In this document: positions 1 to 64,000 of the stretch, in pieces
Numbering within the stretch: position 1 is the stretch's first letter
Layout: each line of letters starts with the position of its first letter
Assembly: GCA_964016885.1 (NCBI GenBank)
Contig: OZ024741.1
Coordinates: 177,320,001 to 177,384,000 of the forward strand
Reading direction: 5' to 3'
Length of the DNA stretch: 64,000 nt
Source of the DNA: Eledone cirrhosa
Taxonomy: Eukaryota
The notes under the pieces: model-generated
The model's input: the letters and a program-made list of their open reading frames with translations, nothing else
The model's database searches: none
Told to the model about the DNA's origin: nothing
Position numbers and translations under genes: made by a program

Positions 1-22
1 TATGTTGTTCTTTTCATATTAA

Positions 23-173
23 CTGTTATTGTGTGTTTTAGCCGTTCAGCTTGTGTTTTGTTCAATAATGAGTGTGTTCTGTTATTAATTCTGGCAATAT
101 TACGCAAATATGACCCTCCCCAAATATAACAATATCTGTTTCGACACACGATTTCATATAAAAAACCTCGCAA

Positions 174-207
<34 letters not shown>

Positions 208-578
208 ATTTGAATGGATACAGTTTAGTTGAAAGGAATTCATTGACACGTGTTTCTATAACAGTTACATAACCTGAAAACAGCTGCGATCTACAAAGTT
301 TTGAGTCTGTTATTGTGTGTTTTAGCCGTTCAGCTTGTGTTTTGTTCAATAATGAGTGTGTTCTGTTATTAATTCTGGCAATATTACGCAAATATGACCC
401 TCCCCAAATATAACAATATCTGTTTCGACACACGATTTCATATAAAAAACCTCGCAAAACTATATATATATATATATATAAAGATTTGAATGGATACAGT
501 TTAGTTGAAAGGAATTCATTGACACGTGTTTCTATAACAGTTACATAACCTGAAAACAGCTGCGATCTACAAAGTTTT
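23..578. repeat. Tandem duplication (units 23-302 and 307-578): 3' end of a (TA)n-abutting repeat + (TA)n + terminal ~97 bp of the Penelope-like element
   Basis: Two essentially identical units starting ctgttattgtgtg and ending ctacaaagtttt, differing in (TA)n length. The first part recurs at 5115-5224. Confidence 0.9.
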
Positions 579-1188
579 AGTTATGCAGACATTCAATATT
601 TCAATGTTATTATTTACTGTCATTTCATCAGAATAATATTACTGAGGACCTATTTAGTTTTTATAGAGAATATTAGGAGGGAGGGGTGAAGTTGTTAGAA
701 GAATAGTTGAAGGAGTAGTTTTTCGATAGCAGTGAGAATTCTTGGTGGCAGTGAGTAATTAGATTCCCATCTGTTGTTTTGACATTTTTTATAGAATATA
801 TTATTGGTTATTTTTCTAAATCTATAGAAGGATTAGAGATAGTAAAGATATGCGTGGTTGGTTTTGTGTTTGCACTTAATTAACATTCAGACTTAAATTT
901 TTCTTTCAAGTGTACGTATCCTTTCACCCACTCATTCACACACAAATATATTTGCACACCTCTACAAAATACATATACTCACAATTCACATATTCATACT
1001 TACATACATATACACATGCATACACATATATATACACACATGTATTCATGTACATACATACGCGCTCATGTGTATACATTTTCATACTCAACTTATCTTT
1101 ATATACACACGTATAGACACACACATATATACATACATACTCTAGTCCATGTGTACACACATACACATACATACACATCTATATACAC

Positions 1189-1254
<66 letters not shown>

Positions 1255-1257
<3 letters not shown>

Positions 1258-1470
1258 GATAAATCTACCAAGAGTTTACGGTAGTGTCCAATCCGTATGA
1301 AGAACTCAATGTAATCCGGATATCATGGAAAGAAGAGATGCAATGAAAAATCACTTTCGGTGAAAGATAAACGGAATAAAGAGTCAAGATAAAATATTAA
1401 AAAAATAATGAATAAAACAATGAAACAGTTCCTTATATTAAACAAAAAAAGTTCATTATTTCATTATTTC

Positions 1471-1480
<10 letters not shown>
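1255..1480 (-). mobile_element. Short 3'-terminal fragment of a related PLE inserted in a (TA)n tract of the PLE1 3' UTR
   Basis: Absent from the 54.4-55.6 kb copy. Shares GTAGAT..AGAGTTT..AATGTAATCCGGA..GAAAGA with the reverse complement of the PLE1 tail (55637-55715). Confidence 0.6.
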
Positions 1481-1530
<50 letters not shown>

Positions 1531-1764
1531 CACTTTAATACATGAATACACTTACATCTAACTATACACATCAAACATATATATATATTTACTTATTTAT
1601 ATACATTTTCACATATATATACATACTTATGGACGTTTTTAGACACATTCATTATCGTATATTTGCACCTATTCTCATCAGCATATCTTTCCATTATTAG
1701 TGTGGTAATTTAAGGTTATTAATATATGTTGAGAAGAGATTGTTTTTATATTTTTCTAACTAGA

Positions 1765-3900
1765 TTAAGGTTTATATAGTTGGTGGATGTCCCTCTTTAA
1801 TGTAATATTCGGCTTGTAGTGGGAAAAAAGGGTTTTAGTTCTGTGACGGCAGAATAATGTTCGTTCAATTCTGTTATTCAGTAGTTTCTTCTTGTGTGTG
1901 ATTATGTAATAAATCTCAAGATTACACAATTTGCAGAAATTTTGGCTCCTGGAAAAGCTTTGGGTTTTAGCTAATTTCTCCCATTTCAGGGTAAACTTTT
2001 GATCGCTATCCCTGAGCGTCCAAGCTTTTTCTGCTAAAGTTGTTACATTTCTTTGGCTCTGGTGTTTTATTGAGTAAGCATGCCTATACAATCGAGATTT
2101 AAACGATGTTGCCGTTGATCCCACGTAATACCACTCGCTGCCTCCGGATTTAATGGTACACTTATAAATAATATTTTTTTCCAGGCAGTTATTGCCGAGG
2201 GGGCAGTTGTCAGGATAGGTGCAGTTACAGTTGTGTACGTTGGGTTTTCTCTGGAGTAGTATTGCGGACGAACTTAGGTGTGGTTTATTTATGTTCTGTA
2301 GTGTATTGGCTACTGTTTTTTTTTTGTGTTCTTTGTACTTAAGTTCTTAGTGTTTTCGTTTAACCTTCTAGTATTGATCTTTTTATGTGTTGTTCAAGGT
2401 TTAACGCTGTAGAGTATGACAGTCTTATAGTGGTAGGGTTTAGGATTTTGTGGTATTTGTGTGATGTGGGAAAATGTCTTTTAATTATTTTAAAGAAGAG
2501 TACTGGTAAATTTGTACTAATGGAACTATTGTATTCGGGGTTATACCATAAGTACTCTTTGAATCGCTTTCTATTAGTTTTGTTTGTTGGTTTACTGGCG
2601 TGCATACTATGGTAGTATGTGTGGTTTGGTGTTGTGTTATTATATCTACCTATGTGGGATTTATTTTGGGTGTTTTGATTGTTCCCATCTATGTACTCTA
2701 TTTTGTTGAGGTAGCCTGCTTTACTAAGGGCGTCATCGTAGTACTCGGCGTGTTCCTTAAATACTTGTATGTTAGAAGATAGACCCGAGATTCTAAGGGA
2801 AATATTTTTAGGGATAGATTTAATTATAGAGATGGGGTGGTTAGACCCAACATTTACGTATTTGAGATTTTCATTCAATTTATGAAACGGTTTAATCAAA
2901 CCAGAGTTTAAATTGAGTGTGACATCCAGGAAGTTAACTACTTTAAGGTTGTATTCATATGTTATAGTTAGTCCTATTTCGAGTAGTAGTTTTCTTATAT
3001 CTTTGCGTAGTTTTTCTAGTTTTTGGTTATTAAGGTTTTTAGCTAGGAGGAGAATATCGTCGCGGTATATTCTGCCGTGGAGATTGCTGAATTTTTCCTG
3101 GAGTCTAAAGGCGATAAATAACCCCACAATATCAGTTATTTCCGCCGAATCGTTAGAGCCCATTGTTATGTCAAAGTTAGAGGGTCTATCTTTACGTACC
3201 CAATAACTGTTCTCAAATTTGACTATAGTTTTCCTAGCTTCTAATATAATCTTAATTTCATCGTTTGTAAGGTCAGAGTTATCCTTAGCAAACTTAATGG
3301 CTCTATTCAAAGTTTCAGGTGATATCGATGAGTAATATTCATCGATATCAAACTGGATAAACTTAGATTTATTCTTATTGCTAATGCTATTAAACCATCT
3401 TATTGCTTCTTGGGTCTTCCCCCAGAGTTTAATGTTAACCTTAGCCTTAATTTGGGGGATGATTCTATCTAAGATATATTTGCTTATTTTACCTATATCT
3501 GATTTAGAGGGGCAGATTAATCTAATTTTAGGGTCATTATCAAAGTTTACCTTGTGGTCCTTAAGATTGAAGGTGGGTACCGCCGGTAAGAATGGTCCTG
3601 TCCTATCTTCGATTCCGATATTTTTCACTATTTCGCATGCCTCATCATTGATGTGCTTAAGGGTTACTTCACTCGTTTTTCTATATTTTTTATGTAATTC
3701 TTTTCGAATGAAGTTGTTGTATGTAGTGCAATCCATAGTGTACAGGTTTGATGTTTTGTCCGCTTTTACTACAATTCCTTTGGTGTTTTTAAGGTCGTCC
3801 AGTAGTTTTTTTATATCTTTCTGTAATTTGCTGTTGGTGTTGCGTCCTTTGAATTTAATTTTAAGGATTAAGTTCATAAGGTCCTGCTCAAATGCATCTA
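1765..3900 (-). pseudogene. PLE reverse transcriptase + C-terminal GIY-YIG endonuclease (disrupted near 2330-2360)
   Basis: Motifs KADKTSNLY, KSDIGKISK, QFDIDEYYSSI, FDITMGSNDSAEI, IYRDD, VNFLDVTLNL, WYNPEY, RHFP; then CNC..CPLGNNCL, IIYKC, YVGST, LCNLE. The N-terminus of ORF 2360..4099 is spurious read-through of (TA)n. Confidence 0.92.
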
Positions 3901-3902
3901 TG

Positions 3903-3957
<55 letters not shown>

Positions 3958-3970
3958 AATATATATATAT

Positions 3971-4140
3971 AACAGAAAGGATTGTGGTAAAATACCAGGT
4001 GGACCATAACGCACCAGAGTACTCGATACTTAGGGTAGTAGAGTGGGTAATATGAAAAGAGTCAGGACACCGACGGCCAAGCTCTGGCGGCTTCGTCAAT
4101 CAGATAGATCCGAACTTTTGGGATCCGGACTCTTTTCATA
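3971..4140 (-). mobile_element. Miniature hairpin+tail element in (TA)n (probable non-autonomous PLE derivative)
   Basis: Hairpin 4051-4140 (TATGAAAAGAGTC...GACTCTTTTCATA) plus tail 3971-4050 homologous to 49875-49953 and 52618-52696. Confidence 0.75.
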
Positions 4141-4172
4141 TATATATATATATATATAAAATGAAAAAATCA

Positions 4173-4672
4173 AACGAAATTTCATTTCTCACTCTTAGTA
4201 CGGCTGTTACTTAAATATAAGTATGTATACGTACATACATATATGTATACAGACGTACAGTAGTATTTATATATATATACATACATGCACACATATATAT
4301 ATATATATATATGTACGTATGGATTCACCGAACATTTATTATAATGCTCGTTTTTTTTGTAAACAAACATCCCGAATTAAGCCGTACAGTGTCTAGCAAC
4401 CATCGTTGCTCATTTGTTCAACACAGACAAAGGAACGATGTACTTGTTTCAAGCTTATGAGCTATCGCCCGCAACGTATAACTTCCTGTCAGATGGTTGA
4501 ACGTCTGAAAGTATATACTTTCCTTATGCATATTAAAGGCTGAGCAGCCTAATTTGCATATCGAGTGAGTTAATCGGCTGGGGTACCGAAAACGATAAAC
4601 GGAAGAAATGAAACGAAATTTCATTTCTCACTCTTAGTACGGCTGTTACTTTAATATAAGTATGTATACGTC
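4173..4672. repeat. ~60 bp direct repeats (4173-4232, ~4611-4671) bounding an unclassified segment next to (TA)n
   Basis: aaacgaaatttcatttctcactcttagtacggctgttactt..aatataagtatgtatacgt occurs twice. Confidence 0.75.
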
Positions 4673-5238
4673 TTATTTAGTCTGACCTAGTCTGACCATC
4701 TTTATTTAGTCTGACCTAAGAGAAGTATAAATAAATAAATAAATAATTAAATAAATACATACACAAGCACAATAACAACAAACACATATAAATACACACT
4801 AGTAAACCAAAACACGAACACACATCAAGCAAAACACTATACACACACGCAAACATATGCGCAAAGAAGACGAAAAAAAAAATAAACAGACTAAATAAAG
4901 ATGGCGTAAGCATACAATACAACGGGAGGAAACATAATAGCACCACTAACGATGTTGCAGATGTGCAACGAAAGATTTTGTTAGACTATATATATGTGTT
5001 TGTTTCTATATTGTACCTGTATTGTTGACCGTTGATCACACAATGGTAACATTGAGGACCGAATAAATTAAATTATCCGATATAAAAGACACAGAAGCGA
5101 AAACCAACCTCACAGTGAGTGTGTTCTGTTATTAATTCTGGCAATATTTTTACACAAATATGACCCTCTCCAAGTATAACAATATTTGTTTCGACACACG
5201 ATTTCATATCAAGAACCCCCAAACCTTATTCATCGCCG

Positions 5239-5330
<92 letters not shown>

Positions 5331-5581
5331 GGAGAGAGAGAGAAATAGATAAATATACACGGGTGTGTATGATTGTGTATAGAAGATTATATTAATAAAA
5401 GGAATTCCAACTTTGTCTGATTTACTCGTTTTATTTACAATCCTTTAAAATTTATAATGGTATTAGAATGAAATAGTATGGTAGAATATTAAATTCTAAG
5501 TGTTAATTGAACAAGTACGTTCATGCTTTCGCAATCTTCAGGTTCATAATGCGTGGTGACAGTCAAGTTTGCAATGTTCAA

Positions 5582-5654
<73 letters not shown>

Positions 5655-5899
5655 TTTGGACAGAAGGCTCCCCTGTTTTTACAAAAGGTAGAGTTTGCTG
5701 GAAATGCTGACGGTTACACGTGGTCACATATATACATGTATAAGGAATGGAGTTGGTATGTATTATGTGAATCTATGTAAAATGAATCTATCCAAATGGA
5801 TCTATCCAAATTGTTTATTCGTGGTTATTTACTTTATGACTTTAAATCGTCGCATTATCAATGAATTTTGGTCCCACACCATCTCTTAACGTAGAGCCA

Positions 5900-6640
5900 A
5901 GGACTAGTTCGCACTCTCACGTTTCGGTCATCAAACAGTAGGAAATCGAACTAGCGCAGGACGTCCATTCGACTTCAATGGCAAACAACTGCGTGGCTAG
6001 GTCTATCGTAAATATCAACCCTCAATTACGTGCATACAATAGGCAGGGCGGTCAAATTCAACCAATTGATGCCCCATAATCTGACTGAACTTACTCATCA
6101 ATGTCGGGTGGCAACTGTGATTTCTCAGCTCTCCTACAATCGCTCAACCAACTAGATACGTTCCATTGTCATTGACGATGACAAATGGTGTCACAGCATT
6201 AACGTCAAGGGCAAGTAATTGTGGATTGATAAAGAGAGTGCGCCACAATGACAAGCAATGGCAGACCTCAACCTCAACAGGCTCTACTGAACTTCAGGTT
6301 CGACTGGAAAGGTGTCATATACTACGCGTGCGCCCGCACTAGAGTCCCATTCGATTCCTTCGTGGTAACGCTCAGTTGCTACATCAAGGATGACCTGTGT
6401 GAAGCTGCCGGAGCTAGGTTGGGCCTTTCCACCCTACACAATGTATTCGCTCGTTCTTGCGTATACAGACTATCATTTCTTCTCTGATTGAGCAATGTAA
6501 TGCAGTAAGAGACCATCGCCAATGACGGTTAAATATGTGGTTGAAGAAATTCAAGGAAACCTGAAGAATTCTAAAGTGATGGAATTATGTGTCTTCCTAA
6601 ATGATGGTAGTCGCAAATCCTGGTGATCATTTTGACTTGT
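5900..6640 (+). pseudogene. Degenerate mariner-family transposase relic
   Basis: Fragments SIVIDDDKWCHSIN (cf. IVTGDEKW), PQQALLNFRFDWKGVIYY (cf. PKKVMLCVWWDWKGVIYY) and a GI..LP..W-like C-terminal remnant. Confidence 0.65.
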
Positions 6641-9600
6641 AACCTTTTCCTAATAATAAAAAATGTCAAATTCAGTAATCATGTGTAAAACAAAGCGAAC
6701 ATCTGCCTAACTTAATATATATACATATATATAATAAAATAAATTGGTCTATATCAAACAACAGGCTTATATGCATGGTGGGTTGTATAATCGTTATAGT
6801 TGCGCGTAGTCCTTGACTGTGCTATGTCTACACAACCGACTATATATAGAGAGAGAGATGGGGGGGGGGGGGGTGAGGGAGCCAGAATGAAAGAGAGAGG
6901 GAAATATAAAGAGGAAGAGAGAGAGAATGATGTGGGAGTAGTGTTATTGACATTAAGCAATGAACTGTTGGCATTTAAGAAGTACAATTCGCTTGGTAAG
7001 CTGCCTAATAACTATTGATTCCTTATTGAAGCTATAAACGCGGCAAACTTTCAGAGTTGTTAAAGTGATAGTCTGGAACTTCATCGCGATCTCACTATTA
7101 GTGTAAATATTACTGCTGCTGGGGACAGCATTGTCTTTCATTTTCTGATGTGTGTAATTAACATCCTAGTCAAATACTTGTTTTATTCTATCATTCACTT
7201 TCTTCCACTCCTTCTCGGAATCATCCAGATTCGGCAAAATGATGTGATCTAGCAGTCCACCCACGTCATTAATTCTCCCAGGAATTTGTGAAGAAGTGCG
7301 TTAGGTCCTATTAGCCTCTTCTCATACAAGAAAAAAATTAAAGGCAATGAAAGTAACCAAGAAAGATGCAGTAAATCATAGAGCATTAAGAATTCAAATT
7401 AATACACTATAACAACCTTAATGCACTTTACAATATCTATATGTTTATGCTGTCAAATGTATAACATAAATTCGAAGGTAATTAACGGTATTTAGAAATG
7501 TATGACTGTTGGTGCGCATAAGGTATTCAGAATCAAATGTCTCTTGCTGGAATTATTGTTTAGCCCTGAATAAGAAAGCGTATCGTTAAAGGCATCTTAA
7601 AAATAAATAATTATATTGTCCAATGTCTCCGTAACACTACAACCTAGTAAGAACTAATTTTGGAGCATTTTAATTGCTTTGGGTACTATGTTCTCTCAGT
7701 ATCTCGCCTCATACTTTTGATTGATAAATGTTTAGCGGTAACAAATTGCTAGGTTGAAATTTCTGTCCGAGTTGAATATCTGTAGCATTTCTAAACTGAG
7801 ATATGTAAAGAGATGTAAATAAAGGAAGAGGAAGCTCCAAAGATTTTCTTTTTCACATTTATAAGATTTTCGTATTGGTGTTCTAAAACATTTGCTATAT
7901 TTTCCATATAATTAATCTCGTTCTCGTCAGATGATGTTAGTGCTAGATTACAAGGCTGATTTGAAGCGAACGCTCAGAATGTATGAGCTTATTTTCAGTA
8001 AAATCGATAACAATGTTAACATACCCTGAAGTTTTCAGCGTAAATTCAAGGAGTGTCAGAATGCTTAATTATGTTGTTTTCGAAAATGAAAATATTTTGA
8101 ACACTTTCACCCTATAAAACTTGCGCATTCTTTTGGTTTCGCAATATCGAATCCAGCAATATATTTTAACAGAAAGGTCTCAGAGTCATTTGAAATTCGG
8201 ATAGCAAATGTTACGAACGCTCCCTTCCAAATTTGATGTTGAAATGAAAAGCTGTCAAGTAAATTAATAACCCACCACCTGCTATATATTTCAATGCTAC
8301 CGTCGATTTCATATTACCCTCTTTATGATTATCATCACCAAAATTACCAGTTGCCGCATCATTATCATCTTCATTATCAACAGTATGTTTTTAGTCTGAG
8401 CTGTCGTATATAATACAATTTTATGGTGGATGTGCATTATAGGTTTCTCTGCCTCCCTTCACCCTGTAGCACTTTATTTACCAAATTAATCAGATGCAGG
8501 TAATTATATATAGGGTATTATGTATATGATTTAGGCGTATCAGAATGTAGATAAAATATATTTCTTGGAATTTACTGTTAAGAGATTGAAATATATACAA
8601 GGATCCATTAAACTCCATTGAACTACAGCTAAATTCTACTGTAAATTACAAAATGATAATGAGATAGAATTTTCCATATCCATTAACTGAGTTAATATAT
8701 CGTTTGAGGAAACCTTTGGTAAATATGTCGGAACTAAATTTATTGGTCTAATGTGACGTAAGGTCTTTTGCTCCGATTCTCGGATTCTCAATGAAGTGTG
8801 ATTAAATTGAAATTCTATAAAAATGTAACTCAGTCATTACCCACACTATAATATCTAAGTGATGAAATTAATATTTGAAAAACATGCACAGAAAAAATGC
8901 TATTATAGCTTATGAAATAACTATATAATTAATGAATGGAAAAGTCACAAGCAAACAGTTTCAAGTAAATACCAATTCAACTATCCTTCCTGTATAGCAT
9001 TTCAAACAAAACTATTGATCTTCCAACTGCTATTATGCTCGTCTTTGAAAATGATGATTCCTCCGAATATGACTGGAAATATATGAAAATGAAAGATATG
9101 AAGAAGGAAAGGCAGGAAAAACAGATGAATCCGCTTCTTCAAGGGAGATCAAGTTATATCTCGGGTTAAAATTTCAATGAAAATGACTATTTCATTTACA
9201 TTTGATTGACTGACGATAATGGTTATCGCTTCTTTGTACCACGGTAATATTAAATGATTCAACACTGCCTCCCAGACTAACAACTAGCTGTAATTGACTC
9301 TTTTGCTAATCTTCTGTATTGGCGTTTGATTACTTGGGCTCAGTAAGAGCATTTACTTGGACATGATGTGTATGAATACGATTTTCGTTAGATGTCGACG
9401 TGAATTTGCAAATTAGTGCATGGATCTGTATATCTTGTATTGATACTGCTGCTGGAGATCGCCATATGTGTTTAAGCGTACTTGTGTGTGTGTGTTTCAA
9501 ATATACATTTATTTTCTCTGTCTAATCATATAGAGAAGCGAGCTCCTTGCATATTTTTCTCTGCGTGTGTATGTCTCTATATGTATAAGAGAGAAGGAGA

Positions 9601-9798
9601 GATGGTGAACTAAAGAGTAAGAGAGATAGAGAGTAAGTGAGATAGATAGAGATTGAGTGAGAAAGAGACAGCCAGAATAATATTTCCTTCAATAGATGTG
9701 TATGTGTATGCGCATGTTATGATGAGTATTAATTTCTATATTTAAGATGTATCCTACAATATGGGAATGTATAATACTACGGAAGTATGTGTGTAATA

Positions 9799-9853
<55 letters not shown>

Positions 9854-11895
9854 TAGTGTGAGAGATAGCAAATACGTGTGGATATACAGTATGTTTCACA
9901 CATTTTATATATACTTATATAAACATGTGTGCGTGTGTTTGTCTGTGTTGATATATATATATACGTGTGTGAGTGTTGATATAGCCATGTACATATGTAG
10001 CTAATGGTATATGCATGCACATATGTATCTTTCTATGTACAGATGCGTGTTTGTTTACGAGAGTGCTAAATTACCTATGGCATTTCTAGCGAGAGAAATC
10101 AAATAAGCACAGAAAGAAATATATAAAAAGAGCAAGGTAAACATAATTTCCAATTAAATCAACTTACACACAGTAACATATCTGTAATGTCAGGAGAAAA
10201 TAGGTTCATTTATAATAAGGGTAGGTGCATACGGATCAACACAAGAAACAAATAAGATTAATGATGTTAAAATCAAAAATATAAGGACTGAAAGAATAAA
10301 AGCGTCAATAACAGAAATGAAAATTACAATAAAACCAAACAAAGTGACCAAAAACAACAAAACAAATCATTTTCGATTATTATTAAGTAAAAGCAATCCC
10401 CACTTTGAGAATTAAAAACATATTTAAAAATTCAAGGAAGTTTTACATGATGCGAGATATCGAAATATATCGGTGGCACTTGTCAGTAAAATGTTCGTGC
10501 ACATGTATATAGGTTCCATAAGTCATTCTGTATGCAGGAGCAGATTCTCTGTAGAAATACATTAAAAGCTATTTTAAATACAATTTCATAAACAATTTGA
10601 AAGAAAACATAATTATAGAATTCATCATTAAAAAGATAAACACGAAATAAAATTAGGTTAAATTCACAAATTAGCTCTGTCAAAAAAATGTTTACATCTA
10701 GCAAAGAAAACAAGATATAAAATATGAAGTAATAATAATAATACAATTTTGGAACACATTTACTAATAACATGCTTTGGCAATCTTAAAAATAACTCAAA
10801 GTTTTAAATAGTAAATCGTACCATGCATCTGTTGTTGTATAATCATTGTTCTCGCTCATAATTGTAGCTTTCTGTCATAGTTACTAATTGCTTTCTATTC
10901 ATTAACTATATCGGCCGATACTTTTAAAATGGGAAAAATTCAGTTGTGTAAATTGAGATCAGTATATTTGCCTCTATGTATTTTATCAATTATGAGAGTG
11001 GGATAGATGAATTAAGCTCCAAGCAAATTTGAAAAGTAAACATAAAAGGAATAAGTTTAATAATTAAAAGCTTCAATGGCTCCGATTTCTCCCTATTGAC
11101 TGGCGAATTGCTAGAAAGTCCTCACACATATTGATGGAGGAATCGGTAAGGTATCACATCCAGCTACCTAGTTTTAGAATTTATGAACGCATTTCAGAAT
11201 ATATCTCATTTCTATTAACCTTTCCATTACAATATTTCTAAAAGAAAACAAGATATAGCCTAGGTCTTAGAAGAATATTCAAAATAATCAGGAATTTGAC
11301 GGATAAAATGCATCAAATTATGACTACCAGCTTTTAGATTAAAAAAAAACACATTGAAAGAGATAGTTTAGTGTTTTAGACTCTTGAGCGGATTAAGACG
11401 GTTTGGTATGGAAAATGTTAAGGTATTCAATAATGTGATCCTTATTATTGATTCTTTTCCTCACCATCTTCTTCATATTAATCGAAAATAATCAATATTA
11501 TGCACTTCCTACTATGCCAACTCCATGGTTAGCCTTACTTACTTCGAATAAATGTATTAGGCTTGGTATGCAATCTTTCCCTTTAATTTTATAGTTTCAA
11601 TTGGTTATCTAATATAACGTAATATTCCGAATATGATAGTGGTGTTGTTAATGTAGTCTTCGTGGTGGTATCTAATTCAAAGCCGGCTGGCTGGGATTGA
11701 TTTTCAGAGCTTTCATCTATAAAGTTAATGAACACAATTAATGCTAATATACATGCCAGTTTTTTTTTGTTGCCAGGAGGGGGTGGGATCTATGGTGTTT
11801 CCATCGTCACTTCTGGATCAACAATGCATTTTTTAGTAGACATTAATATGTTCTGTAAATATATTCTAACTGATCTATTGTACCACCGGCTAAAA

Positions 11896-13044
11896 TCTTT
11901 ATATATATATAAAAGCGAGGATGTGTGTGTGACCAACTGAATTTGACAACACTTTCTGTGCACGTTGCACAGGTCGCTAAGATTGTCACATCACAAACAT
12001 CTTTCAAATCGACCCAGGTTGAGCAATAACAAATTGATATCAAAATTATCGGTAGGAAAATTGATGTAAGGGAGATAATAAACTTTATTGACAATCCTTA
12101 TAAAAAAGGGAGATAACCAACATTTCAGAAATCGGTTTACCTCCTAATACATTGGTTTTGAAAGAGGGAACACCAGTTATTTTGCTGAGAAATATCACTC
12201 CTCCAAAACTATGCAATGGTACACGCCTTGTGGTTAAAAAACTGTCTGCACTTAGTATTGACGCTACCATTCTATCCGGATGTGGAAAAGGCGAGGATGT
12301 GATAATAACAAAAATTAGCCTGACTACATCAGGCGTGGATACTCCCTTCTCCTTTCGCCGAACCCAATCTCCCCTTCGCGTTGCCTTTGCGATGTCCATA
12401 AACAAGTCGCAAGGTCAAACTCTTTCCGTCGATGGAATTCACTTGGATGAACCTTGCTGTTCGCACGGACAATTCTACGTTGCCTGCTCATGAATTGGCA
12501 GTCGAGATAATCTCTTTGCGTTTGTTCCGAAAAGAAAAACAAAGAATATCGTCTATCCTGAAGTGCTTTAGTGTTAACAAAAAACATTTATTACAGCTCT
12601 GCCTTGACTTCACCTTACTCATTACAAAACATACCAATGAATATGTCATGCAGGATATTTTGGATTATAAGTTAAAATACACAGCAAAGGATGCTCTCAA
12701 AGAATAGATTGTCTCTTATTCTACTCCCATTGTTTCTTTGTTTGTATACAACGCTGCTTTAATTACAACTTTTTGTACTTTAGCAAAACTGCCTGTTTTT
12801 TTATAGATTTGCAACGTGTATTGTCTTTAATCATATGTATAACTACATCCCTTTCAGTGTTTTCCTTCATTATCAGCATAGTGTTATGTGTACAAAGATT
12901 GCACTAAATAATCGTTTGCATTAAGTATTGAAGGCTTCTGCTTATTTTGACAGGTTGGGGATAAATAATGTTCTTCTTTTACTTCCTACCTGTATATTCT
13001 TAGTTTAATTTCAAACCCAGAGCAACGCCGGGTAAATCTGCTAG
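11896..13044 (+). mobile_element. Internally deleted Helitron
   Basis: A|TC 5' end (TCTTTATATATATATAAAAGCG..GTGTGTG), subterminal hairpin ACCCAGAGCAACGCCGGGT, 3' CTAG|T, internal helicase fragment. Confidence 0.9.
12130..12570 (+). pseudogene. Helitron PIF1-type helicase C-terminal fragment
   Basis: GLPPNTLVLKEGTPVILLRNI..LCNGTRL, AFAMSINKSQGQTL, SHGQFYVACS*, KNIVYPEVL. Confidence 0.92.
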
Positions 13045-13339
13045 TCATCTATAAAGAGAGAGTTAAAATATCCGCGAGGTCAAATTTACCATTCCCCGAA
13101 AAATGTTCGAGAAATTAACGTACAAGTAAAATACTAAATTCGATATAATTGACTTCTTCTCCAAAACTGTTGCCGTTTGCCAATACTCGACAGAATGGTT
13201 ATTAGTATTATTGTTATTATTATTGCAATTTTTATTAATATTTTTCATATTGCGATTTGTTAATGAATTACCGAGTAAACCTCTGCGAGATTTGTCCATG
13301 CACAGTGAAGATTTGTGGTGTTATTATTTCTATTTTCTA

Positions 13340-14960
13340 ATATCAGGGTAATGCCGTGTATGGAGAGTTGCATACTGTATATGTTTGTGAGTCTTGTGTA
13401 GAGGGTGTTATCAATCACAGAGCACCTATTATTTTAGTGATTGTTTTTGTTTTCATCAACCATATTCGGGTTATTTTTAACTCGTTTTCCAGACATTTAG
13501 ATAATTCCTCCATTTGGAGGTTTCTCTTGGTGAGGCATTTATATTGTGCTGTAATTAAAAACATTTCAATATCTTCTTTTACTCCAGTGTTTTTTAACCT
13601 GTTTTGTTACCACTACTTGTTTACCCCGCCCGCTATTCATTCTTTTCTGATATTGGTCATACGGTGATCGTTTTTGGCTACTGTTTTAACATAACATTCT
13701 CGAGATCTGGTATCAATTTTATTTTTTTTGTTGTTTTTGTTAACTATTCTAGATCTTCATTTCCCTTGTAATTATCTGTTAAATCAGCTTCCATTTTGAA
13801 TTTGTTGCTTTCCTTTTAGATAGAAAACAATTTTGTTTTGCTTTATTCATGATTCATGGCTATTTGTATTACCGTTCCATTCTTCATCATTAGATTTTTT
13901 TGTAATTCTATTGTGGTTATTTTATAAGAGATTTCTTGTTGCGTTTTAATTCTTCTTCCTTGTGTTTGTTGTAGGTGTAATCTTTCTACACCTGGTTTTG
14001 GGTAGTGTATTATAAATATCGTTAATATTTTGCTTTTTTTCTGTCTAGTCCTGTTAGCTATTTAATGTCCTGTTCAAAATATAAAATTGCTGCTTATAAC
14101 TGGGGACGCTAGATTATCGCTTTTTCTTACGTTATACTTTGCTTTTTTTTTTGTTTTTAGCGGAAATCTAATCCGTCTATAGTATTTCTTTTAAACTCTT
14201 TCTTTCATCTGTGTGTGTTGAAATTATTTGTTTCTTACGTATTTGTACGCCTGTGTCTGATTTAATTATCTAATCTCACTTTTTTATCTAACGTGATATC
14301 ATAGTCGTTCGATAGTATTCCTCTCCTCTGGTTTGATATGGCACATTTATTTTCTAGTCGAAATTCCATATCTATTTCTTTTGTAGCAATGTTTGAAGTT
14401 GCCTTATCAGCTGCAGCGTAACACTTAGAACGTTCATCTATAGATTGAATTTCTTGCTAAAGCTTTTATACCCAAATCCAGTCCTGTTTGCTATCTTAGC
14501 TAATGGTATCAGTGCTAGGCAGAAATGGAATTGTGAACTGAAGGCCCCTTGAAATATCCCACATTTAATTGGGAAAGACTCATGTTTTGTACATCCATCT
14601 TTTGTTTCTATCAGCAGAACTTTTTTTCCATTTAATAACGACGTGTTTGTTGAATGTTTTTATTGTTGGCACTACTTTGTTTATGGTTTATTGTGTTTAT
14701 GTTTTATTATGTGGCAATGTATAGGGAAAACTATTGAAAACTTTCTGGTATTCAATCCATGCCATGCTGAGAGTTTTCTTCTTTTTCTATATTTTGTCCA
14801 TTTTGTGTAAATAGTTTGCGATTAATAATTGATCATTGCAGCCGCATGAGTCATTGCAACGTACTTTATCCTGGAAACAGATTGTTTTCTTTTCCAAGTG
14901 ATTACTTAGTGTCTGCGATATTATTACAGATGAGGTATTTTTGGTTGTAGAAGATTAGGT
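13340..14960 (-). mobile_element. Highly degenerate R4/Dong-like non-LTR fragments
   Basis: Minus-strand remnants DSCGCNDQLLI and TLSMAWIEY at ~14750-14855; boundaries uncertain. Confidence 0.5.
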
Positions 14961-15224
14961 ATTATGTCTTACATTGCAGTTCCTAATTTTCCAAGCTATG
15001 AGGTCAAATCGTATCGTGGTTGATATAGTTATATACCAGTCAAGTACTGACATCGATATATTCTAATTTCCTTTCCCCACAAAAATGGAGCACAAATGTG
15101 GTTCCAATGATAGAAAGGATATTATTATTTGAAACTTCCTTTGAATTCTGATTTTCCCATATCTTGTCAATGTCAACCCAAGGCAAATTTGGTAATACAC
15201 ACATTTTACAAACGTCATACAAAT

Positions 15225-15582
15225 AATTGTTTCTACTTTTGGCACAAGGCCAGCAATTATCTCAGTGCATTACTGGTACTTTATTTTGTCGTCCCTGTAA
15301 GGTTGACAGTCAACGTTAACTTCGGCGTAACACTATGCTGCAAAGCATGGCGTCCGACCGTCTACCAATTCTGCCAATCCACCATACAAATAATTGTTTC
15401 TACTTTTTGGCACAAGGCCAGCAAATACCCAGTGCATTACTGGTACTTTATTTTATAGACCCCGTAAGGATGAAAAGCAGAGTTAACCTCGGCGGGATTT
15501 GAACTCAGACTGGAAAGGGCAGTAACTCTATGCGTCAAAGCATGGCGTCCAACCCTCTACCGATACTGCCAATCCACCGCCA
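15225..15582 (-). mobile_element. Two tandem tRNA-derived SINE copies (first internally deleted)
   Basis: Same sequence as 25123-25496. The minus strand of the second copy has A box TGGCAGTATCGG and B box GAGTTCAAATCC. Confidence 0.85.
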
Positions 15583-15599
15583 ATGCCAAACAACAGTAA

Positions 15600-16285
15600 A
15601 TGTCTTTCCCGGTGTTTTTGTTTTTAATTGATAATGCCCTTCTCATGACATGTACAGTGCCAGTCACCACTATTTCGTTTTCTTTTTCAGGGATTGATTT
15701 CTAGGTATCTGGTACAAACAGTTTTCTGTTCCCTTTCTTATCATTCCAAGTACAGCTACTATCATTGGTATTGTACATAAACTAAGTTGCCACCTTTTCT
15801 CACCTTCAATTGATAGAATAATTATATTTACTGAGCTTTCTGAACTCCTTCTAGAAGTTACGACTAAGAAATGTGTTTATTTTTTTTTTTGTGTCCTTCA
15901 CAATTATATCAGGTCTTTTGGCATCGATTGTTTTGTCAGTGTTAACAGGAAAATCTCATAGAATTGCTACGTTTCCGCCTGCATATACTGCATCTGTGTG
16001 AGGGTTGTACAATTTCCCTTTGTTTTTATACAATAACACTTGCATTTTACCCAGTATAAATATTGGCTCAATCTATCACTTCGTTATATATTCCTGGGCT
16101 GCTAAACCTTTGTAGCCTGGGCTCAACATGTTCATCGCTTAACCGACATTTTTGGCCAGTTATCTTTTTGGTCTCATTGACTTGACAGTTGCGCATGAAA
16201 TGCCATTGGTCTTGTGCAACCAAAATGAAGCCCCCAATCTCTTCTTTTAGCCAAGAACGTTGCAGCCACTGATGGTTGACATCAG
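15600..16285 (-). mobile_element. Degenerate R4/Dong-like C-terminal (RLE) fragment
   Basis: GFILVAQDQ and IL*DFPVNTDKTIDAKRPDIIV on the minus strand. Confidence 0.7.
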
Positions 16286-16689
16286 AAAGTAGAAGGAGTA
16301 CTAATTAGAAGGTTAGACGCGGCACTTGATAAACTATCGGAACCAACGAACTTGCCCAGAGACCGGCCTTAGACCACTTCTTCAATGTTAAGCACCAAAT
16401 ACGTAAACCTAGACACGAGGGGACGAAAGACGTTCAATGGACGCCAGTGGCAGAGGCGCAGCGTAGAAAACAAAGTCACAATCCGATCTTTGGCGCATCC
16501 GGTTGGTTAATTCATTGGCCTGTTTTTTAAGGGTTTAAACGAGATGTTCACGTCGGGTTGCCCATGCCCTTGTTCGTTAATCTCTTTTTAATTGTTTAAA
16601 TCCACCCAGACCGACTATTTTGTTCAACATGTCGCTACCAAATAACTCTAAAAATGTGTTATTTTGTTTAGCTTCAAGGATAATATTGA

Positions 16690-17215
16690 TGTGCGGTTTT
16701 TCGCTCCGGAGGCAGCACAGCCAACTAAATATTCGAAATGCAACAGGTCTTTGAGATAGAATGGGAATATTGCCCAGCCGTTCATTCTTGTTTTGGAAAG
16801 CTCGAAAAGTTGAATGCCTGCGTTCCTCGGGACCTGCTGTGGAAGGCTCTGCAGGAGTATGGGATCGATCGTCAGCTTCTTGCTGCTCTAACGTCTCTAT
16901 ACGAATTCATAGAATTTGTGTTCGGATAAATCCCAGTAAATAGAAACCATTGAATGTGGGAGTCGGACTCTGGCAATGGTGCGATTTATCACTTCTCCTG
17001 TTCATCTTGCACATGATAGGTTTGATACCGAGTGCTGCATAGATCGAATGGAAATCAGTCTGCGAAAACTGAGATAGTCGCCCACTCGAGGAAGCCTGTG
17101 CTATGCACAATACATTTGAATGGAGTTCAATTGAAGCAGCTAGATAAGTTCAAGTATCTCGGGGCTGTGTTCACAATTGGTGGATGTAGGAGGCTGAATT
17201 AAATGCAAACATTGC
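16690..17215 (+). mobile_element. Degenerate RTE-clade LINE RT fragment
   Basis: WEY..VHSCF..LEK...VPRDLLWKALQEYGI, a GLxQxC.LSxLLF-like motif, and KFKYLG. Confidence 0.65.
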
Positions 17216-17402
17216 AGGGTGGTTAAGGATTTGTGGGGTTTGTCAGACGCCACTGTCTGGTATTACTCCTTTGTTTGGGTATTGTAATTATTGTAATTCT
17301 ATTGTTTATTCTTATTTGTCTATTGTATTTTCATCTATATATTGGTCCTTGAAGCTAATAAATAAATTAATAATTAAATAATAATAATAATAATAATAAT
17401 TA

Positions 17403-17457
<55 letters not shown>

Positions 17458-17699
17458 TTTTCTTTATTAACCACAAGGGTTTACATAAAGTAGACATTAA
17501 GGACAGTACAGGACAATACAGGACGGTACAAATGGGCATTTCTGCGTGTAAAAAAACAAAAACAGAGATGTAACAAAAAAATAACAATGACAAATTCCGC
17601 AATAGGGGGATTACTTCCGAGTGACATTTGTGGAGAAAGCCCATTAAAAGGCCACAGTGACCCTGACCACGAGGGCAAGTGCCCTCTCCCAGTTTTCCA

Positions 17700-20600
17700 C
17701 CTTTCACTCGGCCCATACTTGCTTTTCTCACCCATCTTTCAACAAAATGCTGGGAAGAGAGCACTTCCCTCTCCACCCTGATTTTCATTTTCAAATGAAA
17801 TTTGAAAAAGTTAATCAGGGCATTACCGAAGAGGTAAGTGCTCATCTTCAGCCCTTTCAAACGTGTCCACCATACTATCTCTTTCGCCATGGCCACCAGA
17901 CAGATAAAAACTGCCTGCCCTTCCCGGCTAAAGGAAGAGGGCGGGGCAATCATCATGATGAACTCAGCTGATAACTGGATCCGTCCTACACGTAGCAGCA
18001 GATGTTCGACATAAACCCACAAGTCAGCAATGCTCGGACACTGGACGAGTGCGTGCAGGACGGTTTCGTCGCCCTGCGCATATCTCGGACATGCCCGGCT
18101 GACGGCACCTCCATGCCCGTAGAGTTTATCCCGAACTGGCAAAGCTCCTCGGTAGCACTGCCAGGCCAGGGATATCTGGAAGTTGTTCATAGGCCCCGGC
18201 CCGAAAGTCCTTCCGAAGAGATTGGTTAGTTGATTTTCGTCGACGCCTAGAGTTTCTCCAAATACGTCGTCGCTCTTCCCTTCTAAGTAATCCTCTAAAG
18301 AACGCCAAGGTGGAGTTTCCACTGATCACATAGCCCGATTGGTAGAGGGCTGTGAGCACCTGAAGACATTCCAGTCTCCAAGCGCTCCCTCTCGGTCTTC
18401 GCTTGACCTAGGACTGCAGCTCCGTCAAGGAGACGAGCTGCGAAAAGACGCGTCTAGCAAACGGCGACCACACCTGATAACCGTCGAGGATGAGGTGGAG
18501 ATTTCGTAGCCTGAGCGCGTGTCTGCGCATCATCAGCCACGGCATTCCCAGCCCTCCACGTAGCGGGTGTTGACAGCAGATGGACCGCCAGACCATCGGA
18601 GCGCGTCCCTTCCACAAAAAGCGAAAGAGCAAACGCTCCAGCGCAGTCAAGCGGGGCTTAGGACAAGGTATGACGGTCAGGCGGTAGTAGATGACGGAAG
18701 CGATGTACGCGTTAGCCACCTCCGCTCGACCTTTCAGGGATAGCTTCCACTCCGCCAATTTCTGGGTGAGAGAAGCCACCCTGCTCGTCACCTCGCCCCA
18801 GTTTTTGTCCGTCCAAACCAGACCCCTAGCAATTTAACCGGTCCGTCCGTCCAGCGCCCGACGACGCTGTTGGACGGCATGGACCTGCCTCTCCAGGAGC
18901 CGAGCTGCAGACCCACTGACATTTCCTGGTTGATCATTCCTACTGTCACCGCTTCGTATTCTCTTAGTCTAGTGCCCATCGCCTCGATATGTTTGGCGTT
19001 CGACACCACTACGGTGACATCGTCCGCATATGCTGACACGGATCTTCCGCATCCTAGTTCGCGCTGGACCCCCCTCAACGTCAACACTTGGTGCAGTAAT
19101 GGCTCGAGAGTCAATACGTACAATAGGGACGAGAGGGGACATCCTTGATGGACCGAGCGCATGATGTTGTACGGTTCCGAAAGGTGACCGTTCACTCTCA
19201 CTACAGAGCAGATGTCGCTGTGCATGGCAGCGATCCAGCCTCTGAAGTCGGGCCCAAAGCCAGCCGCATTCAGGACAGCCGCTAGGTAATGATGGTTGAC
19301 CCTATCGAAAGCTTTCGGCTGATCTAAATTGATCGAGGACCTACCCATGCCAGGTTCCCTAGCTACCATTTCTACGATGTATCGCATGAGATGGAGGTTG
19401 TCGTGGATGGATCTGTCAGCAATGGCGCATGTCTGTGCCTCTCCCACCACACCACCAACGACAAGCGCCAACCTCTTTGCTAGCACCTTGGCCAAAGTCT
19501 TGAACTCTGTGTTTAGCGGAGCTATGGCCCTGGAATTATCTATGTTATCCCCCTTGTTCGGATCCTTTCTCGGCAGCCCCACAGCTCCTCGGCTCACAGA
19601 GCTGCGAATTCTCCCGTTCTGTTGCCAGTTGCAGTAGACGTCCGCCAAGAGGCCTCCGAACAAGTGTGGCATGTGTACGTAACGTTCATAGGGCAGACCA
19701 TCCAAAGCAGGCGATTTAGCCCTTGTGCAGCCAGTCATTGCCTCCCGTACTTCAGCGGCTGTTATCGGCTTTTCGCAACACTCCGCCTCAGTGGCCCAGA
19801 GCTGCGGCAGTCCACCGAGGTAGACACTAAAGTCTATCCCTCGATCCGGCCCGCCGCTGCCCCCGAACAGCTGTGCGAAGTGTCGCTGAAAAACTTCACA
19901 CATTTGCCCGGGATCGAGTAGCATGCGGCCGTCGTGGTCCACCAAAGACCAGATCGTGGCCTTGTTGCCACGACGCGCCTCCGCCACTCTGGCCCATTGA
20001 ACGGCTTTCATCACCTCGTGTCTGTGAGCACACACCATAGCTCTGACAACGCAGCCTTCGTGCTTTGCATTGAAGAATTGGTCAAAGGCCAATTGCGCCT
20101 CAAGTTCGTCGGTCGCGATGCCTTTGATAAGCGCCTCGTTTAATTTTTTAACTAGTTCTTCCTCTGCTCTATTTTTCTCTATTGCTAAAGCCTTACTAAA
20201 CCTAATGGACTCTATTCTAATTGCGCTTTTCAGAGCAAACGACCACTTGTTGTTGACGATGGCCCCCGTCAACGCCCGCTTAACTAGTTCGCTAATCCGG
20301 TGTCTGTAGGCCATGCGTGCTGGTAAGGATGCGTTTAGCTTCCAGCAGCCGGGTCCTCGTCTATGAAGCCAATCTAATTCAAGCACAGAGATCACGAATT
20401 TGTGGTCCGTGTAGCTGACTATCTTGAATTGTGGACAGCCTATGCTGGACCTATCTATTTCCCTACAAAATACTCTATCTAGATATGATCTGGATGACCC
20501 TATGCGATTTGTCCAAGTCCACATTGGCACATTCGGGAAATACAATCGGTACCTGTCAGATAGTTCAAAACGCCTGAGCAGGTTGATTAGGCTCTTGCAC

Positions 20601-21076
20601 CCTCATCCCCTATCCGCTAATCCCACACAGCCCCAGGGTTCTTCTAAGATACCGTTCCAGTCGCCCACTAACACTAAAGAGCGGCACGTTCCAAGAAAGG
20701 TCTCCAGACGCCGGAAGAAATCAGGCCGCCCAGCTCCTGTCGGGGCATAGACCGCCACTAGCCTGAAAGTTGCCCGTTTCCGCTGGTCACGTCCAGCACC
20801 ACCAACTTACCTTCTGGGTCGAAGAAGATGGCCCGCATGGCGTGATCCAAACCGAAAAAGCACAGCAACTCCTCCCCCCGATCCATGACGGCTGGGAGAT
20901 GCGTACATATCGTAGCCGCCGAAGATCGGTGCGAAGGCCCCTACTTCGGAGATTCTGGTCTCGATGATGGCCACTACATCTATGTTTAGAGACCTGAGGT
21001 CCTTGAGCAGGTGGCCTTGCTTCCATGACGACCCCAAACCACGCGCATTTATGCTGCCTATTCTGAGTGAGATCAT
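17700..21076 (-). pseudogene. Tx1 ORF2 (AP endonuclease + RT + zinc finger), disrupted
   Basis: GSINARGL, YLDRVF, TDHK, KSPALDGLPYE, KAFDRVNH, HQGCPLS, AYADD, ETVLHALVQC spread across several frames. Confidence 0.92.
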
Positions 21077-21110
21077 GTTGAAATGGAGTGGAAAAGATTT
21101 GAAAGACCAC

Positions 21111-22884
21111 TCACCTTACTTCTCGTAGAGGAAGGATGATTTATCCATCCTTTTCACTGCTTATGGCCTCCTCCGGAAGGATGTCCTTATAAATCCTCCC
21201 GGAGAGTGCTTGTCGGAAATCTCCGATGTCTTTGGGGAATTTTTGTTTTAGTGTCGTGTACATTTTCTGTGTGATGCGAGTGATTTGTATGTGTGGAGGT
21301 GGTGTGAACTTTTGGGTTGTTGTGTAGTCTTTTTCTGTGATGCTGGTGTTGTGTTGGATGTAGTGTAATAATTGGTTGTTGTTCAAATTTAATGTTGGTG
21401 TTTGTTGTGATGGGGTTGGTGATGCTGGCGTGGATGGTGGCACAGCTGTCCTAACTTTTCTGTTTGATAGTTTATTTGTTTCCCTCTGTATTTTGTTTTT
21501 GGAGTGGGAAGGAAGAGATTTTTTTCTTTTTTGGCTTTTTGTTTTTTTCTTTTTTCCTGATACCGTTTCCGACTCCTCGTTCTCACAATCTCTCCCCAGT
21601 TGCGATAGGTGGAGGAGTGGAAAATTCTCCACAGGCGTTGGTTTTGGTTGTGGCATGGTGGATGGTGTAGGCGCTGGTGCTAGATCTGGTGCGTTGGGTG
21701 GTGGTAGTGTTGGTTTTGCTACTGTTGATGCGGTTGTTGCTGTTACAGTTGCTTCTTTTGTATCTGCTACAGTTGTTGCTGCCATTTCTGCTGCTAGTGG
21801 TGTTGATGGTTGAGTCAATCTTTTATTCTGAGGGCTGTAAGCCCTTAGGTGGGTTCCTTCACCACAAACGACACACCTAGGCCTTCTGCCCTCGACGATT
21901 ACTGTGAGGTGACTGACATCAGTGAGGTCTATTACCTCTGGGATCTCCTCAATGCTTTTTTGGTCCGCTTGGATCAGGAGCTCCATCCCTGATCCGGACC
22001 AGTTCTCCTGCTTTTCTTTCGCTATTTCGATTATCTTCGTGTTGGCCTCGATGCCGGCGAGGACGGCAGCCATTAGACAGGGAATGTCGATGGCCGGTAG
22101 AACGTGGGTCACCCTGATTTTCACGAGTCTCTGACCACAATAGCTTGGGACAAGTGTGAAGTCGTCACTTCTTAATGGGGCCATGGAGTGTTATCTGGCC
22201 TCCTGTGGTATTCCAAACAACACGTCCACGGTTCCATATTTCTGCCCACGTCTGATGAGGGTTTTTTTTGCGCACACATGTCCCAAAGCTTTTTGGATTG
22301 GGACGCGGATGTCCGTTCCACTCGGCGCGATTTTATGTTAATCGTCCGATAAGGCACTGTGCATAGGCGCCGATGGTCCATTTTATTTGGTGTGTGGGTG
22401 GAGGGGCTGACACTGAACCCATCTTTCTTTACCATTCTCTTGGCGTCATCTAATTCCTCCTGAGTTACCTGGATTGTTTCGCATTTTTTGGCTGCCTTCG
22501 CAAAAGACACGATGTTATTCTCATTGTTGTTGTTGTTGTTGTTGTTATTGTTATTTTTCTTATTGTTATTATTAGTTTCAGTTGTGGTGGTGGTGGCGTC
22601 ATTGGTGTTCGGTGTCGAAGAGTCCATTCTGGGTGAATCCATTTCGATGTCACGAGACAATTTATTTTTTCTTTTGTTTCTGTTGTCGCTGTGGTGGTGT
22701 TGGGGATGGCGGCTTCAACACCTGCAGTCATTGGTAATGTCGGGAAATGAATGTCTGCATGAGACAAATTTAAAATATTGCTACAGCTTATATTTTTAGT
22801 TTTGGCAAACGTAGTAATATTTACAATGGTGGTGTCGGTGTGAGGTGTTAGTTTGTGAGCAAGGTGTGATTGAGAGTCGTCCAT
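21111..22884 (-). pseudogene. Tx1 ORF1 (gag-like, zinc knuckle, Pro/Thr-rich), disrupted
   Basis: RRPRCVVCGEGTHLRAY; collinear with ORF1 of copy A2. Confidence 0.85.
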
Positions 22885-23129
22885 GATTTTTCAAAGAAAT
22901 TTTTCTCTGATAATTATAAAAGTTTAAAAGTTGGGCTCAAGGCCCCAATCCTTTTTAGGATGTACGTGCACTTAGGTACAGTTAACAATAAACATTTTCC
23001 ATAAACAGCAATTTTAAACAACTGAAAACAACAAAACTTTGCGGAGCTCACGATAATACGATTTCCTACGAAGGTAGCCAATAATAATAATAATAATAAT
23101 AATCATAATAATAATAATAGTAATAATAA

Positions 23130-25105
23130 TCCCTGAGGCGGAACAAACTAACACATTCTGGAGAGGAATATGGGAGCAGGATGTTAAACATATTGACCAG
23201 GCAGTGTGGATTGAGACAGTACAAAAGGAGATTAGTGGACAGGCACACCAACAAACGGATTTGAGTATCACAGTTGAAACTCTTAAGGGGCAGGGAAAAA
23301 AACTAACCAACTGGAAATCACCAGGTCCAGATGGTGTGCAGGGGTATTGGATTAAAAATATAACATCCCTCCACCCGAAACTGACAACCATGTTCAATGA
23401 CTGCTTGATGCCAGGTGAGGTACCAGAGTGGTTGACAAAAGGTACGACAGTTCTGGTAATGAAAGACCGAATCAAGGGTAATGATGTTACCCACTATAGA
23501 CCTATCACATGTCTGTCCGTAATGTGGAAACTGTTGACAATCATTATGTCTGAGGAAATCTACCATCACCTCCACACAAACAACTTGTTACAGGACGAAC
23601 AGAAAGGAAGCCGAAAGAAGTCCCGCGGTACAAAGGACCAGTTACTTATTGATAAGATGGTAATGAGGAATTGCAAGAGGAGACACACTGGTCTTGCCAT
23701 GGGATGGATAGACTACAAAATGGCATTTGAAAGGGTGCCTCATTCATGGATCACCAAAACCTAGAGATCTCCAAGGTGGCAGATAACATCAGACAGTTGT
23801 TGGACAAAAGTATGAAGTCCTGGAAAACAGAGTTAACATCAGCTTGGGTGGCGTGAAGATCAAGAGAGGTATCTGCAAGGTAGATAGCCTGTCCTCTCTG
23901 TTATTTGTACTTCCCCTGATACCCCTGACCATTATACTGCGAAAAGTGAGAGCAGGATACAGTTTGGGAAAGGGGGAGCTTACCATCAATCACCTCCTCT
24001 TCATGGACGATCTTAAGCTCTTCGGGAAGAGTGAGAAGGAGTTGAATGTGCTTGTTGACACTGTCCGTATTTTCAGCAATGATATATGTATGCAATTTGG
24101 TATTAGTAAGTGTGGAGTCCTTGTGATGAAGAGGGGTAAATTGAGCAGAAGCAACGGAATCCAGGTACCAACATGTGAGAAGATAAAGGAAATTGACACT
24201 GAAGAGGGATACAAGTATTTGGGTATTCTGGAAGCTGATGACATCAAGAATAAAAAAAATGAAGGAATTGATAAGATGTGAATACATTCGGAGAGTAAGG
24301 AGCGTATTAAAGTCACACCTGAACAGTAGGAATGCCATAAGTGTATTAAATTCCCGAGCTGTGTCTATTATTAGATACAGTGCGGGAATTCTGAGATGGA
24401 ATGTTGCTGAACAAAAAGAAATGGATAGGAAGACTAGGAAGCTATTGACTATCTACAACATGTTCTACAATAGGAGTGATGTCGATAGACTCTACTTAAG
24501 GAGATCTGAAGGTGGAAGAGGTCTTATCAGCATAGAGGACTGTGTTCAGATGGAGAAAAACAATCTACACAAATACGTGACTGATAGTAAGGAGTCAATG
24601 CTCAGAATTGAACTGAAGGAGAGGTAAATAGACCAGGGGATGTACAAGGAGGAAATAACAACAAGGAGAAAGAGCAGCCTTCATGAAAAATCCCTTCATA
24701 GTACCTTCTTTGAGAAAGCTGAGTTCAGAGATCCACAGACATGGAACTGGTTGAAAAGAGGAGACCTTAAAAAGACTACAGAAGGAATGCTAATGGCTGC
24801 GCAAGAGCAGGCCCTCAAAACGAAGTGGTTGAAACACCATATTTACAAGGTGGGGTCTATCCCACTGTGCAGGATCTGTGGAGAGAGAGAGGAGACTGTG
24901 GCTCACATTGTATCCGAGTGTAAACACCTAGCCCAGACTCACTATAAGAGCATGGCATGATGTGATGGACAGGGTGATCCACTGGCCTCTATGCAAAGTA
25001 AACAATTTACTACATTCTGAGAAGTGGTATGAGCATAAACAGAGTCGGTGAAGGTGTTGTGGGATTTTAGGATACAGACGGACATGAAACTGAGACTCAC
25101 AGAAC
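23130..25105 (+). mobile_element. R4/Dong-like RLE non-LTR element D1, 5'-truncated, RLE domain deleted, in (AAT)n
   Basis: [72 protein letters not shown]. 3' end matches 29645-29662. Confidence 0.92.
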
Positions 25106-25122
25106 AATAATAATAATAATAA

Positions 25123-25496
25123 TTGTTTCTACTTTAGGCACTAGGCTAGTAATTACCCAGTGCATTACTGGTACTTTATTTTTTATCGACCCCGTAAGGA
25201 TGAAAGGCAAAGTCAACCTCGGCGGGATTTGAACTCAGATCGTAAAGGGACGTAACTATGCTGGAAAGCATGGCGTCCGACCCTCTACCGATACTGCCAA
25301 TCCACCGCCCTTGTTTCTACTTTAGGCACAAGGCCAGCAATTACCCAGTGCATTACTGGTACTTTATTTTATCGACCCCATAAGGATGAAAGGCAAAGTC
25401 AACCTCGGCAAGATTTGACCTCAGATCGTAAAGGGACGTAACTATGCTGGAAAGCATGGCGTCCGACCCTCTACCGGTACTGCCAATCCACCGCCC
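25123..25496 (-). mobile_element. Two tandem tRNA-derived SINEs
   Basis: Each ~187 bp: GGGCGGTGGATTGGCAGTA head with Pol III A/B boxes, central TTGCCTTTCATCCTTA.GGGGTCGATAAAA domain, 3' CCT(T/A)GTGCCTAAAGTAGAAACAA. Confidence 0.9.
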
Positions 25497-25522
25497 TTTA
25501 TATATATAATAATAATAATAAT

Positions 25523-26362
25523 GATTTCTTTAATGACCACAAGTACTGACATCAATAAAAACATTACAGACGGCACAGGACGGTACAGGACGGTACGATG
25601 TGGGTTTTGTGCGTGTAAAGATTTTTATTATTTCTATAAGAAAAAGAAAAAAGAGACATAGAAACATATATATATATAAACAATAAAAATGAAAACTGAA
25701 ACAAAGAAAAATTCCCCGATAGGGGGGAAACCTCCGAGGGTTACTCGTGGCCAAAACCACACAAAAGACCACGGCCACCCTGAGCACCAGGGCATGCGCC
25801 CACTCTTAATTTTTCCATTTCTGAGACTACAGCCGTATATTCAGGGCGGTCCCGTTCACTCGGACCATTCTCGCTACATTCACCCACCTTTCAACAAACG
25901 TGCTAGAATGCAGCACTTGCCTTTCCACCCTGATTTTCCTCGTCAAGTGAAACTTGAAAAAGTTAATTAGGGATAAAGCCGAAGAGGAAAGTGTCTGTCT
26001 TTAACCCTTTCAACCTTGTCCACCACACAATCTCTTTGGCCATGGCCACCAGGCAGATGAAAACCGACTGCCCTTCCTCCTCGAAAGAAGACGGCGAGAC
26101 CATCTGCACAATGGACTCAGTCGATAACCGGATCAGTCCTACACGCGACAGCAACTGTTCGACATAGCTCAACAAGACAGCAATGCTCGGGCACTGAACG
26201 AGTGCGTGCAACATGGTTTCGTCGCTTTGCGCACATCTCGGACAGTCTCTGCTGACAGCACTTCCGTGCCTGTAAAGCTTATCTCGATCTGGCAACGCTC
26301 CCCAGTAGTACTGCCAGGCCAGGGATTTTTAAAAGTTATCCATAGGCCCTGGGCTGAAAGTT
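25523..26362 (-). mobile_element. Tx1 family B 3' fragment
   Basis: RDCPRCAQSDETMLHALVQC, KEIVWWTRLK; 3' UTR ends at (AAT)n. Confidence 0.9.
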
Positions 26363-26363
26363 C

Positions 26364-29300
26364 TGGGCGACTGGAACGATATCATGGACACACGCTGGCA
26401 TTGTGTGGGGCTAGTGGATTGGGGAGGAGGGTGCAAAGTCTCACCAACCTGCTCAGACGTTTTGAACGCACTGACAGGTATCGACTGGTTCAACCGTATA
26501 TGCCATTGTTGACATGGACAAACCGCATCGGGTCATCCAGATCGTATCTCGATAGGGTATTCTGCAGAGAACTAGATAAGGCTAGTATAAGTTGTCCACA
26601 ATTTAAAATAGTCGACTACACAGACCACAATCTGTGATCTGTAAGAGCGACATAGACAGACTTCATAGAGAAGGACCCGGTTACTGGAATCTGAATGCGT
26701 ATTTCCCGGCGCGCAAAGCCTACAGAGACCGGATTAGAGAGTTAGTTAAGCGCGCGTTGACAGGGGCGGCCATCAACAACAGGTGGTGGTTTGCTCTGAT
26801 AGGGCAACTAAAGTAGAGTCGATTAGGTTTAGCAAAGGACTAGTGATAGAGCAAAATAGAGTAGAGGGAGAGCTAGTCAGAAAGCTAGAAGAGGCGTTTA
26901 GGACAGGCATCGCAATCCACGTGCTTACGGTGAGATTGGCACTCGACCAATTCTTCAACGCAAAACAAGAAAGCTGCCTGGTCAGAGCTAGAACGTGGGC
27001 TCTGAAACACGATGGGACGAAAGCCGTCCAATGGGCCCGGGTGGCAGAGGCGCGACGTGGCAACAAAGCCACAATTCGGTCTTTGTCTGACCAAAAGAGG
27101 CGCGTGTTGCTCGAACCGGAGCAAATGTGTGAGGCTTTTCAGCAGCTCTTTGCTGAACTGTTCGGGAGCAGCGGCGGGCTGGATCGGGTTATGAACTTCA
27201 GTGCATACCTCGATGTACTGCCTCGGCTCTCAACGACCGCAGCACAGTTTTGCGAAAAGCCAATAACACCCGGTGAAATACGGGAAGCGATGGCTAACTA
27301 CGAGATTTATGCATTTATGCCAGACTTGTTCGGTGACCTCTTGGCAGATGTCTACTTCAACTGGCAGCAGAACGGGAGCGGTGGCGTTGCTGAGCAAAGA
27401 CCCGAACAAGAGGCACGTTATCGATAGCTTCAGGCCCATAACTCTGCTGAACGCAGAGGCGTTAGCAACGAGGTTGGCGCTTGTCGTCAAGGATCTGGTG
27501 GGAAAGGCGCAGACATGCACCATTCCGGACAGATCCATACACGACAACCTCCACCTCATGCGATACATCGTTGAGAGGGTGGTTAAGGAACCTGGCGCGG
27601 ATGGGGCTCTGATCAACTTGGATCAATCCAAAGCATTCGATAGGGTCAACCATCGGTATCTGGCGGCGGTCCTCGGGGCAGCTGTTTTCCGGCCCGTTTT
27701 CAGTGGTTGGATCGGTGTGACGTACAGCGACATCTGCTCAGTTGTGAGGGTGAACGGTCACCTGTCGCAGCCGTTCAGCATCATGCACTCGGTCCGCCAT
27801 GGTTGTCCCCTCTCGTCCCTCTTGGACGTATTGGCTCTCAAGCCGTTATGCACAAACTGGGGGCGATGAGGGGCGTCCCACGCGAAGTAGGATGCGGGAA
27901 ATCCGAGTCGGCTTACGCCGACGACATCACCGTGGTGGTGTGGAGCACCAGACACGTCCAAATGCTCTGCACTGATCTCAAGGAATACGAACCGGTGACA
28001 GGAGCATGGATAAACCATAAAAAGTTGGTGGATTTACAGCTCGGCACCTGGAGAGGCAAGTCCATGCCGTCCGACAGCGTCGTGTGGCGTTGGAAGGACG
28101 GACCGGTTAAATTGCTTGGGGTCTGTTTCGGACCGGACCTTCAGATGGAGAGAAACTGGAGTGAGGTGACGAGCAGGGTGGCCTCCCTCACCCAGAAATG
28201 GGCCGAGAGGAAGCCGTCCCTGAAAGGCCGAGCGGAGGTGGCGAATGCATACATCGCATCCGTCATCTGCTACCGCCTCACCGTCGTCCCTTGCCCCAGC
28301 CCAACTCTCACCAAAATGTAGTGCCTCCTCTTCCACTTTTTGTGGAAGGGACGCGCTCCCATGGTCTGACGATCGATCTGCTGTCAACAACCGTTGCATG
28401 GAGGACTAGGCATGTCATGGCTGATGATGCTCAAACATACGCTGAGGCTATGATATCTCTGGTGCTTTCTTTACAGTGAACAGGTGTGGTCGCCGTTCAC
28501 AATGCACGTTTTCCAACAGCTCGTCTCATTGACGGAGCTGGAGTCCTGGGTCAGGTAAAGACCGAGGGATAGCGCTTGGAAACTGGAATGACTCCAAGCG
28601 CTCACCGACCTCTGTCAGGTGGGCACCAGTATCGGTAGGACATCCACATCCGCGTTCAATAGAGTATTAGTGGAAGGGAAGAGCGATGACGTTCTCGGAG
28701 AAAACTTGGGCGTCGAAGAAGATCAGCTGTTTGCTCTCTTCCGGAAAACTTTCAGCCCGGGACCTATGGATAACTTCCAGAAAACCCTGGCAGTGCTAAC
28801 GGGGAGCGTTGCCGGTTCGAGATAATCTCTACAGGGACGAAAATGCCGTCGGCCGATCGTGTCCGAGATGCGCACAGAGCGATGAAACCGTCGTGCACGC
28901 ACTCGGTAAGTGTCAGATCATTGCTGACTTGTAGAGCTATGTCGAACAGTTGCTGTCGCGTGCAGGACTGATCCGGTTATCGACTAAGTCCATTGTGCAG
29001 ATGGTCTCGCCGTCTTCCTTCTAAGAGGAAGGACAGGCAGTTTTGATCTGCCTGGTGGCCATGGCGAAAGAGATTGTGTGGTGGACAAGGTTGAAATGGT
29101 TAAAGACAGATACTTTCCTCTTCGGCGAATCCCTAATTAACTTTTACAAATTTCACTTTAAGAGGAAAATCAGGGAGGAGAGGCAAGTGCTGCCTTCTAG
29201 CAAGTTTGTTGAAAGGTGGGTGAATGTAGCGAGAATGTTCCGAGTGAACGGGACCGCTCTGAATATACGCTTGTAGTTTGAGAAATGGAAAATCTGAGAG

Positions 29301-29617
29301 GGCACTTGCCCTGGTGGTCAGGGTGGCCGTGGTCATTTGTGCGGTTTTCGGCACGAGTAACCCTCAGGAGCATATTAAAGTCACATCTGAACAGTTGGAA
29401 TGCCATAAGTGCAGTAAATTCCCCCTATTTCGGAATTTTTCATTGATTCAATATTCATTTTTATTGTTAATATATATGTTTTTATGTCTTTTTTTTCTTT
29501 TTTTATATAAATAATATAAATCTTTACAGGCACAAAACCCACATCGTACCGTCCTGTACCGTCCTGTGCCGTCTCTAATGTTTTTCTTGATGTCAGCCCT
29601 TGTGGCCAATAAAGAAA
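26364..29617 (+). mobile_element. Tx1 family B 5'-truncated copy (mid-APE to 3' end), disrupted
   Basis: Starts at GDWN; contains RPITLLN, DQSKAFDRVNH, AYADD; ends AATAAAGAA(ATT)n. Confidence 0.92.
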
Positions 29618-29644
29618 TTATTATTATTATTATTATTATTGTGA

Positions 29645-32600
29645 TTGTTCTTTGAGTCTCAGTCATTGATATTATTTAACTGGAAAGTTTGTTGAAATGA
29701 ATATCTGCAGCCTCAGATATTCAGGACGTATCGGAGGGCTCTTGCTGTTCCCAGCAAGCATGCCTTTTGAAGTGTTACAAAAAGCGGGGCGGGGCCAATT
29801 TTCTTTAACCATCCCTGGAAACTTTTTGAAATAGTACCTAGTGCGCCTATGACAATTGGGACCACTTTGACTCCATGGCAGTTCCAAATCCTTTTTGCCT
29901 CCCACTTTAAGTCCTGGTATCGGTTAATTTTCACCCTCTCCGCCTCTTGCACTCTCGTGTTGAATGGGCAGGCCACATCCACAATCAGGTACGATCTTTT
30001 TTCCTTGTCCAAAACCACCAGGTCAGGTCTATTGTGTTCCAGTTTCTTGTCCGTCTGTATCCTAAAATCCCATAGCACCTTCACCTGATCGTTTTCTATC
30101 ACCGACTCTGGCTTATGCTCATACCACTTCTCAGAATCTCATAAATTGTTTACTTTGCATAGGTGCCAGTGGATCACCCTGCCCATCACATCATGTCTCC
30201 AGCCTTTATAGTGGGTCTGGGCTAGGTGTTTACACTCGGATACAATATGAGCCACAGTCTCCTCTCTCTCTCCCCAGATCCTGCAGGCTAGCCTCCTCCT
30301 TGTAAATATGGTGTTTCAGCCACTTCGTTTTGAGGGCCTGCTCTTGCGCACCCATTAGCATTCATTCTGTAGCCTTTTTAAGGTCTCCTCTTCTCAACCA
30401 GTTCCATGTCAGTGGATCTATGAATTCCGTTTTCTCAAAGAAGGTAGTATGAAGGCATTTTTCATGAAGGCTGCTCTTTCTCCTTGTTGTTATTTCCTTC
30501 TTGGACAAGCCCTGGTCTATTGTCCTCTCCTTCAGTACAATTCTGAGAATTGGCTCCTTACTATCAGTCACATATTTGTGTAGGTTGTTTTTCTCCATCT
30601 GATAAGACCTCTTCCACCTTGTTTTTCTCTATGCTGATAAGACCTCTTCCACCTTCAGATCTCCTTAAGTAGAGTATATCGACATCACTCCTCTTGTGGG
30701 ACATGTCGTACATAGTCAATAGCTTCCTAGTCTTCCTATCCATTTCTTTTTGCTCAGCAGCATTCCATCTCAGAATTCCCGCACTGTACCTAATAATAGA
30801 CACAGCTCGGGAATTTACTGCACTTATGCCATTCCAACTGTTCAGATGTGACTTTAATATGCTCCTTATTCTCCGAATGTATTCAGATCTTATCAATTCC
30901 TTCATGCTTTTGTTCTTGGTGTCTTTAGCCTCCAGAACACCCAAATTCTTGTATCCTTCTTCAGTGTCAATTTCCTTTATCATCTCACCTGTTGGTACCT
31001 GGATTCCGTTGCTCCTGTTCAATTTACCCCTCTTCATCACAAGGACTCCACACTTACTAATACCAAATTGCATACATATATCATTGCTGAAAATACGGAC
31101 AGTGTCAACAAGCACATCCAACTCCTTCTCACTCTTCCCGAAGAGCTTAAGATCCTCCATGAAGAAGAGGTGATTGATGGTAAGCTCTCCCTTTCCCAAC
31201 TTGTATCCTACTCTCACTTTTCGCAGTATAATGGTCAGGGGCATCAGGGCAAGGACAAACAACAGAGGGGACAGACTGTAAGATACCTCTCTTGATCTTC
31301 ACGCTTCCCTAAGGATTCTCCAGCTGATGTTAACTCTGATTTCCAGACTTCATACTTTTGCTCAACAAATGTCTGATGTTATCTGCTAACTTGAAGAACT
31401 CTAGGCTTTTTGTGATCCAAGAATGAGGCACCATGTCAAATGCCTTTTTGTAGTCTATCCATCCCATGGCAAGACCAGTGTGTCTCCTCTTGCAATTCCT
31501 CATTACCATCTTATCAATAAGTAACTGGTCCTTTGTACCACGGAACTTCTTTCAGCATCATTTCTGTTCGTCCGGTAACAAGTTGTTTGTGTGGAGGTGA
31601 TGGTAGATTTCCTCAGACACAATGCTTGTCAACAGTTTCCACATTACTGACAGACATGTGATATGCCTATAGTTGGTAACATCATTACCCTTGATTCGAT
31701 CTTTCATTACCAGAACTGTGGTACCCTTTGTCAACCACTCTGGTACCTCACCTGACATCAAGCAGTCATTGAACATGGTTGTCAGTTTCGGGTGGAGGGA
31801 TGTTATATGTTTAATCCAATACCGCTGCACACCATCTGGGCCTGGTGATTTCCAGTTGGTTAGTTTTTTGGCCTAGCCCGTAAGTGTTTCAACTGTCATA
31901 CTCGAATCAGTTTGTTGGTGTGCCTGTTCACTAATCTCCTTTTGTACTGTCTCAATCCACACTGCCTGGTCATTATGTTTAACATCCTGCTCCCATATTC
32001 CTCTCCAGAATGTTTTAGTTTGTTCCGCCTCAGGGATCAAATCGTTTCCTTTTTCTTTCCCTTCAAGCTGTCCAAACAATATCTTCTGGATGTTGTCAAA
32101 CATGCGGTTCTGCCTATACTGACTGACTCTTCTCTCGTATCGCCTAATATGTGCACTCTTTGCTACAATGCGTTGCTTCAGTTCCTCTATGATAATATTT
32201 AGCTTTTTCCTCCTAGTTTTGTACTTTATTTCCAGTCTATTTTTAGTGTCTATGTTTTTTAGTGTCCCATTCAGTAGGGACTCAAGCTTTCCAATATCAT
32301 TTCTCATGTCCCTGAGTGACCATTCAGTCGTTTCTTCCACCAAGGTTCTGATGTTTCTTGTTTGTTGTGTCCTCTCGCTTTTATGCCATGTATTTTCCTC
32401 GCCGCATTTGCTGTTGCTTTGGGGATATTTTTGCACTAGTGAAGGCTCCTCGCCTCAAGGTATGGGATGACTTTGTTTACCTTAGCTGTTGTTTCTTTTA
32501 ACTTTTGCCCTTCTACAAATCTTAGGTTCATAGGTTTCCCACTATCATTGTTCATGTCATGTACCACTAAGTTTAGGATATGAACCAAATCTTGTCCTAG

Positions 32601-33170
32601 CCCGTCCGCATTCATCTCCTCAATGGCCGTACCTTTGTTCCAGGTATTATTTATTTCAGCATTCACATCATTGTCTGCTTCGGATGCTTCCCCCTTTCTC
32701 TCAACCTCTTCACCTTCATCTCCCACTGGCTCGTTTGCCTGGCATACTCCACTCTCCATTTCCAAGCTAATCTCTCTGCTGAGTTCCTCCAGTTCCAGCT
32801 CGCTTATCCACCCATTAGTCTTATTACCCGATCTTGCCCGGCCAATTTTTGTTCATCTAATTTAAATAGACCAATCTCGTTCCAGATGCTTTGCATCCGT
32901 TTCCTATAGCCTTTTTCCTTGGGGTTACTCTTAAGGTAACATTGCATAACAGTTATATTCAATTCTTTCGTCCAGTTGGTTTTGGTCGCTTTCCTTCTTC
33001 TTCTTCCTCCAACACCAGCAGTATTTGGATGACAGCCAGATCCCTGCTGCTGGGCCAGGGAGCACCTGCTGGGTGAGTGTCTGTCACATGACATTCCAGT
33101 CTCCACTTCACCGTTATTCGAACTGTTTAGGTTCGACATTTAAACACTCATATCGAGGATGGGTGAATGT
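29645..33170 (-). mobile_element. R4/Dong-like RLE non-LTR element D2, near full length, disrupted
   Basis: ORF pieces from 33139 to 29713: NWTKELN..MQCY, RT motifs, RLE RPDLVVLD..IVDVACP..KINRYQDL..PIVIGALG. Same family as D1. Confidence 0.93.
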
Positions 33171-33524
33171 ATGGTTACATAACCACCGGTGATTTCATCA
33201 CCCCCAGTGATTTGATCACCCCGGTGATTTTAGCGTGGCACTATCACGCTGTAGACGAACATGTATAAATAAACAAATAAATAGGTAAAAACCTAAACAA
33301 ATAAGCATAAGTTTCATTGTAATGTAATGTTTGAATGTCTGACTTAGTTTTTTTATTTGTTTTTCTTTTCTTTTTTCTTTTCATTACGTTTTTCGTTGCT
33401 GCTGTGCTGTTTTGATTTTGATTTTTGATTTTTTGATACCTTCCTCACTTAGTGGGAATTCTACGACCCCTCTGTCTTAGCAGGAGGTATTGGAGAGAAT
33501 AGCGGCGGTAGCGATAATGAGGCA

Positions 33525-33890
33525 GTGGTGGTGGTGGTGATGTGATCGTAGTACTGTTGTGATGGTGTTGAAGTTGAAGTAGAAATAGAAGTTGAAATAA
33601 CAGTTGGCTTGGCTATATTTTATTGTGTGGTAGTGGTGATGTGATCATTGGCTTGGCTATATTTTTTTGGTGGTGGTGGTGATGTGATCGTAGTACTGTA
33701 GTGATGGTGTTGTAGTTGAAGTAGAAATAGAAGTTGAAGTAACAGTTGGCTTGGCTAGATTTTATTGTGTGGTAGTGGTGATGTGATCGTTGGCTTGGCT
33801 ATATTTTTTTGGTGGTGGTGGTGATGTGATCGTAGTACTGTAGTGATGGTGTTGAAGTTGAAGTAGAAATAGAAGTAGAACAGTTGGCTA
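33525..33890. repeat. Tandem repeat of ~140 bp units built on GGTGGTGATGTGATCGTAGTACTG / GTTGAAGTAGAAATAGAAG
   Basis: About 2.5 visibly repeated units. Confidence 0.8.
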
Positions 33891-33912
33891 TTATTATTAT
33901 TATTATTATTAT

Positions 33913-35483
33913 TTCCAATGTGCCAATGTGGACATGGACCAAGCGAATGGGGTCATCTAGATCGTATATAGACAGGATCTTAATTAGGAAATTATATAGA
34001 AATAGTGTGGGCTGCCCACTTTTTAAAATGGTCGCCTGTACAGATCACAAATGTGTGATCTGTACGATCGACCAAGATAAAACGCGTAGGTTAGGACGGG
34101 GTTACTGGAAGCTGAACATGTCATATCCGGCACGTATGGCTTACAGGGACCGAGTCAACAATTTAGTTAAGCAAAGGTTGACAGGGTGGATCATCAACAA
34201 GAGATGGTGGGGGGCTCTCAAAAGAGAGATTAGAGTAACTTCGATAGAGTTCAGCAAAGAACTGGCGTTAGAGAAAAATAGAAAGGAGGGGGAGCTGGTA
34301 GATAAAGTTAGACGAGGCTATTTGTAGTGGCATTGCAACTGACGTGCTAGCGGCGAGAATGGCATTAGACCATTTCTTCAATGCGAAATACGAAGGTTGC
34401 ATTGTCAGAGCTAAGGCGCGGGCGCTGAGAAACGAGGAAACCAAAGCTGTTCGATGTGCCCGCGCGGCGGAGGCGCAGCGTGGTAATAAAACCACAATTC
34501 GGTCTTTGGCGGACCGAGACGGACATGAAATAAGCGATTCAAAGCGGATGTGTGAGGCCTTTCGCCAGCACTTTGCTCGGGTGTTCGGGGAGAGTGGCGA
34601 ATCAGAGAGAGTAGCGGATTTCAGTCCCTATCTGACGGCTTGCCGCGCATCTTGACGGTCGACGCTGAGCGCTGCGAAAGGCCGATTACTTCAGCCGAAA
34701 TTCAGGATGCCCTTGTCGGCTGCGTAAGGCGCAAGTCACCCGGTTTGGATGGCCTGCCCTACGAGCTTTACGTAAATATGCCAGACTTGTTCTCCGAACT
34801 CCTCCAAGCACTTTACTGCAACTGGCAGCAGAATGGGAGTTTTCCCAGTTCTGTGAGCAGGGGAGTGGTGACGCTGATAAGGACATACGAGAACAAGAGG
34901 GATACATTAGACAACTTCAAGCCCATAACTCTGCTCAACACAGAGTTTAAGATTTTGGCCAAGGTGTTAGCAAAGAGATTGGCGCTTGTCGTCGAGGATT
35001 TGGTTGGGGAGGCGCAAACTTGCGCAATCCCAGCCAGGTTCAGTCACGACAATCTCCACTTCATGCGATACATCATAGAGATTGTAGGGTGTAAACCTGG
35101 CTTCGGTGGGGCACTGATCAATTTAGATCAATCGAAAGCATTCGATAGGGTCGACCATCGGTATCTGGAGTTTGTCCTCAAAGCAGCTGGCTTCGGCCCT
35201 ATCTTCAGAAGCTAACTTGAGGAGAGTGGTCCTCTCCCTGGGTGCCCTAGAAACGCAGGGGGGTTCAGGATTGGTGGGGTACCCGAGTCACCCCAGGGTC
35301 GTCCACCCCTTATCGGGGAATTTATTTTGTTATATTTATGCATAGTTTATTTTATTTATTTATATTTTCATTGTTAAAATAGTCTTGCCATTGTGCAATT
35401 TTACTCGACCTTATTGTAAACCCCCACTGTCCCTGTCTTTGTATTGTCCCCTACATGTCGGCCCTTGTAGTTAATAAATGAAA

Positions 35484-35485
<2 letters not shown>
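33913..35485 (+). mobile_element. Tx1 family C fragment, 5'-truncated and internally deleted, between (ATT)n tracts
   Basis: NVPMWTW, GYWKLN, KSPGLDGLPYE, DQSKAFDRVDH, then an abrupt jump to the 3' UTR at ~35212. Confidence 0.88.
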
Positions 35486-35523
<38 letters not shown>

Positions 35524-35524
<1 letters not shown>

Positions 35525-38500
35525 GGCGACCTACGTAGTAAATCGTATCATCGTGAGCTCCGCAAAGGTTTGTTATTTCCGTTTGTTAAAAATTGCCATT
35601 TATGGAAAATTGTTATTGTTAACCATATATAAGCGCACATACATTGTTTTCCGAAAAGGACAACCAAAAAGATTGGGGCCTTGTACCCAAAATTTTAACT
35701 TTTATTATTATCAAAAAATTTCTTTGAAAAAAAATGGCTTATTCACCTCTGCACGAAGCAGCTGAAAGCCTTTCTCACAAATTAACACCTCACACCGACA
35801 CCACCATTGTAAATGTTACTACATTTGCCAACACAAAAAAAAATATAAGCAGTAGCAATATTTTAAATTTGTCTCAGGCAGACATTCATTTCCCGCCATT
35901 ACCAATGACTGCAGGTGTTAAAGCCTCCACCACCACCACCACCGCTACAACCACCACCCCCACCACCACTGCGACAACAGAAACAAAAGAAGAAAAAAAT
36001 AAATTAACTCGTGATGTCGAAATGAAATCAAGCAAAATGGACTCTTCCCCACCAAAGACGACTGACGTCACCACCACCACAACTGAAACTAAAATTAATA
36101 TTAACACAAATAACGATAGCAACAACAACAACAATGACATTATAAACCCCCCCTCAGTTTCGCCAGAGTAGCAAAACAGTTCGAAGCATTTACGGTAACT
36201 CAGGAGGATTTAGAAAATGCCAAACAAATGGTAAAGAAAGATGGGTACAGGGTCAGCCTCACCCCCCCCCCCACACCTAATAAAATGGAGCATCGGCGCC
36301 TATGCACCGTGTCGTATAGAACAATAAATGTAAAATCGCGCCGAGTGGAACGGGTATCCGAGTCCCAAATCCAAAAAGCTTTGGGACATGTGTGGGCAAC
36401 AAAAAACCACATCAGACGTAGGCAAAAGTATGGAACCGTGGACGTGTTCTTTGAAACACCAGAGGAGGCTAGAGAACACTCCATGGCCCCATTAAGAAGT
36501 GACGACTTCACACCCGTCCCAAGCTATTGTGGCCAGAGACTCGTAAAGATCAGGGTGACCCACGTTCCACCGGCCATCGAAATTCCCTGGCTAATAGCAG
36601 CCGTCCTCGCCGGCATCGAAGCCAACACAAAAATAATAGCAATAGCAAAAGAAAAGCAGGAGAACTGGTCCGGATCTGGGATGGAGCTCCTGATCCAAGC
36701 GGACCAAAAAAGCATTGAGGAGATCCCAGGGGTAATAGACCTCACTGACGGCAGCCACCTCACGGTAATTGTCGAGGGCAGAAGACCTAGGTGTGTCGTT
36801 TGTTGTGAAGGAACCCACCTAAGGGCTTTCTGCCCTCAGGCTAAAAGGTTGAGGCCACCTCTCCTACCCACCCCAGTGACACAACCATCAACACCACCAG
36901 TAGCAGAGATGGCAGCAACAACTGTAGCAGCAACAACAGAAGCAACTATAACAGCAACAACCCCAGCAACAGTAGCAAAACCAACACCACCACCACCACC
37001 AGCAAAACCAACACCACCACCACCCAACGCTTCAGAACTAGCACCAGCGCCTACACCATCCACCACGCCACAACCAAAACTAACGCCTGTGGAGGATTTT
37101 CCACTCCCCGGCCTATCACAACTGGAGACAGATTGTGACGACGAGGAGTGGGAAACGATATCCGGAAGAAAAAAAAAGAAACCAAAAAAGAAAAAATGAT
37201 CTTCCTTCCCCCTCCGAAAACAAAATACAGAGGGAAACAAATAAACTAAGAAACAAAAAAGTTAGGACAGATATGCCACCATCCACACCAGCATCACCAA
37301 CCCCATCAACCCAAAAACCAACACCATCACCATCATTAACTCCAACACCACCATCACCTACACCACAAAAGTCACCAAAATGCGAAACAGAAACAAACCC
37401 ACCACAAACGCAAACAAAACAAAACAACCAAAACGATACACACTACACAGCATTAAATTTGAACAACAAGCAATTATTACACTACATCCAACACAACACC
37501 AGCATCACAGAAAAAGACTACACAACAACCCCAAAATTCACACCACCTCCACACATACAAATCACTCGCATCACACAGAAAACGTACATGACACTAAAAC
37601 AAAAATTCCTCAAAGACATCGGAGACTTCCGACAAGCACTCTCCAGGAGGATTTATAAGGACATCCTTCCTGAGGAGGCCGCAAGCAGTGAAAAGGATGG
37701 AAAAACCGTCCTTCCCCTACGAGAAGTAAGGTAAGTGGTCTTTCCCATCTTTTCCACTCCTTTTCAACATGACCTCACTCAGAATAGGCAGCATAAATGC
37801 GCGTGGCTTGGGGTCGTCATGGAAGCAGGGCCACCTGCTCAACGAATTCAGGTCACTAAACATAGATGTAGTGGCCATCAGCGAGACCAGAATCTCCGAA
37901 GCACAGGCTTTCGCACCGAACTTCGGCGGCTACGATGTGTACGCATCTCCCAGCCGTCCGGGATCGGGGGGGAGGAGTTGCTGTGCTTTTTCGGAGAGGT
38001 TTGGATCTCGCCATACGGGCCATCTTCCTGGACCCAGAAGGTAAGTTGGTGGTGCTGGACGTGACCAGCGGAGACGGGCAAGCTTTCAGTTTAGTGGCCG
38101 TCTATGCCCCGACAGGAGCAGGGCGGCCTGATTTCTTCCGGCGTCTGGAGACCTTTCTTGGAACGTCCCGCTCTTTAGTGTTAGTGGGCGACTGGAACGG
38201 GATCTTAGATGCACGCTGGGATTGTGTGGGATTAGTGGATAGGGAAGGAGGGTGCAAGAGTCTCACCAACCTGCTCAGACGTTTTGAACTGTCTGACAGG
38301 TACCGAATGTACCAATGTGGACTTGGACAAATCGCATAGGGTCATCCAGATCATATCTAGATAGAGTAATTTGTAGGGAAATAGATAGGTCTAGCATAGG
38401 CTGTCCACAATTCAAGATAGTCAGCTACACGGACCACAAATTCGTGATCTGTGTGCTTGACTTAGATAGGCTTCATAGACGAGGTCCCGGCTACTGGAAG

Positions 38501-39623
38501 CTAAACGCGTCCTTACCAGCGCGCAAGGCCTACAGAGACCGGATTAGCGAACTAGTTAAGCGGGCGTTGACGTGGTCATCGTCAACAACAAGTGGTGGTT
38601 TGCTCTGAAAAATGCAATTAGAATAGAGTCCATAAGGTTTAGTAAGACTTTAGCAATAGAGAAAAATAGAGCAGAGGGAGAATTAGTTAGAAAATTAGAT
38701 GAGGCGCTTAGCAAAGGCATCGCGACCGACGTACTTGCGGCGAAATTGGCCCTTGACCTTGGCGTTCTATATGGGATTATTGGAGGGGAAGAGCGACGAC
38801 GTATTTGGAGAAACTCTAGGCGTCGACGAAAATCAACTAGCCAATCTCTTCGGAAGGACTTTCGGACCGGGGCCTATGGACTTCCAGAAATCCCTGGCCT
38901 GGCAGTGCTACCGAGGAGCTTTGCCAGTTCGGGATACACTCTACAGGCATGGTGTTGCCGTCAGCCGGGCATGTCCGAGATGCGCGCAGGGCGACGAAAC
39001 CGTCCTGCACGCACTCGTCCAGTGTCCGTGGATTGCTGACTTGTGGGTTTATGTCGAACACTTGATGTCACGTGTAGGACGGATCCAGCTATCAGCTGAG
39101 TCCATCGTGAGGATTGCCCCACCCTCTTCTTTTAGCCGGGAATGGCAGGCAGTTTTTATCTTTCTTGTGGCCATGACGAAGTGATAATATGATGGACACG
39201 TTTGAAAGGGCTGAAGACGAGCACTTACCTCTTCGATGATGCCCTGATTAACTTTTTTAAATTTCAAATCAGAGTAGAGAAGGAAGTGCTCTCTTCCCAG
39301 CATTTTGTTGAAAGATGGGTGAGAGAAGCAATAATGGCCCGAGTGAATGGGCCTACTATGAGTATGTGTCTGTAAATTAAAGGTGGAAAACTGGGAGAGG
39401 GCACATGCCCTGGTGGTCAGGGTCACCGTGGTCTTTTAATGGGCTTTCTCCACAAATGTCTCTCGGAAGTCTCCCTGCCCCCTATTGGGGAATTCTTCAT
39501 TGTTATTTTTATAACAGCCTCTGTTTTTTTTACGCGCAGAAATGCCCATGTGTACCGTCCTGTATTGTCCTGTACTGTCCTTAATGTCTACTTTATGTAA
39601 ACCCTTGTGGTTAATAAAGAAAG

Positions 39624-39624
<1 letters not shown>
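35524..39624 (+). mobile_element. Tx1 family A copy A2, both ends intact, ~1.8 kb RT deletion, flanked by (ATT)n
   Basis: ORF1 35734-37734 (CVVCCEGTHLRAFC), ORF2 from 37769, deletion junction at 38756-38758. Confidence 0.93.
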
Positions 39625-39662
<38 letters not shown>

Positions 39663-39664
<2 letters not shown>

Positions 39665-39952
39665 TTTGAGTCTCAGTCATTGATGTTAGTTAACTGGAAA
39701 GTTTGTTGAGATGAATATCAAGCCACTACCTTCAGCCTCAGATATTCAGGATGTATCGGAGGGTTCTTGCTGTTCCCAGCAAGCATGCCTTTTGAAGCGT
39801 TCCAAAAAGCGTGAAGGGGCCAATTTTCTTTAACCATCCCTGGAAACTTTTTGAGATAGTCCCTAGTGCGTCTATGACAATCGAGATCACTTTGACTTCA
39901 TGGCAGTTCCAAATTCCTTTTACCTCCCACTTTAAGTCCTGTTATCGGTTGA
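39663..39952 (-). mobile_element. Short 5'-truncated R4/Dong-like 3' end in (ATT)n
   Basis: Close match to 29650-29925. Confidence 0.9.
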
Positions 39953-40196
39953 TTATTATTATTATTATTATTATTATTGAATGCTATGGTTGACGGAGGC
40001 TCGGCTCTGTAAGGTACTGTAAATTTTCGAACGCTATAACAATTGTAAATTGTTTAAAACTTAGACCAACTTGTAGACAAAAACACCCTCCTCCTTGTGA
40101 GAGGGGTCTTTCTGCCCGTTATTTTGGCCCTTCGGGGTTAAATAACTGCTTATTGGGGTTTTGTACCCAATATTTATTTTAAACAAAAAAAACAAC

Positions 40197-42301
40197 ATGG
40201 CTACGAAAAAGAATGTGCATAGGTCACTCCCACTCATTCCGTCTTCTTCTTCCTCAATCGTCACTACAGCAGAGAGTAGATTGTCTCTCTCCCTCCCTTC
40301 TTTAAATGTGTCTCTCTCCCTCCCTTCTCTTTCGCAAGTGACGAAAGAAAAGAAAAGTTCTCGTGCAAAGCGTGCAAGGTTTCTCTACGACGACGACGAC
40401 AGCGACGAAACAGGTGTGCGGGAAATACGAAAACCCAGTTCATTCGTCTGACGTCAGGAATAATAGCAGTAGCAGCCGTAATAACAACAGCAACAGTGAC
40501 AATGAAAACAACAGTAGCAGCCGCAACAGCATCACCAGCAGCATAAACAACAACAGCATTAGCAGCAGCAACACCAACAACAACCACAGCAACAGCGGCG
40601 GAGGCAGTAGTCGTAGTACCTGCAGCAACAACAAAAGTAACAGCAGCTCTGACGACAACAACAACAACAGCAGCAAAGAAAAACCAATCTCATTTGCAGG
40701 TATTGCGAAAAACTTGGAAACAATCCTCATAACAAATGAGGAATTAGAGGAAGCGAAGAAGATGTTGACAAAGAATGGACACCGAGCAATCTGCAAGGCA
40801 GCGGAAACATTTTTCGAAACCCAACAGCACTGTACGGTCACGTACCGTACAGTAAGTACAAAATCCCGTAGGGTGGAAAGAGCCACAGAGGCTCAAATAC
40901 AAAAAGCCTTGGGGTCTGTGTGGCAGCGGAAAACGCATATCACCCGATGCAAAAAATATGCCACCGTAGACGTACTTTTTGCCACACCCCAGGAGGCAAA
41001 GGCCCAATCCGTAGTGACCCTAAGGAGCGCGGAAATGGTGTCGGTGCCCTCCTACTGCGGGCAAAAAATTGTGAGGGTCAAACTGACCCCCCCCCCCCCC
41101 CCGGAATGGCCCCTTCTTGGCTGGCCGCGTCTGTCCTCGTCGGAATCGAGGACAAAACAACTGTACTGCAAGTACAGAAAAAAGTAAGAGAAGACTGGGT
41201 CGGCACCTCCATTGATATGCTAATCCAAACCAACCAGGAGTGCATCGAAGCTATCCCGCATGTGATAGACTTCGATAACGGCACTCAACTGCCCATAAGT
41301 GTTGAGGGAAAACGCCCGAAATGCTTTCGTTGTGGATCGAAGACTCACCTCATGGCCTTCTGCAACGAGAAGACCCTGAGAAAGGAGAAAACCCCCCTCC
41401 TTCCGAAACCGGCTCCACGGCCACCAGCAACAGGACAAGCGGCAACCAGGAACGATAGGTCCGTGGCACCCATACCCACGCAACGGAAATCAAAAACAGC
41501 AGCAGCAGTGGAAATATTAACAACAACAACAGCAATACCTATGCAGCTGCAACAGAGACTCCAGTGCAAACATCACCAACAACAACAAGTGAAAGAGTGG
41601 AGCTGGTACCCCTCCCCGACCTCACAGAATCGGACATGGAGTGTGAGGTGGGAGAGGGATGGCAAAAGGTCGTAAGAAGGCACAAACGCTGAAGCAGCGC
41701 ATCGTCGCCTTTGAAAAGGGAGGAAAGAAATGAGAAAAGGGTAAAGTCTACTGCAAAGAGACCCACAGCAGCAACACCACCAACACCATCACCACCCACA
41801 CTAGCACCACCATCATCACCGGCGACAACCCCACCGCCAACAATACCTTCAACACCACCACCACAAGCACCAACATCGCAAACACAACAACAAAACACAC
41901 ACACCGAGCAACAACGACAAGAAAATAGCAGAACCACACGCCACCCCCAGAAAAACAAATGCACGGCAATAAATACACACAACAAGCAACTAATGAATTA
42001 CATAATTGAACACACAGACATTTCACAACATGACTCCATAATACCAGCACCAATCAAAACGCCAACTAACATAAGACTGCTAAAAATAGCACAGAAACAA
42101 TACACAAACATTAAAACGAAATTCCCCAACGCAGTTGGTGAATTCAGGGACCTAGGAGGAACTATCAATCGAAGAGTTTATTCAGATATTCTCTTAGAAG
42201 AGCCGACGCCCAGCCGAAGGGACGATTCAACGGTCCCTTCACCAGACGATCAAGTGAAAAGGGATGTAAAAACCATCCCTCCTCTACCAAAAGTACGGTA
42301 A
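40197..42301 (+). pseudogene. Tx1 ORF1 variant (CCHC knuckle), disrupted
   Basis: RPKCFRCGSKTHLMAFC; TVTYRT..KSRRVER..E.QIQKALG and VPSYCGQ are shared with A1/A2. Confidence 0.85.
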
Positions 42302-42336
42302 GTGGTCTTTCCCATCTTTTCCACTCTATTTTAAAC

Positions 42337-45300
42337 ATGACCTCACTCAGAATAGGCAGCATAAATGCGCGTGGCTTGGGGTCGTCATGGAAGCAGGGTC
42401 ACCTGCTCAACGACCTCAGGTCACTAAACATAGATGTAGTGGCCATCAGCGAGACCAGAATCTCCGAAGCACGGGCCTTCGCACCGATCTTCGGCGGCTA
42501 CGATGTGTACGCATCTCCCAGCCGTCCTGGATCCGGTGGAGGAGTTGCTGTACTTTTTCGGAGAGGTTTGGATCTCGCCATACGGGCCATCTTCCTGGAC
42601 CCAGAGGGTAAGCTGGTGGTGCTGGACGTGACCAGCGGAGACGGGCAAGTTTTCAGGCTAGTGGCCGTCTACGCCCCGACAGGAGCAGGGCGGCCTGATT
42701 TCTTCCGGCGTCTGGAGACCTTTCTTGGAACGTCCCGCTCTTTAGTGTTAGTGGGCGACTGGAACGGGATGTTAGATGCACCCTGGGAATGTGTGGGATT
42801 AGCGGATAGGGGTGGAGGGTGCAAGAGCCTCACCAACCTGCTCAGGCGTTTTGAACTGTCTGACAGGTACCGATTGGATTTCCCGAATGTGCCAATGTGG
42901 ACTTGGACAAATCGCATAAGGTCATCCATATCATATCTAGATAGAGTATTTTGTAGGGAAATAGATAGGTCTAGCATAGGCATTCCACAATTCAAGATTG
43001 TCAGCTACACGGACCACAAATTCGTGATCTATGTGCTTGACTTAGATAGGCTTCATAGACGAGGACCCGGCTACTGGAAGCTAAACGCGTCCTTACCAGC
43101 GCGCAAGGCCTACAGAGACCGGATTAGCGAACTAGTTAAGCGGGCGTTGACGGGGGCCATCGTCAACAACAAGTGGTGGTTTGCTCTGAAAAGAGCGATT
43201 AGAATAGAATCCATTAGGTTTAGTAAGGCTTTAGCAATAGAGAAAAATAGAGCAGAGGGAGAACTAGTTAGAAAATTAGGCGAGGCGCTTAGCAACGGCA
43301 TTGCGACCGACGTGCTTGCGGCGAAATTGGCCCTTGACCAATTCTTCAATGCAAAGCACGAAGGCTGCGTTGTCCGAGCAAGGGTGCGTGCTTTCAGACA
43401 CGAGGGGACGAAAGCAGTTCAATGGGACCGGGTGGCGGAGGCAGTCGTGGCAACAAAGCCACGATCCGGTCTTTAGTGGACCACGACGGGCGCATGCTAC
43501 TCGATCCCGGGCAGATGTGTGAAGCTTTTCAGCGACACTTCGCTCAGCTGTTCGGTGGCAGCGGTGGGCCGGTTAGAGGGATGGACTTTAGTGTCTACCT
43601 CGACGGACTGCCGCGGCTCTCGGCCACTGAGGCGAAGTGTTGCGAAAAGCCGATAACAGCCGCTGAAGTAAGGGCGGCAATGACTGGCTGCACAAGGGGT
43701 AAATCGCCTGGTTTGGATGGTCTGCCCTATGAACTTTACGTACAGATGCCAGACTCGTTCGGAGGCCTCTTGGAGGACATCTACTGCAACTGGCAACAGA
43801 ACGGGAGAATTACCACTTCTGTGAGCCGAGGAGCGGTGGCACTGCTGAGAAAGGATCCGAGCAAGGGGGATAACATAATTTCCGGCCCATAACTCTGCTA
43901 AACATAGAGTTCAAGATTTTGGCTAGGGTGCTAGCAAAGAGGTTGGCGCTTGTCGTTGGTGGTCTGGTGGGAGAGGCGCAGACATGAGCCATTCCCGACA
44001 GATCCATCCACGACAACCTCCACCTCATGTGATACATCATAGAAAGGGTAGCTAAGGAACCTGGCACGTGTGGGTCCTTGATCAATTTAGATCAGTTGAA
44101 AGCTTTCGATAGGGTCGACCATCGTTACCTAGCGGCAGTCCTGAGGGCGGCTGGCTTTGGGCCCCTCTTCAGAGGCTGGATCGCTGCCATGCACAGCGAC
44201 ATCTGCTCTGTGGTGAGAGTGAACGGTCACCTGTCGGAACCGTTCAACATCATGCGCTCAGTCCGCCAAGGATGTCGCCTCTCGTCCCTATTGTACGTAT
44301 TGACTCTCGAGCCATTACTTCCCAAACTGGAGACGTTGAGGGGAGTCCAGAGCGAACTGGGATGCGGAAGATCCGTGTCAGCATATGCGGACGATGTCAT
44401 CGAGTGGTGTCGAACGCCAAACACATCGAGGCGATCGGCACTACACTAAGAGAATACGAAGCGGTGACAGGAGCAATGATCAACCAGGAAAAGTCAGTGG
44501 GCCTGCAGCTCGGCACCTGGAGCGGCAGGTCCATGCCGTCCAACAGCGTCGTCGGACGCTGGACGAACGGACCGGTTAAATTGCTAGGGGTCTGGTTCGG
44601 TCCGGACCTCCAGACCCACAAAAACTGGGACGAGGTGACGCGCAGGGTGGCTTCACTCACCCAGAAAAGGGCGGAGAGGAAGCTATCCCTGAAAGGTCGA
44701 GCGGAGGTGGCTAACGCGTACATCGCGTCTGTCATCTGCTACCGCCTGACCGTCGTACCTTGTCCCAAGCCTTGCCTGACTGCGCTGGAGCGTTTGTTCT
44801 TTCGCTTTCTGTGGTAGGGTCGCGCTCCGATGGTCAGGCGGTCCATCTGTTGTCAACACCCGCTACGTGGAGGGCTGGGCATGCCGTGGCTGATGATACG
44901 CAGGCACGCGCTCAGGCTACGACATCTCCATCTCTTCCTCGACGGTGATCAGGTGTGGTCGCCGTTTGCTAGACACGTATTTCCCCAGCTCGTTTCCTTG
45001 ACGGAGCTGGAGTCCTGGGTCAAGCGAAGACCGAGAGGGAGCGCCTGGAGACTGGAATGTCTTCAGGCGCTCACAGCCCTCGACCAATCCGGCAATGTGA
45101 TCGGTGGAAACTCCACCTCGGCGTTCTATAGAGGATTAGTGGAGGGAAAGAGCGACGACGTACTTGGGGAAACTCTAGGCGTAGACGAAAATCAACTAGC
45201 CAATCTCTTCGGAAGAACTTTCGGGCCAGGGCCTATGGACAACTTCCAGAAATCTCTGGCCTGGCAGTGCTACCGAGGAGCCTTGCCAGTTCGGGATAAA

Positions 45301-45750
45301 CTCTACAGGCATGGAGGTGCCGTCAGCCGGGCATGCTCGAGATGCGCGCAGGGCGACGAATCCGTCCTGCACGCACTCGTCCAGTGTCCGAAAATTGCTG
45401 ACTTGTGGGTTTATGTCGAACACCTGCTGTCGCGTTTAGGACGGATCCGGCTATCATCTGAGTCCATCGTGAGGATTGCCCCGCCCTCCTCTTTCAGCCG
45501 GGAAGGGCAGGCAGTTTTTATCTGCCTGGTGGCCGTGGCGAAAGAGATAGTATGGTGGACACGTTTGAAAGGGCTGAAGACGAGCACTTACCTCTTCGGT
45601 GATGCTCTGATTGACTTTTTCAAATTTCATTTGAAAAGGAAAATCAGAGTAGAGAGGGAAGTGCTCTCTTCCCAGCATTTTGTTGAAAGACGGGTGAGAG
45701 AAGCAAGAATGGCCCGAGTGAATGGGCCTACTCTGAGTATATATCTGTAA
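42337..45750 (+). pseudogene. Tx1 ORF2 (APE-RT-zinc finger) with frameshifts and stops
   Basis: Intact APE (GSINARGL, ISETR, LVGDWN, YLDRVF, TDHK), RT (KSPGLDG, KAFDRVDH, RQGC, AYADD), CSRC..ESVLHALVQC. Confidence 0.93.
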
Positions 45751-45997
45751 ATTGAATGTGGAAAGCTGGGAGAGGGCACTTGCCTTGGTGGTCAGGGTCA
45801 TTGTGGCTTCTTACTGGGCTTTCTCCACAAATGTCCCTCCGAAGTCTCCCCCCTATTGGGGATTTTTCATTGTTATTTTTTGTCACATCCTCTGTTTTTG
45901 TTTTTTACACGCAGAAATGCCCATTTGTACCGTCCTGCATTGTCCTGCACTGTCCTTAATGTCTACTTTATGTAAACCCTTGTGGTTAATAAAGAAA

Positions 45998-46029
<32 letters not shown>

Positions 46030-46240
46030 TGGATTGGCAATATCAGTAAAGGGTCGGACGCCATGCTTTCCAGCTTAGAGTTACGTTCCTTTACGAAGTG
46101 AGTTCAAATCCCACCAAGGTTAAATTCGCCTTTCATCCCTACAGGGTCGATAAAATAAAGCACGAGTAACGTACTGGGGTCGATTTAATCGACTTTCCCC
46201 TCTCCCCAAAAATTACTGGCCTTGTGCCTGTATTAGAAAT
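46030..46240 (+). mobile_element. tRNA-derived SINE variant
   Basis: TGGATTGGCAATATCAG A-box region, GAGTTCAAATCC B box, CCTTTCATCC..GGGTCGATAAAATAAAG, 3' GGCCTTGTGCCTGTATTAGAAA. Confidence 0.85.
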
Positions 46241-46817
46241 CATTAATATTATTACTACCATTGTTGTTGTTGTTGTTCCTGTTAATATTGCAAGTAACAT
46301 TCGTAGCTTAGATACAGATATAATCATTATACTTATATATTTCGTAAGACATATTGGTAATTACATCTACCATTGGAAAAGGATTGTTACTATAATGTTA
46401 CTCATATAAATATATTGATTGCTATTATGTACAAAATGTATGAAGGAGAAGGGTGTAGATCACTGAAATTAATTCAATGTATTATTGGTACTTATTTTTT
46501 AAAAGTTTAGATCTACAGTTCATTTACTCATATGTAAATCGTTATAAACTTTTCGTAATCATGAGTAAAGGTCATGAAGTCATCGCACTGACTGAACTCA
46601 CCGAGAGATGCAGGGAGACAGTGAATTTTCTAAAACATAATTACATAATAGTGAATGATGCTTACCATAAATAAATTGCAGTAAACTTGGCAATTAGAAT
46701 GTCTATTTCAAGACGCAAAACAAAATACACACATGCATGCGTATAAATACAGAATATGTATGCATGTGTATGACTATAAACATGTATATTTAATACTTAC
46801 TCATATGTAAAGACGGC

Positions 46818-46819
<2 letters not shown>

Positions 46820-46861
<42 letters not shown>

Positions 46862-47146
46862 TTATATATATACTTATATATATATGTATACTTATATATA
46901 CTTATATATATATATACTTATATATATATACTTATATATGTATATATATATATATGTATATATACTTATATATACTTATATATATACTTATATATACTTA
47001 TATATATACATGTATGTGTATATACTTATATATATACTTATATATATACATGTATGTGTATATATATATATATACTTATATATATATCGTTATATATATA
47101 CATGTATGTGTGTATATATATATATATATGTGTGTATATATATGTA
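46820..47146. repeat. (TA)n / (TATATATACT)n low-complexity array
   Basis: Direct inspection. Confidence 0.9.
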
Positions 47147-49305
47147 TCGGAGATATTTAATTTGTTGGAAATCCAATAAATATAGATGTTTACAACTGAT
47201 TCAAAGCACCCGACACGATTTCTGGAGTAAGTATTCAATTGACATTAAATAAATGGAAACATATTTATAAAACCATATTTATTGTATTATACATATTTCA
47301 AGGGTACCAACAATTTCGGTAGGCTATCATGAGATAAATACAAAATGTTTTATAAATATTTGACATGACCAAGGATGATATACTTTAACGGTTCAAGTTA
47401 TCGCTGGAAAGTGAAGGGAAGAGAGGAGAAAAAGTCAGATATTTAAAATTATTAATATGATTATGCAAATGATGTGTATATTAAAGGGCTGAAAAAAAAA
47501 CGTTATTTTAGATGCTCTGGAAAATTTAAATATTTTTGATAAGAAAGCAGAGAAAGAGAAAAGAATAACGTTAATTTTGGGGAAAAGATTTGTGTTACCT
47601 ATATTATATATATATATAAAACTCTCAGTGTGTGTGTGAGTTCGAATCCCTAAAACTCTAGAACCACCAAAAAGACTGTTGTCAAACTTTACACATGTAA
47701 TACTTATGTTTCAGGGAGTGTTCTGACCCAAACGAATCTCAAATGTTCAATGCCCTGGGGACCGCATTAGGCAATTTAGCGATCTCGCTCTATAATTCTT
47801 AGTCGTTCTCTTTTTAAATAGATACATACATAGAACATCGTGCCCTTATAATATCTGTCTGTATGTCTGGCTGTCTGCATTACATCACTTCCCTGAGGAT
47901 GTCTGTGTGTGTGTGTGTGTGTGTGTGTCTGTGAGTTTGAATCCCTAAAACTCGAGAAGTACCCAACCAATTTTTTTCAAACTATGCATGTGTATTACTT
48001 ATGTATCAGGGAGTGTTATGCACATACAGAAATTCAACTTTGTTATGGTATTAGGTTAAAAAACTTCATTTTTTCAGATTTTTAGTGTTTTTTTTAGGCA
48101 TTACTTTGGACCGATTTCCTTGAAATTGTAACTATGTATTAGTCAGTCTCTTCTTCATACCGTAAGGAAAGAAAATCTAACTTGCTTATGGCCTAGGTGA
48201 AAAATTAGGTGAAAACCTAGGTGAAAAATTAGGTGAAAACTTCATTTTTTCAGCTTCTTAGGGCTTTTTGGAGGCGTTACGTCTAGCCGATTTTCCCGAA
48301 ATTTCAAGGCATATTATGCACATAAAAAATATTCATTTTCTTGATCCCCCAGGGCCCGCATTAGATGAAAACTGCATTTTTCCTGCTTCATCGAGGAAAA
48401 TCTTAAAGATTATCCAGCCATCAGAGTATTCGGTTTATTTTCTTTACATATTGTCCAGGCATGCAGTTTTCCCACGATTATGTCTGTTAGTGGCCCGCGT
48501 TCCAAAATACCTTATCCCGTGAAACGCCGGGTACCACTGCTAGTGAATTATAAAATTATAAGAAGAATTATAGTTGTAAGTATATTTATCTTATTACATT
48601 AGGATAAATTATATGTATATAAATATCTATATGTATATTAATAATTTGCGTATGCATTGATTGTTTATATAAACATATATGATTTACGAAGGTTGTTGAA
48701 CATTGTATTTTCAAGTTATGAGATTAGAATAATTTGTGGATTCAAAAATGTTCAACATGTAGAATGTTTTCAGGATATTGTTAATTTAACGAAGCTATAT
48801 AAGTTATCAAACTAAAATTGTTAAAGAAGAAAGAAAAAGGAAAAGGAAGACCACTTGAACGTTAATTTAGGGAGAATATATTCAGATATTTATCTATATT
48901 TATATGGAGAATTATTTATCTTATTATAATAACATATAAATATCTATACATGTATTTTAATAATAGCGTATGTGTTTTTTAAAAGGATAGTTTGTTTATA
49001 ATATGAGTTACGAGGGATGTTGTTTTATAAATAAGTAAAATAAACAGGTGTTTGTTCCTAACATAGGTTTCTAGAGATGATGATTTTATGTATATAAATA
49101 GTTAGTTACAATTTATAATGTTAAATAGGTAGTTACATCAGTTTCCAAGGATAACTTGAACCGTTAAGGTCATGTCAAATATTTATAAAACATTTTGTAT
49201 ATTAACTGATGATAGTTTACCAACATTTTAGTGCCCTTGAAATATATATAATAGAATAAATATGGTTTTATAAATATAGTTTCCATTTATTGAATATATC
49301 AATTG
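47147..49305 (-). mobile_element. Non-coding tail + inverted-arm element in (TA)n (probable PLE derivative) containing a nested Helitron
   Basis: Arms 47236-47414 and 49138-49305 are diverged inverted repeats. An unpaired 89 nt (47147-47235) lies between (TA)n and the left arm. Confidence 0.6.
47598..48543 (+). mobile_element. Non-autonomous Helitron
   Basis: 5' TATATATAAAACTCTCAGTGTGTGTG (exact start uncertain), internally duplicated 5' block, 3' hairpin CCCGTGAAACGCCGGG then CTAG|T, as at 13015-13044. Confidence 0.75.
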
Positions 49306-49313
49306 TATGTATG

Positions 49314-49419
<106 letters not shown>

Positions 49420-49421
49420 TA

Positions 49422-49512
<91 letters not shown>

Positions 49513-49639
49513 TCATATATCTATATATATATATATATACATACAATTGATATTAATAAATGGAAACTATATTTTTAAAACCATATATATTATATTATAT
49601 ATATTCCAAGGGTACCAAATATATATGTGTGTGCGTGTG

Positions 49640-49707
<68 letters not shown>

Positions 49708-49757
49708 AATATATATATATATGTGTGTGTATGTATATATATATATATATATATATA

Positions 49758-49953
49758 TAGGAACGATGAGGACCCCAACGGCTGAGCTCAAGCCGTTTCG
49801 ACGGCTAATTCTGGCGTCCAGAATTAGCCGTCGAAACGGCTTGAGCTCAGGCGTCGGGATCCTAATCGTTCCCATTACCCACTCTACTACCCTAAGCATT
49901 GAGTACTTTGGTGCGTTATGGTCCACCTGGTTCCTTACCACATTTCCTTCGTT
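49758..49953 (+). mobile_element. Miniature hairpin+tail element in (TA)n
   Basis: Near-perfect palindrome 49758-49874 followed by tail 49875-49953. Confidence 0.85.
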
Positions 49954-49954
49954 A

Positions 49955-49989
<35 letters not shown>

Positions 49990-50010
49990 GTGTATTTATA
50001 TATATATATA

Positions 50011-52539
50011 GTGATAATAATAAATGTGAAGACTAAAATCCGGAGAGGTCTCGATAAAGATGACTATATATCAGATATATAAGAACCGTAGACCAAATAT
50101 TTATTAAAATAACAGATTAAGTTTAAGCAAATAATCTTGTACTGTGAAACAATTATTTCGCGGTGATTGATTGGTTCAACGGCATATGCAACAAGGAACA
50201 TTGCCGTTTTATTCTATTCGACATCAATAATTACTACTCCTCCATCACTTTACCACTTCTTCTTAGAGCTATCAATTTCGCTAAAACACTCACAGTGGTT
50301 AAGGATTTCGAAGTTGATATCATCCTCAATGCCCGTAAGCAGTGATTAATTTCGACGACTCTATTTGGATAAAACAATCTAATAATACCCCTTTCGACGT
50401 GAGTATGGGCGCCAGGTTACAGATATTATCGGCCTTTTCCTTCTTTTCCCTATCAAGGAAGAATTACCCAACGAAACGTGGGCGGTGGTTTGTACCGTGA
50501 CGACGGTCTTTTGACCATGACAAAGTGCGAACCACGATCTTGCGACAGGTTCAGAAAAGAACTCACAGCCTTCTTTAAAGGCTTCAACCTCTCCATACAG
50601 GTTGAGGCCAACCTCTTGGTCGTAAATTACCTCGACGTTTCCCTCGATTTGTCGAATGGCTTGCACTACCCGTATAGAAAGTCGAATGACACGCTTAATT
50701 ACATAAGTAAGCATTCTAACCTTCCTGCCAGCATAACCAAGAACTTGGTAAGAAACGTTTCTTTGAGGCTTTCCCGTCTATCTACAAACGAGCATATTTT
50801 CAACGACCATTCCACATATTACAATGAAGATCTTGCTCAGAGTCGATTTGTCGATGAGGTAGCTTATACAGAGTACGAGAATAGACCTAGGAAAAATAGA
50901 TCCCGACGCATTATATAGTATAACCCACCATATAATATGGAGCTGGCCACACCATTAGCTAAGATCTTTCTCTCCCTTATTATGAAGCATTTCCCTCCAG
51001 CACATAAACATAGTAACATTTTTAATAGAAATACCATTAAAATTTCTTACTCTACGACTCCTCAACTTGCCCATCACAGCTTCAAATTTAGCTAAATTAC
51101 CTAGCCGTAGGAACACGTGCAGCTCTGTAGATACTACTAATTGTAAATGTAGGAATCGGGTTGACTGCCCTCTATCCGGGAAATGCCTCTCTAGTAACAT
51201 TGTCTACACATGTAAGGTTGAAACACCCACGTCCCGTAGGGCCTACATAGGGTAACCGCAAATAGATTCAAGCAGCGTCTTTACATGCATACCCATTCTT
51301 TTTTTTAACCCTTTAAGAAGGAATATGACGTCACTTTCAGCTTATATCTGGAGTCTAAAAGACAACCACACCCAATATAAGTTACACTGGGAGATCCTAG
51401 CTAAGGCTAGATCGTATAACGGAAATAAAAGACCATGTGACCTCTGCGCTGCTGAGACCCTGGAAATACTCTACGCCAAAGACCACACCTTAAACAAACA
51501 ATTTGAAGCAATTTCGACTTGTAAACATAAATTGCACAAAACTTTCCTGTATTATAGCCCCACATTATACCCTAACTGATAGTACGAACTATACGCGGAT
51601 ATTTTACGTCTTGATGTGGTAACTAAGTATATGTTATGTTAATACCTTTACTTATTCGTATAGGTAAGTATATATTACATGTATGTTTTGTAAAGGTAGT
51701 ATACTTTCTCGTACGTATAATTGCTTGTATATGTTATTGCCCTATATAATATATATACTGTTACATGTTCATATGGTTATGTGTATACATGAGTTTTGCG
51801 TCTGTGTGAGTATGCGGGTTCGGACGTATGTCGGGTGTGTGTATATGTGTATTTGTCTTCTGGTTGACGTAACTTTAGGCGAACATGTGTATTTACATGT
51901 AGGTGTGTGTGTACACGCATTATATACGTATTTATGTGCGTATATTTATATACGTTTATTTAATTTATGTATACACGCACACACACATGTATATGTATAT
52001 ATGTTTTATATATATTTTTATGTGTATTTGGTGTATACGTTGGTATGTGTGCAGGTACAGGCGTTGGGTGGGACCTGTATGGGCGTGCGTATTTTTTTTT
52101 GTACGTGCTTGTATTTCCATACCCATGGCGAGTGTTCTCGCGTATGCGTGTGTATGTACGTATGTGTATGTATATATTTAATTTCAATTACCTGTGTAAT
52201 TTATTTACTTTATTCTTAACTCCGAAGCCTAGAATCATTCGGCTTGCTAAATAGAATTTTAGTCTACGACTTCAGTTATAACATGAGTGTGGTTTTGTCT
52301 TCGCGTGTAATTGATTTCACCGCACCAAATAATAATGTATTATCTTCGTTTTTTTTCGTTCTTTGGCAGGGAACGTTACCACGAACCAAAGTATCGTATT
52401 CCTGTCTTCTTTCGGTTGAAACGTTTTTTGAAATATTCACTTCTGGTTCACAGATTGAATTTTTTAGTTTCAGAAGATCCCGTTAAGGGTGAAAGCAGCG
52501 ATTCGTTGCTTAAACTTTAATCTGTAATTTTAATAAATA
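50011..52539 (+). mobile_element. Penelope-like retroelement PLE2: inverted tail + short arm, then 5'-truncated tail-less long arm, in (TA)n
   Basis: 50098-50130 is the reverse complement of 52506-52539; RT and GIY-YIG lie inside. Confidence 0.9.
50150..51579 (+). pseudogene. PLE RT + GIY-YIG endonuclease, disrupted
   Basis: IDWFN, FDINNYYSSI, FDVSMG, GLYRDDGL, VNYLDVSLDL, YNPPY, KHFP, CKCRNRVDCPLSGKCL, IVYTC, AYIG, CDLCAAE. Confidence 0.92.
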
Positions 52540-52560
52540 AATAATTTATATATTTATATA

Positions 52561-52617
<57 letters not shown>

Positions 52618-52619
<2 letters not shown>

Positions 52620-52810
52620 CGAAGGAAATGTGGTAAGGAACCAGATGGACTATAACGCACTAAAGTACTCAATACTTAGGGTAGTAGAGTGGGTAATAGG
52701 AACGAGTAGGACCCCGACGGCTGAGCTCAAGCCGTTTCGACGGCTAATTCTGGACTAGATTTCCCGTCGAAACAGCTTGAGCTCAGCCGTCGGGGTCCTA
52801 CTCGTTCCTA
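52618..52810 (-). mobile_element. Miniature hairpin+tail element, same family as 49758-49953, opposite orientation
   Basis: Tail 52618-52696, hairpin 52697-52810. Confidence 0.85.
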
Positions 52811-52848
52811 TATATATATATATATATATTTTTATATATATATATATA

Positions 52849-53161
52849 TTACCAAGAAAACAAAACATCAGTGATGCATCTGGACTTGGTTTATTTCGTG
52901 TTACAAATGTTTCGCCGACATGTAGCTCGAGTCATAGTCCTTGTATGGATCTAACTGATTCTACTTCTGCGGGTTCTTTCAGATACGTCTGCTATGTCCG
53001 GAACATTTGCTCCGGACATAACATTTGTAACACGAAATAAACCAAGTCCAGATGCATCACTGATTTTTAGTTTTCTTGATAATTTATACACCCTACTCTG
53101 ATGAATATCGAATGCTAATTTCGGCATAACGCCCACAGAAGCACCTTAGCTACCACTATAC

Positions 53162-53166
<5 letters not shown>
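52849..53166 (+). mobile_element. Hairpin+tail element with a different hairpin and a distantly related tail
   Basis: Inverted arms ~52849-52912 and ~53019-53082; tail 53083-53166. Confidence 0.75.
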
Positions 53167-53218
<52 letters not shown>

Positions 53219-53220
<2 letters not shown>

Positions 53221-54220
53221 TGCCAATGTGGTTTTATGGCGGGTTAATAGATCAACAAGCCAGAACATATAAAATCAAGGTCTAGCAAAGAGAGAAAAGG
53301 TTTTAAAATAAATTTTAAAAAGTTCGCTGTACTTACTATACGTGCCTTTACCGCCGTTTCATGCTCCAGAATAAACGGAAAATCCAAGTCGATTTTCATT
53401 GAGAAGGGAGCAATCTTCAGAAGGCTCTTCTCCCTCGGAGAATATAAAATTCCCGAATTCAAGTCACAAACTGACCCCATACAAAACCATTCCCAAATGA
53501 GAGCGGATGATGAAAGATATAATTCTGTCTGGTGCCGTGTGCAAAGACAAAAGGCAAGGTGGACAGGTCAATGTCCTGCCACTAGAAATAGCAGCAGTCC
53601 AAACGATTGCTCCCTTCTCAATGGAAATCCGCTTGGATTTTGCGTTTATTCTAGAGCATGAAATCGCGATAAAGTCACATATTGTAAATACAGTGAATGT
53701 ATTTTAAATTTATTTAAAAACTTTTTGTCTATTTGCTAGACCTTGATTTTATATGTTCTGGCTTGTAAATTTATTAACCCTTCATAGAACCACATTTGCA
53801 TACGGTTGGATAATACTTGTTTCCCTATATGTATTTTTTACACGTAGGAAATCATATTTTATTATTAATGATCTCCTCCTAAGGTAGAGATATAATGTTG
53901 GTCGTTTGGACTGCTGCTATTGCTAGTGGCAGGACATCGACCTGTCCACCCTGCCTTTTGTCTTTTCACACGACACCAGACAGGATTATTGCTTTCATCA
54001 TCCGCTCTCATTTGGGAATGGTTGTGTATGGCGTCAGTTCGTGATTTGAACTCGGGAGTTTTATATTCTCTGAGGGAAAAGAGCCTTCCGAAGATTGCTC
54101 CCTCCCGCTTGGATGTTCCGTTTATTATGGAGTATGTAACCGCGGTAAAGGTACATATAGTGAATACAGCGAATTTTTTAAAATTTATTTTAAATCTTTT
54201 TCTCTATTTGTTAGACCTTG

Positions 54221-54222
<2 letters not shown>
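53219..54222. repeat. Nested fold-back repeat (A-B-A'-X-B'-A'partial) bounded by (TA)n
   Basis: 53219-53415 is inverted at 53605-53802; 53275-53606 is inverted at 53901-54222. Confidence 0.85.
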
Positions 54223-54301
<79 letters not shown>

Positions 54302-54302
54302 T

Positions 54303-55886
<1,584 letters not shown>

Positions 55887-56177
55887 TATATACATATATA
55901 TACAAATATACTCATACACACACATATGTCTTTATATGTATATGAATACAAATGCATACACTGTTTCATGCTTTATTTTACTTTAATGTTGTACTGCTAA
56001 CAGTCTCTGAGTTGCAGCTATGCAGGAAGAGCACCGCCTTTATTTTCTTCCAGTCTTCAATTTTCATGGACTGTTATTACGTTTGTAGCAGCTGATAGTT
56101 TTTGAGTGTATGCGTGAATGGTTGGCTGATCCCTTACATTGCATTGAATTTATTTCCGTGCTTTTTATATAATTTAA

Positions 56178-56296
56178 TAATTGTTTCTACTTTTGGCACA
56201 AGGCCAGCAAATTACCCACTGCATTACTGGTACTTTATTTTTATCGGCCCCGTAAGGATGAAAGGCAAAGTTAACCATGGCGGGATTTGAACTCAA
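56178..56296 (-). mobile_element. Truncated tRNA-derived SINE
   Basis: Matches the 3' two-thirds of 25123-25310. Confidence 0.85.
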
Positions 56297-56424
56297 TGAA
56301 GCATTTTAGTGAACGGTTGAACACGCAAGGACCTCAGATTTTAGGGTGATAGAATACTTTTTGCTGGTAAGTTCGAATGCAATACATTTAGAAGCTATTT
56401 TTATCACATTTATTTTAGTCACTG

Positions 56425-57415
56425 TCAATAGACACGTTTTTCCCCAGCTCGTCTCCTTGACGAACCTGCAGTTCTGATTCGAGCGAACAACAGGAGGTAG
56501 AGCTTGGAGATTGAAATGTTTTCAAGTACCCATAACCCTCAGCCAAGCGGCCAGTACGATAGATGGACAAACGACGACGTTCTTGGGAAGATTTTGGCAG
56601 CCGACGATAATCAACTAGCCAATTCTTTTCCGGAGAACTTTCGGTCCAGGTCTCATGGACAATTTCAAGAGATCCCTGGCCTGACATTTGTAGCCGGAAG
56701 CATTGTCAGTTCGAGATAAAATCTGGACGCATGGAAGTCAGTCAAAAGTGCCTCTCCGAGATGCACGAACTCGTCAATTGTCCGAACATTGTTGACTTGT
56801 AGATTTATGGCGAACACCTGCTCTCACATGTAGAACTGATAAGGCTATCAGACGAGCCCATCATGAAGATTTTATTGTCACCTTTCGTTAGCCAAGAAGG
56901 GTAGGCAATTTTTATCGCCTTGTGGATATGGTGAAAGAGGTCGTCTGTGGTACACGTCTGACAGAGTTGAAGACAAGCACATTCTTCTTCGGCCAATCTC
57001 TGAATAGCTTTTTCAGGTTTCGTTTGGAAAGGTTCATCATGTTGTAGAGAGAAGTATTTCCTTCGAAGCAGTTTGTTGAAAGGTCGATCAGAGAGGCGAG
57101 CATGGCCTAAGTGAATTGACCTGGTCAGAGTGTAGGTCTGTAGATTAGAGTGAGAGAACTGGGACAGGGCACTTGCTCTGGCAGTCAGTCTGACTGGCTT
57201 TTGTGGGCTTTTATTCACGTGTGAACCCTGATCCCCCCCCACACACACACTTAGGGGAGTTTATTTTGTTTCAATCTGTTTTGTATATTTTCCTTGTTTG
57301 TTGTTACGTCATATGACGTTTTCTACGCCAAATGTCACACTGTATCGCCCTGTACCGTCATATACCGTCATTAATGTGTTTCTTCATATGCGCCCTCCGT
57401 GGCAAATAAAGACAT
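56425..57415 (+). mobile_element. Degenerate Tx1 3' fragment
   Basis: Collinear with 44970-45999 (gacgacgttcttgg, aatcaactagccaat, tttgttgaaagg, AATAAA). Confidence 0.8.
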
Positions 57416-57435
57416 GTCTATTATTATAATTATTA

Positions 57436-57620
57436 GTGGATTGGCAGTATCTGTAGACAGTCGCATGCCATGCTTTGCAGCACTGTTACGTCCCGTTACG
57501 AACTGAGTTCAACTCCCGCCAAGGTTAAGTTTGCCTTTCATCCTTAGCGGGTCGATAAAATAAAGTACCAGTAATACACTGGGATAATTGCTGGCATTGT
57601 GCCAAAAGTAGAAACAATTA
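57436..57620 (+). mobile_element. tRNA-derived SINE
   Basis: GTGGATTGGCAGTATC..GAGTTCAACTCC..GTGCCAAAAGTAGAAACA(ATT)n. Confidence 0.88.
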
Positions 57621-57644
57621 TTAGTATTATTATCATTATTATTA

Positions 57645-60600
57645 CAGTTGCATTTATCTTGCTTTATGTTCATACGAGTTATCACCAAATCACAACCAGT
57701 GACCTCAAGAGACAACAAGGTCCGCCATGTTCAAGAAAGAACATACATACTCACACATGCATCTTTAGTGTTTAGACTTGTGATGTACTTATATTGACAG
57801 AATCTTCCTTAGTATATGGGCAGTTCCCATTAGTACTATCTTTTGTATTTCTCCTATACGCGGGTTTCCTGGGATTTGCGATAAGTTATCACTAGACCCC
57901 TTAGGTATCATTCCCAGAGCGCCTACAACCACTGGTATTGTTTTATTTCTCAATTTCCACATTTTTCCAATTTCTATCTCCAGGTCCTTATATTTGCTCA
58001 ATTTTTCAAATGTTTTTATAGATACATTCTTGTCTATTGGAACAGACATATCAATTAGCAGGCATACCCTCTTTTTAAAGTCCTTCAATATTATATCAGG
58101 TCTATTTGCATCTATTTTTCGGTCTGTTTGGATGCTAAAGTTCCACTAGATTGAGATGTGATCTTTTTCAAGTATGGGAGGTGGTTGATGCTCCCACCAA
58201 TTCTTTTGATGGGGCAGGTCAAAATGCTTACACATTATCCAATGTATGTATTGTGCAGCTCTGTCATGCCTGTTTAGGTATTCGGTTGGAGCTATAGGAC
58301 TACACATTGAAATTATATGGTCAATGGTCTCTGGTTGTTTTTTGCATACACGGCATAATGGGCTACATCCATTTTTTATTATGTTGGATTGGTAATTTTT
58401 TGTTGGCAGACACTGATCCTGTGCTGATATAATCAGTCCTTCAGTCTCCGATTTCAGTCCAGTGGATGCCAACCACTGATGGGTTAGAGTTTTGTCAACA
58501 TCAGGATTGTTAGCTCGCTCTGGGTATTTTCCATATAGAGGCTTTTCTTGCCATTTCTTAGCCAGTTTCTGTAGCAGTTCTTTCTTTGCAGTTACTTTTA
58601 CCTGCTTTGCTTTTTCTGTGTTTTCCATTTCAGCAGTAAATGGGACTTCTGAAATTTGTAGTCCATTACTGTATCTTTGTGCATCTTTTGTAATGGAATA
58701 TGATCTTTTGATGCTTTCGTGTTTCAAAACGAGTTTGATCATCCAATCATGTGATTCCCTTAGATATGTACATAATCCAATTTTTGCAGTTTTCAACGCA
58801 ATGTCTAACTGGATTAACCCACGTCCCCCTTCTTTCCTAGGGAGATATTTTCTATATAAATCTGCCTTAGGGTGATGCATTCTGTGCATGGTTAAGAATT
58901 TTCGAATTTTTGTATCGAGCCTACGGATCTCTGTGCTTGACCAGTTGATGACATTGTAACTGTAGGTTACTACTGGTATGGCAAGCGTGTCTATGGCATC
59001 GATCCTATTCCTTGGATTCAATTCCGTTCTTAAGATTGCTCTTACTCTGCGGTAACATTCCTTCCTTATCCTTTCCCTCATTGTCGAGTGCTTGATTCCG
59101 TCTCCTTCACAGACACTACTATATTTGTAAGTATTTTCTTGATCAAGTTCTCTTATCACGTTGCCCCGATCAAGATTAATGTCTGAACTCTTCAGCAGCT
59201 TTCCTCTGGTGAACGTTGCTTTGGCGCATTTATCTAGTCCAAACTCCATTTTAATGTCATCACTGAACTGCTCCACAGTGGATAATAGCCCTTGCAATTG
59301 TTCATCATTGTTTGCAAATAGTTTCAGGTCATCCATGTAGAACAAGTGATTAATGGTTTTGTCATAGACTTTATATCCATGTTTTGTTTCATTGAGCATT
59401 TTACTTAATGGTATAAGTGCGATGCAGAATAAAAACGGTGATAAAGAGTCACCCTGAAAAATTCCACAATTAATATTAACTTCTCCAGCTTCCAGTGATT
59501 TTGTTTCACTATTCAAAAGGAGTGTCGTTTTCCATGTCTTCATACTGAATGACAAAAACCTCCTGACAACGGGGGATATTTTGAAAATCTCTAAACATTT
59601 TTCAATCCAACTGTGTCGCAAATATCGAATGCTTTTTTATAATCCATCCAAGCAATCGATAGATTTTTGTGTCTATATTGACAATCTTCCAGTATCATTT
59701 TGTTAACCAAAAGCTGATCCTTACAGCCATATGAGCCTCGTTTACACCCTTTCTGCTCAATGGGAAATAGGTCATTTGTTATCAGGTGGTCATATGTGTA
59801 TTCAGTTAGGACTGATGTTAAAATTTTATACATTGTGGTCAAGCAAGTTATCGGTCTGTAATTTTGGGGATTGTTTGTCTCATCATTCGTCGGAAGCAGG
59901 AATGTAATGCCGTTAACTAGCCATGATGGTATCTTTTCTGGCTCCTTAACTATTTCATTGTAAAGTTGGGCTAACAGCTCATGAGACTCTGTGAAGGCAT
60001 TTATCCAAAAGTTTTATATTTTGTCTTTTCCTGGGGATTTCCATTTGCTGGTTTTTCTTAGAGCCAAGCGCAACTGTTCAACTGTTATATTTCCCATATT
60101 TGTTCATCAAGGTGAGCTGTATCTTTCATTTGTCTGTCTATTCATGGGGCATGTATGTTATGAACTTTTTCTTCGGCCCAGATCTTTTCCCAGAATTCTT
60201 GCACTTCCTCCTTGGGTGGTATTGATTTAGCAGTTATTGTTGACTTACCAATTTTTCTATAGAAGTTTCTTTGGTTGTTTTTGAACATATTATTGTCCTT
60301 ATAGAATCTAGATTAGTTTTTCAAAGCGCCTTATACGAGCAGCTTTGGCCGACACTTTTTGCTTGATTATTTATATCAGCATGTCTATGTCACTTGTTGA
60401 CTTTCTACTGTTCTTTTTGTTCAATTTTCTAAGTTTAGTTTGTTTAACATGTTCACCTACTTTATAGTTTGTTAAAATTTCTATGTCAGATCGAAGAAGG
60501 TTTATTTGGCGATTGATGTTCTCTTGCCAAGTAGATTTCTTGTGGGAATTCCTTTGTTTTTTCATCTTCACTCCACATAAGTGAGTGGTGACTTTAGCGG

Positions 60601-61605
60601 ATGCATAATAGAGATGATTTAAATCAGTAATGTTTAGTTTGTTTGTGATGATAATGTTTTTGATAATTATGTTAGTCTTGTGTATTATCTTTTGGTTCTG
60701 TTTGGAGTTCTGGATCTTAGGGAGGGTGTCTCGTTGCCCCATGTCAGATTCTTTCATTTTCATCCATTCGATCATAATTTCATCCTTCAAGTTGGCAAGT
60801 TCATTCTCATTCATTTCTTTATCATTTACAATCTCATTATTTTCATTTGGAGTTTCATCTTGAGCATGCACTCCCTCCACTTTTTCGATCCTTTCTTTAA
60901 TTTGTTCTGTTGCCAGTGATTCCTACCCATCCCTAGGATTCGAAGTGTTACAACTTACCTCGTTTTCACTGACACATGTTTCATTTTCCCTTCGCTGACT
61001 TTGTGCTAATAGCTTGATCTGATCAATTTCTATATCAGTTAGTAACATTTTTCTTACAATATTTCTTCGTATATTGGCTAGTTTGTTACTGTCAATATAG
61101 CCTATGTTTTCGGGATGCTTCTTTTTCGAGTTGATATATATGTCTGTTCTCTATTCGATGTATTTGATAGGTAGTACCTGGCAGTGTAGAAAGCCTCAAG
61201 GACTTCTTTATTATCTTCCATTGACCATTTTTCTCTCTTTTTCTTTGGATTTCTTGGTGGTGAGCATGGAGGGCCAACAGTAAGAGTATTCCGGTTATGG
61301 GAGGTCTCCAGCTCCGAAGTGATGGGAAGGTTTGAACCATTAGCTTATTTTTCGACCCCAGTCTGGTTCCTCTCTGAGGGACGCGGCCCATTCTTACCCG
61401 GGTGACGGCCGATTCGGTATGAGATTTTATCATTAGACATTTACTTTATTTTGTCGCGTTTTATCCTTATCCGCCAAGGGGTAATCATTTCGTGTTACCA
61501 CTTCTAGAACGAGTGTCAACCAAGACTAGAGGGGTCGTTCTCCCCTAGAGACACGGCTATTCCCCGCCGGCCGCCATCCCGGTATTTCTTGGTCACGGGG
61601 TTTTC
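57645..61605 (-). mobile_element. R4/Dong-like RLE non-LTR element D3 (distinct family), near full length
   Basis: ORF pieces from ~61440 to 57789: YRPITCL, GCKDQLL, GIFQGDSLSP, FYMDDLKLF, GGRGL, CRVC..ETIDHIISMC, RPDI..LIDMSVP..KLSKYKDL..PVVVGALG. Confidence 0.94.
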
Positions 61606-61685
61606 TTTTTTTTTTTTTTTTAAATTGTTATTATCATGAGTTGTTCCTTAATGTGAGCATTGCGTGGCTTAAGAATGAAATTATT

Positions 61686-61934
61686 AATAATTGTCTCCAC
61701 TCCAGGCACAAGGCCAGCAATCGCCCAGTGCATTACAATAATATAATTGTTTCTACTTTTGGCACAAGGCCAGCAATAACCCAGTGTATTACTGGTACTT
61801 TATTTCGTCGACCCCATGAGGATGAAAGGCAAAGTTAACCTCGGCGGGATTTGAACTGAGAAGGGCAAGGACCGTAACTCTATGCGTCAAAGCATGGTGT
61901 TCAACCCTCTACCAATACAGCCAATCCACCGCCC
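61686..61934 (-). mobile_element. tRNA-derived SINE preceded by a partial 3' copy
   Basis: Same sequence as the other SINE copies. Confidence 0.85.
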
Positions 61935-62779
61935 TTTAATATAATATACTTTTTGCTGAAGTTGCCTGTTATTGTTGTTGGCTACGTCGGTGATGGTGCT
62001 GGGGCTTATTATATTGTTGGTGAGGAAGGGGGGGGGGGAGCCAGCAGTGCCATAGTTGTTGATGATTATTGACGTTTGGCCGGTGGCCAGGTCACTAAGT
62101 CAATCTATTTATATCTTTTGCTAGCCGCTCCCTTGTCTAGTGATACCGCCACCTTCACCTTTCTCAAGTTAACAGGGGAATAGTGGTGGTAGCAATGAAG
62201 GAGTGGTGGCGGCGGTGATGGGATAGTGGTAGCAATGATGGATGGAGTGGTGGCGGCGGTGGTGTTGTCGTTACTGAGTTTTGTGATATGTAGTATATAT
62301 GAGTTTGTGTCGCGTATGTTTAATATATATTGTGTTGACATATTCCCGTAAAATTGGAATTAAACATTTTGTTAAAACTTGAGACAATAATAATAGTAAT
62401 TATTATTATGATGCTGGGATTGGTGGTGGTGGTGGTGAAATTGCCGTTATCTGGCTGTTATATTTAGTGTTATGGGGTAGGTGGTGTATCAAGTCTCTGG
62501 TGTTGGTGAAATTGCTGTTATTTGGCTGTTCTATATAGTGTAGACAGAGGGTGTTTCCTTCCATTTATAACCATTTTCTTTTTTGAATACAACATATATA
62601 ATACAAAATTGAATATTTGAGCGATATAACAATATAATATGGATCCGAAATTTTATGGGACTTGATTCGGTGGTTTATGCATCATTTGTACTAAGAATTG
62701 TTATTTCACAATTTATTTAAATAAGTTAAAAATCAAAAACTTACGGGAGCGATTTCATGACCTTCTACCACCACGTGCG

Positions 62780-62909
62780 TCTTCTTCTTCTTCTTCTTCT
62801 TCTTCTTCTTCTTCTTCTTCTTCTTCTTCTTCTTCTTCTTCTTCTTCTTCTTCTTCTTCTTCTTCTTCTTCTTCTTCTTCTTCTTCTTCTTCTTCTTCTT
62901 CTTCTTCTT

Positions 62910-62987
<78 letters not shown>
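62780..62987. repeat. Compound microsatellite (TTC)n then (ATT)n
   Basis: Direct inspection. Confidence 0.97.
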
Positions 62988-63050
62988 AGTATGTATATAT
63001 CTATACGCACATATATATGTGTATATATACGCACATATATATGTATATAT

Positions 63051-63088
<38 letters not shown>

Positions 63089-63287
63089 GCGTGTTTCTGT
63101 GTGACTATGTATATAGACATGTGTGTTTTGTGTTTATCTATTTTTATATTTTCATGTATGAAATTGCTAAGCATTAAATCTATAACACATATTGATATGA
63201 AATCGTTTCCCACTAAAGCAGATGTTTTCATAAAACAGTTTAATGTAGTGCAGAATACAATGTTTTTCTATTCACATTTATAATTAG

Positions 63288-63470
63288 GAGGGCGGTGTGT
63301 TGTTTGAATCGGATACGTTTATGTTGTTGTATATCTTCGGACGCTTTTCCTTTACGTTTAATCCTTCTGGTTTCAATAAAATAAAGTACCATTCAATTAT
63401 TGGGTTAATGCAATCACATGTTCCCCTTGCATTAAATATACTGGTCTTGTGCCTAAATTAGAAATCAATA
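63288..63470 (+). mobile_element. Highly degenerate SINE
   Basis: GGGCGGTG head, AATAAAATAAAGTACC, 3' GGTCTTGTGCCTAAATTAGAAA. Confidence 0.55.
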
Positions 63471-63656
63471 TTTATACCTATGTCACTTTTAGCTGTAATA
63501 TTTACGATTTTTTTTATCAATACTCTGTTGTAAACACCGACAAATATATAAAATATATATCTAAGTATTTAATTAATTTTCTAAGTGCATATTAATATAT
63601 TTCAAGACGAAATTATTAAATGGAGCCGAGAAAAATATTTTATTTAAATCTGTAAA

Positions 63657-63857
<201 letters not shown>

Positions 63858-64000
63858 TATAATGTAGGAGGTGAGTTTTATTGTAGTACAATAAAGCAAT
63901 GCAGATATCGGATATGTTGATTTAAAACTGCACTATCAACAAGTGTTTTTTTAGCCTTCATATCATGTTCTCCTGTTTTATCTGATGAAAACACAAATAT

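What the first reader, a model, noticed from the sequence alone, without database searches (positions are those of the whole stretch)
49758..53166. Family of miniature hairpin+tail elements in (TA)n: candidate non-autonomous partners of Penelope-like elements
Seen: four 170-320 nt non-coding units sit in (TA)n (3971-4140, 49758-49953, 52618-52810, 52849-53166). Each is a long hairpin whose outer arm starts at the (TA)n and whose inner arm ends exactly where an ~80 nt tail begins. Three unrelated hairpin sequences carry homologous tails. The first three share TTACCCACTCTACTACCCTAAG(T/C)AT(C/T)GAGTACT..GTGCGTTAT.GTCCA..TGGT...TTACCAC; the fourth has the diverged ACACCCTACT..AATATCGAATGCT..GCATAACGCCCAC..TACCAC. 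Two units share the same ~115 nt hairpin and boundaries. Known: Penelope insertions often consist of inverted 5'-truncated copies, only one with a short 3' extension. Inference: the tail is the cis signal for a PLE RT/GIY-YIG enzyme, and these are either self-propagating mini-PLEs or stereotyped fold-back insertions. Their transcripts would form long dsRNA hairpins.
Basis: partly seen in the sequence, partly recalled or inferred. Interest (0 to 1): 0.8.

Follow-up and report, generated by a model that had tools for sequence, protein, structure and literature searches.

The report
Twin RNA hairpins setting Penelope tails
The four small hairpin-plus-tail repeats are very short insertions of full-size Penelope-like jumping genes (Hydra group), not a separate mini-element family, and their tail holds one of two copies of a small bulged RNA hairpin, shared by many distant relatives, that likely tells the reverse transcriptase where to start copying.

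Summary
The four units are real. Each is the shortest form of an insertion of an ORF-bearing Hydra-clade Penelope-like element (PLE) into (TA)n: an inverted tailless arm plus a forward arm with an 80-87 nt tail. An unbroken parent (721 codons, RT + GIY-YIG) carries the same tail in its 5' UTR and at its 3' end. Junctions differ in 26 of 27 units, so the minis are made anew, not copied as units. This architecture is published.

What I did not find in print: the tail is bounded by a twin RNA motif, GCTC-stem-2 nt bulge-GAGCACT. It occurs twice before the start codon in 24 of 32 5' UTR windows of distant Hydra elements, and its inner stem covaries (49/50 Watson-Crick at the first pair). Copy ends fall 2-5 nt upstream of either hairpin, so hairpin spacing equals tail length. 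Short arms also stop at one site (YYAGT, initiator-like), likely the mRNA 5' end, which would explain the excess of minis. The mechanism is inferred; no RNA data were available.

The parts
49760..49813 (-). Unit U2 (family A1): inverted, tailless arm, about 56 nt, starting at the (TA)n
49816..49872 (+). U2 forward arm, from +2 of the shared 5' stop; holds only the 3' half of a hammerhead motif (GAAAC, stem III, GUC)
49873..49955 (+). U2 tail: sequence between cDNA start sites 1 and 2; the last TAT is shared with the (TA)n
49881..49907 (+). Bulged hairpin H1 in the U2 tail (ACTC-stem-TT-GAGT-ACT)
52616..52698 (-). Unit U3 (family A1) tail, with H1 at 52664-52690
52699..52756 (-). U3 forward arm, complete from the +1 AGT site
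52760..52808 (+). U3 inverted tailless arm (inner boundary approximate); junction differs from that of U2
52849..53004 (-). Unit U4 (family B): inverted tailless arm, about 156 nt
53003..53082 (+). U4 forward arm, with an internal deletion of about 90 nt (read by eye against long copies)
53083..53168 (+). U4 tail (87 nt in family B) with a decayed H1 at about 53090-53116
3969..4052 (-). Unit U1 (family A2, sister of A1) tail, H1 at 4018-4044
4053..4116 (-). U1 forward arm from the +1 AGT site
4123..4141 (+). U1 short inverted arm (13-16 nt stem)
50011..52546 (+). Neighbouring insertion of another Hydra family (C) with the same build: short tailed arm on the minus strand (50011-50136) plus a long, 5'-truncated, broken, tailless arm; +1-like AGT site at 52466
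480..3905 (-). Neighbouring 5'-truncated Hydra element of family D (RT 42% identical to family A; DKT, CxCx5C), tailless end; not the parent of U1

Best explanation
The units are minimal insertions of ORF-bearing Hydra-clade Penelope-like retrotransposons, likely made when the element's enzyme primes two cDNAs from the two ends of a cut in (TA)n at two start sites near the 5' end of its own mRNA. Shown: each start site lies 2-5 nt upstream of one copy of a conserved bulged hairpin (H1 inside the tail, H2 just past it); the tail is the sequence between the sites; short arms stop at a shared YYAGT site; arms join head to head through 0-6 nt microhomology or untemplated bases. Inferred: the hairpins are the protein-binding signals that place the primer; 2-6 nt of TAT pairing with the target helps priming; YYAGT is the transcription start, so both cDNAs run off after 59 nt (family A) or 169 nt (family B) and are joined by their 3' ends. 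Long copies would need read-through RNA that begins upstream of a pseudo-LTR.
For: Parent elements. Unbroken family A copy in L220: pLTR, tail, 5' UTR, ATG 1789, 721 codons with DKT, YRDD and CxCx5C, 3' UTR, hammerhead, tail. Tail upstream of RT in 16 of 29 family A loci and 13 of 24 family B loci. Long copies end with the tail in 15 of 30 loci and without it in 15 of 30, some as inverted pairs. Twin motif. Two copies in 24 of 32 5' UTR windows, against at least one hit in 16 of 601 coding windows. These elements are about 48% identical at protein level (median best HSP). In 50 non-redundant hairpins picked by outer anchors only, the inner pairs are Watson-Crick in 49/50, 36/50 and 28/44 at a 2-nt bulge; shuffles give 25, 14 and 11 (0 of 5000 reach the observed value), and other registers fail. 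The pair-count tool gives 95.8% paired and 23 compensatory cells, 0/500 shuffles. Ends. Family A sites are 5 and 3 nt before H1 and H2, family B 4 and 4 nt. All 10 informative metagenome 3' ends lie 2-4 nt before a hairpin (7 clear, 1 variant hairpin, 2 adjusted by eye). Hairpin spacing 78 and 87 nt against tails of 80 and 87 nt. 5' stop. None of 56 short family A arms passes -3 of the AGT site and 40 start within -3..+7. Family B: 6 of 20 forward and 8 of 15 inverted arms stop at 167-172. Families A2 and C stop at AGT in a TTAGT or TCAGT context. Runs of untemplated A/T follow +1 in several units. The two arms carry the same subfamily letters in 25 of 26 units; random pairing would give about half. 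Two internal RT start sites that delimit the tail were shown in vitro for an Anolis PLE (PMC11167929).
Against: No RNA or biochemical data. The 5' stop could be an RT pause: a hairpin lies just upstream of AGT in families A, A2 and B (by eye). An extra 5' G from a cap is not clearly enriched (4 of 27 listed family A rows, 2 of them explained by the partner arm). Read depth shows the 5' stop for family A but not clearly for B. Depth is RAD-biased or summed contig depth, so it gives no copy number. 4 of 32 5' UTR windows have no motif and 4 have one. I did not see the motif at the ends of 2 of 6 published Hydra consensi (Hydra-1_Amil, Hydra-1_Obim, by eye). The outer GCTC/GAGC helix barely varies, so its pairing is not shown by covariation, and the shuffles ignore relatedness. 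One junction recurs (2 of 27), so occasional copying of whole units is not excluded.
Confidence: 0.7

Rival explanations
1. The minis are a self-propagating non-autonomous family (SINE- or retrozyme-like) that is copied as a whole hairpin-plus-tail unit by the PLE enzyme.
For: Minis greatly outnumber long copies: depth rises roughly 13-25-fold at the +1 site. A mini that reaches +1 keeps H1 and ends in (TA)n, so it could be a template. One junction was seen twice.
Against: 26 different junctions in 27 units. Either arm can be the longer one (14 against 9). Each subfamily variant also occurs in long RT/EN-linked copies. Minis lack H2 and, in family A, the 5' half of the hammerhead.
Confidence: 0.1
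2. Same insertions, but the motif acts as DNA: the GIY-YIG endonuclease recognises it and cuts or resolves the intermediate next to it, which fixes the two ends.
For: PMC8557442 suggests that the tail comes from endonuclease-mediated resolution. PMC11167929 recalls that the tail was needed for Penelope EN recognition of plasmid DNA. The motif's outer letters are conserved in sequence.
Against: The inner stem covaries with a strict 2-nt bulge and a free loop, which fits a folded single strand. The motif is on the sense strand (42 sense against 2 antisense hits in flanks). The end next to a hairpin lacks that hairpin in the new copy, as expected if it lies 3' of the priming site on the RNA. RT start sites match tail ends in vitro in the Anolis element.
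Confidence: 0.1
3. Twin hairpins set the start sites as proposed, but the 5' cap on arm length is an RT pause or an RNA processing site, not the transcription start.
For: Hairpins abut the AGT site in three families. The site also reads like a 3' splice site (pyrimidines + AG). The cap-G signal is weak.
Against: Arms keep the AG and show no common upstream exon. Untemplated runs suggest run-off. YYAGT recurs in four families. Penelope's start site lies in the pLTR with Inr and DPE (PMC2377424; PMC8557442), and one family B lineage has the same RGACGTGY motif at +28.
Confidence: 0.25
4. Ordinary TA-duplicating MITEs or DNA-transposon ends.
For: Inverted repeats in TA-rich sites.
Against: Asymmetric ends, variable arms, and direct continuity with RT/GIY-YIG ORFs.
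Confidence: 0.01

Closest known systems
Hydra clade of C-terminal EN+ Penelope-like elements (Craig et al. 2021, PMC8557442; passages, section 11, supplement rows and File S7 read)
   Same: RT + C-terminal GIY-YIG, DKT, CxCx5C, CxxC/CxH, (TA)n target, pLTR partial tandems, adjacent inverted 5'-truncated copy, one-sided tail.
   Different: Tails here are 80-87 nt, against the 30-40 bp described. The unit is about 3.55 kb (described as generally under 3 kb). The hammerhead cores are variants. The paper does not mention the twin bulged hairpin (the word 'hairpin' occurs 0 times in the main text), though its consensus file contains it.
Poseidon from Anolis carolinensis, PAc (Frangieh et al. 2024, PMC11167929; parts 1-2 of 4 read, figures not seen)
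   Same: Two internal RT start sites bound the tail; the hammerhead cut is not needed; AT-rich targets.
   Different: PAc starts in an AC-rich stem loop inside the ORF with no homology to the target. Here the sites are in the 5' UTR, each just 5' of a duplicated conserved hairpin, with TAT microhomology to (TA)n.
Minimal hammerheads of PLEs, including the U3-A8 variant and close opposite-strand pairs (Cervera and De la Pena 2014, PMC4209133; part 1 of 4 read)
   Same: Family A has a type I motif with a U3-A8 core (TTGAGAA in 48 of 80 counted copies). Short inverted pairs were noted there too.
   Different: Stem II is long here. The family B core has one extra base (CTGAAAGA in 46 of 51). Family A minis carry only the 3' half. 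Cleavage is untested.
Non-LTR retrozymes (bioRxiv 10.64898/2026.07.22.740005; part 1 of 5 read)
   Same: Short PLE-derived non-coding repeats.
   Different: Retrozymes are head-to-tail tandems with a whole hammerhead in each unit. These are head-to-head, mostly without a whole ribozyme, and made anew at each insertion.
3' stem-loops of stringent LINEs and SINEs (recalled; PMC5135761 seen only as a search listing)
   Same: A small bulged RNA stem-loop as a proposed RT recognition signal.
   Different: There the stem-loop is 5' of the priming site and is copied. Here it is 3' of its own start site, is not copied by that cDNA, and comes in two copies.

Membership tests
Hydra-clade PLE | Single ORF with RT and C-terminal GIY-YIG-type EN | tested here: met
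   L220 ORF, YRDD at 347 and YIG at 605; Pfam scan of it gave no family
Hydra-clade PLE | DKT, CxCx5C, CxxC/CxH, RWK-type motif | tested here: met
   DKT, CNCPDRSIC, CNLC, CKH; RWR instead of RWK; motifs in 114-119 of 120 homologues
Hydra-clade PLE | Insertion into (TA)n | tested here: met
Hydra-clade PLE | Canonical hammerhead in the pLTR | tested here: inconclusive
   Type I-like motifs with variant cores; Rfam found none
Hydra-clade PLE | Placement in the Hydra clade on an RT tree with named references | not tested
Canonical EN+ PLE insertion unit | Partial tandem forming a pLTR; adjacent inverted copy; one-sided tail | tested here: met
Non-autonomous PLE or retrozyme | Fixed unit copied as a whole; tandem units with complete hammerheads | tested here: not met
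   26 junctions in 27 units; arms variable; continuity with ORFs
MITE | Symmetric terminal inverted repeats and fixed length | tested here: not met
Known Rfam family | Match at gathering score | tested here: not met
   window and 6 loci with both hairpins: no match reached a gathering score

The most novel reading that the evidence does not exclude
Hydra-clade PLEs use a duplicated, roughly 20-30 nt bulged RNA hairpin as a portable RT-positioning signal. One hairpin per protomer of an RT-EN dimer would launch two cDNAs from one RNA at the two ends of a double-strand cut. This would explain the PLE tail, the head-to-head arms and, with an mRNA start just upstream, a mass of strong-stop insertions that could seed dsRNA hairpins.
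Probability: 0.5. Interest if true: 0.8.

Novelty: new variant of a known kind. Interest (0 to 1): 0.62.

Why it matters
How PLE reverse transcriptases, the closest retroelement relatives of telomerase, pick their template and start inside an RNA is open; the one in vitro study located two start sites but no conserved signal. A short motif that is conserved across distant Hydra elements, sits at a fixed distance from both ends and predicts tail length makes that question testable with a few mutant RNAs. It also gives annotators an exact rule for Hydra element ends. It suggests why tiny fold-back copies dominate such genomes, and it could serve as a handle for internal priming in RT-based insertion tools. 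The hairpin units themselves are ordinary PLE products.

Tried and rejected
Rfam: nothing relevant. Pfam scan: no family for the window ORFs or the family A protein. Viral contigs: no relative. Expression: no RNA holder listed, which is no evidence either way. Free folding of the 291 nt 5' region is not unusual (z -0.5) and does not give H1 and H2, because H1's 5' side can also pair with H2's 3' side; the structure rests on covariation. Cap-derived 5' G: inconclusive. Hammerhead cut as the 5' limit of arms: rejected, since arms pass the predicted site in families A and B. Read depth for the family B 5' stop: unclear. The idea that each unit is the 5' end of its neighbouring ORF: rejected, the neighbours are other families with their own tails. 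A genome-wide count of junction polarity was not obtained. Literature: 10 searches of an open-access library found no description of the twin hairpin; subscription papers, Repbase reports and figures are not covered, and the Frangieh supplementary figures (S1B, S2C) could bear on it (one search found no text).

Full report
Observation. The four units lie where stated, each between (TA)n tracts. Folding confirms long stems for U2 (49760-49955), U3 (52616-52808) and U4 (52849-53168) and a 13-16 bp stem for U1 (3969-4141). U1 is 81-83% identical to U2 and U3 over 135 nt including the arm, so U1, U2 and U3 are two sister subfamilies (A2, A1) and only U4 (family B) has an unrelated body. The window lies in a 3.0 Gb genome; the tail searches returned 1024 (capped) and 690 candidates, of which 40 were scored and 30 fetched each. 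That the host is an octopus is my recall from its repeats, not a test.

The units are not a fixed mini-element. Among 34 tailed family A1 copies with a recognisable forward arm, 25 had an inverted arm detected within 330 nt (the detector missed some). Total lengths ran 62-135 nt; the inverted arm was longer in 14 and the forward arm in 9; most junctions had 0-4 nt overlap or a few extra bases. Family B behaved alike: 20 copies, 15 with an inverted arm. 27 complete A1 units showed 26 different junctions, and the two arms carried the same subfamily letters in 25 of 26 scorable units. Each unit was therefore most likely formed at insertion from one RNA or one source locus.

They belong to ORF-bearing Hydra-clade PLEs. 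The sequence upstream of one tail retrieved 30 long copies; 11 have RT or EN on the same strand within 1.5 kb, 15 end with the tail and 15 end exactly at the tail boundary, some as the two halves of one inverted insertion (a few loci overlap or are duplicates). Of 29 loci fetched with the RT, 16 carry the whole tail upstream of the ORF. L220 is unbroken: pLTR, hammerhead, tail, 5' UTR, ATG 1789, 721 codons, 3' UTR, hammerhead, tail. It has the features listed for Hydra in PMC8557442 section 11: DKT, CxCx5C, CxxC, CxH. Family B is the same: tail upstream of RT in 13 of 24 loci, and EN continuous with its 3' UTR in three long loci. The subfamily variant common in minis also occurs in RT/EN-linked long copies (3 of 20 loci on the same strand), and so does A2 (3 of 20). 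The tail is thus the first 80-87 nt past the pLTR, as in the Anolis element, where it is the stretch between two RT start sites (PMC11167929). The neighbouring ORFs in the window belong to other Hydra families with their own tails.

The twin hairpin. In family A both ends finish in TAT shared with the target and are followed, 5 and 3 nt later, by a hairpin of one design: RCTC, a short stem, a 2-nt 3' bulge, GAGY, then NCT. Family B has the same at 4 and 4 nt. Raw DNA reads and contigs of public runs show (TA)n loose ends mainly at these two places. A descriptor found 326 hits in 1.96 Mb of held sequence against 3-6 in three shuffles; most are A and B, which I had searched for, but six other multi-copy families and several singletons also match.

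For an outside test I fetched 77 metagenome loci with Hydra-type ORFs. In 32 windows of 200 nt before the start codon (31 loci), 24 held two motifs, 4 one and 4 none; 16 of 601 coding windows and 6 of 32 antisense windows had any hit. The loci are distant (median best-HSP identity 48%, two pairs above 80%) and the spacing is 55-83 nt. In 50 non-redundant hairpins chosen by outer anchors alone, the bulge was TT, TC or TA. The next three pairs were Watson-Crick in 49/50, 36/50 and 28/44, with C-G, T-A, A-T and G-C types; no other register worked and no shuffle reached these values (one search agrees on 22 rows). These controls ignore relatedness, and the outer helix is too constant to show covariation.

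In 17 loci where the 3' end could be compared with the 5' copy, 6 ran to a contig end and 1 read through. The other 10 ended 2-4 nt before a hairpin, five before H1 and five before H2 (two read by eye past alignment overshoot, one with a variant hairpin). By eye, the published consensus file shows the motif twice before the ATG of a sea cucumber element, once in a sea cucumber tail and a coral tail, and as variants in a copepod element; I did not see it in two others.

The 5' stop. None of 56 short family A arms passed -3 of an AGT site 59 nt upstream of the boundary, and 40 began within -3..+7. Family B arms pile up at 167-172 nt, again at AGT; A2 and C do the same in TTAGT or TCAGT contexts. 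Depth on family A rises about 13-25-fold at this site and falls some hundredfold after the tail (rough, RAD-biased or summed contig depth); for B only the fall after the tail is clear. Several arms end in untemplated A runs. Penelope's start site lies in the pLTR with Inr and DPE motifs (PMC2377424, passages). I read the site as the mRNA start (about 0.7), with an RT pause as the rival. Arms pass the predicted hammerhead cut, in line with unprocessed RNA being the template.

Mechanism. Shown: anatomy, parentage, the two ends, their distance to the hairpins, covariation, the 5' stop, de novo junctions. From the literature: cleavage of both strands and two internal starts in a related element, with a predicted dimer. 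Inferred: the protein binds H1 and H2, primes one cDNA from each target end, both run off the capped 5' end, and their 3' ends are joined, giving (TA)n - inverted arm - forward arm - tail - (TA)n. Long copies need RNA that starts further upstream.

Comparison and novelty. The insertion unit is the known PLE build (PMC8557442 passages; PMC3846280 passages), and earlier notes of this scan reached the same view in other genomes. The duplicated bulged hairpin, the rule that ends lie 2-5 nt before it, and the link between hairpin spacing and tail length were not found in 10 searches of the held library or in Rfam. Coverage is incomplete. Verdict: observation partly confirmed, first reading partly supported, new variant of a known kind, interest 0.62.

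Noticed in passing
window 50011-52546: A family C Hydra insertion in which the tail is on the short inverted arm and the long, broken ORF arm is tailless; its short arms elsewhere start at TTAGTT (52466).
   Followed up: partly
window 480-3905 (-) and 54424-55750 (+): Two family D Hydra copies: one tailless, one with a tail of about 110 nt holding a decayed bulged hairpin at 55644-55689. The first also has a short tandem repeat of its 3' end near 180-300.
   Followed up: partly
window 53222-54225: A nested fold-back of about 1 kb of another repeated sequence (75-86% identical to pieces in four other loci), with a hairpin-like motif near 53873; family not identified.
   Followed up: partly
L134 minus strand about 4870-4990; L319:865-950: Family B hammerhead-like motif with an eight-base core (CTGAAAGA in 46 of 51 copies) and a long stem II; activity unknown.
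   Followed up: partly
L220:1588-1789: The tail and 5' UTR are open in frame with the ORF for 67 codons upstream of the ATG; may be chance.
   Followed up: no
L220:1624-1725: The 5' side of H1 is complementary over 9 nt to the 3' side of H2, so an alternative long-range fold could switch the two hairpins.
   Followed up: no
window 17300-46050 and 56700-61000: A dense nest of broken non-LTR retrotransposon copies of at least two kinds, in both orientations.
   Followed up: no
window 12104-12493: ORF fragment that looks like a PIF1-type helicase of a Helitron (label recalled, not tested).
   Followed up: no
L123:2258-4261 (-); L130:3731-5233 (+): Long RT ORFs of other PLE-like lineages (DKG motif) lying next to or inside Hydra copies.
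   Followed up: no

Follow-up and report, generated by a model that had tools for sequence, protein, structure and literature searches.

Paired end sites and predicted twin hairpin motifs in a Hydra-clade Penelope-like element family of Eledone cirrhosa

The stretch analysed here, called the window, comprises 64,000 nucleotides of an Eledone cirrhosa assembly (GCA_964016885.1, contig OZ024741.1, positions 177,320,001 to 177,384,000). At its positions 50,011 to 52,539 lies a dead, 5'-truncated, two-armed copy of a Hydra-clade Penelope-like element (PLE) set in (TA)n (Table 1). The family of this copy is denoted F2, and three further families are denoted F1, F3, and F4; copies end at one of two sites, S or L, and the tail is the segment between them. 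A reading made from the sequence alone had described the order (TA)n, antisense tail, antisense arm, coding arm, 3'UTR, and (TA)n, and this order is present. The inverted arm, there given as 33 bp, is real, and comparison with other copies sets its length at 39 bp; within the window it aligns to its counterpart with 90% identity over 40 columns (E 5e-8). The insertion had also been called complete, which is true of its two ends and not of its coding region, which starts at codon 223 of 709. Aligned with an intact natural copy, the insertion shows 91.6% identity; its coding arm has six indels and several stops. The insertion itself is ordinary, one among tens of thousands. An internal direct repeat of about 120-130 nt, with a spacing of about 146 nt, occurs in the F2 3'UTR (window 52250-52388; loci L005 and L016).

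Table 1. Features of the F2 insertion and of its surroundings (window coordinates)
Feature	Position	Strand	Basis or remark
Blocks with decayed copies of other non-LTR retrotransposons	17300-22200, 25900-29400, 33800-45800; 23000-25000, 29700-33100, 57800-61000		
Hairpin-plus-tail insertion of the second Hydra family, F1, S left / L right	49760..49952	+	
(TA)n target, left flank	49953..50010	.	Sequence
87-nt tail, the 5'UTR segment between S and L; outer end 50011 is the L end	50011..50097	-	
Predicted hairpin inside the tail, just 3' of site S	50046..50094	-	Substitutions on both sides of the basal stem in this copy
Short arm, 39 bp, inverted copy of 52500-52539	50098..50136	-	Comparison with other copies
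Head-to-head junction, 2-nt overlap between short arm and ORF	50135..50136	.	
5'-truncated, broken Hydra-type ORF from codon 223 of 709: RT (YRDD), CxCx5C linker, C-terminal GIY-YIG-type EN	50135..51582	+	
Long-arm 3'UTR / pLTR region, up to site S	51583..52539	+	
Type I hammerhead-like motif, core U4 replaced by A; putative cut after 52511	52466..52516	+	Fitted by eye to the PMC8557442 File S2 format
(TA)n right flank, first degenerate, then perfect	52540..52618	.	
Second F1 hairpin-plus-tail insertion, L left / S right, 80-nt tail	52619..52808	-	

A single (TA)n tract (window 49306-52849) holds three consecutive Hydra insertions, of families F1, F2, and F1, all of the S+L type. The two F1 hairpin insertions that flank F2 are about 89% alike and mutually inverted. 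A third Hydra family, F3, whose hammerhead core is canonical and whose tail measures 113 nt, has two copies in the window, at 480-3900 (minus) and 54424-55750 (plus), one S-ended and one L-ended; (TA)n expansions interrupt both. The window also holds decayed copies, in both orientations, of other non-LTR retrotransposons, which we take from their motifs to be Tx1/L1-like and RTE/HERO-like.

Judged by its motifs and by a by-eye alignment, family F2 is a Hydra-clade EN+ PLE. Marks of this clade include an RWK-type motif, replacement of DKG by DKT, a CxCx5C linker, the lack of an internal CCHH, and a preference for (TA)n (PMC8557442). A natural intact F2 copy encodes a single 709-aa ORF, RT followed by a C-terminal GIY-YIG EN, with LRWR at 36, DKT at 115, and the CxCx5C linker at 564; LRWR and DKT are also present in F1, F3, and F4. 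One Cys ends the first EN motif of F2, yet there is no Cys pair before YIG and no CCHH in the GIY-YIG core. F2 ends abut (TA)n, the insertion preference of the clade. By eye, the protein resembles the Hydra rows of Fig. S7 of PMC8557442, whose reference sequences were compared as supplement text. RVT_1 is found in 18-92% of the members of its Atlas neighbors and GIY-YIG in 29-50%, and Pfam and PDB sequence scans of the F2 protein gave no relevant match. Assignment to Naiad was rejected, as the EN is C-terminal in F2 whereas that of Naiad is N-terminal. A reconstructed consensus protein had been suggested for in vitro work; the natural intact 709-aa ORF makes such a reconstruction superfluous.

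F2 is abundant. One 38-mer has 16,271 exact matches, and patterns for the S and L regions have 34,573 and 15,539, with 0 for the reversed controls. Many among 150 scored copies have open frames of at least 700 aa, which points to a young and perhaps still active family. All three stems of the F2 hammerhead-like motif fit by eye, and the core U4 is A in the 16,271 exact matches, from which it follows that the family spread with a non-canonical hammerhead core. Such a spread would agree with the report that cleavage is dispensable in vitro. The hammerhead cores of F3 and F4 are canonical. No Rfam hammerhead match was obtained in 49700-52900, where the only matches were sub-threshold, microRNA-like ones to repeats, and the MFE fold does not contain the hammerhead-like structure. 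Several short S-ended copies (L032, L039, L050, L055, L057, L066, L071, and L146) all start near reference position 92, and several of these then carry a diverged inverted piece of tail; they possibly form a non-autonomous subfamily.

The tail belongs to the 5'UTR of the following unit. In L061 and L062, which are nearly full-length, one finds in turn pLTR, tail, 44 nt, ATG, ORF, 3'UTR, and short end, and in further read-through loci the tail likewise runs on into the ATG. L061 has its hammerhead-like core at 144, followed by S (206-212), L (298-301), and the ATG (343). S and L are 87-89 nt apart in F2, close to the spacing expected of the two end peaks, and in read-through copies L precedes the ATG by 44 (F2), 93 (F1), and 54 nt (F3). 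Tail lengths are 89 (F2), 80 (F1), 113 (F3), and 91 nt (F4), so that the remark that the tail exceeds 30-40 nt holds for four families at 80-113 nt. The 30-40 bp given for EN+ PLEs is a descriptive trait rather than a clade definition, and the rest of the EN+ PLE insertion structure, a partial tandem (pLTR), an inverted 5'-truncated copy, and a one-sided tail with which the next unit begins, is found in L061, L062, L169, and L176. A 3'-terminal extension as the origin of the tail was rejected, since the tail runs into the 5'UTR of the next unit in full-length copies. Its contiguity with the 3'UTR in other copies, on which the sequence-only reading depended, is borne out by 40 of 40 scored candidates, all of which cover a 125-nt query of tail plus arm.

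Because the tail continues into the 5'UTR in full-length copies, it is not the RNA 3' end, and because L lies inside the 5'UTR, 44 nt before the ATG, S and L are both most likely internal RT start sites, as published for a Poseidon element (PMC11167929). The earlier proposal equated L with the physical 3' terminus of the RNA, from which one target strand was primed, and took S for an internal site. The sharpness of L speaks for this, as 97 of the first 100 matches listed pass straight into (TA)n, and transcripts of L-ended genomic copies could end nearby. Against it, L stands before the ATG in read-through copies of F1, F2, and F3, poly(A) is lacking at L ends, the hammerhead-like cut site lies about 114 nt upstream, the motif 3' of L (described below) is as conserved as that 3' of S, and internal initiation has been demonstrated in vitro for PAc (PMC11167929). 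First priming at a poly(A) 3' end, as in L1, finds no counterpart here. The earlier proposal is very improbable.

End positions were counted in 40 best-scoring copies, obtained with a query upstream of both sites and including the window copy. Of these, 29 end at S, 8 at L, and 3 elsewhere; the two sharp peaks that had been foreseen are present, and the 3' ends are not scattered. A position-ordered sample comprised 80 of the 83 regions around the first 100 matches of the 38-mer, with 96 anchors. It contains 49 head-to-head pairs: 42 L+S, 1 S+S, 1 L+L, and 5 with one end at neither site. The peaks are thus paired in inverted orientation, as had also been foreseen. The excess of L+S (42 of 44 against an expectation of 0.5) has a binomial p of 6e-11, where L162 and L163, which share a junction and one flank, are probably duplicates and leave 41 of the 42 independent. 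When earlier, partly tail-selected loci are added, 75 of 84 pairs are L+S. The other families behave alike: the partner is of the S type in 27 of 30 tail-selected F1 loci and of the L type in none, and pairs set by strand and distance are L+S in 9 of 9 cases in F3 and in 7 of 8 in F4, with one other. The two same-type exceptions, L201 (S+S, with a long arm that stops just 3' of L) and L216 (L+L), could stem from multi-unit templates. Two-arm products are not obligate, as 34 anchored arms of the position-ordered sample have no BLAST partner (20 S, 12 L, 2 other) and a tiny partner, always of the opposite type, was found in only 3 of them.

A bulged CUC/GAG hairpin is predicted 6-9 nt 3' of both S and L. 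The motif reads TAT, then 6-9 nt on CTC, one extra pair, a variable stem-loop, a 2-nt bulge, and GAG, and in F2 the same six letters stand downstream of S and of L. In four natural units of 1.8-3.6 kb from F1-F3 it occurs exactly twice per unit, at S and at L. By a rule fitted on these same three families, two motif matches arise in dinucleotide shuffles of the 300 nt before the ATG at P ≤0.001. The F1-F3 proteins are 36-50% identical over the first 130 aa and the UTRs are otherwise unalignable, the best UTR alignments between families falling mostly on or beside the motifs. The flanking pair is G-C at some sites and A-T at others, and in F3 its bases do not pair. The hairpin 3' of L is conserved though absent from every L-ended arm.

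A prediction for F4 (L178) was fixed before the search; only the S end was blind, one L end being known from a flank. This partly blind prediction held. In a position-ordered set of 30 copies, the end lies 6-10 nt ahead of hairpin 1 in 16, with TA overlap taken into account, and 8-12 nt ahead of hairpin 2 in 11; the others are 2 read-through copies and 1 with its end at another position. The first F4 hairpin fails the TAT part of the motif rule. By eye, the consensi in File S7 of PMC8557442 show two hairpins in Hydra-1_Ajap, one each in Hydra-2_Ajap and Hydra-2_Amil, altered hairpin forms in Hydra-1_Crog, and no clear motif in Hydra-1_Obim; with Hydra-1_Amil counted among the six published Hydra consensi there, the motif is present in three (coral, sea cucumber).

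Predicted folding is weak: the hairpin energies range from -0.4 to -7.6 kcal/mol, and for the S hairpin of F3 the MFE fold is a different one. The S hairpin of the window copy has a folding z-score of -0.13, so that energy alone is not significant. Covariation was sought in the F2 S hairpin, where variants on the two stem sides do not co-occur. The spacer varies from 6 to 36 nt, which may suit a single-stranded structure more than a duplex site. Choice of the start by TA pairing alone was rejected, as better TA runs in the tail are unused; the longest TA-like tail runs serve as ends in 0 of 43 cases.

The reach and overlap of the arms bear on how the two ends come to be joined. The tail-less arm extends >20 nt further 5' in 26 of the 42 L+S pairs, the tailed arm extends further in 4, and 12 are near-symmetric; the 26:4 ratio is inflated, as very short S arms escape detection. 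The window copy agrees in kind. The description of the long coding arm as tail-less thus stands as a tendency and not as a rule, for besides these 4 pairs there are five loci with a tail on a coding-length arm (L005, L015, L020, L024, and L027). The tailed arm stops short of passing S in 18 of 42 pairs, 13 of these starting at reference 201-229, and overlaps its partner in the other 24, which calls for strand displacement or a second RNA. No tailed arm of the position-ordered sample starts at 148-200; starts inside this gap belong to the window copy (173) and to four other selected copies.

One alternative is fold-back or self-priming: a single cDNA would fold back and copy itself, EN would cut the product at S, where the motif would serve as a signal in single-stranded DNA, and the arms would become unequal through subsequent deletions. 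Self-priming and EN-mediated resolution have already been proposed (PMC3846280, PMC8557442), and fold-back would account for the S+L rule and for variants shared between arms. Moreover, 12 of the 42 pairs are symmetric within 20 nt, and several of these are centered on a small palindrome, with a pile-up at reference 136-147. However, a tail-less arm that is longer than its partner, as in 26 of 42 pairs, was not copied from the tailed cDNA, and the 18 tailed arms have no sequence in common with their partners, 13 of them beginning at S, which random deletion would not lead one to expect. The same motif also stands 3' of L. Tail-less arms that are longer or non-overlapping exclude simple fold-back from the tailed cDNA and fit priming of both target strands, and fold-back as a whole is unlikely.

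A second alternative is dual priming on two RNAs, each subunit of an asymmetric complex bringing its own, one used at S and the other at L. The same stretch is copied twice in 24 of 42 pairs, and the arms disagree in a T-run in 4 of 6 informative pairs, the window copy included, in which a short run on the tailed arm faces a long run on its partner. The two same-type pairs, L201 and L216, are also compatible with separate RNAs. Yet nothing on a separate RNA would halt an L-started cDNA at S, where 13 of 42 halt, and independent RNAs predict about half same-type pairs, against the 2 of 44 found. Over 51 pairs, the arms share non-majority bases at 147 of 356 variant positions (41%), compared with 9% after shuffling, and 0 of 1000 shuffles reach as high a value. 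Long overlaps share nearly all their variants (21 shared and 3 private in L185, 17 and 2 in L188), although the similarity of the arms may alternatively come from shared age or conversion. Two RNAs are, on this evidence, an improbable source of the pairs.

Junctions mostly differ from locus to locus. An overlap of at least 3 nt is present in 22 of 48 ungapped joints, where 5% is expected (one natural reference), and 27 of 75 joints have inserted bases rather than overlap. L157, L207, and L218 have junctions near S with 11-nt inserts, some like nearby element sequence, which suggests templated repair patches. Copying of whole hairpins as non-autonomous units was rejected, as the junctions are mostly different; L166 and L171 have a common junction with a 3-nt overlap. 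Derivation of every tailed arm from the 5' pLTR, and of every tail-less arm from the RNA 3' end, is not general either, as kb-long tailed arms exist.

The explanation that we favor, and hold to be probable though well short of certain, is twin priming on one read-through RNA, with each hairpin placing one RT start and the cDNA 3' ends joined thereafter. The evidence on mechanism consists throughout of finished genomic products, from which we infer protein binding to the hairpins, action as a dimer, strand displacement, and joining. The template would be a read-through (partial-tandem) RNA that reaches beyond L. Two protein subunits would bind the two hairpins, each setting a target 3' end on the RNA, where it would be held by only 1-5 nt of TA pairing. 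Both nicked strands of the (TA)n target would then each start a cDNA, one at S and one at L. The cDNA begun at L would in many cases halt on reaching S, the starting point of its counterpart, or else displace that counterpart. Microhomology or end-joining would finally unite the 3' ends of the two cDNAs, and fill-in would follow. For the window copy, this would mean a cDNA of about 126 nt from L and one of about 2.4 kb from S.

A wider version is put forward tentatively, as something that may well prove too broad: programmed twin priming could be the normal route of Hydra-clade PLEs, with a dimer on two tandem bulged hairpins that would be conserved across cnidarian, echinoderm, and host families, each subunit priming one strand about 8 nt before its hairpin and the hairpin spacing setting the tail length. 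If so, RNA structure next to the template would fix the start point of Hydra-clade PLEs, in a way loosely comparable to telomerase. With the pairing counted and a short candidate RNA signal at each start site, the question of how PLEs insert comes within reach of a small mutagenesis experiment that uses an intact protein from nature; a start signal that proved portable would also be of value to RT-based insertion tools.

Parts of this picture are already known, namely the layout of an inverted arm plus tail (PMC3846280, PMC8557442) and the use of two internal starts (PMC11167929). Craig et al. 2021 (PMC8557442) draw an inverted 5'-truncated copy with a tail at one end as typical of PLEs, and the origin of the inverted pLTRs and the one-sided tail is called unresolved there and in PMC11167929. 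What appears to be new, in that it was not found in the published accounts covered here, is the near-strict S+L pairing with twin-priming-like junctions and the CUC/GAG hairpin 3' of both sites. Neither the pairing rule nor the twin hairpins were found in the Hydra-clade account of PMC8557442, and the literature titles and abstract openings covered gave no report of twin priming in PLEs or of these hairpins.

Compared with the published Hydra clade, the elements described here have the same RW[RK], DKT, and CxCx5C linker, the same C-terminal GIY-YIG-type EN without an internal CC, the same (TA)n target, and a hammerhead-like motif near the 3' end (PMC8557442). They differ in that the F2 unit is 3.27 kb, where units are generally under 3 kb, that the tails are 80-113 nt rather than the stated 30-40, and that U4 of the F2 hammerhead-like core is changed to A. 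In bdelloid Penelope elements, head-to-head inverted pLTRs likewise occur with an optional tail on one arm that corresponds to the start of the unit; there, however, the tail is 31 bp and is explained by self-priming on an antisense template (PMC3846280, Arkhipova et al. 2013).

A biochemical counterpart is the Poseidon element PAc, in which two internal RT start sites, located downstream of the hammerhead, delimit the tail (PMC11167929, Frangieh et al. 2024). In support of twin priming, the Poseidon protein in vitro nicks and extends both strands, uses two internal starts, requires RNA 3' of the starts, and is predicted to be a dimer; against it, the two strands do not differ in their start site for PAc. 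PAc shares with the present families the tail between two start sites and an AT-rich target. Its sites lie in the ORF, in an AC-rich stem-loop, whereas those described here lie in the 5'UTR, 80-113 nt apart, each before its own copy of the predicted hairpin, and starts here have 1-5 nt of TA pairing, unlike PAc. Inverted insertions and S+L pairing are not modeled in the PAc account (PMC11167929).

With twin or dual priming of L1 (PMC2837659), the route favored here has in common that both target strands would prime and that inverted, head-to-head segments result, often with microhomology. Inverted segments in which the first cDNA ends near the second start make up 18 of 42 pairs here, and the tail-only arms have the geometry of L1 twin priming, with 13 of the 18 starting at 201-229 and S at 206-212. 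In L1, one start is at the poly(A) tail, the other is at a variable internal site, and the arms do not overlap (PMC2837659). In the families described here, by contrast, the two starts are fixed and most likely internal, overlap between the arms is frequent, and two-arm insertions are very common.
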